From positions 2,108,001 to 2,172,000 of the forward strand of contig JAYWIR010000029.1 in the NCBI GenBank assembly GCA_036172245.1: a stretch of 64,000 bases of DNA, read 5' to 3'. Under the pieces are notes generated by a model, which was not told the origin of the DNA, did not search any database, and saw nothing but the letters and a program-made list of their open reading frames with translations. Position 1 is the stretch's first letter. Each line of letters opens with the position of its first letter. Of this stretch, positions 1 to 64,000 are shown in pieces. Source of the stretch: Raillietiella orientalis. Its lineage: Eukaryota. The translations under genes were made by a program, and so were the position numbers.

Positions 1-788
1 ACCCCGAATTTCTACGAATCCCGGAAGGGACCTCCGGAGGATCTACTCCAGGTTCTCGAATCAGGTTCGGGGTTCGAATCAGCGGGTGCAGCTGGTCCGC
101 GGTGCTCCCGACGGCTCAGTGCCGCAGCCACACGGTCCTTCGAATGCCCCCTCGGAGAGAGAGAGGGAGGAACACGTGTTTCCGAGCATCTCCGGGGAGG
201 ATCTTCTTCCAGGCTCAGTTTCTTCAGACTGTTTGAGTATCGCTGGCGCCCTAACGCAACTCTTGCATTTCGATCGCAGCGATCCGGCGTCCCAGTCCCT
301 GCGGAGCTCAGGAAAGGATCCTCAGAGATGAAGGATACGAGAATCGCATCTTAGGAAGGAGGTCACGAGGTCCAAACCCTCCTAGAGGTTTCTCGTAGTG
401 TCCCGAAGCAGGTTTCGGGAAAGCAAGGTACAACAGCATGTGGAACGAAAGCGGTGGAGGCGGACCCAGAAAACGCCGTCTTTCTCACGTCACTCACTGA
501 GGGTTTTTTTCTCGCCGGGGACACCCATCGGGTGGCCAGGGATGACGCTTCATCAGAATTGCGCGCAACTGCGAAAGTGAAAGTCCAGAGTTGTTTCCAA
601 GTCGGTCCGACTCCTTTCGGGTCGAAGAAGAATGTAGAACTGCCATCTCCCTCCAACTCTCTCCCTCTGACGCAGGCAGAGGGAGAAGTATAAAAAAACA
701 CATGCACACAGACAGGTAGAAGAAGAAGAGGAAGGAGAAAAAGAAGAAGAAGAAGAGAAAAAATTAGATGTTTGGCAAGTGTTTTTTC

Positions 789-1497
789 CAGAGCCAGACA
801 CAGTGGGTGCCAGCCCGCACCCGACTTTGTCGGCTTCCAGTTAGCCCGTGTTCTGCTGCAAAGTTTGCGGCAACAGGATCGGTACAGTCAAGGGAATTTT
901 CTCAGACATCTAAGCAAAATCGTTTTTTTTTAAATAAATAATAAATAAACTTTGCAGTCCTTTAAAATTTGCAACATGTACAATCACGTTCACATCTAAT
1001 TTAATTCTACTGAAAAGAGTCATCAGTGTACAGCGTCATCTCTAGCACGAGCAGTTTGCAGCATACCTGATCGATCTTCCGGTCCAGCCATTACACCCAA
1101 CACGACATAAAGTGTTTGTAGCGTAATCTTCGCGAGAGAACTGAAGGTCTGATTCAATTTAGGGACACCACAAGAGCTCCGAGCAGGCAAGTAGTCCTCC
1201 ATAACACTCGTGCACGGGGTTTCCGACAGATGGGATTTTCCCATCCGTCGGAATCCATCCCTTCCACCTTTCTTCCCTCGAGGTTGGCTGCTGCGAGAGT
1301 CTGGGGTGTTCCATCGGAACTTTTTTCCTCCTCCTCCTTTTACCCCCTTGTGCAGTTACCATCTCTCTCCTGGCTCCCAACGAATCCCGGCTTGCCTGCC
1401 GCGCGACAGTAATTCATCCCAGTGAATAGAAACCTGTCCGGGACACTGCAAGTCCGAGAGTGGTGATGCGGGCTGGCACCCACTATGTCTGGCTCTG
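789..1497. mobile_element. Non-autonomous DNA transposon (MITE-like) with 31-bp terminal inverted repeats, possibly hAT-derived
   Basis: cagagccagacacagtgggtgccagcccgca (789-819) is the reverse complement of 1467-1497 with one mismatch. The TIR starts with CAG. The minus strand inside reads TFSSLAKITLQ...ANCSC*R, weakly like a hAT dimerization region. No clear TSD. Confidence 0.65.
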
Positions 1498-3749
1498 CAT
1501 CACCATCCCGTTTTCCTTCTTTGCTGCGCTTTCCGCTTTCCTTGAGGGAGAGATGAGCGCCCGGTGATTCTTGAATTGGTTGCTCCACCCCATTGTTGCA
1601 CTGCTTCTGACACACAGATACACTGTCCGCTGCAAGGAAGAGATCGCCGCCATGCGCTGCTCCCTTGCGATCGCCGGGGTGATCCTTCCGAGTTCAAAGT
1701 CAGCATCTCAAAGATACCAGAAATTTCCGAGGTCGGGAAGGGTCCCCTGAGTTCAAGGGAAGGAAGCAGCAGGGTGAACCAGGAGGTGGGAACCACCTCC
1801 TTCGGATCCCGTGGCAGGGGAGCTTCTTGCACGCCGAAAGTGAAAGGATTCCCGAAGCTTGGTCTTCATGAAAGCGTTGTCAAAGCGCCATCTTTGCAGG
1901 TCTTACTAGGACCGGTGCGGCAACCGATTCATCCAGACAGTGTCTGATGGACCGCCTAAAGGTTGAAGGAAGGCTAGTGAATTGACGGAGCTGCTCAACC
2001 GCACAACCTCACTGGACGAAGGTCCAGAGCCCTCTGCCCTTCCTTCCTTTTTTTCTGCTCCCTTCTCGGCGACAGATGGCCAGATGTTGATGATTTTCCG
2101 AGAGTCGACCTTTGACGCGCTTGTTTACTGGTCCTCGCGTGCTGCCCTTCTTTCGCTCTGAGCTCCGCCGAAAAACCGGGACTCGCAGGAACGTGTTCGA
2201 GTGTTCACTTCTTCCACGCCGCTTTGCCTCAGCTTCGCTTGTCCTTCGGATTCGCTTCTTGTCGTCGTCGGGCGGTGGTGCGACCGAGGCAAGGTGGCAG
2301 CCGTGAAGCCGACAGAAGACAAAGAGCGTGGCTGTTGCGAGATTTTTCGAACCCGCACGACTCCCACGGTATGCAAAAGCCGCCGCACACGCACCACGTA
2401 CACACAAATCCCTTCGATTTCCGAACCCTGAACCTGGAAGTCCATAGATCTTGTCGTTGGATCGCATTTCCTTGATAGGGATCCCGAAAATGATTTCGCC
2501 TTCTCGGACCGCTCGTGGTGTCAGCTTGGACGGCGGAAATGGGAAGAGCTTCACGGGAACCGTGGATGCCACGAGAAAGGAACGAACTGCTCGATTCCCG
2601 ACGTGTCTTGAAACCTTCTTGCACTCTTTCAAGCCTGCGTTCCACTTACCTCCGGCAGAATGCTCTGGAGGGAACACGAGCCCCACTTTGTTTTCGTTCT
2701 AGCCTGCTCGAAAGGTCACTCGTGCAGCTTCCCTCCGCCATCGCTTCATCGGACCGGTCCTGATCGTCAACAGTGGTTGGATGCCACGCGTGACGAAACG
2801 GTCCACGCCGGGATTGCAGCCTCCATCCTCCTCCGCATCATCATCATCTCCCTCCCAGCAACTTGATCTCACCTCCTCGTGGATCAAATCCACCATCCTG
2901 AGGCGGGCCGGGACATCTCTATTTGTTTACTTGCCTTTGGACCCTCCCTCCGCACCCTACTCTCCCGTATCTCTACCTCCAGAGAGTTTCGGACCCTTTC
3001 GTTCCGAGCTGCTACTACCAGAGCTGGGCGGACCACGTACCCGGACTCGAGCGACTAGATTTTTCAGCTGAGGAAAGCTGTGAGGTGCCACCGGGGAGAA
3101 GACCGTGGAAACGATGGAAATGATCCTCTTCCTGACCCTTGCCGCGTATTCCCGAACTTTCTCGATACTCTGAATAAGCTGACCAGCAGTTCGGGATAAG
3201 AAAATGGGGCAACCCTCTTGCACATGCGACGCCACCATCCCGACTCTTGATTTTCAAGACGGAGCATGTGTCGGGGCGGCAGAAGCTGCCCTCAAGGGGT
3301 GACGAGACTCGGACCAGTTTTCGCCGGTTCTTCCCTGTTTTCTACCGTTGCTGAGAATTGTCGGTTGTGGTATTCAGAACGAGACCCTGCCCTTTGCTGC
3401 CCTTTCCTGCGGAGTGGATAAGCCACAAGAGTTATAGAGAGCCCTCGTCACCTGACGCGTCCTCTTTCCGTTCCAGTGGTGGAAGACGTGGGCACGCGTT
3501 TTCGAGGAGCTACTTCTTGGCCAACCACGAGCCAGGAAATCCCAAAGGTCGAAACCACGGAAACCGGAAGGGCAGCGCGGAAATCGTGGCTGTTTCCATT
3601 CCCGAAACTGAGCTAAGAGGGATCCCACCAGCTGTCCTTTTTAACTCCTTTTTCTTTCTTTCTTTTCTTGGTTCTCAAAGTACTGAAGAACCGTTCGCGT
3701 CCTTGGGAGGGAGGTCACACTGTCCACGCCACCTGAGGGTGCCTGTAAC

Positions 3750-4395
3750 CCTTTAAGTCACAGGGGGTAACCCCGGAGAGACGCCCTATGAATCCAGGAA
3801 GACTCCGGAGGAAGGAGTCCGATCCTTTTTCACTTGTAAGAGAACCCCGAAAGGAAGTTATTCCTTATTCTCTCTGGGGGGTCTCCCATAGGGGTCGCTC
3901 CTCGTTTCTTTTCCGAAGGAAACCGGAAATGATCCACTCCTGCAATTTCTGTACCGAAGGGAACCCTCAAGGGAATTGCTCCTTGTTCCCTCCTCTGAAG
4001 AGGACCCCGAAGGGACGCTTCCAAGTTTCCTTGAAAGGAGCAGCGCACTTCACACTCTGGAGAGGTATCAACCCCACCAGCTCCAGGGTACGAAATGGGA
4101 AGGTTCCTCCGAAAGGAAGAGACGATTCCATTTTCCCAAGCGGAGGGGAACCCCTAAGGGCTCCTTGATGTACTGGAAGGACCCTGGAGGGTCAACTTTT
4201 AATCCTGGCCAGTCAACGGGGTCATCCGACTCCCACCAGTGCCGCACCCGGAGCGTACGGGGGCCAACCAGAGTCATCCTGCAGCCGAAACCTACGATGC
4301 GCCTCTCGTTTTCGGCGTCGATCCTCCAGGTGTGGAATCGAATTTCCAGCTCTAGGTAGCACTTGCGGAGACTGCAGCCACATGGCCACCAACGC
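3750..4395 (-). mobile_element. tRNA-derived SINE-like repeat, copy 1
   Basis: Minus strand starts GCGTTGG-TGGCCATGTGG (A-box-like, resembles a tRNA-Gly 5' end), with TTCGATTCC (B-box-like, 4334-4342) 53 nt from the start. The body (atgaatccaggaag.ctccggaggaaggagtcc, ccc(c)gaagg motifs) is shared with 31500-31960 and 38888-39400. Confidence 0.55.
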
Positions 4396-5497
4396 ACCTT
4401 TTCTTTCTTCTCCGAGGCGACGGTTGTCGCACTAGTGAAAGGGAACCAAAAAGGAAAATTCGTGAGGGAGGTGTGCGTGAAAGTTGTAGCCAAGACAATT
4501 CTCGGACTCAACTTTCGCTTGTCCTGATAATGGCGGGACTGAGCCCTCCTTCCCCCCCCCCCCGGTTGACCACTCGACTGAATGTTTGAATCCATTCTCG
4601 AGAGATCTGAACAAGCAGAAACGCCTGCTTCTCCGGAAAAGGAAGGAAGGGAACTGGGATTCCTCCCTTTTCGCTAGAAGGAAATACCTTCCCCCTTGAT
4701 GGGAGACCTCACGTTTTCTGGAAGCAGAGCAGCCTCCCGTGACCTCCGGGTGGCGCCACGTGCGCCAGGCGCAGCGCCAAAGCTCTGCTTTCCCAAACCT
4801 TGCATCTTCAACGGAAGGAGGAGGAACGCTTCTCTCTAAGGGGACGGGCTCCCAGCTTAGCTCCACTCCCCGATGCCCAAACGCCATTGGAGCGACGGGT
4901 TCCTGGGGGAAGGGACGAAACACGAAAAGGGTGACGTAAAAGGGCTCGATAGGAGCAAAGATTTTACGCTGATCCTCTTTTGCGTGATGTGAAGGCGCGC
5001 TGCTTGCTGAGGCCAAAGGTTGTTGAACATCATGCAGAGTGCAGCCGTAGCTGGCAAGGCCTCGTGAGGACGTTTCACGTGCTGGGCCGACGGAATCTTT
5101 GTGTAAGAGCAGCTACAACAGAAAACAGATCAGGGATACGGTCTGCAGGAGTGTGCTTGCAGACGGTGGAGGGTTGCTGGGAATAAAAGAGAGTCTGCAC
5201 TGCCTGATGCGTTCCTTGCTATCGTTGTAGTAGCTCTGCGTTGACAAACAAATCAGCTCCGCCGGAGGACAAAGAACTTCAAGGACATCCGTTTCCGCTG
5301 TCGATTCTTCTCTGGCCCTCCTCTTGACAGTGCATCGTTCGTGAGCAGTGAACGGGTGAAGCGAAAGTGTCTTTTGCACACTCAGCCCGCCATGCATTTC
5401 TCGAAGCAAACCAGGACTGCGCCAGAGAGACAGAGAGAGAAAGACGCAGCATCGGTGCGGATCCCGGAGGACCATGGGAAACCAACACGCCTGCTTA

Positions 5498-6311
5498 TGC
5501 TGCGTAGGTTCATACCGTACACATTTATTTCAACACACATAGTTATTCCCATTTATTAACACACTTATTATCTTATTGCTGAAACAGGTCTGTTCATTAA
5601 GGTTCAGTGACATGCGGTTCATTAATGTAATTCATAAGTTGTAGATTAGGTTGTCGATATATGTATTAGGGATTATAACAAAGAAATGTGTATTCACATA
5701 TATATTTACGTAAAGATTACTATACGGATTAATGTACATCATGAAGATTATAAAAAAGAAATATGCATTCATATACATATTTGTGCAAAGGTTAACATAT
5801 GGATTAATGTACATTATAAAGAGTATAATAAACAGATGCTTATCCATCAATATATATCGACTATATATAGGCAACATATATACTGATGTGTATATTTAAT
5901 AATAATTTATTTATCAAATAATGTATATCAATTTATGCATTAATCTATATATAAATACATACTGATGTATATATTTATATATATATATCATGGAGGTTAT
6001 GAAATAAACTAAATACACATGCTTATTATATACATCAGTATTTATAAATATTATACATATATGAATATAAATATGTACAAATATATTTAAATATGTGTAT
6101 ATGTATCAATACATATAATAAGCATATCTATTTATTTTTTATATGTATGCATCGAAATATAATCAACAACTCATGGATTATATCTATAAAATGTATGCGG
6201 CTGAACCTTGGTAAATAGATCTGCACCAATAATATTACTGTTGACATGTGGGTTGATAAATACGAATAACTATGTATGTTAGAACAGACGTGTATATTAA
6301 TCTATGTAGCA
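5498..6311. repeat. AT-rich degenerate foldback (long imperfect inverted repeat) with internal ~75-bp tandem units
   Basis: The reverse complement of about 5498-5650 aligns with about 6158-6311 (gggaataactatgtgtgttg vs acgaataactatgtatgtta; ctgaacctt shared). There are 2-3 imperfect 75-bp tandem units at about 5680-5900. Confidence 0.6.
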
Positions 6312-6354
6312 CACGTGTTCGTTTTTTACGACCGTTCTGCCCCAAACCCGGCCA

Positions 6355-7175
6355 GTCCATACAGACAGGATGTGGCTCAAAATCCCGAATGCCCGCCTCT
6401 GGAAACACCCTGAAAAATACATATACAAGCTTACTGTAACATAATAAGGGACTTTGACGTTCATATTATTAATATATACATTGAAGATTATGAAAATGTG
6501 TCCTTATGTATGAATGCATACACGTACCTTTCTCAAACCAATTTACGATTGAATCCTATTTCCATACAAAATTACATGTATGTATACAATAAACATGTAC
6601 GAAATGAATATACAGATATCGAATTAGAAACGCATATATTTATCAAACAGCCAGAATGCCGAAAATGGAATTCGTCATTAATTGAAAAAGCGCTGGAAAC
6701 TAATGGGAAACTGGAAATCGAAATTTTTTCTTTTTTTTTTTTTCCAATTTGCTTGTTCATTTTTTCCACGTTGCTTTTTACCTCTTGTAATTCGATATTT
6801 ATAGATTCGTTTACTTACATACGTATAAATATATGTTAATAAATATGAAAACATATGCATTTTTATAGCCTTCAATACAATTAATAATACTACAATAATA
6901 TGTTAATGTGTTTTATTGATTATATTAGTAATATGTACGTCGATAAATATTAAAAAATATGCATGTTAAAATGAATCTGCATACGCATGCATACAATGAT
7001 GTACAGGATAAAGAGCACATATGCCTATTTTCACAATCTCTATTATACATATTAATCCATGCATAAAAAAAATATACATCAATAAATGGAATAAATAGAT
7101 ATGTCTGTATTTTTTTAGCATCTCGCGATTTCGGCATTCGGGATTTCGATGAGCCCCGATCCAGACGTCGTAGGT
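6355..7175. repeat. Second AT-rich element bounded by imperfect inverted repeats
   Basis: ggatgtggctcaaaatcccgaatgcc (about 6368-6393) matches the reverse complement of ggcattcgggatttcgatgagccccgatcc (about 7133-7162). The interior is AT-rich. Confidence 0.45.
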
Positions 7176-7245
7176 GCTACTGCTCCCAGCCATCGTTTCG
7201 CGTGGGGACACCCCGCTGGTCACTCGCCGAACGTTTGCTGAAGGA

Positions 7246-7402
7246 CTCCCCTGGTGACGGCAGCATTGTCGGCCGATTCTGCTTCCCGATGGAACGCACC
7301 GGCATCGCATGACGTCAGAATGGCCTCCCCTGGTGACGGCAGCATTGTCGCCGATTCTGCTTCCCGATGGAACGCACCGGCATCGCATGACGTCAGAATG
7401 GC
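7246..7402. repeat. Tandem duplication, 2 x ~79 bp
   Basis: ctcccctggtgacggcagcattgtc...gacgtcagaatggc occurs at 7246-7324 and 7325-7402, differing by a 1-nt indel. Confidence 0.95.
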
Positions 7403-9350
7403 AAAGGAGGCTCGTTGCGAGGCGGCACCAAGGACGGGACCTCTTTACGGTCACGAAGCATCGCAGTAATTCGGTTTGGACTCATCTTCCTTCCTCGAAA
7501 AAAGAGTACGTGGTCTGGAGAGCGCGTGCTTGCGCCTTGGGATGGAACCCGGGGAACCTGGTTTGTTCCTAACAGGTGGCTGGGAAAGAAGGGACCACGT
7601 ATGGATTTGGGCCCTTTGCTCGAAGGGGGGCAGGAGACGAACACCGCCGCCCTTTCAAGTCATGTGCTATGAATTCCTGACCCATGCCAAGCAGCTCGTG
7701 TGTTTCGTGTGGGAATTCGCTGTTCTGGACACCTCTCTGATGAGACGCCAGACTCAATGCTTAGCCAGCAACCCTTTCAAAAACCATGTCAAAGTTTCCA
7801 CCTCGGGGAGTGAGCGGACGATCGCCCTACTAGCGGATAAGAATCCACGAAAATCCTACCAGTGAGGCCTTTTTTTTTTTTTGGCCACAGCGGGGGATGG
7901 ACCCCACAAAATCTCACACTTGTCAGGATTTCTTGATGCCTCGGTCTGCTTATGAAGAGAAATTTGTGTCCCTACGTATCGTACGATGCAACCACCGTTT
8001 CAGTTTCTCTTCTCGATTCCAGGAACGGTTTTCCAAGTGCACGGAGTGCGTTCGCCAGGATCCTCCTCGGCTTCCCACCCTTTCCGTCTCGATCGTTTCC
8101 CCTTCAGGGGTCGCGTCCACCGCGGTCAGCTTACACCGCGTCCGTAACTCGTGCTTTTGGCTCGGAGCGTGTTGTGTGTTGCTGTTTTACGCAAATCATT
8201 CGCATCCTGCAGCTCCCTGCAGCGGCATTCGCTTGCTCCACCGAGGCTCTTGGCAGCAGGTTGCGATGGCAGCGGCGTGAGTCGGGATGACGTGGGAAAG
8301 CGGAATACGTGGGACTGCTGACCAACTTCAAAAAAAGGAAAAAAAAAATCACATCTTTTTTTTTTTTCCCCACCTGGCGCTCGAGAATTTTCTGGAGGAA
8401 ACATTCTGCTCCTCGGAAGAAAATCGTTCCAGGATGAGCACGAAACGCCAATTTCCAATCTGTTCGAGAGCGCCTGGGACCCCTGCTTCAAGGCCGATGG
8501 GTTTGGGCCGCACTTGTTGCGGGAGGAATCGGAAAAGGCACGTTTCGTTTGCCACGATCCTGCCGATGGGCAGAATTAGGAGCGCTCTTGGTTCCGAGGA
8601 GACCACGGGAGAGCACCCAAACCGGAAGTGGAGCTCTTCTCTGCTTCGGTAGGGAGGAAACGGGAAAACCGACATCCCTCTCTCTCCCATTGGCAAAGCA
8701 GGCACGCAGCCTCCCCGGTGTTGAAAAGTGTCTCATTGGCGAAGGCTCCTGATGTTGACGTTGACAAACGCTATCCATTCAGGGAAGGATTTTCACCAAA
8801 GCAATCATCCGTTCAGCTGGTTTGGTTTCAAATCCCCGTCATGGAAACGGGAAGCACACCAGCAGCTCCGAGTTTCGTTTCTTTCTTCTTGAAAAAAAGC
8901 GGTAGTTCAGTTTTCATGCATACGTGGGATTCAGCGAACGCTAAGCGTGTCGGTGTCGAATTTTCGAGTCACAGTCATCACGCTGGCACGGGCGCGCGAC
9001 GCTCCCTCCGGCCGTCTGGAAAGACGGGAGCGCACCGCTTGATCTCTGCGCGGCAGGAAGCGAAACTGGTGCACGCTCAGAGCAGGTTTTCAAGGTTTGG
9101 TCGGGGGGGGGGGGGGACAGCTCCTCTGGAAGGAGTGACGTCATCGGGGCGTCGAGCGATTCGAAAGTTTCGGTAACACACTTTCCGTCCGCATTTACTG
9201 CTTTTGCCAATAGGAAAGAATCAGGATTGCTTTCATCCGTTTTGGAGGGGGGAACGAGCTCGGGAAATCTTACTATCTATAACCTCAGTTTTTTCTTCAT
9301 TCTCCTTCTGTCGGAGGAGAAGAGGACCTGTTCTACATTCGTACTTCGAT

Positions 9351-10064
9351 TCTCACCCCGGTGCGCCGGGGCGTTTATTGCGGGAAAGAAAAAAAAAAAA
9401 ATTACAGGATTTCATGGAGACCTGCCGGGTCTCCGGTTCGCAGACCGGCGCGGTCCACCACGGCAGAAGAGGGGAGGGGGCATACAAAAAGAAAAAAAAG
9501 GAAACAAAAGAAGAAAAGAATAGATACACTTTGGGGGGTGCGGGAAAGGATCTGCTGGTGGCAGTCCGGTCCATCCTCTCTAGGATGTCGGCAAGGTCTT
9601 GCTGCATGTTGTTTGCCAGATGGGGCCATCTCGTTGCTATCCTGATGAATTGGACGGCGAAGCGGATGGCGCCTCTATCGCTGGATACTCACGTTGCTTT
9701 GCTCCAAGCAGCGACGATCCCGCGTAGGCAGCACACGGCTGCCAGGGAGGCCGCTGGCCGAAGGGCGTTGCGAACGAAGAGGGGTTTTAAGGTGTCCCTG
9801 GAGTTGCCTCCAGAGGTTACTAGGACCGCGGCAAAGAGTTCCCAGAGGGGCCGGAGGGCAACACAGTCCACTTACAGGTGGGGGAGGGATTCACGTTCGC
9901 TGCACCTGACACTGTTGGGGTCCACACACCTTTGTGTCCAGTGATGGCGGCGGGCCTTGCACGGGAAACTCCAATGCAGCACCAACAGCACCGACTCCAG
10001 GGACGGGTGATCCTGGGGGAAGGTGCTCATGTCCATAAGCATCGGGGAGTCAATTCAGGTGTTC
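9351..10064 (-). mobile_element. 5'-truncated LINE 3' fragment (same family as the 58.8-63.95 kb element) with target-site duplication
   Basis: Minus-strand translation DCVALRPLWELF...AAVCCLRGIVAAWSKA and QQDLADILERMD matches the ORF2 C-terminus at 63400-63730. Flanked by the 16-bp direct repeat acattcgtacttcgat at 9335-9350 and 10065-10080. Confidence 0.85.
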
Positions 10065-11639
10065 ACATTCGTACTTCGATGCCCACAATTGGGTGAACAG
10101 CCCGAAACTATTGGGAAGACCGACGTCAGCCGCCGACGAGCACCGGCTCGTTCCTACGCGGCTTCGACGCTCCTCGCTCCAGACGAAACTTTCCATCCTT
10201 CAAGGCGGTGGTGCTTTTGAATTCCGTCGACTTTTCGCTTTGCCACCTCGCTCGCTCTCCAGTCCGCTTCGTCTGAAGGCTGCTGGATCCGCTAAAATTC
10301 TCCTCCTCTTGCACCCTGCCGGCTTCCGATGAACTCCCTCCCCTTCCTTGATTCCAGGAAGAAGTAAGACCGTTCCCTCCGAAATGAAAACGAGGAGGAT
10401 CTGCGGAATCCTCGCTTCTCTGTGGGTAGGGAACGGGTAGGCCGGAAACCGCTCTTTGCTCCCCCGAGCAGCACGAGCACGAAAAGCTCTGGAAGAGCGA
10501 AGCTGCACAGAAATCTGCGAGTTCGCACCTCGAGATTTCTCACCTTCGCTTCCACGCCTCCATCGGATGCAGCCACAGGCATGGGACATCTCACTCCACA
10601 TTGTTTTCAGGAATGCTCGCCCCATCTTAGACAGCGGCAGAAGAGTTTCAGCATCTGGAAGAACAGCTACAGATCAATGACCTAAAAAGAAGAAGAAAAA
10701 AAACAAACAAACAAAGAGCTACGCCTACCCGACACCCAATTTATGGGAGAGTGTTTACCTGAGAGTAGGCAGAGGGAGAACCTTGAGGTGCGGATGCCAG
10801 TTCATCTCAGCTGCTGCTCTCATCATGGCTAATAGGGTACGGAGGATGCAGATATTTCATCTTGTCATCGGTTTCAGCATCGGAATGGAGAAAGTAATTG
10901 ATGAACCATAAGAAATATTTTGGGGGCCCACCACCTTCCCCTCTCTCTACTTTCGACGTTCCCATTTTATCACAGTGTGCATCAGGACGGATTCCTCCAA
11001 GACGGATCCAGCCTTGTTTATACTTGTAAGCCACGGAGGATACGGTTTGCCAGGGACATCACAAAGACGTGTAGGTGAACTCCGCCCGACAAGGCACTCC
11101 ATTCTTCTTCCAGCTGCTTCTTCCCTGTGCAACGATTTTTTTTTTGTTCACAACCGAAGAACTCTAGGTGGAAAGAAACGCGCTCTCGTGAAACTTTGAG
11201 TCTCCTGCGCATGCGCTACGAAGCAGCAGAGGTGGAAGGAGCAATACGTGCTCAACGAACAGTTCGCACCACCGAAGGTCCTGTGAGTTTGTCTGCAGTG
11301 CCGCTTGCTGGATCGAAAGGACCTTTTCCAGGGTTATCTGAGGCTAGGCTGGCTCGCTGAGGATCTCTTTAGGCTGCAAGAGCGCGTAAGGGTGCAAGAG
11401 CTGGGAATGGACTTTCTGCGCGTCCTTAAGTGGGGAGAAAAGGAGGGTTTAAGGGTGAGGCACAGTGAGTAAATATGCATGAAGAAGCAAGGAAGAGGGT
11501 ATCAGGTGCCTCGGTGTAGTCCCTGAGTGAGGACGGTCGGAATGACCAGCGGAGAATGAGGGGAGGGAGTCCTGTTCCCCCCCCCCCCCTCCTCTTTCAC
11601 CTCATTTTCCGAGACTCCGTGAGTTCTCCTCAGAAGGAG

Positions 11640-14260
11640 TTTTCTGAGACATCGTCCTCGACTTTTGTGATGAAAAAGTGGTTTCTAGACTCCGGCCCAG
11701 CCCACGAGGCTTCGTCGTCAACCGGGCCGTTAGCCGGGCCGAAGTCTCATGCTGTGCACCAGATCAAGAAGACGCCGCTATGGGATACTCGGAGCAACAG
11801 GATCACAGCGTTTTGGTGTCCGAGGGAAAGGAGGGAGTCGTCCAAACCCAAGGAGTTCACGAGCCGCCACCGATTCGGGATGCCCAACGCGGCAATGCAG
11901 TCCGTCTTGCGGTTCCGCTTGATGGCAGCATCGGCCAGCTACTCGGCTTCCCATTCTCCTGATGGTTTTCTTGCATTCTCAGCAGTTCAGGATGAATCTC
12001 ATTTCTCGGGTAGGAAAACGACTTCTTTCTTGAGAGTCGGAACGGAGCTGCGGCAAGGAGTACGGGGTGAATAGGGACCCACTCTTGCTCATCGTCCTTC
12101 ATCAAGGCGAAGAAGATAAACCTTTGCCGGGTTTCCGGTAGAGGTCACGTCATTGGTGCGACCTCTCGTAGTGCTTATACACAGGCCCACAGTTTTCTGC
12201 TTGGCGAATCGAAGAGCGACCATCCTTTCCCAGAAGGGAACGAAGAGATCCATTATTTGTCAGGGACCCCTGCCGTTTCTTCGAGACTGGTTCCCACGAT
12301 GAGGCTCTTGAGGGATGGAATTTTAGCGAAGACAGGCTGAAACTTCGTTATCAGAGGTTTCCTTCTTAATCTTGCAGCTCTTGGATTTATCCCAGCTCTT
12401 CCATCTCTTCGCGTGGATGTTAGGAATGGAGGGAAAGGTCAAGATCGATCGCGGAAATTTGTGGAGGTGAGAAGAAAAGTTGAAGAACTAGACGAAGAAG
12501 AAGAGGATTGATTGGCGAACCTTTGGAATTTGCTTCCTGCAATTTCTGGACGTGACGCTCATGCTGCTAGGCACGAAACCTCCTGAAACCGTTTTTCAGA
12601 AGAGTAGCCGTGGATACCAGTCGTAAGACGGAGAATCGAAAACTGTAGGCTGAATCGTGCAGGAGCAATCCGTTCTGTTATGAGCATTACAGATGCATTC
12701 TGTAGTATCGAGAACAACAAGCTAGAGAGCTGTTTCACATCTCAGAAAGAACTCTTGAGCCAGGCTGGGAAAAGATTCCCTGAAGACTTCCTTCTGGGCA
12801 AAAAACAAGGACAATTCCCCATGGCCTCTGAAGGAGTTCCAACTATACTGCGATTCTTAGACAACTCCCCAGAGAAGCATCCTTCATACAGGTGAGACAG
12901 TCAACTCTGGATGGAGGATGGTTTATCCCGAACGTGGAAATACTCTTCATCAACTTTAACATCCTTACTAGAGGGAAGAAAATCCCATGAACTCCTTGAT
13001 GACTGGAGGTCAACAAAAACGGTCCTGCTTTCGAAGACCTCTCCGGTGTAGCAAAATATCTCCATGAGAGACACTGAAAAGCACTTGGCACATAAGAGAT
13101 AGGTGCTCCTATGGAGACCATATTTTGATCTTATCCAAAATATCTTCTCGGCTTTTTGTCCAAGATCAAGTGTAGTCGCCATAGGAGACAGCGACTATCA
13201 CTCGTATGCTATGTTCTCTCCGGAAGATGAAGAGAGTGGATCCTTGGCAGCGGATGATCTGGTCCCAGCAGAAGGGATTTCTGCCCTTTGACAGAGATTT
13301 GGATCAGAACTCTGCTCGGCAACTCGGTTGGATTCCACACGATATCGGTCATCTTCATTGATCTTGCATTTGGCATGGTCCCTTACGAACTGTTGCTAGC
13401 CGCGCTGGTCGAGTCCGACGTTGGATCTGCCTTTGTTTCTATCGTTAAAGATCTTTAGGTAGATGTACAATTGTGGGCAATCACAACACAAGGCATCTTC
13501 GTGTAAAGGAAGACTGCCATTTAATCTCACCCTCCACCGTGAAGGTTGAATCCTTTCGAAGGAGGTTGAGGTTTTATAGCAAAGACGTGGTCCCAGAGTA
13601 TGCTCATGCTCTGGTCACCCTGCAGACTGGAGGACGCCATGAGAATTTCCATAAGCACTCCCTACGACTGAGACCGACTCTCAGAAGACATTCTTCTTTC
13701 CCAGCCTTGTCCACTTTCGAAGGCTAAGAGCGCACTCTAAAACAGAGCAGCCAACGTGTTGATCGAAGTCTTTGTCAGATGGTGAAAAAGTGCCTGCGTT
13801 TACATCGAGGATTTCCAGTGAACCCTTGTTTGGCGAACAACCGAAGGAATGTGTGGACCTCATGCAGCTGTCACATGAAGCAAATGTCCTCGTTCTACAC
13901 GGCTGCTTCAAGCTACTGACGTTACCGAATGTCTCCATGGTGAGACTAGTCCGGGAGACTCTGAGATCTTGGGAAAGTTGAGAAGTTTCTTGACAGTAAA
14001 CCCTCTTGAGGATTCTCCTTCGTAAAAGTGCAAACATTGGAATTATTTGGGCAGTGCGCGAACTGGTGCTTCTTAAGGATTTGGTGGAGATGATCTCCAT
14101 CTGGTGGCGACTCACTCCGACCCCACCACGAGACGAAAATTGGCATCGAGCTCAATGCAACTTCGCTTGGCAATCCCTGATTGATGAGCACCTTGAACAA
14201 AGGAAAGCCCTGCATGCGTTTGACTGCATCATTCTTCGGCTGCTTTTTGATAACAGGTAA
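11640..14260 (+). pseudogene. Tentative decayed C-terminal half of a Mononegavirales-like L (polymerase/capping/methyltransferase) gene, i.e. an endogenous viral element
   Basis: Scattered motifs in plausible order across frameshifts and stops: GPTLAHR (about 12075-12095), LLGESKSDHPF (about 12200), LLWRPYF...VVAIGDS (13106-13192), VIFIDL (about 13350), IVK about 30 aa later. Motif resemblance only. Confidence 0.3.
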
Positions 14261-17200
14261 CTGCCTTTAATTGGCTGATTACCTCTTCGTCTATGCTCCC
14301 AGGCTTAACCTGCTTCCAATTAGAGGTGCTGCAAGGTGGAGAGCAGAGGAAAACGCTCATATAAACGTAGCATCTGGGACAAGACGTCGACTCGCATGCT
14401 TAATCATCGTAGGAGGCATGCTCTCATCTCTTGGCGCCGTACCACAACGATAAACTTTCAACGTCATTGTCGAGCGGCTGAAGAACGCGACGACTGGCAG
14501 TTGTGAACTGATGTCTACAAAGCGGCGAGTTCCCGGAATCGGTTTCTTCCTGTTATCCTCCCAATCTGTCCCTTCGGAAGGGCAACAGCATCATCGTCCA
14601 AGACGTCTGTCCATTCGAGCACGAGAAAGACGAAGACTTCTTGCCAAGAGAAACAAATTGAGCAACACATAATAGGCAAGATATAAAAGACTTCAGCGGT
14701 TCTCGAGAGGCACCCAGTTGAAAATCCACTCAATGTTCGTTGCTTCGTCGGAATCTCGGCATCCTAAGAATGATAAAGCTTTTAGAAATCTGGATATTCC
14801 CGGGCTGTAAGCGGAGAAAATGGTGCACTTGGTGGCTGCTTCTAGTATCCGCTGCATTCGCAATATTTCGACGCGTCGACCGGGATGCTCTCTAGGCGAG
14901 ATTTCCAATCTTTCACCATAAATCGGGATGCTGATGATCTTATGAACCGGCAACAAGACAAAGGTGGGTAAGACCAGATGGGAATCAATGAGGCCTTCTC
15001 TTGAGCAACATTCCATCATAATTGGAGGAGCGCTCGTCTGAGAAGCCAGAAGGGAAGTGGAAGGATGGTGGAGCGCCACCACTTTTGTTGGTGGAATCGT
15101 GATGTTAATCCAACATAAACGATGGCTTCTCGATCCTTTTGACTGAGATCGGAGTGCGAACGAAGACGGAAAGATGGTGCAAAGTCATCTTGTTCCGATT
15201 GAGTACCAAAAATCAAACAAAAGACGGCTTTTCGGCCATGCACGATAGTTCATAGGAAGGAGCGAATAAACCGGTATGAGAAAAACAGAGGCATGAAACT
15301 TGAATTTCACAGAGTCGTCGAGTCGAGGATTTTTTCCGACTCGGTTCTGAGGACCAACTCAGCTCCCCATTTTCATACTAGAGATTCCAGTGGAAGCTCA
15401 GAGATGTCTCTGTTGTCTGTACTTGTTGTATGGTGTAATCGTGCGTTCTCCGCTGGGATGCAGTGGGTGAAATTCTTGTCCTCCTTCAACCCCGCCCTCC
15501 TTAGCATAAAATATGCCATAGAAGACATTCCGAATTTGATGAAGCTCTTCCTCGCTCAATCCTCTTCTGAAAGACAATGACAGCAACTGTTCGAGCCCAA
15601 TCAAAGTCCGCAGGAGAGTGAGGATGCCCCTGAAGAGAATCTTTCAGCAGACGTTTTTACTCTTTCTCTCTCGAAAAAGGCTTGATGTTTACCAGAGAAT
15701 GCCCGATTAGTTAATTCTCTTGTCGATTGTGTTGATGGTGGGTGTTTGGATTCTCTCTTGAGTGCTGCAGGTGATGGTCCTTTCTCATCTTCCCCATCTC
15801 TAATCCGTGGCACATAATGTACGCTCGCAGCTGAGCTCAGCTAGTTAGACTCCACATTGTACTAAAGATACATCACCATTCTGATCTACTGAGTTCCCAT
15901 CTCTTCAGAACCGGAACAAAAGTGATCTAAGCGATTCCCTTGAAGCTGAAAAAGGACCAAGTCTTCATGATGTCTTCTCCAAATGTTGGCTCGGAATCCT
16001 AGGCTTTCGGGAGCTCATTTTTGAAAGCAGCAGTTTCTGTAATCTGAGAATGATTTCCTTTGCCTCCTTTATGGTGCCAGAGAATTAGAAGATGCCCCTC
16101 CTTTCTCATTTGAAGAGAGAAACACGAGACCACCGAAGAAGAATTTTTTTGATGCCATGGAAAGAAGAAGCGAACCTTCAATGAGTGAGGAAACCATGGA
16201 GGCTTCCCTCATGTTTACATAAACTGGGTTTTTCGGGTCGCAAACAAAAGCTAGGACGTCCGAAAAATACTAAGCTCTTGAGAATGGCAGAGGTGACGAT
16301 AAGACCACTTGTTATGGAGATAGATAAAGTACCAGGAGAATAGTGTGGAATAACGAATCATTCCACAAAGAGGGCTCTGGGCTGCAAATTCATTTGCATT
16401 TCAGAATGGAGTGTCGCTTAAACCCTGAAAAATGTTAGGAGGTATTAAAAGAAGAATCTGAAGGCGAGGATGCATTTCTGTGTGCTGTGGGAAAGGATGC
16501 ATTGCTGTTGCTCGAGAAAATCGGATAATGTTTGCCTATCTATGTTGCGTTCCCTTGCTACCGAAGATAAAAAAAAATGACGTGGAAATCTCCATCCATT
16601 CTTGCCCATCCAAGTTCAGGTCACGGAACAAAAAGCACGAATACTCCCGTCGTTCGGCAAATTGGGTGGATCGTAAATCCTGTTGTGTTGCCGATGGGAG
16701 CAGCGCACTCGTCAGCACTCAACTGACATGGCTACCTAACCGGCGAGGCATTCAGAATTCGGGACGCAACGATGTTTTTGTTGCTGCCTCATTTCCTTGA
16801 GTCAAGACTTCTGCGAGGCAAATACGTTCGTGTGCTTTGCGAAATGTGGCACCAGAACCAGGTGGATGCACCGATGGCTCGCTTTTCACTCTGGAAAGAA
16901 CTCCTGGACTTGGATTTAAGGACGCCTTCGACCTCAAGAACCCGGAGGACAAACACGTGCTTTTTGTTCAGCAGCTTCAGACGCTGAAGAACTTTGCCAT
17001 CCTCAAGCTATCAGTCGGGTTTTCAGAAGCGGTGTCATGCCAATATTCCGATCCTTCCTGCGGTGCTGATACCAGAGGCCTTCGAGAGTAATTCACGATT
17101 TCCTTTTAGCGATGAGGGGGAGCAGGGAAGCCAAGAGTTTGAAAATCCAAAAGTGGATGGATGTAGATAAAGGAAGAAAGCGATGGACCGCCGCTCGAAA

Positions 17201-20200
17201 CCATAAGGGTAAGAAACACACCAGGAACGAGCAATCGCGTTTGTCGTCTGCCCTTACCTCGATCTCCAATCGCGAACTGTTTCCACGCAATTCTTGTAAT
17301 TACTGGGGTCATCCGATAAGATTTGCCCCATATTTGTTTTCAGGTCAGAAATAATCGGAAAGAGGTGAAATGGCCCTGCGGATTCTTTTTTCGCGTGTAG
17401 TCTCTGTGATGATGGACTTTCAAGACGTGCCATCGGATGCTACGCCGATTGATGGTGAAGCGCCGCACCAATGGAGCTGTGTCATCGAGTTTCTAATGGC
17501 TTGAAAGGGGATCAAGAGGGAATTTAGATGAAGGATCACCTGGGCAAATCGCCCTATAAATAAAAGCACAGTAGAGCATGCGAGCAAAACACCAGAAAGA
17601 GGGGACACCAGCCCAGACGACAAGTCACGAATCGGCCATCCAAATCTTGGCCTTGACAGCTGACGATGAGCAGCACGCTAATGAAATCATCATCCAGAGG
17701 TGCCGACGCGTGACTTGCAGGGAGTTGTCCTGCAGTTCAGTATCAGAGAAGTATGGATGCGATAGTTCGATGCGTTATTACGCAAACTCTTGTGAGCGCT
17801 TCGTTCCCCACCAGAGGCACAGGGTTCAGAGGACGCCGCTGTGTCCTCTGGCTCTACACAAAGCAGCTATCGGCGGCGAGCACTTCCCTCCTAGGAAATA
17901 ACCGAAAATGAGGACGGATTCACTCTGAGCTCAGAAGGAAATGGCAATTCATGGGAAGGCAACAGACAGCTCCGCTGATCAGCTCAGCTGAGAGACGTTT
18001 CTTCCATCAGCGGAACTGATGGCAACTGTTTCCTAGAAAAGTAAAGGCATGTCGAAACCACGTAATACGGAGCGACAGGGCTTGTAGGCTGATGCACAAC
18101 TTCGGCCAGAGACAGGAAGCAAAATGCTGATGTTTTGAACGTCAGCGCAAGAGGAAGGGAGGTCATCTTCGAAGCCATCACCAAACCGAGCAGAAGTGTG
18201 CTTTCGTGCTTTCCCATTCAGCTCGGGTCTGTCTCCACCGGACTTCCATCTGTTTAGAGGAATGGAGGATGCCGCTTGGAGGAAATTCAGAGATGATGAG
18301 AAGGCTATGACAAGAGAAGACAAGGACTGATGCTGCCTTTGTCGACTGCAACAGTGATGCCATACCGACGACGGGATTTCTCAAACAAAGGATGCACCGC
18401 ATTTCTATGCGAAGAAAAGCCTCAAAGGAGAAAAACACATACCTACTGCTTGTAGATGTGGCCATTCCAACGATAGTTTCAAATGCTAATTCTTTGCAAC
18501 GATTTTTCACTGAGACAAAAAGCATGATGCAAGACATTTCGAGTGATCCCAGGATTTGAAGAAACCATTATACAACCTCTAGGGCTTAATTATTCTTGTA
18601 TTCCGGTTGTGAAATAGTTACTGTTCCACAATTTATTGCGATTGGTTGCCACTACATTGCGACCCATTCTTATTATTCCTATTAGGCATAAGCAGCAGCA
18701 AAGCTGAGCAAACGATGTCTTTCCAACTTTGCTGCTTTCAGCTCCTTTCATCTCATGTTCAATGGAGCATGCTACACTGGATGTCATTCATCATATTAAT
18801 TTATCAGTTAGTCTAATCCTTTTTAAAGCAGATATTAGGATAGATAATAGTTTAGGATTTATGTGGTATAAAGTGGTACGTTGCAGAAAAAAACTGCCAA
18901 TCAAAAGCTGCTATAAAAGAAATAATACAGTAACTGGAAACACTTCAAATTGAAAAATTTACAATACGGATATTACGATACAAATTTACAATACTCGAAA
19001 TTCAGTAAGACTTCTTTGAAAATATGCTTCACAGCCTGTATGTATATCCATTTCACTCTCAGGATTCCAAGAATTTCTGCTTTGCATATGCAAAACAGGA
19101 GATGCAGAACGCTCTCGTTTCCAGAACCTGCATATTGAGATTCCAGAAATGAGTAGAACCTCAGGGGATATGGAATCAGAAAAAGGATTGTTCTGTCACC
19201 ATGCGGAAATCTGGCGTGTCAGACAAGTCACTTTCCAAAACAAACACTTTCGGAGTAAGAATGTCACTTTCTACGTGCAGCAGGGAATCACGCTAATGCC
19301 ACAGCGTAGTCGATCTGTGTCCATTTGACCGCGATATGTAGTAAATATGCTGACCCTTGAAGTACAGTTTGCCATCTGCCAGCTGGTGAGTACAAGATTC
19401 CCATCACAAAGAGGCAACTGCACTTCAGAGAATCATCTCACCATTAAATTTTCTGATAAGCCATTTTATTTATAAATGGAAAAGATTATTGGACTGACCT
19501 TCCGATTGCAAACAAAGAAAAACTATTCACATACGAAAAACGTAGAGATTGAGATTTCATAAGAATTCTCATTGTATTGAAACCGTTTTCAATTGCTCGG
19601 TAATTGATTTCGAAACCATCGTATACACTGCAAATGGACGAATATCATATCAGGAGCAATACCTTTTAATCTAAAACACTATGATATCGACCTTGCACCT
19701 TTTTGCATTCTGTATCGTAAATCGTTAATCACTCCATTCCTGAGATGCAGAATCAGATATTGAGGACTTTGAAGCAATTAATAAAATAAAGAAGCGATTT
19801 TTTCTTCGTTTCCCATATCCTTGCATATAGGAGAACAAGTTCTGCATCATGAACAAAAGGATACTTTAATAACAAAGCATAAAGTGTTTTGAGACATTTA
19901 TCAAAAATAATTTGTGCTTAATGATAGTGATACTTTCAGTTTGTTATGCTGCTATGCAGCTCGATACAAAACTTTCACTAGTTCTGCTGTTTGATCAATT
20001 TTAAAATTCCAGTCACATCAGCAGGTGGCTTTTAAGGTAGGCATTTCGAAGTGAGTTGAAAGTTCATGGTCCCCACTCTGGAAAGTGGCTCTTCGGCAGT
20101 TTCCACATTTCTTTCTTCGTGAACTAATGACGTTGTCATCTACTGATCGCATCAAATTTTGGAGGTAGGCACACATTAAGTTTGGATTCAGAACATGTGA

Positions 20201-22291
20201 GGAGAACCTTGTGCATATAGAATCCCAAGCAGGCAATGACAGCAGAATACGATAAAAAGCCTTCGGAAGAATTAGGGAAATTACACGCATCAAATTCTCT
20301 CACTCGAAACTGACTGAACTCCTTATTCCAGTACCACTACCGTAATACTACATTTTTGTCTTTATCTGGATAGAGGCTATGCTAACTTACCCTGCAACCA
20401 CTCATCCTCTCGTTCACCCTTCGCTGACCAAGAGCTATCTAACAAAATTTTTCAGCGAAATGTCATGTTCATAATGGTTCTGAAATCTGGTATTTTTCTC
20501 GATAGGGGTCCAGAAGAAGGAATTTGTCATCTCTATCGTTTCTTACTGTGGGAGCATGTTCATATGTGCTTATATTTTTTATCAAAAAAAGCGCGATTCA
20601 TTGGATTGATGATCTTATGATACGACAATATTAAGAAGCATCTAATTTATATTCATCTGATGGTTACTCATGTACTAATCTGGGATGCTTGGAAAAAAAT
20701 GAGCAACAGGGAAAATTTCCATGAGTCAACGTATTGAAGTATTCTTTGAGGATCGTAAACCTGTTTTGATCTTACACCTCACTGTGGCGACTTATAATGT
20801 AGAAATAAAAAAGTCGGTGTTTTACAGATAATTTTGTATAATTAAAGCTGAAAATGGCCATTCTCGGCTTCCTTTTCTCGTTAATATCGAAAAGGCCATT
20901 TTGCTTTTTGCCTTTAATCTAACCATAAATTCATCGAGAGCTTTGAATGAAAATCATTATCAGAAAGGTACAAGAAAAAGATAGAATGAATATAAAATAG
21001 CTAACATAAATAATAATACTGTACGAAATCAAGTTCTCATATTTAGTTATGCAAGATCTACTCGCTAAAATTACACAGTATATGAATGTTAGTCTATCTT
21101 AATTGAATTTTTTGGTTTTTTCTTTTTTTTCTCATTAAATAACAATTAATTATAACATCCAGCGTTGATCTAATTTGCGCCAAGGATTTACTTCACAAAT
21201 AGTTTTTTATGCACTCCGAGAGTACCGATGTCTTGCTGCATCTAATTTTTTTATATTACTTTTTTGTTGCAAAAATGGTTGTCGAATTCCATTTATACGT
21301 TTGTTTAATCTGTAACCTACATGGACATGATGTCTATGTTGGAATCTTTCTTGCAATGCCAAATAGTGAACACATTCTAAAGTGATAATCCTTTCTCAGC
21401 CCTCAAACTTAATTTTAATGACTCGATTTCATCATCTCCTCATAACTGGTTCACTAGGATATACGTTATCGCGGTTCAAAAGACATTTTTGTAGGTTGTT
21501 TTTTTCATGTCTCTCTTTATGTTACCTATTGAACCCTCAAGTTTCCTTTTTCAGTTCTTTTCCGCTTCGGAAGGTGGCCATCATGAGCCTTACATACCTT
21601 CAAAAATGAAATGAGGGAACCACCACTTCCTAATTTCGTGTATGAAGTTTTCGATTTTCATAGCCTACCTTCTCTATAAGGTGATATCATTGTGCTCCGT
21701 TATAACATGTCAAGTTGTAATCTCTTTCTTTGAATTTTCTTCCGAATTCCTTCCTAACAGAAGATAAACGTGAAACGACATTAATTGCAGTTATCATTTT
21801 CCCTCAGATCTGAAAAGTAATTATTGAGTCGGCAATGATTTGTTTCCTTGCACTTTGCATTGCAATTTTGAAAGTGCGTTCTGATGCCCTCTACTGAGAT
21901 GGAGTAAAGCTTCCATTTAAACTGGTTTCGTTTGTTTTAGGTAGCTGTATATTAATTGACAAATTTGATATACTTATTCTGAACGGGAAAACCCAGGATA
22001 AAATAAGCCAAGAAACCCAGTTAAAGCATAAATCTCATTAAAGAGTCATGTGATTTAGGATATTTCTTGACCGCTCTTATCATCCACTAGTAAGAAAAAT
22101 GTCTTTGGATAACCCACAGCAAATAGATCTTTTTCAATTGGACCTTTTACGATTAAGCAAGCTGAGGCAACAATTGGAACAAGTAGGTGCATGATCTAAC
22201 TTGCTTATTATGTAATATTATTGGGCAAATGATACATAGAAAGGAGGCAAAATGTGAGTAGTCTTCTAGCAGATAAATTTATACATACCGT

Positions 22292-22428
22292 ATCTCCCCA
22301 TTAAAACATGAGATAGGTATTTGAGGTAATGTTAAAACGAAGTTACTGTTTTACCCCACTTTTCGTTAATTGATGTTCAGTTTTTCATTATTTGTGTTTT
22401 TCATGGGGATTCTTAGATAATGTGTTTA
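22292..22428. repeat. ~135-bp dispersed repeat, copy 1, with terminal inverted repeat
   Basis: Highly similar to 22818-22953. The ends tccccattaaaaca...tgtttttcatgggga are complementary. Confidence 0.85.
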
Positions 22429-22817
22429 TTTTCGTACAGCTCCAATTCACTTAAAGTAAATCATAAATTGTGATTATTAGCATTCTCAAAATGCATCCTG
22501 CAGCATAATGTATGCCAATGTTTGCTTGATTATTTTGTTGCAATATGTTGAGCAATTAGTAAAACATGTTTTATGAACTGTATAAGAAAACCTCATTTCG
22601 TTTTTATTAGCATCTTAAATAATGATAAAGGTTCACTGTTATGCTGAAGTTGGATTTAATTGCTATTGATCACAAGTTGTTAACAAGTAGGGAGAAACGA
22701 TTGTAATCATGCTTTGGTTTCTCTGATTTCCTCCTGTAATTGTTTCCGAATTTGAAGAGCTGAAAGATTTGTGGAATTAGGTGTTTGTTTCATTAGCCTG
22801 GTAAATTTCATCCGCAA

Positions 22818-22953
22818 ATCTCCCCATTAAAACATGAGATAGGTATTTGAGGTAATGTTGAAACTAAGTTACTGTTTTAGCCTACTTTTCTTTAATTGAT
22901 GTTCAATTTTTCATTATTTGTGTTTTTAATGGGGATTCTTAGATAATGAGTTT
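22818..22953. repeat. ~135-bp dispersed repeat, copy 2, with terminal inverted repeat
   Basis: Direct copy of 22292-22428. The ends tccccattaaaaca...tgtttttaatgggga are complementary. Confidence 0.85.
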
Positions 22954-23628
22954 AGTGGGGATCTTATTCATATATAAGAGAGTTCATCCTACTTTGCTCA
23001 GTATTCACAGTGATTCATAAATTTGTGGAAAAGGATGATCAATAATTTTCAACTTATTCAACTTATATCTTCAGGATATTCAACTTATATCTTCCTCATT
23101 GCATAAGTTAAGAATTGCAATGGGAAAATTCCAAGATTCAGAAAATGCATTGATTCAGACTACCAAAGAGGAGGCAGGGAGAGAAATCCTTGTGCCACTC
23201 ACTAATTCTGTATCCTTATATTAAGTACTTGCTACCTTAACTTCAAATATAGATGTATGTTCCTGGATCAGTTAGTGATACTCAAAATGTGCTTGTGGAT
23301 ATTGGAACTGGTTATTATGTGGAAAAGGTTGGTAAAAGCTGTGCTATCATGCTCATATCAGAAAATTATAGAGTGTGCCTGATGCTCAAAGTTATTTTCA
23401 TCGTAAAATTGATTATCTGAATGAGCAGATTGAGAAAATTCAGATTTTGGTAATGGACAAGATTAAAATTCGAGATGGTGAGTTAAGCTTAACACTTTCT
23501 TGACACTTGCCATTGCAGCTGTCATTCGCATGTTGGAGATGAAAATTCAAACTCAGATGCAAGCTGAACAACCCTCCCAAAACTAGTGATTTATTTCACC
23601 TTGAGGCTCAGAAATAAAGCACTTTGTA

Positions 23629-24379
23629 TCAACTGCCAAGCTTTTTATTTTTATGTTTTCCATTCTTTTTCTGTTTCATTAATTGTTGCAGGTCTTTAAA
23701 AAAATCACTATTTTTAGCTTTCATTTGTGAGTTTGTTCCATTTTTTTTTTTTGTTAAATACCAAGCATCCTTTGCTGGACTTGATGTTTCTGAATCAGTA
23801 TTATAGGTGTACAATGTATACAACCCATGTGAACCTGTTTGTAAGTGCCATGCAGCATTCAAGAAAGCCTTTTGAATACGATCTAATTCTTCACTGCTAA
23901 CATTGCGACTGACATTAAGCTCAGGTTGCAAAGGGTTCTGCACATACAAAGGTGAGGAATCTGGCTTGGATATGGGAGCACCAGCAAGTACTGAGATACC
24001 ATAGTGCCGCCAATTCCATGTCATGTAAAATTCAAAAAACTCTCCTAGCAATGTTTCTAGGCTTTCTTCATTAGTAGTAATGGGGATTTGCTTTAGTTGA
24101 CGAACAAATGTGCAATCTACTCCATCAGAAGCTTGACGCTGATCACATGAAGTAGCAAGTTTTTGCAAAGTTGTCAAGGGTGGCAAAATAGGGATAGATC
24201 TTCTCTGTAAAAAAAATAGCACTAAGAGAGCAAGGGTAAAGTTTGTAATCCAACATCCAGGCACATCATTTGTTAACACTTCATGAGAAGCCCAGCGCTT
24301 TATAGCCATAATCAAAGGCCGCACACGTATATCCAGTTCTCCATAAAGCCAAACTAATTCTGACATAAATACTCCTGAA
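23629..24379 (-). CDS. MTPAP: Mitochondrial poly(A) RNA polymerase, exon 5 of 5 (PAP-associated domain, stop codon)
   Basis: SGVFMSELVWLYGELDIRVRPLIMAIKRWA...PGCWITNFTLALLVLFFLQ...LLGEFFEFY...PLYVQNPLQPELNVSRNVS. Acceptor AG at 24381-24380; stop at 23631-23629. Confidence 0.93.
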
Positions 24380-24422
24380 CTGTGATATATTAGATGCAAG
24401 ACAAATGCATAATAACTCTTAC

Positions 24423-24844
24423 TTGTTTTCAATTGTAATATCACAGTCAATGTTTACCAATGCTTGATGGTATTTAATGATGGGAACACGTGCTCGTGAA
24501 ATTCTCATCACATGAGAACAGCCAGGGAGGAAAGTACTTATCAAATCACCTATCACATTTACATACTGCTGTGTCTGGACCCGAGCTACCTTAGCAGCAG
24601 AACGGGTCTGAAAAAGTAGAGAAGAAGGTGGTGGTTTCGAATCAGAGTGCAATTCCAGATTCATATCTAGGTCACAGTTATGATGACCGAGTCCATTGAC
24701 AGATGATCCAAATGGGAGCACACAGCATCTGGGAAACAGACCAAAGAGTGCATCTTCAATTTGCTGGCATAATAAGAAACGCACACGAGTGCCTACTTCT
24801 CCCAATTGCAACCATGCATGCTGCTGTTGTAACTGTTTAGACAA
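24423..24844 (-). CDS. MTPAP: Mitochondrial poly(A) RNA polymerase, exon 4 of 5 (nucleotidyltransferase core)
   Basis: PFGSSVNGLGHHNCDLDM (GS..DxD catalytic motif) and ARVPIIKY...DCDIT. GT-AG boundaries are phase-consistent with exon 5. Confidence 0.93.
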
Positions 24845-24882
24845 CTGGAACACAAGTTAAAACAAAGGTCATTTCACTTAAC

Positions 24883-25104
24883 CTGTGGAATGCTTTTTAG
24901 TTTTTCATTCACAGCAGTATCAAGAACTATGGAATCTGTTTGTACTGTGAACGTGTTGTTTTTTCTTTGTGGGGCACTTTCTTTTAACTTCAAAAATAAA
25001 AAACGCGATGAAACAGGAACAAGGCAAGCTTTTGGTAGAAAATGTGCATCAGAAATGGTTTCCTTCACAGAGTCGAACTCTTCAAATTCAATTAAAAGAA
25101 ACTT
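24883..25104 (-). CDS. MTPAP: Mitochondrial poly(A) RNA polymerase, exon 3 of 5
   Basis: KFLLIEFEE...VPVSSRFL, typical of the MTPAP RRM-like (RL) domain. 222 nt, phase 0/0, GT-AG boundaries. Confidence 0.88.
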
Positions 25105-25152
25105 CTAAAACAAATGTTCTTAATATATAACTCACTAGTTCACCTATTTCAC

Positions 25153-25310
25153 CTCCTTTAAATTAAATTCGTAGGCGAACGATTCTTTTACTGCACCATA
25201 TTTTCGCAGGAATTCCCATGCTTCACCAAAAGTGACCTTGGCAGGTATCTGAATCAAAACTGTGCGTTGAGCTTGTCCTCTACGCCTGTCAAGTAGTTGC
25301 TCAAAGTCAC
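25153..25310 (-). CDS. MTPAP: Mitochondrial poly(A) RNA polymerase, exon 2 of 5
   Basis: DFEQLLDRRRGQAQRTVLIQ...YGAVKESFAY, resembling the conserved RREQAQRTVLI start of the RL domain. 158 nt, GT-AG boundaries. Confidence 0.85.
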
Positions 25311-25351
25311 CTAAAAAGCGTACCTTAAAGAACTATACGAAACTAGCAAAC

Positions 25352-25442
25352 CTTTTGATGGACCATTGCAGAGATCACAGCAGAATTGAAAACTAGATCT
25401 AAATGCATTACAAAATGCAGTTCTTCGATAAAGGATGTGCAT
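25352..25442 (-). CDS. MTPAP: Mitochondrial poly(A) RNA polymerase, exon 1 of 5 (putative mitochondrial targeting peptide)
   Basis: ATG at 25442 gives MHILYRRTAFCNAFRSSFQF..., Arg/Ser-containing and acid-poor. 91 nt, spliced in phase to exon 2 across a 41-nt GT-AG intron. Confidence 0.65.
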
Positions 25443-28400
25443 CAGTAAAGTCTGCGATCCTACTTATGGATTATTTAAATGATTCCTAAGGATGGACTGC
25501 ATCCCACAACACGAACTTTCCGGGGAGGCTATTCAACTCCTTCGGAGTCAACTGGTTACCTTACCGGGAGGTATTCGTCAACTCTAATTACAACATCATC
25601 AAAGTTCTCATTAGGGGGGAAACGGAAGTTAACCTAGTACAATCATTTGGGGACATTGGACGTCCATATCCTAAACGGAAAAAACTACTCAGCTTTCGCA
25701 TCCTTGCGGTCTCACGTGAGAAAACAGGGTGCATGCATTACGATTCTTGAAAATCATTTATAGTCTTTGCACTAATATATCTTTTCAGTTATAGTGGATA
25801 GTTTCCGCAATTAAGTCATCATTCTTCGCGAAACCGTGTTTTAAACCATCATATATGTAATTGTATGTAATCTAGGGTTCCCAACTGTACGCCGGAAAAC
25901 CCTAGATTTCATTACTCCGTTCATGTTCATAGGAAATAAGGTAGATGGTTGTACTGTTTCACTTTTGCAATAGGAAGTTCATAAGTATGTGCAGGAATAA
26001 ATTTGTGTATTAAAATATTATAATTTATCTGAATAGTTATTTTATTTTATTTTCACTACATTATTATGTGTTAATCACTAAGGTTTCATTATTATGTATT
26101 GAGTTCAACCTTCGGTGTAATGAAATTGTTTTGTTGTCAAAATTCAATGAATATCAGAAATCTGAATATTGATTTCATTCCTAGGGATGAGTTTTGTACT
26201 CCGTCACGAATTACAGATTTTGTTGAGGATCAAGGAAGGGAAAATGTCTTTTCCATATTCGGTTGCTATCAGAAATTGAGAAGCACGTCATGTGTGCAGA
26301 TTCCCCGTTTGTTTTAGAAAGTAAAAGATAGTCAATCTTTGAATGAGAATAGTCAATGTTTCGTTGACAGAAAAAAGCACTAAATGAATTGGAATTCTAA
26401 AATACATATGAAACACGCGAATGAGTTTCTTGGCGTCAGGCAATGCAAAGTGCAAATAACATTCTCTATATTGCTTATCCTCTATTAACCCAAGTGTACG
26501 CATAGATGAACACCTTACTTTACAAAAATGATATTTGTTACTTTTATCTGAACGTCTGAAAGAGGAACTATAATTTTAACTGTTATGTGGAAAGGAGCGG
26601 ACGGAATTCTTGCACATCTCTTCAGCCATTCCAGGAGAGAACTGGGGAATGAAAGTTCGACTAGTACTTATAGGAATGTATTTTTAGAGTAGAATTTTGA
26701 AGTAAACACAATAAAACAGCGTCATTTTTGATTTCTTCTAAAAATCCTTCTTCCATTTGTTTCTCTCTCTGAGGTATGACGTTATCGTTGAAGGTTTTAC
26801 AATTTTTTTTTTTTTTTAATGAGCAAGCAAATCAAAATACGGTGCTGGAATGAAAGGAAAATTGTTCAGAATTTCATCTTCGATTTTTTTCTCTGAAGTC
26901 CAATATCATTAAACGTGATTTGATTTTCCATTATAAAACCGCTGATTTTTAATGCAATTGACAAGCGAATGTAAATTACTTTCTTCAGATGAATCGCAAA
27001 AATGTACAGGATTGCGTCTTTATTTCTAGAGATCTAAACAGATATCAATTGCAAAGCATTTATTATGTTTTGGAGATAGATTCCGTAGTTTACAAATTAA
27101 GTTTTTTCTCACGTCTATCAAAAATCCAACAGCAGAAAAAAAAACGAACAGCTTGGATGTAGTAAATACTGGATCTAAAAGAAATAAAAATACAAATCCA
27201 CTTTTAATTTCTCATTAAACAGAGATGTTTTTATTCTGAAGTACTAGGAAAGATACTTTACCAGGAATGCTTATTACTAGTCTATGTGTTCGTTGTAGAT
27301 GTTGAGAAAAACTAGAAATGAAGAGTTCAAGGAAAGGATTACTTGAAAATAAAGAACAAAAGTACTGGTGTTCATCAAATTGACGAGAGAGCATAAATTT
27401 TCATGCTTTTAACTATCAGTAAACATAAATTTTTCGAAGGTAAAGGGAGAAAAACACAAAAACAAAACTCACATCGCAAGCATCTTTGAGCATCCTCTCA
27501 CTCACCCTTTCAGATACCCAACAAGATTTCGTGGACCGTAGTTTTGGCTTATTGCAACTGAGATTAAAAGCACAGTGAAAGAGGAGGTCTCAGTCCGATT
27601 CACAGAATGTTTTGAATGCAGAACAAACGCTTGTAAACAGTTTGAAAAACACACGGCTGAGTCTCTTTCTGCAAACAGAACAGAATCTTGTTACTAGATT
27701 GTTTCGTCGATTTCTCCTGAACCGACTGGAAATCAGCTTTCCCATTATTCTGCTGCTCTGTATTTCATTCATCATTCCAACCCTACCAGCTTAAGCGTGA
27801 AGGCTTTTTCACCAGCAAGCTTGCAGTTGTTAAGTTCCGATGGATTTTTCTCGTCTTTCCTCATCGCACCATACGCACATCCAAAAACTGGCATCCCTGT
27901 GTGCAACAGCAACCACTCACGAAGACCTTAAAGTACTAAGCGAAAAGCTCACGTATGGATGAATTTGCAAACGGAACGGAAGCATTTGTTGTGTTCCACG
28001 TTGATGGTATACTCAACCTTTTTTCTCTTCTGGAAAGATAAATTATTTTTCATACATCATCACATAAAACCAAATTACAACTCTATCCACAGTCCTTGTG
28101 AAAACCTTAAGCTTCAACTGCTGCACACCCATCGGGTCGTCCAATTAAGAAGTCCACCTTAGTTTCCAAGAATAAAGAACACTTAGAAAGGAGGGAAGAG
28201 AAGCACATAGCAGCAGGATTTCTAGATGGCTGCTGTGCTATCAGCAGAGAGCACAAATGTAGCAGTGAGGTCAAATGAATTGCAGCCTCCAAGCATTTCA
28301 TATGTAGCTAATGAGCGTGTTTTGAGTTGACCCCACTCAAGAACCAATGCTCTAGATCATCCACAACCATGGCTGCTGTTCAAGATCACCATAATATGCA

Positions 28401-30553
28401 ATCGCTTCTCAGACAAGAGAAAAACACGAAAGCCACAAGAATTGGCACCTGTTTGTGCCCGATACCTCGCTTCTTCACCTTCTCAATCACTGACTTTGTC
28501 ATTGTACCAGAGAGGTTCTAGTGAGGTGCAGAGAGAGACAGGAGAGATGCGAGAGCACGAGCTCAGAAAAGGAACGAGCTGCTCATCCAGAAGCATCCTC
28601 CATCCTGAACTCAAAGAGGGGAAGCACAATGAAATTTCAAAGACATATCCAGGTGGATTATTGGCTGATAAACTGGTACTAAAGGTTGGTTAAGTGGACT
28701 GTTAACACAGACGTAGGGGAGAAGATGTATTTTCACCATTCTTTTTATTTAGTGACTGTCAGAGTAGATCTGCAACAGTTTGGTAAAAGACAAGAGCCCA
28801 AAAGACGAGTCTGAGTTTTTCTCTGTGAAGACCAGGGCAGTGTTAGACCTTACCATGAAGTCGAAAGGAGGCCGTTTTCAGTCCTGCGTCCCAGGACTGA
28901 AAACAAGTGTCCATGGATACCGATGTTGTTTTCGAGGTAGATTTTCATGAGAAGAGAACTAAACAAGAACAAGAACAACAAAAACAACAACAAAATGGCT
29001 GCTGCTGTTCCTGAAGAAGGAAAAGAAGAAATTCGTGCAGTGTTCTAGTTTTCCGAGAAAGCTGGTGTACAAGGATTTAAAACGAACGACGTCGGGAGGC
29101 GACTTGCATCAAGTGCCGCAGCATCGGAGTACCTGTTGAGTTGGCCAGCATTAATACAGATTTTTTTCACTTGAACGACGATTTCCGTGCCCTCAAGAAG
29201 AGGAAAGAAGAAAAGGAGGAAATGTAGGGTCACTTTTGATGGGTTGCTTGTGTGTTCTCCTGCCTCAGTGGGAAGCAAACCTCTAAGACTGGCAATGAAA
29301 CAACAGATATTTTTTTGAAAAAGCGGGGTGGCTGGCTACAGGTGATAGGAAGGAGTTCTATCAGCAGCAAGCCTCTCGTGAGAAAGGGACGGAATGAGAA
29401 GAGAAGATGGGCTTTTCAGCAAACAAGAGCGACACAGATCCAAGGCGAGTCTTCGTAGAGCAGAAAGATTTGATTCTAGCTTGTAGGCGTCCCTGAGACA
29501 GATGCACCCTTGCTGGGAAGATTCGAGTGAACCCCAGACCGACTCTTTTGACTAATGCTGACGTCAAGTGGCTTTGTTTGACTATAGGCTGTGTGGTTAT
29601 GGAAACTTGACTTGCAGACTCACCTGCCAATCGATGGTGATTTGGAAGCATGCGAACGGATGCATGGAGGCAACGCGCGCTGCTTATATGGCCATCAGCA
29701 GGTGAGGTAATTAGGTGGCTCGATCAGGTTCCTTCTCGACTGTTGCGCCCCTCGCTCCCTTCCCCTACAGATCCTTAAGTCACAAGATGAAACGGTGCTG
29801 GAAGTCATCACGGGAAAAATTTCTCGCCGGCACCAATGGTAGTTGCTTCATTCTGCTGGGCGCCGCTTTCGTGTACGGGTTTATTTCGAGAGGGCGCCAC
29901 CGTGGATCTTTCCTCCCGCCTTCGGATGAAGGAACGAGAAGATCCGCGGTAGAGGAGGAGGGGAAATAGGGAAATCCAGAGTTAGTCTTCTGCTTAAACC
30001 AAGGGCCGTTCGGTCCGGAGCAACCCTCTTCTCACCGGAACTAGAGAACGGGTACGTAATCCCACACAGGAAATTCAGGCAGCATCTTCGGGATGATTCA
30101 TGTTCGGGTACAGGGAGCTCAGAGAAGCAAACCCAACACCCAAATGGAGATGCTTAGAGTGACAGAGGAAGGAGCCCGGGGCTCCGTGCTTTGCAAACGA
30201 AAAAAACAGGAAACATCTGGTCGAATTTCCGGGAGATGGCGCTGCCTTACCTTTCCCTCCCCTCTCCCCCTTTCTCTTCCGAGAGCCCCGCTCCGAGAGT
30301 GCTTTCCTCTTCCTAGAGTTCCTGGTGCCGCACGTGCTCCGCAGCAGCGGTGGCCTGGCGTTCTCTGAAGCTGCCTCTGTCCATCCCGTCTCGCCGTAGC
30401 AGTTGCTGTTGCCCAAGAGTCATGAGCGTGGATTCCGGTCGCAAACGACCCGTCTTCCTGGGGCCGCTAACAGAGCGCGTTGCACTTCCTCGTGCAACGC
30501 CTCACTTTCACTCTTATCCACTTACACTCTTCCTTCTGCATGCCAACCAAGCT

Positions 30554-31097
30554 TGTAGAATGTGTTGCCTTCCGGACCCTGTGCTGGCGTTACTCAACGG
30601 CCTATGGTGCACCGAAGGACAATCCCAGGGACGTGATGAGGCGCCTCTTCGTGAGCGATGTCCTTTTGCCTGCTGCATCCCCAGCAGCTCTTTGTTGCTG
30701 CCTACGAGTGATTGTGTAGAACTGGAGCTACGCAAGAGGAGGACAGCGCGATAGGGACGCCATCTGCTCCGCCCTGAGCTTCTTGCGGACGGCAGCTAGG
30801 TGACTCCACCTGGGGCATGCTCGGATGGAACTTGCTGGCATCTTGGCAAGAACCCAGAGGACGCCCTCCAGAGAACAGCGATCCCTTCTCGTGTCCCCCA
30901 GAGTTTTTTTTTTTATTATTGATTTTTGTTTACTTTTATTTGCCCCTCCCCTCTCCGCCACCGAAGCGAACCTCGCCAGCCTGCGTGTCGGTCACTCGGC
31001 AAGTTCCAACCGAGCATTTTCCAACAATGTAGGGCCGATGGCCCTATATATGTGTTTATTTTTTATAATAAACGTCCCGGCGTGACCGGGTGATAAA
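30554..31097 (+). mobile_element. 5'-truncated LINE 3' fragment with target-site duplication
   Basis: VECVAFRTLCWR...AALCCCLRVI and MELAGILART match the ORF2 end; the 3' UTR closely matches 58570-58770. Flanked by the 11-bp repeat ccaaccaagct at 30543-30553 and 31098-31108. Confidence 0.85.
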
Positions 31098-31499
31098 CCA
31101 ACCAAGCTCACTTAGGCATGACGTGAGCCTTCTCCGTCCCGCTCCTCCAGTGCTCCATGTCTTCAGAGGCCTCAGAGAGGCTGCGACCCACGGTGACAAG
31201 CGACTGAGATGAGGGAAAGGGAGATCCGGAAGAGATGCGTTCCTCATACAAGGCTTCTGACTCTTTTTTCCTACCCTTAAGCTGTGGAAGACGAGTGATA
31301 GACGCCGCCCACATTGCGCCGTCGGGCTGAGGGATTCCTTCGGGGGAAGAGAGATTGTTGATTTCTCGAGGACAACTCTCCGTTGGAGCATTTCGGTGTT
31401 GCTCGGAGCGGAAAGCACGAGGAAGTGCAACTTCTGCAAAGGAGCTTCCGGTGTGACCAGCGGAACACCGTCCAGGCCACCCGAGGGAGCGTGTAGTAA

Positions 31500-31960
31500 C
31501 TCTTCAAGTTATAGAGTGCAGCCCCGGAGGGACCACTTTATGAATCCAGGAAGGCTCCGGAGGAAGGAGTCCATTCCACTTACGCTTGGGAAAGAACCCC
31601 GAAGGGAACTCCCTGGTTGTGTCTCCGAAAAGAACCCGAAGGGAAAGTCCCTCTTCCTTATTCTCTCCAGAGGCACCCACCGGAGGGAGCCACTCCTCGT
31701 TTCTTCTCCGAAAAGGAACCGGAAAGGATCCGACCCTTCTTTCCTCTTCCTCTGAAGGGAACCCGGAGGGACGTTTCCCAGTTTCTCTGAAGGGCACTCC
31801 CCGAAGGGAACAGCATTCTTTCCGCACTCCAGAGAGGCGGCCTACGGGATTTCCTTCCGGTTGTCTCTGGACCATCGGAAGGACTAAACCACAGAGGGAG
31901 CCGACTTTTCGATTCCCCTTCAGTAGCTCCGCCCTTGCACCCGTTTAGCTCCCGTCGCCA
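31500..31960 (-). mobile_element. SINE-like repeat family, copy 2 (body and 3' part)
   Basis: tatgaatccaggaaggctccggaggaaggagtcc and the downstream blocks are colinear with 3787-4040. Confidence 0.65.
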
Positions 31961-33659
31961 CGTAGAGGAGGAAGCGGGAATTTTCAAGCGCCCCGAATTC
32001 CCCGGAACTCGACGTCGTCTCTTTGGAAGGGCGGGAGCTTCCCGTCCTCCCTCCGCATGTGGGACCAATGAAAGCGTTGGCTGGCAACCTTCTTGATGCC
32101 TTTCGCCGTGTCGCGCGTCCTCGCGCGTGAGAGAGAACAACACGAACGTGCGAAAACCCACAGGTGCACGCACACTCCGCAACGCAAAGTTGGACCCCAG
32201 CAGAGGTGCAGAAAGCAGTGATCCGACTTCCCGCGCAACGAGCACGGCGAGCCATGTTTCCAAGGCAACGCAGCTGCCGATTCGGATTTCCCATCCGACG
32301 CGGACGTGCGCGCCGATCCACGCGTAGGTCGATGATGCGCCGTGTACACACGCAAGGGAAGGGAGGAAGCAACGCTTGTGCCGCCTCGCTACGTGCTGAT
32401 GGGATATCATGGAGGACCCGAATCTGTACACACCGACGTACAGATTGCCTGCACCTGAACACCTGTATGAAGTGAGTGCGCGTAATCTGTAAACACTGCC
32501 GTGCTCGTGAAATCTGTAATCTCGTAAATGTGTAAACACTGCCGTGCGCACGAGCGGCATTCACGCGTGTCGGAATCTGTGCGGAACTCGGGCATTGGCG
32601 CGGAATGTACGGTCAGGGTGCACACTCGCGGCCGGCCGCGTATGCAAAAGCCTGATGACCTGCTGATGGTCACCGGGATGCCGTTGGGATGATCATCGGG
32701 ATGTCGGGAAGAAGGCGTTTCGAAAATCGAGGTCTGGAGGAACCCTTGCGAGGAGACACGGAACATTTCCTACACCCATCGTCCTCCTTCCGCAGGCAAC
32801 GAGCTGGACAATCGCTCCCGGGGTTCCCGAAAAGCTTCTCACACTGTGGAGAGGATGCATCCACCAGCTACGAGGTGTCCCCTCTCCTCATAGAGGATCA
32901 CCTCCGGGGAAGTTGCGTGTCCAAACTGTTTGAGGTGCGGGACGGTGGGATCGTTCCCGCACCACAGGTGCAGAGGAGGCTGGCATGAGCGGAGCTGTTG
33001 CATCTGGGAGGCACCGACAAGCGCTTGCTGCTTCGATTCTTCGCGAACGGAGGTGCGCTGCATCCGCGCCGCCGTAGAGACCCGACGCGTGCCCAAGGCA
33101 GTGAAGACATCGCGGCTGTCCGCCCGAGTACGGCTGGAAGGTGACCGCTCCGAACAGAGAAAAGTCTCCAAGGAAATCGCCAGCGCCCCGCGCCAGATCT
33201 GAGAAGGAAGGAGTGGATGTTTCCAAAGACCCCTCCTGCTCACTCGTCACCATCCTTCTCCCCTCCGCTTCTACCCCTGTTCCGGACTTCAGAGGCCGAT
33301 CTGTGTGCACTTCGAAGGAACCCTTCCCCTGATCCCATGTTCGCTGTTTCGTTTCCCGATCCCAGTTCTGAATGAATGCCCCAGCGTGAATGGGGGAGAT
33401 CCCGTGGTTTCGAGCACCTCCGGAAATGACATCAATCTGATCTAATGGGCAGGATCCTCTGTCTCGCCACTACTCCTCCTTCCGGGACCTTCCAATGTCA
33501 GAGTCGAGAGAGGTCTCGCCTAGCGACGGCTCTGGGCCGATCGACTTCTGGGAGCTTCCAAGAGCTCTCTTGGTTACAAACGTCGCGAGCGAGGGAAGGG
33601 AAGAGGGGGTCGGCTTCGCGCGCGGCCTCAAGTGCGGGCGAGATGCGGCAAGAAAAGGG

Positions 33660-33825
33660 CATAACACGCTGACCTCTTGGTCAGCATGTTATGGTTGTCG
33701 CAGGAACCGGATCGGCCTCTGTTTCCTGACCGGAAGAGCGACAACCATAACATGCTGACCTCTTGGCGAGCGTGTTATGGTTGTCGCAGGAACCGGATCG
33801 GTCTGTTTCCTGACCGGAAGAGCGA
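33660..33825. repeat. Tandem pair of ~86-bp units built from alternating inverted repeats
   Basis: ggtcagcatgttatggttgtcgc (33679-33701) is the exact reverse complement of 33738-33760. Each unit also forms a stem closed by a tctt loop. Confidence 0.9.
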
Positions 33826-35520
33826 GATTCACATCGCGGTGCAGATGCAATCTGGAGCGCTTGCTCCTTAACGGCCCCGATTCCGACCTTACGTCACTTC
33901 TTTGCGCTCGGATTCCTTTCCACCTCTTATGGGAAAGGAAGAGGAGGGAGCGAGCGCTCCCTCCAAACTCGGTCGGCCGGACAGGCGGTGCAGATCCATG
34001 CCCGTGGGGAGGGATCTCGAAGTCCTGGTCGAGCTCGGGCGGGTGGACGGCTGGGCAGAAGGGGGAGCGTGCAAGGCTAGTTTTGGTCTCCAGGACGACG
34101 ACCGTGCCACCCTCTCGCCGCTTCCGCAGCGTCGAGCCTCTTGGACGCGCCGGACAGCCGACTCTCGGCTCCTCAACCGGGGAGTGGAAGGTGGATATTC
34201 CCTGGCAGCACTCTTCTCGACCGCCGCGCCACTGCAGCGAGCTTGGAGAAGAAGAGGATTGGAGAATAAAGTCGCCATCAGGGATGGACGGCGGGGACTC
34301 CTCTCTCGTTTTGGGGTTCTGGGGGCTTGCTGTTCATGGAGTGTGTGTGTGGCGGTAGTCCATGAGTGCTGGGAATGGACAATCCATGAGACGACGTTGT
34401 TAGGTCTCAGGCTGGACCCGTGCTAAAGCAACAGCACACGCAGAAGTCACCTAAGAAAGCCTTGGGAAAACACCGTAGGATCAGACCCCACAGGATCGGG
34501 AACGGGGCTGCAGATCTGTCCCGTGAGTGGCAAGGGTGCAGTCCAGCGCCGGGTCATGATGCGCAAATCAAGCTTTCTTGCTGTCAGGGCCCTGATTCTT
34601 CGCAAACGCGAGGGTTGCCGGTTTCCAGGGAAGCATGGGCTTGCCTAGGTGTCTGCCATAGGATAACAGCGGATAGCATCTGGCGAGAGAGAAAGGAACC
34701 TGAAAAGGGCGATCTGATAGGCTGCTCCGTGAGCTTCCTGGAGCGGTAGCTGCACGAGACGCAGATAAGAACTTGCTGCCAAACTTGGTCAGAGAAGCGG
34801 ATATCTCTGCTACATATCAGATCTTCCTCCTGCCGCGGAGAAAAGCACTCTTCTTTGAAGCTTTTGGCTTCCTCCAGGTGGAGATCGAGTGCTTGCGAGG
34901 ATCTTCAGATCACGTGGGAGCACCCTTGCAGCCACTCGACGCAACGGTATCCATAAGGAACTCTCCGAGCTGTTTCCGGAGAGAACGTGGAGTGCCCATC
35001 GCACGGAGTGAGAACGCTGGAATGAGGATTCGTCATTCTGGAGATGACAGACGCCCTGGGCTGCCAGGAAGCCTGCCTGTCTGTTTGCTTTCCCGCGTCT
35101 GCTCGTCCCGGAGATGTCGGCACGATAAGATGCAGCTATGGAATCGGCCCGCGCGCTTTCCGTGACAACTCAGCCCATCTGCCCGGTTTTAATTGGGGGG
35201 AGGGAGGGGGGTGATCTTTCCGGAGGACACGAGCGATGGCGCAAGGCAGGGAAGGAGGAGGTCAGTGAGAGGAACACTGTGAAGCGAGCGCCAGCGTGGC
35301 TGATGAACGAGGCGAGTCTGAGAGATAACTTAATTCATTACCGATTCGGGATAAGCCGGCAGGAAACTCGGAGAGACTATTTGCCCATAGCGTCAGTTAA
35401 TTACGTGGACATGCAAGCCTGGAGCCGAGCTCAGAAAGAGATGCGACAGATGCTGAGAAGGTGGTGCGAATGCGAACGCACGCAGGACCAATCGCGCTCC
35501 ACTTTTCCTTTGAAGTCCAC

Positions 35521-36114
35521 CAGTAGCAGGATGGTTAATTAACGGGCGGCTAAGCAGCAGTGCGAAGCAAGTTTCTCTTCAGACCAGGGATGCCGTTTCC
35601 GTCCTTCCCCCGAAACATCTCAGAACCTGCTGAAGGCTGAGGACGTGCTTTCTGACTTTCAAGATGAGTGGACAAGCGAAGCAGTGTGAGTTCTTCACTG
35701 GGACACCACGAAGCAGTTCCTTTTAGAAAGATGACCTGAGAGGAAGGCCAGCACCCCTAATCGTTTGGAATATGGCAGTACGGAGGTAGCCAAGAGAAAT
35801 GATCAGCAGATTGCTTTTGCCAAGAAACATCATTCCATGCGTGATCGGTGATCAGTTCGTAGTCACTCGAAAGAGAGCAACCATTTGACTTCCTCTCAGG
35901 TCATCTTTCTAAAAGGAACTGCTTCGTGGTGTCCCAGTGAAGAACTCACACTGCTTCGCTTGTCCACTCATCTTGAAAGTCAGAAAGCACGTCCTCAGCC
36001 TTCAGCAGGTTCTGAGATGTTTCGGGGGAAGGACGGAAACGGCATCCCTGGTCTGAAGAGAAACTTGCTTCGCACTGCTGCTTAGCCACCCGTTAATTAA
36101 CCATCCTGCTACTG
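35521..36114. repeat. Near-perfect long inverted repeat: 226-bp arms, 142-bp spacer
   Basis: 35521-35746 is the reverse complement of 35889-36114, with one mismatch seen (gggcggc vs gggtggc). Confidence 0.95.
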
Positions 36115-36394
36115 AAGAGAACACGAAATCGTTGATGAATCCGTTCATCATCAAAGGCCCTTAAGTTCAGGTCGCTTTTCGGGATCGTCTCTTTGAAACC
36201 GATACCGCGCTTTTCTCTTGCCTTTCTCTGACACCTCAAGAGGGTGTTCGCGTAAGACGTCACCAGTAAAGGTGACGCACCAAAATGAGGGCTCAACAAT
36301 CGTCGGTGTTCACAAGTGGTATTTCCGAGGTTCCTGTTGGCTTGCCCCGAATCGAAAATGGGCACTGCCCATACTCGTTTTGCACATCCACCAC

Positions 36395-37112
36395 ACTGCT
36401 GTTTCATTCTCATTTCCCCTCCCCCTCTTTCTCCTACAGGACCTCACTGGAGTTTTTGCTACCACCACCGAGATCCGCTCTGATGGTACTTCCAGACGAG
36501 CCCGAGTCCAAATCCCTCTCCGCACGCCGTCGCGACTCCTCCCACTGACCGTTGTTCTCCGGCAGCGAAACGACGGAAGGCAGGAGCGGCTCTGTCCTGG
36601 TGGTTGGGTATAACCTCGACTCTTGAGCACCGCCACCCATATTCGGAGCTGGTTGTTTCGGCAAGTGAGTTGCTGCCGACACTCCTCAGCGGACTCCGAC
36701 CTCCGTAGCCACCACCCTGCTGTCCATAGCAACCGACACCTTTCACGAGGTGCGTAACCCAATATTTTGATTCATCCCACAGCGCGAGGCCTGCTTACCG
36801 TAGATCCAACAGTCCGAGCTCCAGAAAACCGGACTTCTCACCCATTTAAGGTCCGAGAATAGTCAAGGTCAATCCGACTTTAAGACCTCCAAGCATTCGC
36901 TTTACCGGATTTGGCTCCGTTCTCCTTCCTCTTCGACAAGTCTCCAGCTATCCTAAGGGAAATTCCCTAGGGAACCAGCTATCAGATGGTTCGATTCACC
37001 TTTCGGCCCCTACTCCCACTTCTCGCGACCAATTTGCAGGTCGGGGTTGCTTCGGACCTCTACCAGAGTTGCCTCTGGCTTCGTCTTGACCAGATATAGT
37101 TCACCGTCTTTC
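36395..37112 (-). pseudogene. Decayed 28S (LSU) rRNA gene fragment
   Basis: The plus strand matches the reverse complement of conserved LSU blocks in the correct order: tttgctaccaccaccgagatc; ttcggcaagtgagttg..acactcctcagcggactccgac; cccatttaag..gagaatag; cattcgctttaccggat; ccagctatcct.agggaaa...gggaaccagcta..agatggttcgatt; ctctggcttcg...atagttcacc.tctttc. Many substitutions and indels. Confidence 0.9.
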
Positions 37113-38887
37113 TTGCTTTCCAAGAATTAAAAGGCATGACGGAGAATCCTTGGCTGAGGAAGCTGAGTTTGTGGAGCTCAACTATATAATTGCCAGAATC
37201 ACTTACCTTGACCTGCGGGGTTATACCTGAATGTCGGTTTGCCCGACGGTCTCTGGTCATCCGCGCGTTCCTCGACGAAGACTTCCTAGTCAGGGACACC
37301 TGCGTCCTGACGATGGTTCCGAGAATGGACGCATCGAAAATCACATCCGCGAACCACTGGAGCTTCGTGATTCCCGCCTCCTCCCTTACCTCCTTTTTCT
37401 AGGGTGCTGGAGGACGATCGTCGTTTCGTTTCATTTCGGGATGCGTCCGTCGACTGTTGACATGAGAGCATCCAGGCGGCCTTGTGGCTTGAGGGGTGCC
37501 CCCCCATATTCTTGGGGGCAGGAAAGGGAATGGAACTGGGTCGCAGATGAGGGTGGCGAATGCACTCACCTCGCTGCCCGACGGCGACGGAGGATCCACC
37601 CGGGTGTGTAGAAAGCGCATCTCTCCTCGTCCTGCATTTCAGCGCGATGCGCCATCGATCCCCTGCAGGTTGGCGCCCTCCCTCTCGTGGGAATCCCGGC
37701 AACGGGAAAGCGTGCTCCTGGCCCGCGCCGTTTCGTCCGGGAGTCCCCATTTCGCTTTCCCAAGTCGCTCGGAGCCACTGGATCGAGAGAGCGTCTCCGG
37801 GCTCGAAGGGCAAGTTTGGAAGTCAGCGTCGTTGCGATCAGGGTTCAGAATGCTCCGCATGTCAAGGGAAAATCTCCCAAGACTAGCAGATGGACCGGCC
37901 TCGAAACGAAACAAACAAAACACGCAAAAAAAAAAAAAAAAAAAACTGGCTTTTTACAAAAAGTTTTTCTGGCCGGTAGTTCGCTCGGAGGTGAACGGCC
38001 TTCTTGGAGAGTGAAACTCGCGGAATGGAAGCTGAGGGACCCGTTTGAAGTGATCTGCCAGCCAGTTGGTAGCCCTGAAGTTTTCCCGTGGCGGGACGCG
38101 AGTGTCGTCGGGTCCTTGCGTCAGTCGGGTGCAGAAGGCACCTGCGCGTCCGGAACTTGGGGCATGTGACGCGTTGCGTGACCGCAGCGTGAGCGTTCCT
38201 GCTGAGAAGCTCTCAAGGCACGGCGGGAACGCTCTCGAGATGCTGCCATTACGGGCATTCCATCAACCCGCGTCGCCTCCGAAACGGCTCCTTTCATCTC
38301 GGCATCTTCCGCAATTCTCGGATTCCAGACTGCGGAGGTTTCTGCTCTTAAGGCTGGGCCTGTTCCTTGACGGGGAGCGAGACTCGGCTCGGGGGGGTCA
38401 GTGTCCCTGAAGAGAGCGTGCGGTCCTCGAGCGACGCGCGCAGTGCGGGGAAGGCGGCAGAGGAGAGGCGACGAGCGCTGCGCTGGATGCAGGCGCTTCC
38501 GTGCGCGGTCCGAGGAGGGAAACTGGGAGAAGCCCGCAGACCGCGAGAACGATGCTCTCTGAGCCGAAAGCGCCTTCCGCTACCCCCTTGGAAGGTTGTC
38601 GACCTCGGGATCCGTCGGAGGGAGCTTTGGAGCACACGGAACGGCGCCTACAGGATTGGTCGAGGTTCGAGGATGCGCGAGAGTTCCTCTAAAGGTCGCG
38701 TCTCTCTGATTTCCTCTGGACCTCGGAAAAGGAGGCAGGGAAGGGCAGAGCCCACAAAGCGTCGGAGGGAAGCCAGGGGGTGTGGTCCTGACACCTCGGA
38801 CCGGTTCGCCAAGTACTAAAGAACCGTTCGCCTGGAAGCTCACGAAGCTCTTTGACACTTGACCACGCCATCAGAGCGTGAGTGTCA

Positions 38888-39400
38888 ACTCTTCAAGTTA
38901 GGGGGTGCCCCGGGGGGGAGGAGAGACTCAATGAATCCAGAAAGGAGTCCGTTCTTCTCTCTCTCTTGAGAGGGAACCCGTAAGAGAACCCCGAAGCCTC
39001 TTTTTTCTCTCCGCAGGGACCCCCGGGAAGGATCTGCTCCCTTTTTTGCTCCTCTAAAGAGAACCCCGAAGGGACACTTCACGATTTCTCCGAAGAGAGC
39101 TTCTCCACGCTCTGGAGAGGGATCCATCAACAGCTCCCTGGCGCGACTCCACTTTCACGACCGAAGGGGAGCCCCGGAGGACTCCTCAATTCCTGGAAGT
39201 AACCTCGGAGGGTCGACTTCCCCATCCTGACCAGTCGGGGGGGAGCGACCGGTTTCCACCTATGCTGCAGGACCCGATGCTCGTGGTTCAACTGACGTCC
39301 TCCTGCGAAGGACATCCGAAACCTGCATCCTCGGAGCCGATCCTCCGCGTGAGGATTCGAACCCTCGACGCTCGGTGCCGCGTTGTCGGCGCAGGGCAGC
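38888..39400 (-). mobile_element. tRNA-derived SINE-like repeat, copy 3
   Basis: B-box GGGTTCGAATCC on the minus strand (about 39353-39364). The body is colinear with 3750-4350, and the end ctcttcaagtta is shared with the 31500 copy. Confidence 0.6.
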
Positions 39401-42254
39401 TTCCTGACAGATGGAGAGCGCTCTCCGGTCCGGAGGGCGCGACCGGCAGCGGGTGGAGAGGGGATTCAGGTTTCGGGATTTTCGCCTTCGTTCGTCTTCT
39501 GCGTTCCCGCAGCTCGCGTCCCTGGTTTCTCCCTTGCTCCGTGTTCCTGCTGGCACTTCCTGGTAGCCGGCGGCTTCCTCCTTCCACGCTCGCGTGGGTG
39601 GAATCCCCTCGACCCCCCACTTCTCCTTTCGGTCTCCGACATCCGAGGGAAGCTCTCAGACGGACTTGCCCCTTCTGACGGGATAATGCGCGCGCACCAC
39701 GGGAGCAGTACCCGTTCCCGCATCTTCTTCTTCTCCTTCTGAAGTGACTAGTCGGCTGGGAGGCAGTGGTTCCGGAATGCGCGCCTGCGACAGTCAAGTG
39801 AATGCCTCCGGGCGCGCGCGCCGCACCTTCGCTGCCGAGGGAACTTTCGCGAGGGTCGTCGCGCTGAGCGCCGCCGCCTCCTGCGCACTCTCTCGCGTGT
39901 TGGCTGCGCGTAGCGAGGGAAACGCCTCCCGCTCCTTACGCACCACGCACCCGGACTCTGAAGACGCTCCCGTGCGTGTGGGGTGGGTGGAGTGAAGGGG
40001 AGAAAAAGACCGGATGACAGGGTGGAATGGGGGGGGGGAAGGAGCATAAGAGCCGTGAATGGAAAATTTGGGGAAAGAAGACCCCAGGGAATTCTCCACA
40101 AAGACCAGGGAAAGCCAAGAGACGAAAGGGGGTAGAGCGGCGGAGAGGGGGGCCTTTAGTACAGACTTCGACGCTGACTTGCCGTTCCGGTGTGGACCTA
40201 CGGAGGGGCCGATCCCGCGTGCGCTACGCGGTTCCCCGTGCGATTTCCCACCCCCTCTCCTCTTATCGGGAAGGAGGTTCGGGAGGTCATGAAGAAGTCC
40301 ACCTGCTGCTGGGGTTCGGGTACGTCTTACACCGGCGGCTGCTCCCCCTCTTCCTCGTCTCGGTCCTGTCGATGCGTCTTCCTACACTCCACGGCCTGTT
40401 GGAGAGCACGTGCTTTCGGGAGGAGGGTTCCCCTTCGAGGCTCCCTTCCGAGGTCAGGATCTCCCTTCTGGGGTACGCACTTCCGCGGAGCAAGCGGATC
40501 CTGCATGACGGGAGTGGCGACCTGGCCTCCAGGGGATCCGTTGCGAGCAGACCCGCGACCTCGCTAAAAGGCGCACCAGGTCCCGAGGGAGAATCACGGA
40601 TGCTCCCCGTCCTTTCACTTCGAAGCCACATAGGAGGACGACCTCCAGTTCGGGAGTGAGGCAAGCAACCGCGGTTCTTCCTCTTCAAACCAGGAGGTCC
40701 GAGCAGCCGTGCCGCCCCCTATCATCCCCTCCCTCTCTCACGCGCGCACTTGCGCCGGGAGGAGCTCGTCTGCGGCCCGCGGAGCCACGTCGCGCGCGTA
40801 TCCGGGTCGGGGGGGAGCGCGAGGTGGCGAGGGAGGAGGAGGAGGAGGAGGGAGAGAAGCCGTCGAGACACGCGTGAGTCCCTCTCGAGGCCCGTCCGGA
40901 GTTCCTGCCCTCTCCCTCTAGCGCGCGCGTCCGCGCGATTCTTCCAGCAGCGGCCGGCCGATGAGAGTGGGCGCCAGTGCGTTCCCAGCTGGCAGGGAAA
41001 GTGGCGCCGTCGAAGGTGATGGCAATGATTCGGAAGGGGGGGGGGGGAAGAGAGAAAGAGAGAGAGGGAGTGAGAGGATGCGAGTCTCGAAGTGGGTCAC
41101 GTGACCCGGCGCCGAGCGAAGCGCGCGGCCCGGAGGGGCCGAGAGGAGGGAGGGAGGGAGAGAGGAAGGGAAGGAGTAGAGCTCGCGAGCCGAAGAGCGG
41201 CTCATTCTCGCTGGAGGCACCGTCCCTCGCCGAACCCCTTCGTCCCTCTCTCCCTCTCCCCTTCTGCGAGTCGACTTCCGGCTCCGCCCCTCCCGTCGTC
41301 GCACGCACCGCCCCCGCTCGAGATTTGTGGGTTAATCGGCACCCGCAGCCGCGGTGCGGGACATCGCCGACTGTGGTGAAGAGAAGGCGGTGAGCGCGGG
41401 CGGCCTCCGGAACGCCCGTCACCAGCGGTCGCCAGGGAGACGCGAAATTTCACTCTGGTCGCGCAGCGCCTGCCGTAGGCGCGCACGAATGCTGCAGAAA
41501 AGCTGCTACCCCGAGGCTCGGTCCTGCTTCTATCCCGGGCGCTTCCGATGGGGACGCGGCCCCAAGAGGATCTGAGAACGCTCCGGGAGGGAGGCGGCAA
41601 AGGGGTGGCAGTGGAGGAGGATCGCCTCAGAAGTGACTGTGCGGGGAAGGGAGCTCGAGGCTTCTTGTGGGTCTGCCGGGTCGACCGCCTCCACCCAAAA
41701 GAACAGTCCCTCTCAGATGGACGGACCCCCTGCTACATCCAGAAGATCTGCCTCGTCCTCTCTTTCAGCTTACGGCTTCTTCACTCAGGCTCATGAGAGA
41801 CCAAGGAGCAGGTGGGGGCAGATAGTTGTAGGTGCCCGGGAGAGGAGGATCCGAAGGGGATGAGGAAGAAGGAGATGTCTCGTATGGGTTCTTTCTTCCG
41901 GGAATGGCTTTCCGAGAGACTGCGAAAACGAGGGAGCACGGACCAAGTCCCTCCTCCTCCCGTCGCTTGCCACCGCCCTCGGACAGAAGGGGACGGCAAG
42001 GACTAAAGGAGCTCCGCGTGACATCCTGCGGAATGGCTCGGCCTCCGCTTCCGGGAAGCTCTGGAGCACTGCATACGGAGTCGGAGGAGGAGGGGAACGG
42101 AAGAGTCGGGAAAGGAGGGAAGAGGTGGTGGCGGTGGAGACTCGGCATACAAAACCAGTCGGTGGGAACAGAAGGACGAGCTCGAACCTGTGGCGCTTCC
42201 TTCCCGGTGATGATGTCAGCGAAGGCAAAGATTTCCGTCCTCGAGCTCGTGACG

Positions 42255-42520
42255 AAAAGAAAGGAGGAGGAAGAAGGGAGGAGAGAAAGAGGAGGAAGAA
42301 TAAGGAAGGAGAAAATGAACGGGAGGAGGAAGGGAGGAAGAAGAAGAAGGGAGGAGAAAGAGGAGGAAAAAGGGAAAAGAAAGAGAACCGAAGGAGGAAG
42401 AGAAAGGGAGTAGAAAGAGAAAGGGAAGAGGAAAAGAAGGAGGAGGAAGGGAGGAGAAGGAGGAAAGGGTGAACGGCGTAGGAGGTGCAAAGGAAGGAAG
42501 AGGAAGAGGGAGGGGGAGGA
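42255..42520. repeat. Purine-rich (G/A) low-complexity tract
   Basis: Almost exclusively A/G on the plus strand for about 260 bp. Confidence 0.9.
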
Positions 42521-45500
42521 AAGCATTTTTTCCCTTACCCCGTTCTTCTCAGGGAAGAACGACCTTTTTTTTGGTGACGTCAAGGAACGCGCTCGGCCGC
42601 GAGTCCTGGATGCCTTGATCCAGGTGGTGCAAGACTGCTGATCGGGAAAACCTCACTCTGAAGTAGCATGAGAAAGAAAACGAGAGAGCAAGTGGAAAAG
42701 GAGTGAGAGGTGGGCAAGTGCGTCCTCCTCTTTCTCTGTGGGAAGGGCAGGTTTGAGAGGACCGGTTGGCGGCCTCTTTCCTCCGTCGCTTCCTACACGT
42801 CTCTAGTCTCTCTCAGTGATTTCCAGAGCTCCCCTTCCTATTCTAGCACCGACTTTTCGGAACGGTTTCTCCTTGCTCCTTTCCCTCCTCCCCTCTTCTC
42901 TCCCTTTTCCTTAGAAAGAAAAAAAATCAGCATCAAGAAGAAGAACAAGAAGCAGAAAGGGTCATCCCCGAATGTCTTGGCTTTCAGGACGAGGGCGGAA
43001 CGGAATTCCAAGGAAGGGACGGAAGCACTGGAACGGCGACCACTCCCCCACTCTTTCGAGACACACACACGTATAGAAAGAAGAAGATGAAGGAGATGAG
43101 GGGGGAGAGGTAGGGGGTGAGAAGCGAAGAAGAAGGAAAACCGGAACGCGTTTTCTGCGGAGGAGGGCGGCAGCTACAGCCCCATGGAGACTCTGCCCTA
43201 CTAAAACACGCGGCTCACTTCCGAGGCGCGACCATCCGCCTTGAGCCGCTCCCGTCGAAGCTCTCCGAGAGTGCCTCTGCGAGCGGAGACAGCAAAGAAA
43301 GTTGCTCGAGGGATTCTTGTCTGTACCCCCCCCTTCCTCTCTGCCTGCCCTCCCTCCCTATACCTGTGGGCGGGTAGAGGAGACGCGCAGAAGGAGCCCT
43401 GACTCGTCCCGCAGGCGGCGCTGCGAAAGATAGGAGGAGGGGGAAAAGGAGAGAGCATCGCCTGCCTCTCCCCCTCTCCTGCTTTCGTCGGTCGCCATTC
43501 GCTTGTGGCCAGAAGGGTGGTCGCTTCTTGCCCTTTCTGCAAAGGAGGGGAGGGGGGGGGAAAGGACCTCACCTCCACGCACCCAGCGGGAGTCGCCGTT
43601 CTCGCCGCCTGCCAGATCTCCCTGCAGCTGAAAGGTCGGGGGTAGAGAGGGACAGAGGAGGGTTGGTGTCTGCTCCTCGTCCCTTCCCTGCTCTTCAAGG
43701 GGCCGAACGCCGCGTCCCGGCTAGCAACCCCGCAGGATGAGAAAGGTGCGTCTGCTCTCCGTTCCGTGGACCGGGGTGGCGGGGTTATGTCTTCAGGAGG
43801 AAGGGGTGCGTAGGGTCGCGCGGAGGAAGGGAAGCCCCTGCTCCGGAAGGGTGCAAGTCACGTGCCGCGCTCTCACCCTCGGACGGTCTGTCTCCTAGTG
43901 AAAGTTCGTCTCGGCGGCACCGGGTACGGGAGCGCCAAGTGGAACGCCCGCGCGCCCTTGGACTGCTTCCATGGCTACGACTCGAGAAAGGATCCTTGGA
44001 AAGAGCTGCGCGCTCGGAAGATCACGGGCAGGAGAGTTGACCCGCCGGGATCCCGGAGGGTACGGGAGAGAAGAAGCGCACTGGTCTCCTGGGAAGCTCC
44101 AGCAGAAGCCCCTGGGTGACGCGCGCGCGCACTCGAAAAATCTCGACGCGAGCCGCTCCGGTGGCGATTCCTTCCGGAGACCTTCGCAAAGCAGGCGGGA
44201 TTTTCCCCAGGCAGGAGGATCGGAGGGCTGGGAAGTGGAGCCGCTCCTCTCGGGGAAACCTCCGTCCAAGGGGAGGAGTGCCTCCTCTCTTTGCCGGCTA
44301 TTGATCAGGGCAGGGGGGAGGGGGCGCATGTGGAAACAGGAGCCCGGCCACACGGAAGAGGGCCGGCGGAGAGGGTGCGCTGCCTTCCCTGGAGAGCCGC
44401 GATGCCGCCAAGTGGCTATGCCGGTAAGTCCGTGCCGCAGGGCTCTTTCGCCGGATCGGTCGGTGCCATCGGGACCTTCCCCACGGGGACAAGCGCTCCC
44501 AGACCGCTCGGACCTGCTTCTCCCTTCCCCTGATGGTCTCCCGCCTTCCTGAAGCCCTGCGCTTTTCTTTCCCATTTCCGATTTGAGGTCACGTTTTGCC
44601 GGGTAAAAGGAAATGCATTGAGGTCAGTAGGTAGACCGATTTCCCTTTCAGCGGTCCGGCGGCGCTCTCTGTGCTCCGAGGCAAAGGCGGTGCTGTCGCC
44701 ACAGTCCGGATCTGCGAGCCAAACCCGTCGCAGCCGAAAATTCCTGCTGACGGCGCCTCTCTGCCCTCCGTCGCCACCTCTGGAAAGTCCGTGGATCCTG
44801 ACGGGACGGGAAGCCGGCGCTACGCGCACGCACGCACGGAGAAAGAGGCAGAGAGCGGGAGAGAGAGAGAGAAGGAAATGCCCCAGGGCTCTGGAAAGTG
44901 AAATGAGCGAGCAGTAGGTTTCCGAGCGGCCCGACCCCAGTACTCGTAGCTCCATCCCCTGTCGACGTTGGGCAGCAGCTGGGTTCGCCTCTCGCACAGG
45001 CTGAAGCGGTCACATGGTGCGGTCGCTGTAGTGTCTTCTCCTCCACCCTCCTCCTCCCTCCTCCTCATCTCTCTCGCCGGGAAATGGTCGGAGCTCTGCC
45101 TCCGACTTCACCTTAAGAACCGCCCTTCTTGCACAAAGAAGTTGTCCGGAATCGGCTCGGTAACGGTACGGTGCCGCAGCGCACGCATCTGCCAGGTAAG
45201 GGAGTCAAGTGTTTTGTGTTTGGCAGCGGCAAGTGTTCCGGGCCCGCGAGGAACCAGGGTGGGTGGGGTGGCGCTCCTCTTTTCCTTCCTTCCTTTCCTT
45301 TTTTTGTGTGTGTATGTGACTGGTCTTTTGCTTTATTTTTCGAATTTCATTTTCGTTTTCATTGTTTGGACTTGGCACTCCTGAGGCTCGCGAGGCGAAC
45401 GAGGACGCGGGGGCTGGAAGGGCGCTCGTCGCGGTAGGAATTCCTCGCTTTGTTCGCCCCGGTCCGCTCCCTTCCTCCTTCTCTTCCTTGGCGCGGCTGC

Positions 45501-45562
45501 GGAAATTCAGGCAAAGGCAATGAACTCCCACGACGAGGGTCGCAAATGCACGGGGCGAGCGC

Positions 45563-45568
<6 letters not shown>

Positions 45569-45600
<32 letters not shown>
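45569..45600. repeat. (GA)16 microsatellite
   Basis: Perfect GA dinucleotide run. Confidence 0.95.
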
Positions 45601-45605
<5 letters not shown>

Positions 45606-46267
45606 GTGCGGGAAGCGGGCGGGCGCCCATTGTTTCCGTGGATACGGCGGAGGGAAGTTCTTCGGGATCTCCGTCACTCGCGCCGCTGTCGTCCGGGAGC
45701 AGCGCGCGGCGGCCGCCGCCGCTTTTCGGTGCTGTCTTTTACTTTCGCTGATCGTGCCCGCCCCTCTCGACTCACGCTCGGGAACCCGCTCACCGCTTCC
45801 GATTGGAGGAGCGCCATCCTTTGTTCCGAGAAGCTGCCACGGATGAGAACGGGATGGCCGGAGTTCGAAGCCGCCGCCCGAGCGGGTCGGTCATCCTCGC
45901 TTGCGGCGGGGCGCTCGCGGACGCACTGGCCGCGAGCGGTGCGGAGGGGGAAGGGGGTGCTCGAACAGAGCGGCAAGCGGGCAGACGGGCCCAGGGAATC
46001 CCTCGCCACCCCGGCGGCGAGGGTGTTCCACACGCGTCTCAAAGGGCTCTCAGGCGTCCGGGAAGCACCGTGACGTGGCTCCCTGCTTCCCTTACGTGTC
46101 GGGCCCCGTTTCCTCTTTCGCCCCCAGAGAAACCTCCCTCCTGGAAAAATCTCCTGGGCGCATCAGGGTAGCTCCGCTTTTGCTGTCATTCGTGTCCTCC
46201 CGGAAGAAGAAGGAACTCCAGGTCATTCACTGGGCGGACAGGCACGTGGGCCGAGTGGCCGAGCCCT

Positions 46268-46658
46268 CCATTTCCTGCTGAACAAAAGAATAAAGTGGGG
46301 GACAGCTTATTTACTGTAGACAAGAAACTTTAGACAGTAAGCGGATGATTCGATGCGGTTTTGGTGCGTCAGGCTGTGTAGCTCTCTGCAGTTTCAAGTG
46401 CTGTAATAACCAAATTAGAGATCCTTGATTCTTCTGACACAATTAAGATATGCACTGAATATGCACATAATGGTAAGAAATATGATTACTCGCCTGTGTC
46501 ACATTCAGTGCAAGAGGAATTGGGGCCAATATATGAAGAACTGCCTGGATGGAAAGAAGATACTCAACTGAGGTAAACGATCAACTGAGAAATTACTTGC
46601 TAATTTGATGAAGTATATAAGAAGGATAGAAGAGTTAACAGATGCACCAATTCATCTG
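46268..46658 (+). pseudogene. purA: Bacterial adenylosuccinate synthetase C-terminal fragment (Wolbachia/Rickettsiales-like), pseudogenised nuclear insertion
   Basis: Translates as PFPAEQKNKVGDSLFTVDKKL*TVSG*FDAVLVRQAV*LSAVSSAVITKLEILDSSDTIKICTEY...YDY...PIYEELPGWKEDTQ, then after a frameshift ANLMKYIRRIEELTDAPIHL. These are the PurA PFPTE, GWFD, TKLDVLD and PIYEE.PGW motifs. No introns; AT-rich island in GC-rich DNA. Confidence 0.9.
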
Positions 46659-49600
46659 CAGGCACGTGGGCCGAGCATTCGAGCTCTCCCGGGCGCTCCG
46701 CACCCGTCGCTTTCTGGATGGGAAGCCAAGCGCGAGCCCCTGTCGCGGACCGGGAGCACGTGGCTCCGCGTAGGTGTTCCGCCCCTCTGCGGCGAGCCAA
46801 AGGGTTCGAGCACGCGAACGCGCGCGCGGGGCGCCCGGGCGCGTCCACTGCTTACCAAAGAAGGGGAAAGGGAAACGAGGATGTCCGCTCCCCTGAGGCG
46901 AGGGAGCGCGCGGCCCCACTCGCTCGTGAAAGACGTTGGAAAGGAGGCAGCAAAGCGCAACATCCGTCAACGCGGGCTGCTGCACTCCCCAGCGTTCTTT
47001 CTTTCTCCGTCAACGCTCTGTTTCTCCCCTCCCCCCTTGAAGCCCGGAGAAAGTGACCGGGGGCAACGGGGGGCCCACCTTGGACTGCTGCTCTTTGGTC
47101 ACCTCCTCCCCGTGCTCGGGGTGCGGTTCAAAGATCGGTCACACGGCACAGATCCCGGTTCCTACCAGGAAGTCTTCCGGGCGCGACCCGAAAGAGTCGG
47201 TGCCCGGAGAGGGTGCAGACGCTCGGGATATGCCTCGATCCGTCTCTGAGGCCTCCGGGGCCGATTCCCTGCTTCGGGAGAAACCGTCCCCACAAAGCGG
47301 AGAGGAGGGCGGGATCGACCGGCCACTCCCTCCCGCGTTCGGACGACACCGACGGGCACGAACGCGTCCAGGAGCACCGGTTTGAGCTTCTCTCAGAGTC
47401 TCCTTTAAAACAGGAGGAAGGGTGGGGTCTCCTAAAGGGTCCAGTCAAGCGGATGGGATGGCCGAAAGCAACGGTTCGTCGGTCCTGGAAGCGCCTCCCT
47501 CCCAAGGTCAGAGGCCCATCCAAGAAGGTTCGTCTCCTAGGAGGAAGATGCAGCGGACTGAAGCTGCTCTCTCGGCGCTCCCCCCTCTGCACTAAGGTGG
47601 TCAGTGATGGCGCGGAAAGTGGGCAGGTGGCGCCTGGCGCCGAGGGCGTGAGCTGCAGCCTGGAAGAAGAGAGGAGAGAGAGGCCCAAGTCTTCCCTTCC
47701 TTTCCTCTTTTGAGGGAGGGAAAAGAGAGAGGAGATCCACCACCCACCGGCAGATTCACAGTGGCCGAGCGCATCCTCTGCTTCCTCCTTTCGTCCCTGT
47801 CCGACCCATTTTTCCCGATTTTTGTCCCTATTTCCTGAGTGCGTGAGGCGGGCTCGCCGAATGTCCTTGAGGAGGCAGGTCGCGCGCGCAGGACGACCGG
47901 GCCGCCCGCACATGTGTCCACAGATCATCTCCTTGGTGTTTTCCCATCGTCTGAGAGGACAGAGGGCAGCACTAGGGTTTCTGTAGCTCTTCCGGGAACC
48001 TATCAGGTGGCACTCGGGCGGGCCAATTCAATTCATCAAAACGCAGCTCCTGTTTGCGCAGGAGTATAGGAGCGGAGTTACTCGGGTAACCGGAGGTTGT
48101 CCAGTGCGAAACGCTTGAGACCCAGCGTCCAGCGTATGTGCGCTTGGCGCCAGGTAGGGAGACGCGGCATCCCGTCGTGCAGCTTCATGGCCCCTGCCAG
48201 TTTGCATTTTATGAACCTTTCGGACGAAGTCGCTTTGCGAAGTGGTGTTCGCCCTCCCCCCTCCCCCCCTCATGCGGCTTTAGACTCCGGCCCGCTGGCT
48301 CCAGAAGGCGCTCTCGCTACACTCTGCGGACGGGAAGGACGACCGGTGGAGGGAGGACGGAGTCGCCGTTGCAAAGGACCCCTGGCAACTCAATGGGTAA
48401 TTGGGACTACTATGGGGTTCTCCGGAGCCATCACGTCTCGGTCGCTCCTCAGTCGTCCCTGTGGCTGGGGAGGCTCTGAGAGTCCACCGGGGAATGCAAG
48501 GATGCCATTTCGCGGTCTAGGAGAGAAAAAGCTGACCAGGGGGAGGGAGACCGCTTTTTGGAACCCATGGCAACGTATGGTCAGGCCGCATTCACTCGGA
48601 TTCCTCCCTTCCTGAACACCGCCAGCCGGGAGGGGTAGATTGGGGTAGCCGCGATGACGATCTCCAGCACTGCTAAGGCTTACCGGGAGAGGAAGGGAAT
48701 GTTCATGGGAACCTTGACGACGTGAGGCATCCAGTGCCGGCCGGAAGCCCAGCGCAACAATAGCAGCCACCACGGATTGATGCTTCGTCGGGAGAGGTCA
48801 AAGAGGGAGGAAAGGGCTACTGGATGAGAGAGACTAAGGAGGATTGTCTATCCCCCTACCTGCTCATGCCTTCGAGGAATCGTCCGCCGGCTTTCCCAAG
48901 GGAGAAGATGCATCCCACTCGGTCTTTCCTGCTTCCCCTCATCCCATGAGTCATTTCGAAAGGGCTGAAAGGGCTCTTCTATAATCTCCCCTCCTGCAGG
49001 GAGCGCAGAAGCCTACTACGGAGGCAAAACAGCTGACTGTGGACGGAAGGGAGGAAAGGTGATTAGGAGGTCAGGACTCCGAGAGGGGAGAACGCTGCGG
49101 GCCGTCGCGGCAGTCCCGTGTCTTCGGCGCTTCCTTCGGCTGCATTGACAGTGTCAGCGTAGGGGGGCACGTCTGGCGCTCTGGCCCAGGCAGCACCGGG
49201 AGGAGGAGGATGCCGCACGGAGGGGGAGGGGGAAGAACAGTGGGTGGTTGAGTGTCCACCGTCTCTTGTGCCGCCCGTTGCAGAAAAACGGAAAGAGGCG
49301 GTAGCTCAGGCCGGTCCACATTCCGGTTTCGGCAGGGACCACGTGAGAGGGGAGCTCCTGGAGGCGCAGGCTGCGCTTCCTTTCGCCTGCTGCTGACCTC
49401 TTCCCGCACCGAGGAGAGACGTGCAAGGAACTCCGTCCCGACAGACACGTGGGCTTTTCGCACGCGGGGTGTAATATCCTGGGGAGGAGGAGCGGGACAA
49501 CGGACAGGGATCTTCCTTCTCCTCCTCCTCCTTCCCACCCTGTTGTCCCGCCGGTGGTCTCATGGAGGGCTTCGCTCTCTTGCAGGTGACTTCCCCTCCC

Positions 49601-51393
49601 CCCTTCGCCAGAGGGGAGGATGAGGGTCCTCGCCTTTCTGGGGATCTTCTGGAGGATGCTATTGATGACGAGCTGCCGGAAACTGGAGAGCGGGAAGAGG
49701 AAAGGGAAGTCCCTGGAGTTCATCACGGGGTTGAGTCCGCCACCGGTGCCTCCCCGGCAGATCATCACCTTCCCGTACCCCGTTCTACCCCTGCCGGTGC
49801 CACTGCAAGGTGAGGTGATGAGCGCATCCGCCCCTTTGCTCCTTCCCCTGTCTTCTCCTTCCTTCTCCAAGGGGCTAAAGAGGAAGGAAGGGTTGGTCCT
49901 GGAAACGGAGGAAAACTACTGCCCATGATCTCACGGGAGCGAGTGGGGAGAGAGGAGGGAAGGAGATTTTCTCTCCCCTCGGAGGCTCTCCCGGAGGCGG
50001 TTGACTGACGATCGGGGCGGCCCCCTGCCTTGCCGGCACGCGCCGCCGCGGGCTGACGGGCGATGCGCAACGGCGCGTTGGCCACCGAAAGGAAAAGTCC
50101 ACTCGGATCGCCAGGGCCTATCCCTCGTTCGGACCGGCACAGCAGCCCAGCCTGTGTGGCCCGGAACGCTGTCGACGCGGAGGCTCGGAAGCGTTTCCCC
50201 TGGCAACGTCCCTCGTTTCCGCGACTCGAGTCGATTTGCCGGCGTGGTGCGAGCTTCCTGCCCTCTCGAGATGGGAACCCTACCTTCCTCTCCCACTCCC
50301 AAACCGTCTGGGAAGGAAGGGAGGATAAAGCTCGTTCCTCAGTCTTCCGGGAGAGTAGGGGATCCGGAAGGGGTGGTGGCGAAAGAGCAAGGGAGACGAG
50401 GGAAGGGCGCGACGGCCGATGCCCCCCTGCAATTCGAAGCATCATCGTCGTCATCTCTGGAGCGGGAAGGGGCGCTCCCGCATTCGTTCGCCCGCCAGTC
50501 TCCTACTGCCGTTTCCGGAGTTCCTCTCCTTCCTCGCCCCCCTCCTGTCCACCTCCTGTACAGTCAGGGAGGCACTTCGTGCTGGCTGGCGCCCGGGAGT
50601 CTCCCTGCAGAAGAGAACCAGCTTCCCCCTGGGAGAGGCGACTTTTGCCAGAGACACCGCAGTCGGTCCCCCACTTAGGGGCCCGAAAAAGGAAGGGAGA
50701 GAAGAACTGTTCCACCCCTACCCCTGAATCCTGTGTGGGAAGACCCATTAAAGGCACCGTAAGAGGCAGAGCACGCGCGCTCGCGAGGTGACCCGGATTT
50801 CGCGCCCGCAATCCGAGAGCCAACGGAAGAGGAGAGGGATGCAGGGCGCGCTTTCGGAAAGGGGAGACCCGTCAGCCCGAGACGAATGGGCTGTTCGAGG
50901 GAGGAGGTGGCCGGGCTCTCTTCCCTCACCCACGGAGAGCTTCCAGCGAGCGGGGAAAGGGTCGTCCGTGGACTTTCACTTACCTTCTCGGCGGGGTTTC
51001 GTGTCTCCCGGAGGCGACCAGCACGTCAGACATCGAGGATCAGCCGGAGGTCCTCTGCCCCTTCATCCCCGGAGCATCTTTTTCCAGCCTTTAGGTGTGC
51101 CTGCGCGGACGAAGGAGCAGAAGCGCTGTCGAAGACCAAGCCTCGTCAGACGGCCCTCCATCTCCACCCTCGGCGTCCTTACGAGACGAGGGACCCCCTA
51201 CTTTCCGGAGAAGGGCGGAGTCCCCATCCCAGAACGGTTCTCCCCTATCTACTCCACCTTCTTTGTACCCCTCTGTTCAACACCTTTTGGCGAGGGGTGG
51301 AGGTGGGGGGGCTCTGCAAACCCACGAAGGATGATCCGCCTTGTTCCCGCGGCCCCGCCTTCCCGGAACGCCTCCTCAAGGAATCTCTTGCAG

Positions 51394-51678
51394 TGTACCT
51401 GCCTCAGACAGCAGAGGCCACGCGCTGGGAGGAGCGGCAGTCCTTAAACTTCCTCGTCGGTGACCAGTCCAAATGCTCCTCGGGCACTTGCCAGTTCTTC
51501 CTCATCTGCTGGGTCCTGGGCGGCTCGCTACAAGGCACGTGCGGAGGATTCCTGTTCTCCTGCTGCCAGAGGAGGGGCAGTGTGAGAGGGAGCAGGGGTT
51601 CCAAGCACCTGAATGGCCCGGAGGACAGCAGCGGGAACAAGCCGCCGGAGGACTACGGTCCGGTCATCAACGATCCAG
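51394..51678 (+). CDS. Trypsin-like serine protease (Stubble/CG8170-like), exon with N-terminal Cys knot (clip-like); upstream exon(s) not located
   Basis: CSSGTCQFFLICWVLGGSLQGTCGGFLFSCC...DYGPVINDP. Acceptor ttgcag, donor gt at 51679, phase 1/1. Confidence 0.82.
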
Positions 51679-51898
51679 GTCAGGCCCTTTATCCTCCCTC
51701 TCCGCCTCCGCCGTCAGAGTCCGCTGTTCTCCGCGCCTGGAGTCAAGGGGGGGAGATGATGAGAAGGAGGAAAAGGCTGAAGGGGTGCTTCTAAGGGAAG
51801 CTCTTGCCTCGCCTCTCCCCCCTTCCCATCCACTGGGCCCCAGAGAACGAGGACGCGAGCATAGCCAGAGCGTGGTAGTGAACGTCCGTGTGTTTCAG

Positions 51899-51981
51899 CG
51901 TGCGGCGTGTCAGCGTCCATCAGGCTTACCAGGCGCATCGTTGGCGGGCAGGACGCCGGGTTCGGAGAGATGCCTTGGCAG
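51899..51981 (+). CDS. Serine protease exon: activation site
   Basis: CGVSASIRLTRR/IVGGQDAGFGEMPWQ. tttcag acceptor, gtaaat donor. Confidence 0.92.
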
Positions 51982-54900
51982 GTAAATGCACTTCTCTTTC
52001 GAGTGTCCGCCGCCAACCTTCTCCCCCCCCTCCCTCCTCGTGAAAGAGTCGCGCCATCCCTATCCCCTCCTTCCTCCCTCCGCGTGCCTCCGAGGGTCGC
52101 AAGGTATCTTGCGAATTCCGGGAGAAGGGGAAAAGTACAAAGAGAGTCTCCGGGACCTCAGAGACCCGAAAAGATGATGTCTGGTACGCGGATGCCAGGG
52201 AATAGGGGACAGTGGAGGAGAGGACGACAGGACGGGATGCCGGCCTTTCCTTCCGAGACAGTTCCTCGATCCCACTGTTTCACTCAAAGACAGTAGACGG
52301 GATCGCGTTCCTGGAAAGCGTGGATGAATCTTGTCTGTGAAGCCGGGATCTTCTGGGAGTTTCCGCTCCGTCGGGAAAGAGAGGAGTTCTGGAGCTGCTT
52401 CGCCAGCTTGGAAGGCTCCCCCTGGTACCCTCCAGAAGGTTCTCAGGGAACTCACCCATTCACCCTTTCACCAAGCAGCCTCGCTTTTCTATGTTCGCTC
52501 TCTCTGGCCGGTCGGACGGTACTCTTCCGGGATCCGCTGGAAGGATTCGCAATGCGACTCTCACCCTCCCCCTCCGTCTCGCCTTCGACACGGTCCCTTC
52601 CGAGTCACGCTCGTTCCTTCCGCCCGGATGTCCCCGGAAGCGCACGCGCCAGCTGCTGCGGGAAGGAGACGTCCGAAAAGGGGTCGACGGCTGTTTTCCC
52701 CGGAAAGCATCAACGAAAGTCTGGCGATGGGTCAGAGCGAGCAGCAGGAGGTTTCTTCGCCAGGCTGGACAGTGTTAAACTCCGTTGTCCTTCCTTTCCT
52801 CGAGGAAGGGGAAACTTTGGGGGTGGATCTTCAACGCAAGATGTCTGCCGCTAGGAAAGCTGCTGCCCCCGGCCGCTGATCCCCTGAAGAGCGCCTCAGA
52901 GAATTCTTCTGGGAGTGCGTTCCCGGTGCTCAAAGTGGAAGGGAGTCAAGAGAGAGGGCGCGGACGCCTCTGGCTCTGGTAGCTCAACTCACCGGATGAA
53001 AAAGCTCTGCCTCCTTGCCTCCTGACATGGCGAGCCCGCTCGGGCTCAGGATGCTGCGCGAGTCCCCTCTCATCTATGCGTGAACCTCTTCGCGCTCCCG
53101 TGACCCACTCCTGTTTCCCGGCTGACGCAGAGGCAAAGCAAAAAAGCAGTGCTGAGAGCGCACGAACGGAAGGAATCTTTGAGCCTGAGTGCCTCGGTGG
53201 GGGGGTCCAGATCCAGGCGTTTTCGAGTCGAGTTCCGGAAACGCTGATGTGACAGGGAAGCGGTTTTTCCTGGTGGCAAACGCCGGCCAGCTCAGACAGC
53301 GGAGAGGATTGAAGGGACATGGAGTGCCTTCTCCTCCCTGTGAGGTCGCCGTCTTTTGCTAGCAGCGTCAAAACCAGAGCAGCGGCGGCCCGTACAACGA
53401 GCGGCAGATTTCTCCCTGCTCGCGGGTAGAGGAGAAGGAGGAGGAGAGGAGAAAAAAGGAAAAAAAAAAAAAAAAAAAAAAGAATGTCCCTTTTGTTCGG
53501 TCTTTGTCTCCGAAAACGCGAGAAGTGAAAGATCGATCCGGTGGAATCGGCAGTCCTGGATACTGCGCGGCGGCTGGTCGTTTCGCGTTCCAGTTGCTTC
53601 CAGGCTGGAATGCGCAGGGCGAGGCCTCGAAACGAGGCTTCGCACCTTTGCACCCGAAAAGCTCGAGCGCTTCCCAAGGAGAACTTCAGCAGGTCGTTTC
53701 GCTCCTAGAGGAGGCACGACACAAAGAAAAGCACAACACAAAAAAAAAAGAGAGGCCAGTCGGACTCTGATCACCCTCCAATCTGAATTCCGAAGGAGAA
53801 TTCACCCAACGTTGTGGCTCCGATAGTTCGACACACATCGTGCCTTTTCGTGTGCACATGGAAATACGTTGGGAAAAGCGAAACGCTGTTTCGTGCTGCT
53901 CCGAAATTTTAAAACTTCCCATCCTGCTTCATGCCTTTCGGAGGAAGACGGATCCTCCCCTCTGATTGGTCGCAGGGTGACGAACGGAGGCGGAGGCGGG
54001 ATGAGGCAAAAGAGATCGCTTCCTTCCTACCTCAGGCATCGTTTCCTGTCCAAATGTGGGATAGAGTTTCCCGTTTCCGCAAGCGAGGCGCGGATTGGAT
54101 AATGTTCGGGACTTTCGCTTCCATGGCGACGTGCCAGCAGGTCTCCTCGATGACGCGTAGCAGCTCCGAGCACTCCTTGGCGTCCCTGCTTTTCCCTCCT
54201 CCCTTCCCTCCCCTTCCTTAAGAACTCTCGGAGTGTCGAAGGGGAAGAGCAGCCCTCAGAGCGACGACGTGGTATAAGGTGAACACTTGGAAGGGACCAC
54301 TGTAAGAGACCCGGTGCGTCGAGGTGTGCTGCAGGCAGGGAAACTGTGCTCCATGAGCGCCATCCAGGGAGGGGGTCGCAGGGAGAAAGTGCATGCTGCA
54401 CCGAAGCGCCAGCGCCGCTGCAGCAGTTGCCATGGTCACCGGGGACGCGCGTCTCGCACGCTCCCAAGGGTTCCACTTTCCTCTTGGGGGCCGCTTCCTA
54501 GCCGGAGGTGTTCTGCGGAGCCTCCAGCAGAAGGAATGAGGACATCAGCAGGCTCCTGTCAATCCTGGATTCTTCCTTTGAGAGGGAAGAGAAAGCGGCG
54601 CGGGTTTGCGTGCATAAAAGCTTCATCTGAGGGAGCAGTTCCAGTGTCTCTGGAGGGCAGAAGGTTGCGAGGTGCCGAGCTGACAGACAGGGAGGGATAT
54701 AGGCACGTGCCCTCTCATGGTTCCGAGTCTTGCTCACCCTCAACGCCTTTTTCCTGCTCCCTTTGCCAAGGAAACGGCAGCAGCTGGCACCTCTTGAAAT
54801 GTTCGCTCTTCCTTCTGTCACGAAGTGGACTCCGGGATTGCGCGCTTGCATGATAGTGGGAACCGAGGCTCACGTGAGGAAAAGGACGTAGACATCCTTA

Positions 54901-55324
54901 TCTCAAGGATGGCTTGTTGGTTTTCTAAAAAGCATTCAAGGAAGGGAAGCTGGAAGAGCTGGGTTGTATTTATTCATCTCGACGGGAAAAAAAAATGTGT
55001 CGAGGAACGGCCTTTTCTGAACAGGCTGGGAGGGAACTTTTACCCTGAGGGCTCTTGAGCACTTTGGACCGCTCTCGGGGCGCCAGCTGCGATGCCAACC
55101 GACTGGGTCTCAGATGGAAGGGAGGTGAGAACAAAAAACGCGAATAAAAAAAAACCCTGGTCTTCCTTTCTCTCCCTCTACTTCTCCACTGCTACCCAAG
55201 CTAATGCTAGATAGGGCGAGAAAGAGGGAACGTTTATTCCTCTGCTCGTTTCGATGAGCGGGGGTCTGGATGAGGGCGAAGCAGGAGCCGCCAGTCCTCG
55301 GTCTCACCAGCACTTTTCCTTCAG

Positions 55325-55410
55325 GCATACATCCGTGTGAAGAACAGCCGCTGTGGAGGGTCTCTGGTCAGCAGGTGGCACGTTGTCACGGCCGGTCATT
55401 GCGTCATCAA
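55325..55410 (+). CDS. Serine protease exon: catalytic His
   Basis: AYIRVKNSRCGGSLVSRWHVVTAGHCVI. cttcag acceptor, gtaaga donor. Confidence 0.92.
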
Positions 55411-55558
55411 GTAAGAGGCAAAAAGTCCCTAGTCTCTGTTCTTTTCCTCCTTGCCGTCTCCATCACAACTGCACCTTCGAACCGGAAGCAGTATTCCGTT
55501 TCTCTTCTGGTTTCTTTCCCGACGCAGGAGTCGCTGATTTCTCTGCTGGTGCTTCCAG

Positions 55559-55833
55559 GGCTTCGGCCAGCCAGGTCCGGGTCATCCTTGGGGACTACGT
55601 CCTGTCTTCTAGCATCGAACCCCTGCCCAATGAGAAATTCAGCGTCCGCTCTATACACGTCCACCCCAAGTTCAAGTACACCCCTCAGGCGGATCGTTAC
55701 GACATAGCCGTGCTGACCCTGGACCGGGAGGTGAAGCTCAAACCGAACATTAAGCCCATCTGCCTCCCGGAGAAGAATGAAGACTTCGAAGGAGATCTGG
55801 CTTGGGTGGCTGGATGGGGAGCCCTTCAGTACG
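55559..55833 (+). CDS. Serine protease exon: catalytic Asp
   Basis: VRVILGDY...HPKFKYTPQADRYDIAVL...IKPICLP...VAGWGAL. Phase 2/1 GT-AG boundaries. Confidence 0.93.
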
Positions 55834-55958
55834 GTTAGTACATCTTTTTCAGACCCTCTTTCCCCTTTACGCTCCCTTCAGCCGAGTTCGCGCGCTTCCT
55901 CCTCTTTCCTCCTGAGGGAAGGAAAAAAAAACGTAGTCTCCAATGCTGCTCGTTTCAG

Positions 55959-56275
55959 GCGACAAGCAGCGCCCCAAGACGCTGCAGATCGCGGAGGTCC
56001 CCGTCATTTCGAACAAGCAGTGCGAGTCGTGGCACCGCACGAAACTCATCCGGGTGAGGGTACACGAAGACATGATCTGCGCCGGCTACAAAGATGGAGG
56101 CCACGACGCTTGCCAGGGGGACAGCGGCGGCCCGCTCATTGTCGAGAAGGAAGAGAGGTGGCACCTCATCGGGATCGTGTCCGCTGGCTACTCCTGCGCA
56201 CAGTCTAGGCAACCCGGCATCTATCACCGGGTCGCCAGCTCTTCTGACTGGGTCTCTTCGGTGATCCGCAGCTGA
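55959..56275 (+). CDS. Serine protease last exon: catalytic Ser and stop codon
   Basis: RPKTLQ...MICAGYKDGGHDACQGDSGGPL...GIVSAGYSCAQSRQPGIYHRV. Asp in the S1 pocket indicates trypsin-like specificity. Confidence 0.95.
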
Positions 56276-57599
56276 TCGTATCCCGGGAGCCTTTCTTCCC
56301 CCTTCCACCCCATCCCCCCACGTGAGGTTCGGACGGGTTCCCGGGTCCCTTCCTTTCTCCCGGGAAGAGAGAACGAGGAAGAGGCTGGTGGATCCGGGTG
56401 TTCACAAGAGCAGCTCTCTTTGCGAGAGGCTGCCGACATCCTGAGGCCTGCTAGCCGCAACCCCGACCCGCGGGATGATTCGAGCGATGGGGATGATCCG
56501 AGTGTTCGCCAGGACTTCCTGCCTGCAAAGCGCATTCCCGAAAGAATTCCAGAAAAAGGGGAGAAAAAAAAAAGAAAAGAAAGAAAGGAAAAAGAAAAAA
56601 GAAACAAACGTTCAGCAACTTTCCGGTGACCTCATGACTGACCCTTCCTCCTCCCCTGCTTCCCTTCTCATGCCATTTCGAAATCGCCCCACAGAGCAGC
56701 GAGAAGACGGCCATCCAGAGTCCTGAGAGGGAATCCTTCCGGTCCTGCTGCGAGAGCGCGGAATTTCCCGTCTCGGGTCAATAAAACACTTCTCACTTGG
56801 ATCTTTGAATGAAGGTTCGGGAGGAGGGGGTCGAGGGAGACGCAGCCCTTTTTGCACGGGAATGGGTATAGAAGAACCGGCCCCTTCTCTCTGGGAGCAT
56901 CCCGGTTCTCGTCCCGCGGGAGGCGCAAACGGACGGAGGGCCGGTTCGCGAGTTTCAGTAAGAGGTAGATCACGGAGTAGTCGAGGACGAATGAGGATGG
57001 CTCACTTCGCCCGCGGGCGGCGATGCTCTGCCGGCTCCGCACTGATGCAGCTCACCTGCTAGTGGGATGTGGAACAGCGTCGTTCCCTCTGGGAAACACG
57101 AGTAGATCCTCTCCTCCTACGAAGATGGCCACCCGTCGAGTTGCAAGGGGAAAAATCCCTGAAGAAGCGTCATCTCTCTGACCTGAAAGATCGAGCACAT
57201 CCAAAGTTCTCCATGATCTGGCGGAAAGGGCCTCCCTGGAGTAGGAAGGCTGCGGATGATAAAGGAAAGAGGGGAGTGGGAAGGGAGGAAAACTGAGACG
57301 TTCTTGCTTCCGGGGAGTTTCTTTGCTATCTTAGACCTTACTATCTCCTCCCCCCCTCCATTCTTCTCGTGAGATTCCAACTCGTGAGCGGAGAAGCAGG
57401 ACAAGCTCTCTTCAGGGATTCCAGGACTGCCAGGGACCGGAAAGAGGAGGGAAACGAATTTGCTGCCAATTTGCTAGAGTTCACTTTCTTCAAGGCATCG
57501 CCCCGGATGGAGATGAAGAGGGGCGGAGGGAGAAGAAGCGCAGGCGGGAGGAGGCATAGTTCATGCGATGCTCTCTCAGAGACAGACAGCTACTGAGTG

Positions 57600-57755
57600 C
57601 TACGATGAGACTTGGATTCTGACTCCACGCGTAGCATCGAGTGTCGCGGGTTCAAATCCCAAGTGGGAAGGATGGATGCAGAGAACGGAGGGGGTGCGTC
57701 GTTAGTCCTAGTCCCCCCTGCAGGTTGGCCTCGGGTAGCTTCGGATGCGGCAGTA
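57600..57755 (+). mobile_element. 5' head of the tRNA-derived SINE-like family, truncated by LINE fragments
   Basis: B-box gggttcaaatccc (about 57648-57660) followed by aggatggatgcagagaacggaggggtgcgtcg, which aligns with the reverse complement of about 4293-4330. Confidence 0.45.
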
Positions 57756-57761
57756 TTGGTT

Positions 57762-58318
57762 GACACCCGGTCACGCCGGGGCGCTTGATTATAAAAAATA
57801 AACACACACGTCTGTGGCAGGACGTTTAATGCTGCCACGTCACTTATAACTACGAGAAGGAACCTTCTGGGAACTAGCACGCAGACCAAGGGTTCGCCTC
57901 GGTAGCCCAGGGAAAGATGAGACAAACAAAAAATAGAAAAAAAATATACAGTCAAAAAAATAGGGGGGCTCGGGAAGGGATCACCGTGTGCTAGAGAGTG
58001 TCCTCTGCATCCATGTAAGGATGCGGCAAGTTCCTGTTTCAAGACTGCCAGATGGGACCATCTCGACGCTATCCTCGTGAAGAGGACAGCAAAATAGATG
58101 GCGTCCCAGTAGTTCTGGCCTTCTCTGGCGTTGCTCCATGCAGCCAGGGCCCCGCCGCGTGAGCAGCAAAGTGCTACTAGGGATAAGTCTGCCAGAGTGA
58201 GGGCGTCGTGCTGGAAGAGGCGCTTCAAAACGCCTCTGGAGTTGCTTCGGGGGGTTGCAAGGATCGCGGCAAAGAGTCCCCAAAGGGACCGGAGGGCAAG
58301 CCAGTCCACTAGGAGGTG
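57762..58318 (-). mobile_element. LINE 3' fragment
   Basis: DWLALRSLWGLFAAIL...VALCCSRG...AAWSNA...AIYFAVLF...WSHL matches the ORF2 C-terminus. Terminal hairpin at 57766-57780. Confidence 0.85.
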
Positions 58319-58331
58319 CTGGCCTTCGTAC

Positions 58332-58770
58332 GCGATGTCCTCTCGCCTGCTACATCCCCAGCAGCTCTTTGCTGCTGCCTACGCGGGATCGTGGCGACCT
58401 GGAGCTACGCAAGAGGAGGACGGCGCGATAGGGACGCCATCTGCCTCGCCCTACGCTTCCTGCGGACGGCAGCAAGATGACCCCACCTGGGGCATGCTCG
58501 GATGGAACTTGCCGGTACTCTGGAAAGGATACAGAGGACGCCCTCCAGCGGCCAGCGATCTCTTCCCGTGCCCCCCAGGGTTTTATTTTATTATTGATTT
58601 TTGCTTACTTTTATTTGCCCCTCCCCTCTCCGCTGCCCAGGCGAAGCTCGCTGGCCTGCGTGCCGGTCACTCGGCAAGTTCCGAGCATTTCCGGACAATG
58701 TAGGGCCCATAGCCCCACACATCTATGTTTATTTTTTATAATAAACGTCCCGGCGTGATGGGATGATAAA
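58332..58770 (+). mobile_element. LINE 3' fragment
   Basis: Closely colinear with 30654-31097, including the T-rich 3' UTR and the ataaacgtcccggcgtga end. Confidence 0.85.
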
Positions 58771-59040
58771 TCTATAACTTGAAGGTCGAGTTGTGCCGCA
58801 GCCGGACTCGGACGTGTTTTGTTAGCGCTCCCGACTCCCGGCTTTACTTGGTGTTTCCATGTTGTTCCGGTATGGAGGAATGCCAGAAGTGCCTGAATCC
58901 ACCACACTAAAAAGTGTCAGGGGGACATCGGACGATCGTCCCCCGTACCCACGAAAGGTGGGACATCCGACCCCGAAGCTTCATCCCCCGCGCTGGCGAG
59001 GGAATGCAGCGCCGTGGTCGCCGCGCCCTCTGCAGCGGCC

Positions 59041-60429
59041 ATGGTGAAGACCTACAAGGCCTACGGACATAACCCCAGTCTACTTTACAAGGTAAGCAGG
59101 GTATTCGATGATCGGACTGCACATCTTTTCGTGGAGGAGCTATGCAGATTGAATGTGAGGAGGGAAGACCTGACGGGACTCACGATCAGAAGCGGGAGTC
59201 AGCGTGTAGAGCTGATCTGCAAGGAAGCGGGTCTAGCACAGAAATTGCTGCGAACCCCCGTGAAGATCGGAGGCCACCAGTTCTTTCCTGTTTTAGTGGA
59301 CGACTCTTTCGTGGTCCACCTAAGGAGCATTACCGTACGGATGCCACCGAGTGCCCTACGGAAAGAACTCAAAAAATTCGGCACGATCCACGCGCTGTGG
59401 GCAAATTCCAACAGGTTCTGCATGTTTGACGGGTTCCTTATTGGGCTCGCCACGGTGCAAATCACGATGGCCAAGGACTTAGCGCTTCCCCATAAACTGG
59501 TGGTCGGTGGAGACCCCATCGACCTCTGGTACTTGGGGAAACCCAATTACTGTGCAATTGCGAGACCATGGGGCACTTCAAAAAAAGATGTTTCATCGCG
59601 CCAGTGCGATACGAAGGGGCACACCTAAAGGGTTCCGCGCGGTCCGGCTGCTACGAGCAGCAAAACAAGTGTGGACGCGAGAAAACCTGGAAAAGCCAGG
59701 TCAAAGAACGATAAAACGGCTTGAAGCTAGCCGAAAAGGCCATTCGACCACTTTTCCTGTGGAAACTCAGGCTGCCGAAGTAAAAGGAGTGGGACCTGGC
59801 TGGCAAATGGTCAGCTACAAAAAGAAAAATAAGAAAAAAAATAAATCGGAAGAAACTGCGAAAATCGCGAGTGCAGAACATATAAAATGCACGCTTTGCA
59901 GTGCATTCCCATCGCCGAGAAGCCCTGCAAAATGTATGCTGCCGTAAGCAACAACGCCGACACCTCTGCGACAGTGAAAACAGTCAGCGAGGGTTGCGGA
60001 GGGGAGGAGAGCCACGAGGACGAGGCCTTCGCCAAAGAGGCGGAGAAGCTGGTCGCCATGCTACGGCAGCCTGCCGAGGCTGTCAAGAAGGCTGACAGAC
60101 GTCCGGTCCCCAAGAAGGGGTCCAAGATATCGAGCTCCGACCCGGAGACCGGAAGCTCACCATCCGTGTCTGCACCCCCGCGGAAGTCAGGACGGAAGTT
60201 CAGGAATCCCAGGAGGATCGACTCTTCCGAGGAAGGGAAATGATCCAGAAACGAGGGTGCGGCGAGCGTGGGAGCGCAGGACTCGTCTCCTGATACTCTC
60301 CCGCGCTCGGATGCAGTAGAGCCGATGAAGGCGGAAGGGGTCGCCGAGGTGCCCCCAGCCACAAGGTCCCCAAGCAGCACCCTTCCTGAACCGGAGGCGG
60401 GAGCCGCAGCATCACTTTCCCAGCAGTAA
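59041..60429 (+). pseudogene. LINE ORF1 (gag-like nucleic-acid-binding protein), frameshifted
   Basis: VVHLRSITVRMP..ALRKELKKFGTI...LPHKLVVGG..IDLWYLGKPNY, followed (1-nt frameshift) by CAICETMGHFKKRC = CX2CX4HX4C at 59551-59591, then a low-complexity tail. Confidence 0.8.
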
Positions 60430-60462
60430 CGCCGGGACTCGCCACTTGCCGTCGACTCCACG

Positions 60463-63400
60463 TTGCTAGCTGGAACGTCAACAGGCTACGCGACGACGGT
60501 AGGAGACGAGACAGCTGCCGCCCTGCAACCCTTCGACCTCGTGCTTCTGCAGGAAATCCACCAGATCTTGGCAGAACACGCGCGAAAGATCGAAAGGATA
60601 GCGGGCGGTCAGCTCCTGTGGCGTTGCGGCTACCGCCGGTCGTGCGAGGTCGCTTTCCTGCCCTGTACCGAGTGGTGCGGAGCGTACGTTTCGTCGAGGA
60701 AGGTCAAGTCGGTCAAATCACCTTCAGGTGAACCGACTCGATCGACCTCGTTGTATGCACCGAGCGGTGGTTACGCGCACACGGCACGGAGAGCATTCTT
60801 TCGTGACCTGAAGCATGACTGGCTGGCGGGGGCAGGCGCGCCCACGGCGCATCTGATAGCGGGTGATTTTAATATTTGCCTGCTGTCAGGTGCGGCGAAG
60901 AAAGAGACCACTCCTGCTAATGAGATGTGCGCTGCCGTGCACGCGTCCAAATTGTTAGCAGGGAATCTCGGGATGGAGGGAAGCGTCGACCATGTCCTCC
61001 TGCGCTCGCGCGTGGGGAGGAGAGGAAAGGTGCGGTTCACGCTCTCCGACCACTCCTGGGTGGAACTCGTAATTCGTCAGCACAACAGCCCCCCCCCCCC
61101 CCCCCTGCAGGCGTGGCATCTTCCGGGGGACTGGCTCAACATGCTAGGTGTATCGGAACACCGTATGTTCCTGCAAGGTTGCAGCGTGCAGACGCTCGAC
61201 GACTGGGACGATTTAAAGGTCTCGGTCCGAGACTTCTAAGAGCATTTCCCCCTGGACCATCTCCCAAGAGGATTCGGCGAGGGTGTTTGGGACGAAAGAG
61301 CATACTTACAGGCTTGTCGCTACACCTGAACACCGGACATCCGCCGACTAGCAGAATACAAAGGCGGGACCGTGAGGCAAGCCTGGCAATCGGGTCGGCC
61401 AGTCTGCCAAACGACGACGACCAGGAGCACTCGGCCTCGGCCTGGATTTGCAGGGTCATTGATTATAAAAAATTATAATAAAGTCGTGATGTTTACAAAT
61501 GTGGTAGAACACTTGGTCCTACCACGCGCGAAAGACTTGCCAACAACCTGTACGCAGACCGGTGAGGTCCACTCCAGCGGCGAAGGGGAAGGGAAAACCA
61601 AACAAAAACAGCAGACAAAAAAGGGGGGGTGGGAAGGGGAACAGAGAGGCGGGCAAGGGATCGCTATTCTCCGTGAGACGTCGTCTGCAACCTGCTCAGG
61701 ATGCTGACAAGTTTCGGTTGCACTTGGGGCCATCAAGAAGCAGTCTTCAAGAAGATTCCCATCCATTGCATGGCGTCCCTGCTACTGTGGTCCCTTCTTC
61801 TGGCGTTCCAGCTTGCCACGGTTCCGCTTACATGACAGAGAATTGCTAGAGATGCGGCTGGCGGCAGGGCGTCACGCATGGAGAGGCGCCAGAAAATGTT
61901 CGTAAGGTCGCCAACCGGGATTTTAAGGATCGACAAGCGTCGATCCTAAAGGGGTCGGAGGCCGACACAATCTATTATCAGATGAGGAAAGGTTTCCCTT
62001 TCGCCGGACTCTGAACAATGGGCATCCATGATCCCAAGTGTCCAATGATGGAGGCGTGCTTTGGACGGGATTCCCCAATGCAATACTAGCAACGCCACCT
62101 CTTGCCACTTCAGGGAACGGGTGCCATTGTCCCAACACGCCAGGGGCAACTTCACCTCCTCCAGAGGTATCATGAGCAGCTCGCCCCAGCACGCAAGTCC
62201 TTTAGGAGGGACAATCGGGGTAGCAGCGTCCGCTAGCCGCCGAGTTGTCCACATGCTAAAAAGTTTTTCCCTTCCTTTAATAGGCAGGATACTTCCCATC
62301 TTGGTGGGAAGTCTCTGTCTCCAGAGGATTTCTGGAGAAGCAACGGGTTTGGAGGTACGTCCTCTCGTTCCGAAGTCCTCCTCTGAAACCCGGTAGCAGC
62401 GTACGCCGACGATCTTCTGCTCTTGCTCCCCATGTCTGCTCCGGCAGCGGCAGTCGAGGATTTCTTCGATCTGCTAAGCCGCGGGACGGGACTGCGGGTG
62501 AACAAGGCAAAGTCGTCGGTGGAGGCGGTTGGTGCGACGTGGGTCGGACGGCCTGACTGGATCCGCTTGGGGATCCCCCCGGCCAGGTACCTGAAGTACC
62601 TGGGCGTCCCGTTGAGGGACTTCTGTCCAACAGAAGTCTGGTCAGGTCGTCTTCAGGAAGTGGAGTTGGCGATCGGCCCGTTCCTGGAAGGCAAGTTTCA
62701 CTTGCCGGAACGGGTCACAGTTTGGGACGCGTTTGCGGCCCCCATCCTCCGTTCCCTACTTTTTGTTTGCCCGTCCCCGTCGAAATTAAGAAGAGGACAA
62801 AGGACCTCCTCCGCATCGCCCTTTGGGGCAAGGGGAGGTCCCGAGTCCCTTTGATGGACTTGTGAGCTCCGCGTCGGGACGGCGGTCTCAGCCTCCTGAC
62901 GCTGCAGCGCTTGGAAACACAGCTGCGATGGCCATCGCAGCGAAGTTGTGGAGCACCCCTTGGTGCGTTCCGGCCCGAATCCTCGCCAGCCGTGTATCCA
63001 GGACGCAAGGACTCGCATCTTATCTTCTGTGCCGTGGCCGGAAGATCAAAAGATGCGGTCTTCTACTTGGATGCATGGCCACACTGGCTAAGGAGAACGG
63101 CTGGATGGTTTGCAGCCCCGCCAACTCCTCCGCCTGGATGGAGGAGACCGCTGGCACGTGGGAGAAGCTTAATGAGGGAAGCCACGAGACGTGGAACTGC
63201 CTACAGACCGGCATATACGCCCACCGCACTCTTCGGGAAATACTGGAATTTCCCGCGAGCTGCACGTGGGCGGAGAGGACCCCCTTGCTACGGCGATGCC
63301 CTTCCTGAGGAGGGCGCTTCACGGCAGCCGGACGCCGAGGTGGATGCGGAGAAGAGTAAATCCTGAGTGTACCAGGTGCGGGGAGAGGGAGTTCCTCCCC

Positions 63401-63730
63401 CACCTTATAGTTGACTGCCCTGCCCTCGGGCCCCTGTGGGAACGTCTCGGAAGGACCCTCGGGATACCGGTTGGCGGTAACCCCAGAGACGTTTAGAGCC
63501 TTCTCTTCGTGTGTGACGCCCTGCAGCCAGCCGTAGCCCTGGCAGCACTTTGCTGCATCCGTAGTATGGCCTGGAGTGAAGCCGAAGATGAAGCTTCCAA
63601 CGTAACGGATGTCATCCCGTATGCTGTTCGCTTCCTGCAGAGAGCTATCGGATGGCCCCAGCTGGGTGGAATAAAGAAGGACCTCGAAGGCATCCTGCAA
63701 AGGATGGATCCTCCTCCCAGTAGACAATGA
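60463..63730 (+). pseudogene. LINE ORF2 (APE endonuclease, reverse transcriptase, zinc finger), frameshifted
   Basis: SWNVN (60468), LLQE, SLYAP, IAGDFN, VDHVL and LSDH (APE). AYADDL (YADD 62402-62413), GLRVNKAKS and KYLGVPL (RT). CTRC...H....C at 63368. Confidence 0.88.
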
Positions 63731-64000
63731 TCCCTTCCTCCGCCCTCCAAATTCTTTTTTTTGGTTTATTGTTTTATTTTTCTTTTCGTTTTTCCCCCCA
63801 TCCCCTTCCACTGCTGAGGAGAGTCACGCTGGTCTGCGTTCCGGCGTCCTGGCAGGTCCGGCGAAATGTTGGCCGTTAGTGGGGCCTTGTACCACGTTTT
63901 GTAATGACCCTAAGTTGAGTTTGAATTAACGTCCCGGCGTATCCGGGTGGCATCGCCGAAACCCGGTGGAAGACGGTCCAGGGGAACTGGTCGTAGAGTT

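Follow-up and report, generated by a model that had tools for sequence, protein, structure and literature searches.

The window, i.e. the whole 64-kb stretch of DNA that was analysed, carries a pseudogenised piece of purA, the gene of adenylosuccinate synthetase, which sequence comparison assigns to the Wolbachia lineage and which is bracketed by two exact copies of a 17-bp host sequence. Wolbachia DNA in host nuclei (nuwts) is common in arthropod and nematode genomes, and the fragment itself is for that reason ordinary; it is an ordinary fossil of bacterial DNA, with an unusually clean insertion scar. The route by which Wolbachia DNA enters nuclei is poorly documented at the base-pair level, and since both junctions, the host duplication and the filler have been kept, the site is a small record from which the step of integration can still be read. 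We consider it likely that the fragment is a nuwt that was captured as DNA at a staggered break, was end-joined into place and has since decayed neutrally.

Identity and extent of the purA fragment

The fragment, as delimited by its match to PF00709, by DNA identity and by the limits of the alignment, is located as follows:

46267..46657, + strand: pseudogenised C-terminal fragment of Wolbachia-lineage purA (adenylosuccinate synthetase)

These 391 bp represent the C-terminal third of adenylosuccinate synthetase, i.e. ~130 codons or ~30% of the gene. With the stops read as X, the translation matches PF00709 with an E value of 2.9e-19 (69.6 bits versus a cut-off of 27) over positions 301-374 of the 416 in the profile, and the piece that follows the frameshift matches positions 378-411 with an E value of 0.0014, under Pfam's cut-off. 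Overall, the fragment thus corresponds to profile positions ~301-411 of 416, and it ends ~65 nt before the gene's own stop codon. Furthermore, all the solved structures matched at an E value of at most 0.01 are adenylosuccinate synthetases (20/20), and the profile and structure matches together bear out the initial annotation of the island as C-terminal PurA. The bacterial homology runs from 46267 to 46657, and not from 46268 to 46658 as first given. The fragment contains no complete open frame of ~430 aa, and is a gene fragment without function, not an enzyme.

Donor lineage

DNA matches to the fragment were found in 66 of the 98 genomes of Wolbachia's family, the best reaching 77% (G076), 76% (G097) and 75%. 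The best two of eight genome loci, both from named Wolbachia, show 66% amino acid identity, and the next best shows 49%. In the nucleotide tree, the fragment falls within a 59-row clade that includes both named Wolbachia, with support of 97/96 against six outgroup rows. In the protein tree, for which the bootstrap is not fully settled (correlation 0.987), it falls within a 66-row clade with support of 96/96, together with all seven further proteins that were included, six of them from named Wolbachia, and with two named loci. Both trees group the fragment with all the named Wolbachia rows and separate it from the family's other genera, so that it is nested within Wolbachia, not among other bacteria or eukaryotic ADSS, which is the position of a nuwt. 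Within the Wolbachia clade, no starred subclade of either tree holds the fragment, which is short. By sequence comparison, then, the donor is a bacterium of the Wolbachia lineage, in agreement with the Wolbachia-like origin proposed at the outset: the nearest relatives are Wolbachia, and neither eukaryotic ADSS nor other bacteria. The peptide FDAVLVRQAV, to which the proposal had pointed, is found unchanged in L011, the homologue within the Wolbachia clade that matches best.

Defects and decay of the fragment

The reading frame of the fragment is broken at several places:

46331..46333, + strand: in-frame stop TAG, at a Gly codon in homologues
~46340..46341, + strand: site of an 18-bp in-frame deletion, SNRRRRC codons lost (alignment, L011 translation)
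46346..46348, + strand: in-frame stop TGA, at a Trp codon (TGG) in homologues
46379..46381, + strand: in-frame stop TAG, at a Gln codon in homologues
~46567..46570, + strand: 4-bp insertion, frame +1 (alignment)

The deletion has removed the Arg-rich segment before GW (SNRRRRCGW in Wolbachia homologues), and the three stops, the Arg-rich deletion and the frameshift are all as they had been described initially. At conserved columns, defined as those common to at least 90% of 58 bacterial rows, the fragment is changed at 11/95, 13/108 and 8/41 sites of codon positions 1, 2 and 3, respectively; no other row has so high a rate of change, and none shows so flat a distribution across codon positions. 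The bacterial rows have a median of 0.9% changes at positions 1 and 2, the most divergent reaching 8.0-9.7%. Taken together, the counts at conserved columns and the three stops suggest that neutral decay of the fragment probably amounts to ~0.1 changes per site; in the stop-based estimate 6.2-6.4% of substitutions are stop-making, and the limits from stops alone are wide (0.026-0.56). The fragment is a dead pseudogene, as would be expected of a nuclear fossil but not of a contaminant that is alive, much as its decay had earlier been taken to argue against simple contamination.

The GC content of the fragment (0.386) lies within the bacterial range of 0.312-0.400. Its private changes comprise AT>GC at 20 of 163 sites and GC>AT at 10 of 81, with no difference in direction from those of the 58 pooled bacterial rows (304 versus 97, Fisher P = 0.28), and no shift of its GC content towards that of the flanks was detectable.

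The AT-rich island and its surroundings

In 200-bp windows, the GC content is 0.375-0.395 within the island versus 0.695-0.715 in the flanks, and the GC-rich half of the window (29-64 kb) has no other island of at least 400 bp with a GC content below 0.42; the two 17-mers bracket the island. In a DNA-level search, the fragment matched all five genomes used (5/5) and three other searched stretches of the window matched none (0/5); no other Wolbachia-like DNA was found in the 64 kb by this search against five genomes, which more decayed pieces could escape. The window also contains an MTPAP-like exon, which matches best to a moth (51%), followed by a shrimp (49%) and ants (45-47%), identities to vertebrates being 43-46%; in a tree this exon falls outside the vertebrates, and Nematoda is the commonest phylum of the Atlas clusters.

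In the assembly, the fragment is contiguous with GC-rich DNA on both sides. A linkage known from the assembly, and the extreme GC contrast with the flanks, would also be expected of an AT-rich piece foreign to the chromosome that the assembler had joined in, as a chimera or a contaminant. We regard this as highly improbable, as the gene is dead and hence does not come from a live bacterium, and as the piece is bracketed by an exact, GC-rich host duplication that is absent from the bacterial gene and that a mis-join would not create. Moreover, the window contains no N, and the flanks are single-copy within it.

Structure of the insertion site

The sequence on the two sides of the fragment is organised as follows, no strand being assigned:

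46239..46255: 17-bp host direct repeat, upstream copy (target-site-like duplication), exact match to CAGGCACGTGGGCCGAG
46256..46266: filler, 11 nt, between the upstream 17-mer and the bacterial DNA, without homology to the sequence upstream in Wolbachia purA
46658..46658: one unassigned base, separating the bacterial homology from the downstream 17-mer (alignment)
46659..46675: 17-bp host direct repeat, downstream copy, exact match to CAGGCACGTGGGCCGAG
46676..46689: the duplication may extend here in diverged form, 9/14 positions identical to 46256-46269

The 17-mer CAGGCACGTGGGCCGAG is present in exactly two copies in the 64-kb window, with none further even when two mismatches are allowed, and none of 100 shuffles (0/100) gave at least two matches; its occurrence on both sides of the island, as first noticed, is therefore exact and confined to these two places. 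Paralogues of the flanks, which could serve as an empty site, were not found within the 64-kb window, and as the flanks are unique there, the repeat does not belong to an element present in several copies. No terminal inverted repeats were seen by eye at the ends of the insert. If the repeat is a duplication, the empty site would read ...GGACAGGCACGTGGGCCGAG and then pass directly into the downstream flank. A 30-mer of the downstream repeat and flank (for the empty site) and a 38-mer from inside the insert (for a second copy) both gave 0 matches among metagenome contigs, in which a eukaryotic host is unlikely to occur.

The junctions bear signs of end joining in the form of filler, which measures 11 nt on the left side and a single nt on the right. 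The core of the 11-nt filler, GGCCGAG, is identical to the 7 nt that end the 17-mer. No other full copy that could have been the template of the 11 nt was found nearby, and the sole other match with at most one mismatch, 1.5 kb off, is at chance level (at least two matches in 52/100 shuffles). Alternatively, 46256-46266 is not filler but belongs to a 31-bp duplication that has diverged in this part. The segments 46239-46269 and 46659-46689 are identical at 26 of 31 positions (84%), and the 9/14 identities beyond the 17-mer would arise by chance with a probability of 0.0046, given the local base composition; going by this alignment, the direct repeat may be longer than 17 bp, in the form of an imperfect 31-bp duplication. 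Under such a reading, a TCC microhomology at the junction is possible.

Relative age of the scar and the pseudogene

If the two 17-mers were formed together, the probability that both are still intact is ~0.01-0.06 at a decay of ~0.1 per site, and reaches 0.17-0.36 only at a decay of 0.03-0.05. Since perfect 17-mers are improbable at a decay of ~0.1, the scar may postdate the pseudogene. It could be much younger if purA had decayed elsewhere, in an older and larger Wolbachia insert, from which the dead copy was later captured here. Such a relocation, which we consider unlikely, would account both for a 17/17 perfect pair despite the decay of the fragment (the probability of an intact pair being 0.013-0.059 at a decay of 0.08-0.12) and for a fragment without compositional drift towards its GC-rich surroundings. 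On the other hand, no second copy was found within the 64 kb; the limits of the decay estimate are wide, as given above; and the divergence could in part be that of an unsampled donor lineage, given that the most divergent bacterial rows differ at 8.0-9.7% of conserved positions. The conflict between perfect repeats and a decayed insert vanishes, furthermore, if the true duplication is alternatively the 31-bp imperfect one, which shows five differences against 5-7 expected.

Comparison with the LINEs of the window

The window contains a decayed LINE with an APE-type endonuclease at 60430-61236 and a weak reverse-transcriptase match at 62387-62851, as well as a 5'-truncated LINE copy at ~9351-10064 on the minus strand, which is flanked by an exact 16-bp duplication. 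Only this one LINE duplication was verified, and only one copy with clear ends was found in the window, which is too few for a target consensus. It nevertheless makes the size comparison drawn in the initial annotation a fair one, the 17-mer being of LINE-like length and one base longer. LINEs do make duplications as long as this, and no DNA-transposon superfamily is known to do so.

A LINE-endonuclease break is thus one possible, though unproven, source of the staggered cut, and in view of the 17-bp and 16-bp duplications it is conceivable, though unlikely, that the LINE machinery of the host itself opened the break through which the bacterial DNA came in. As a full account of the insert, in which a LINE endonuclease cut the site and foreign DNA was joined in or, in a bolder form, a Wolbachia transcript served in trans as template for the LINE reverse transcriptase, we find this improbable, even with an APE-type endonuclease in the window and duplications that agree to within one base. 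Four aligned LINE 3' ends share a common hairpin tail, ..CCCGGCG..CCGGGTGA.., and neither this conserved tail nor poly(A) is present at either end of the purA insert. The fragment is internal to purA, starting and stopping in mid-gene, and on these grounds the retrotransposition suggested earlier is unsupported. In addition, a duplication with filler is also produced by ordinary break repair, as tabulated in PMC2671141. If the LINE reading were true, a retroelement endonuclease would be a gateway for endosymbiont-to-host transfer, with the junction preserved cleanly here; and if many junctions in the genome had LINE-sized duplications, endosymbiont transfer would be tied to retroelement-made breaks.

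Discussion

For capture as DNA at a staggered break, the reading that we prefer, the course of events would be the following. A ~390-bp piece of a Wolbachia-lineage purA, from its middle-to-3' region, would have entered an invertebrate germ-line nucleus as DNA and been joined into a chromosome break in which the cuts in the two strands were offset by ~17 nt, or by as much as 31 nt. Fill-in of the overhangs would have duplicated the host 17-mer on each side, and the filler, 11 nt to the left of the piece and a single nt to its right, would have been added during end joining; the piece, being functionless, would then have decayed neutrally. We infer a DNA rather than an RNA intermediate, a staggered break and end joining from the features of the site described above.

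Comparable scars are on record. Of the 51 human break-repair insertions that lack a poly(A/T) tail in Table 1 of PMC2671141, 13 have target duplications of 4-21 nt; five are classed as 'Filler+TSD', with filler of 1-68 nt. Insertions of organelle DNA in Toxoplasma, on the other hand, are without target duplication in the part of PMC10636329 that bears on them, which suggests that duplications are not the rule for captured DNA. As for nuwts, their junctions are enriched in intergenic DNA according to the relevant part of PMC3849323, and the terms 'microhomology', 'direct repeat' and 'end joining' do not occur in that paper. Term counts over the literature gave 0 occurrences of 'target site duplication' for the 12 papers with 'nuwt' among the matches listed (15 of 18). 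PMC11226609 deals with matters other than the integration of Wolbachia DNA.

Compared with Wolbachia PurA (PF00709), the fragment shows 66-69% amino acid and at most 77% nucleotide identity over profile positions 301-411, including an identical FDAVLVRQAV, but it spans only ~30% of the gene, and has three stops, a frameshift and no SNRRRRC segment. It resembles known nuwts in being a fragment of a Wolbachia gene, pseudogenised and functionless, in what the assembly gives as non-coding nuclear DNA of the host; it differs from them in being one isolated piece of 391 bp instead of a large or multi-gene insert, and in its clean duplication-plus-filler junction. It is also a marker of past or present Wolbachia infection, in an invertebrate host whose intergenic DNA is unusually GC-rich. 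With the products of LINE target-primed reverse transcription and with processed pseudogenes it shares the length of the duplication (17 versus 16 bp), but not their poly(A), LINE 3' tail or transcript-end boundaries. Finally, the break capture of extrachromosomal DNA seen in numts, nupts and repair-mediated duplications, in which foreign or ectopic DNA is ligated into a break with filler, microhomology and sometimes a target duplication, is similar to the course proposed for this site; there the DNA comes from an organelle or from the chromosome itself, and here from a bacterial endosymbiont.

The purA fragment and its defects

The Wolbachia-type purA fragment occupies 46267-46657 of the forward strand, the limits of bacterial homology in an alignment with seven bacterial homologues, and ends ~65 nt before the bacterial gene would finish. 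With its stops read as X, the segment 46280-46561 matched the Pfam profile PF00709 (adenylosuccinate synthetase) at positions 301-374 of 416 with an E value of 2.9e-19, and the next frame after the shift matched positions 378-411 with an E value of 0.0014, below the curated cut-off; every one of the 20 solved structures matched at E <=0.01 was likewise adenylosuccinate synthetase. The initial annotation, which had described a PurA C-terminus with stops, a deletion and a frameshift, was right on each of these points, and only its limits were moved by one base. The status of the fragment as a dead gene is well supported by the following defects.

Defects of the purA fragment, forward strand
46331-46333, +, in-frame stop TAG (homologue alignment)
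~46340/46341, +, 18-bp in-frame deletion, SNRRRRC codons lost
46346-46348, +, in-frame stop TGA, replacing a Trp codon
46379-46381, +, in-frame stop TAG (homologue alignment)
~46567-46570, +, 4-bp insertion, frame shifted

Decay was counted as private changes at columns where at least 90% of 58 aligned bacterial purA homologues agree. The fragment carries 11 such changes at 95 first, 13 at 108 second and 8 at 41 third codon positions; at first and second positions together it is changed at 11.8%, more than any other row, against 0.9% for the median bacterial row. As values of 8.0-9.7% at these positions, with a much steeper third-position excess, also occur in the three bacterial rows that diverge most, some of the fragment's branch may come from an unsampled donor lineage. 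The three stops give a decay of 0.13 (limits 0.026-0.37 if 6% of substitutions make a stop, widening to 0.026-0.56 across the range of 4-6% tried), the share of substitutions that create a stop being 6.2-6.4%. Our best reading is a decay of ~0.1 per site since loss of function.

The segment between the two 17-mer copies that bracket the fragment has a GC content of 0.375-0.395 versus 0.695-0.715 in the flanks, and is the sole island with GC below 0.42 over at least 400 bp across the GC-rich stretch from 29 to 64 kb. There is no N anywhere in the window. The GC content of the fragment (0.386) lies inside the bacterial range (0.312-0.400), and its private changes (AT>GC at 20 of 163 sites, GC>AT at 10 of 81) do not differ in direction from those of the pooled bacterial rows (304 and 97, respectively; Fisher P 0.28), so that neither test detected amelioration towards the host GC.

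Donor lineage

A Wolbachia origin of the fragment is well supported. The genome-collection scan returned eight loci, the top two of which were named Wolbachia with 66% amino acid identity, while the third matched at 49% and came from an unrelated phylum. At the DNA level, 66 of the 98 compared genomes of Wolbachia's bacterial family matched at E <=0.001, with the highest identities in G076 (77%), G097 (76%) and G040 (75%), most other full-length matches at 69-74%, and a weak, mostly partial tail down to 65%. In a maximum-likelihood nucleotide tree (65 rows, 417 columns), which places the fragment to clade level, it grouped with both named Wolbachia in a clade of 59 rows (support 97/96), apart from the six family rows that served as outgroup, on an end branch of 0.22. 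A protein search found seven proteins at E <=1e-5 among 68 candidates (66-69% identity), six of them from named Wolbachia, including a flea strain, a springtail strain and a 'group E' strain. When these seven were added to a protein tree, the fragment lay in a 66-row clade that held all the named Wolbachia rows (96/96, the bootstrap being not fully settled). The best hits were thus neither eukaryotic ADSS nor non-Rickettsiales PurA, in agreement with the Wolbachia-type PurA proposed initially. Furthermore, all five genomes compared with 40001-60000 matched there, always at 46267-46657, and none of the five matched the remaining three stretches of the window at the DNA level; at this level, nothing in the window other than the purA piece resembles Wolbachia DNA.

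Genomic surroundings

The window is eukaryotic, as judged from a 28S rRNA fragment, LINEs and an exon resembling the mitochondrial poly(A) polymerase gene (MTPAP/PAPD1).

Features surrounding the insert
9351-10064 (approximate), -, truncated LINE copy, 3' end 9419-9913
23632-24453, -, MTPAP/PAPD1-like long open exon (PF03828)
30647-31097, +, LINE 3' end
36432-37154, -, 28S rRNA fragment (Rfam RF02543, 242 bits)
58324-58770, +, LINE 3' end
59000-63900, +, decayed LINE region, 3' end 63366-63858
60430-61236, +, APE-type endonuclease ORF (E 3.1e-8)
62387-62851, +, weak reverse-transcriptase match (E 0.0065, below cut-off)

The best hits of the MTPAP-like exon were moth (51%), shrimp (49%) and ants (45-47%), then fish and birds (43-46%); a quick tree put it outside the vertebrate clade (support 100), and Nematoda were commonest among the closest Atlas clusters. 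The host animal is an invertebrate, likely an arthropod. Since it is at most 51% identical to any protein found, the host seems distant from the annotated genomes in the collection. The 28S fragment, which packs model positions 665-1888 into only 723 bases, is possibly a piece of rDNA that has strayed or been rearranged, or else the target of an rDNA-specific element; a 226-bp inverted repeat of 99.6% identity (35521-35746 and 35889-36114) lies a few hundred bases from it.

GC content contrasts sharply along the window, being 0.34-0.39 around the MTPAP-like gene (18000-28000) versus 0.54-0.64 in the non-coding 30000-64000 (2-kb windows), and up to 0.715 in 200-bp windows close to the insert. 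Other repeats include two copies each of units of ~79 bp (7243-7402, 97-100%), ~86 bp (33660-33825, 92-100%) and 75 bp (5671-5820, 81%), and a 137-bp pair spaced 526 bp apart (22292-22954, 94%). Upstream of the insert are a purine-rich (GGA/GAA-type) low-complexity tract of ~400 bp (42074-42484) and a (GA)18 microsatellite (45569-45605).

The LINE family in the window is real. Among 46 long stop-free frames from 31-64 kb submitted to Pfam, none had a match except that of the LINE endonuclease. A GC hairpin tail (..CCCGGCG..CCGGGTGA..) and a T-rich stretch are common to the four aligned 3' ends, none of which has poly(A). The 16-bp sequence ACATTCGTACTTCGAT flanks the truncated copy as an exact duplication, at 9335-9350 on one side and 10065-10080 on the other.

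Junctions of the insert

Junction features
46239-46255 and 46659-46675, 17-mer CAGGCACGTGGGCCGAG, exact match
46256-46266, TGGCCGAGCCC, 11 nt between 17-mer and gene, no Wolbachia match
46658, single nt between bacterial homology and 17-mer

The observation of a purA insert with flanking 17-mers was confirmed: both exact copies were found as initially annotated, with no further copy in the 64 kb even at two mismatches, and two matches never arose in 100 shuffles. The flanks are single-copy within the window. The GGCCGAG core of the 11-nt stretch is identical to the final 7 nt of the 17-mer, and no other template was found nearby. The repeat may be longer: both the repeat finder and BLAST gave a length of 31 nt (46239-46269 versus 46659-46689, 84% identity), 9 of the 14 positions past the 17-mer matching (chance probability 0.0046).

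Two readings of these junctions remain, and neither is comfortable. The scar may be a 17-bp duplication with 11 nt of partly templated filler, which requires both 17-mers to have stayed unchanged (P 0.013-0.059 at a decay of 0.08-0.12). Alternatively, it may be a 31-bp duplication since diverged at five positions, in which case target and donor would share TCC (46267-46269) as a 3-nt microhomology; this agrees with the decay estimate, 5-7 differences being expected at 0.08-0.12 per site, but requires all five to lie beyond the first 17 bases (P ~0.012; 2002/169911, hand arithmetic). If the dead purA piece had moved from an older insert, the scar would be younger than the pseudogene, and the shorter duplication would no longer have the problem of two intact 17-mers despite decay.

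Mode of integration and comparison with known inserts

The fragment is likely integrated in the nuclear genome, as judged from its sequence context. The duplication of host sequence across the insert implies that the two strands were cut at different positions and the resulting overhangs filled in. In the mechanism we favour, the two strands of the chromosome would have been cut at staggered positions, a piece of Wolbachia DNA captured at the break, and the insert sealed by end joining, with overhang fill-in duplicating host sequence. The initial annotation had also suggested retrotransposition, and the likeness in size between the duplication and those of the resident LINEs holds for the one copy checked (16 bp versus 17 bp). 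However, the insert bears no sign of an RNA intermediate: there is no poly(A) at either end, both limits are internal to the purA gene, and the hairpin 3' tail of the four LINE ends is lacking. DNA capture is preferred because of this and because duplications accompanied by filler are known where no LINE is involved. That a LINE endonuclease cut the break seems unlikely, and true retrotransposition of the purA piece less likely still.

Wolbachia DNA in host nuclei is already well known, and PMC4046930 and PMC12693587 describe fossil inserts whose hosts lack living Wolbachia. Word searches of open-access text did not find 'target site duplication' in the literature on nuclear Wolbachia transfers among the matches listed, nor, in the searched text of PMC3849323, 'microhomology', 'direct repeat' or 'end joining'. 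What sets the purA insert apart is its clean duplication-plus-filler scar, its one such feature. Organelle inserts in Toxoplasma are reported to have no target duplication (PMC10636329), unlike the insert here. On the other hand, Table 1 of PMC2671141 lists 51 human break-repair insertions that lack a poly(A/T) tail; 13 of them have duplications of 4-21 nt, and five of those 13 are classed as 'Filler+TSD', pairing a duplication with filler in the absence of LINEs.
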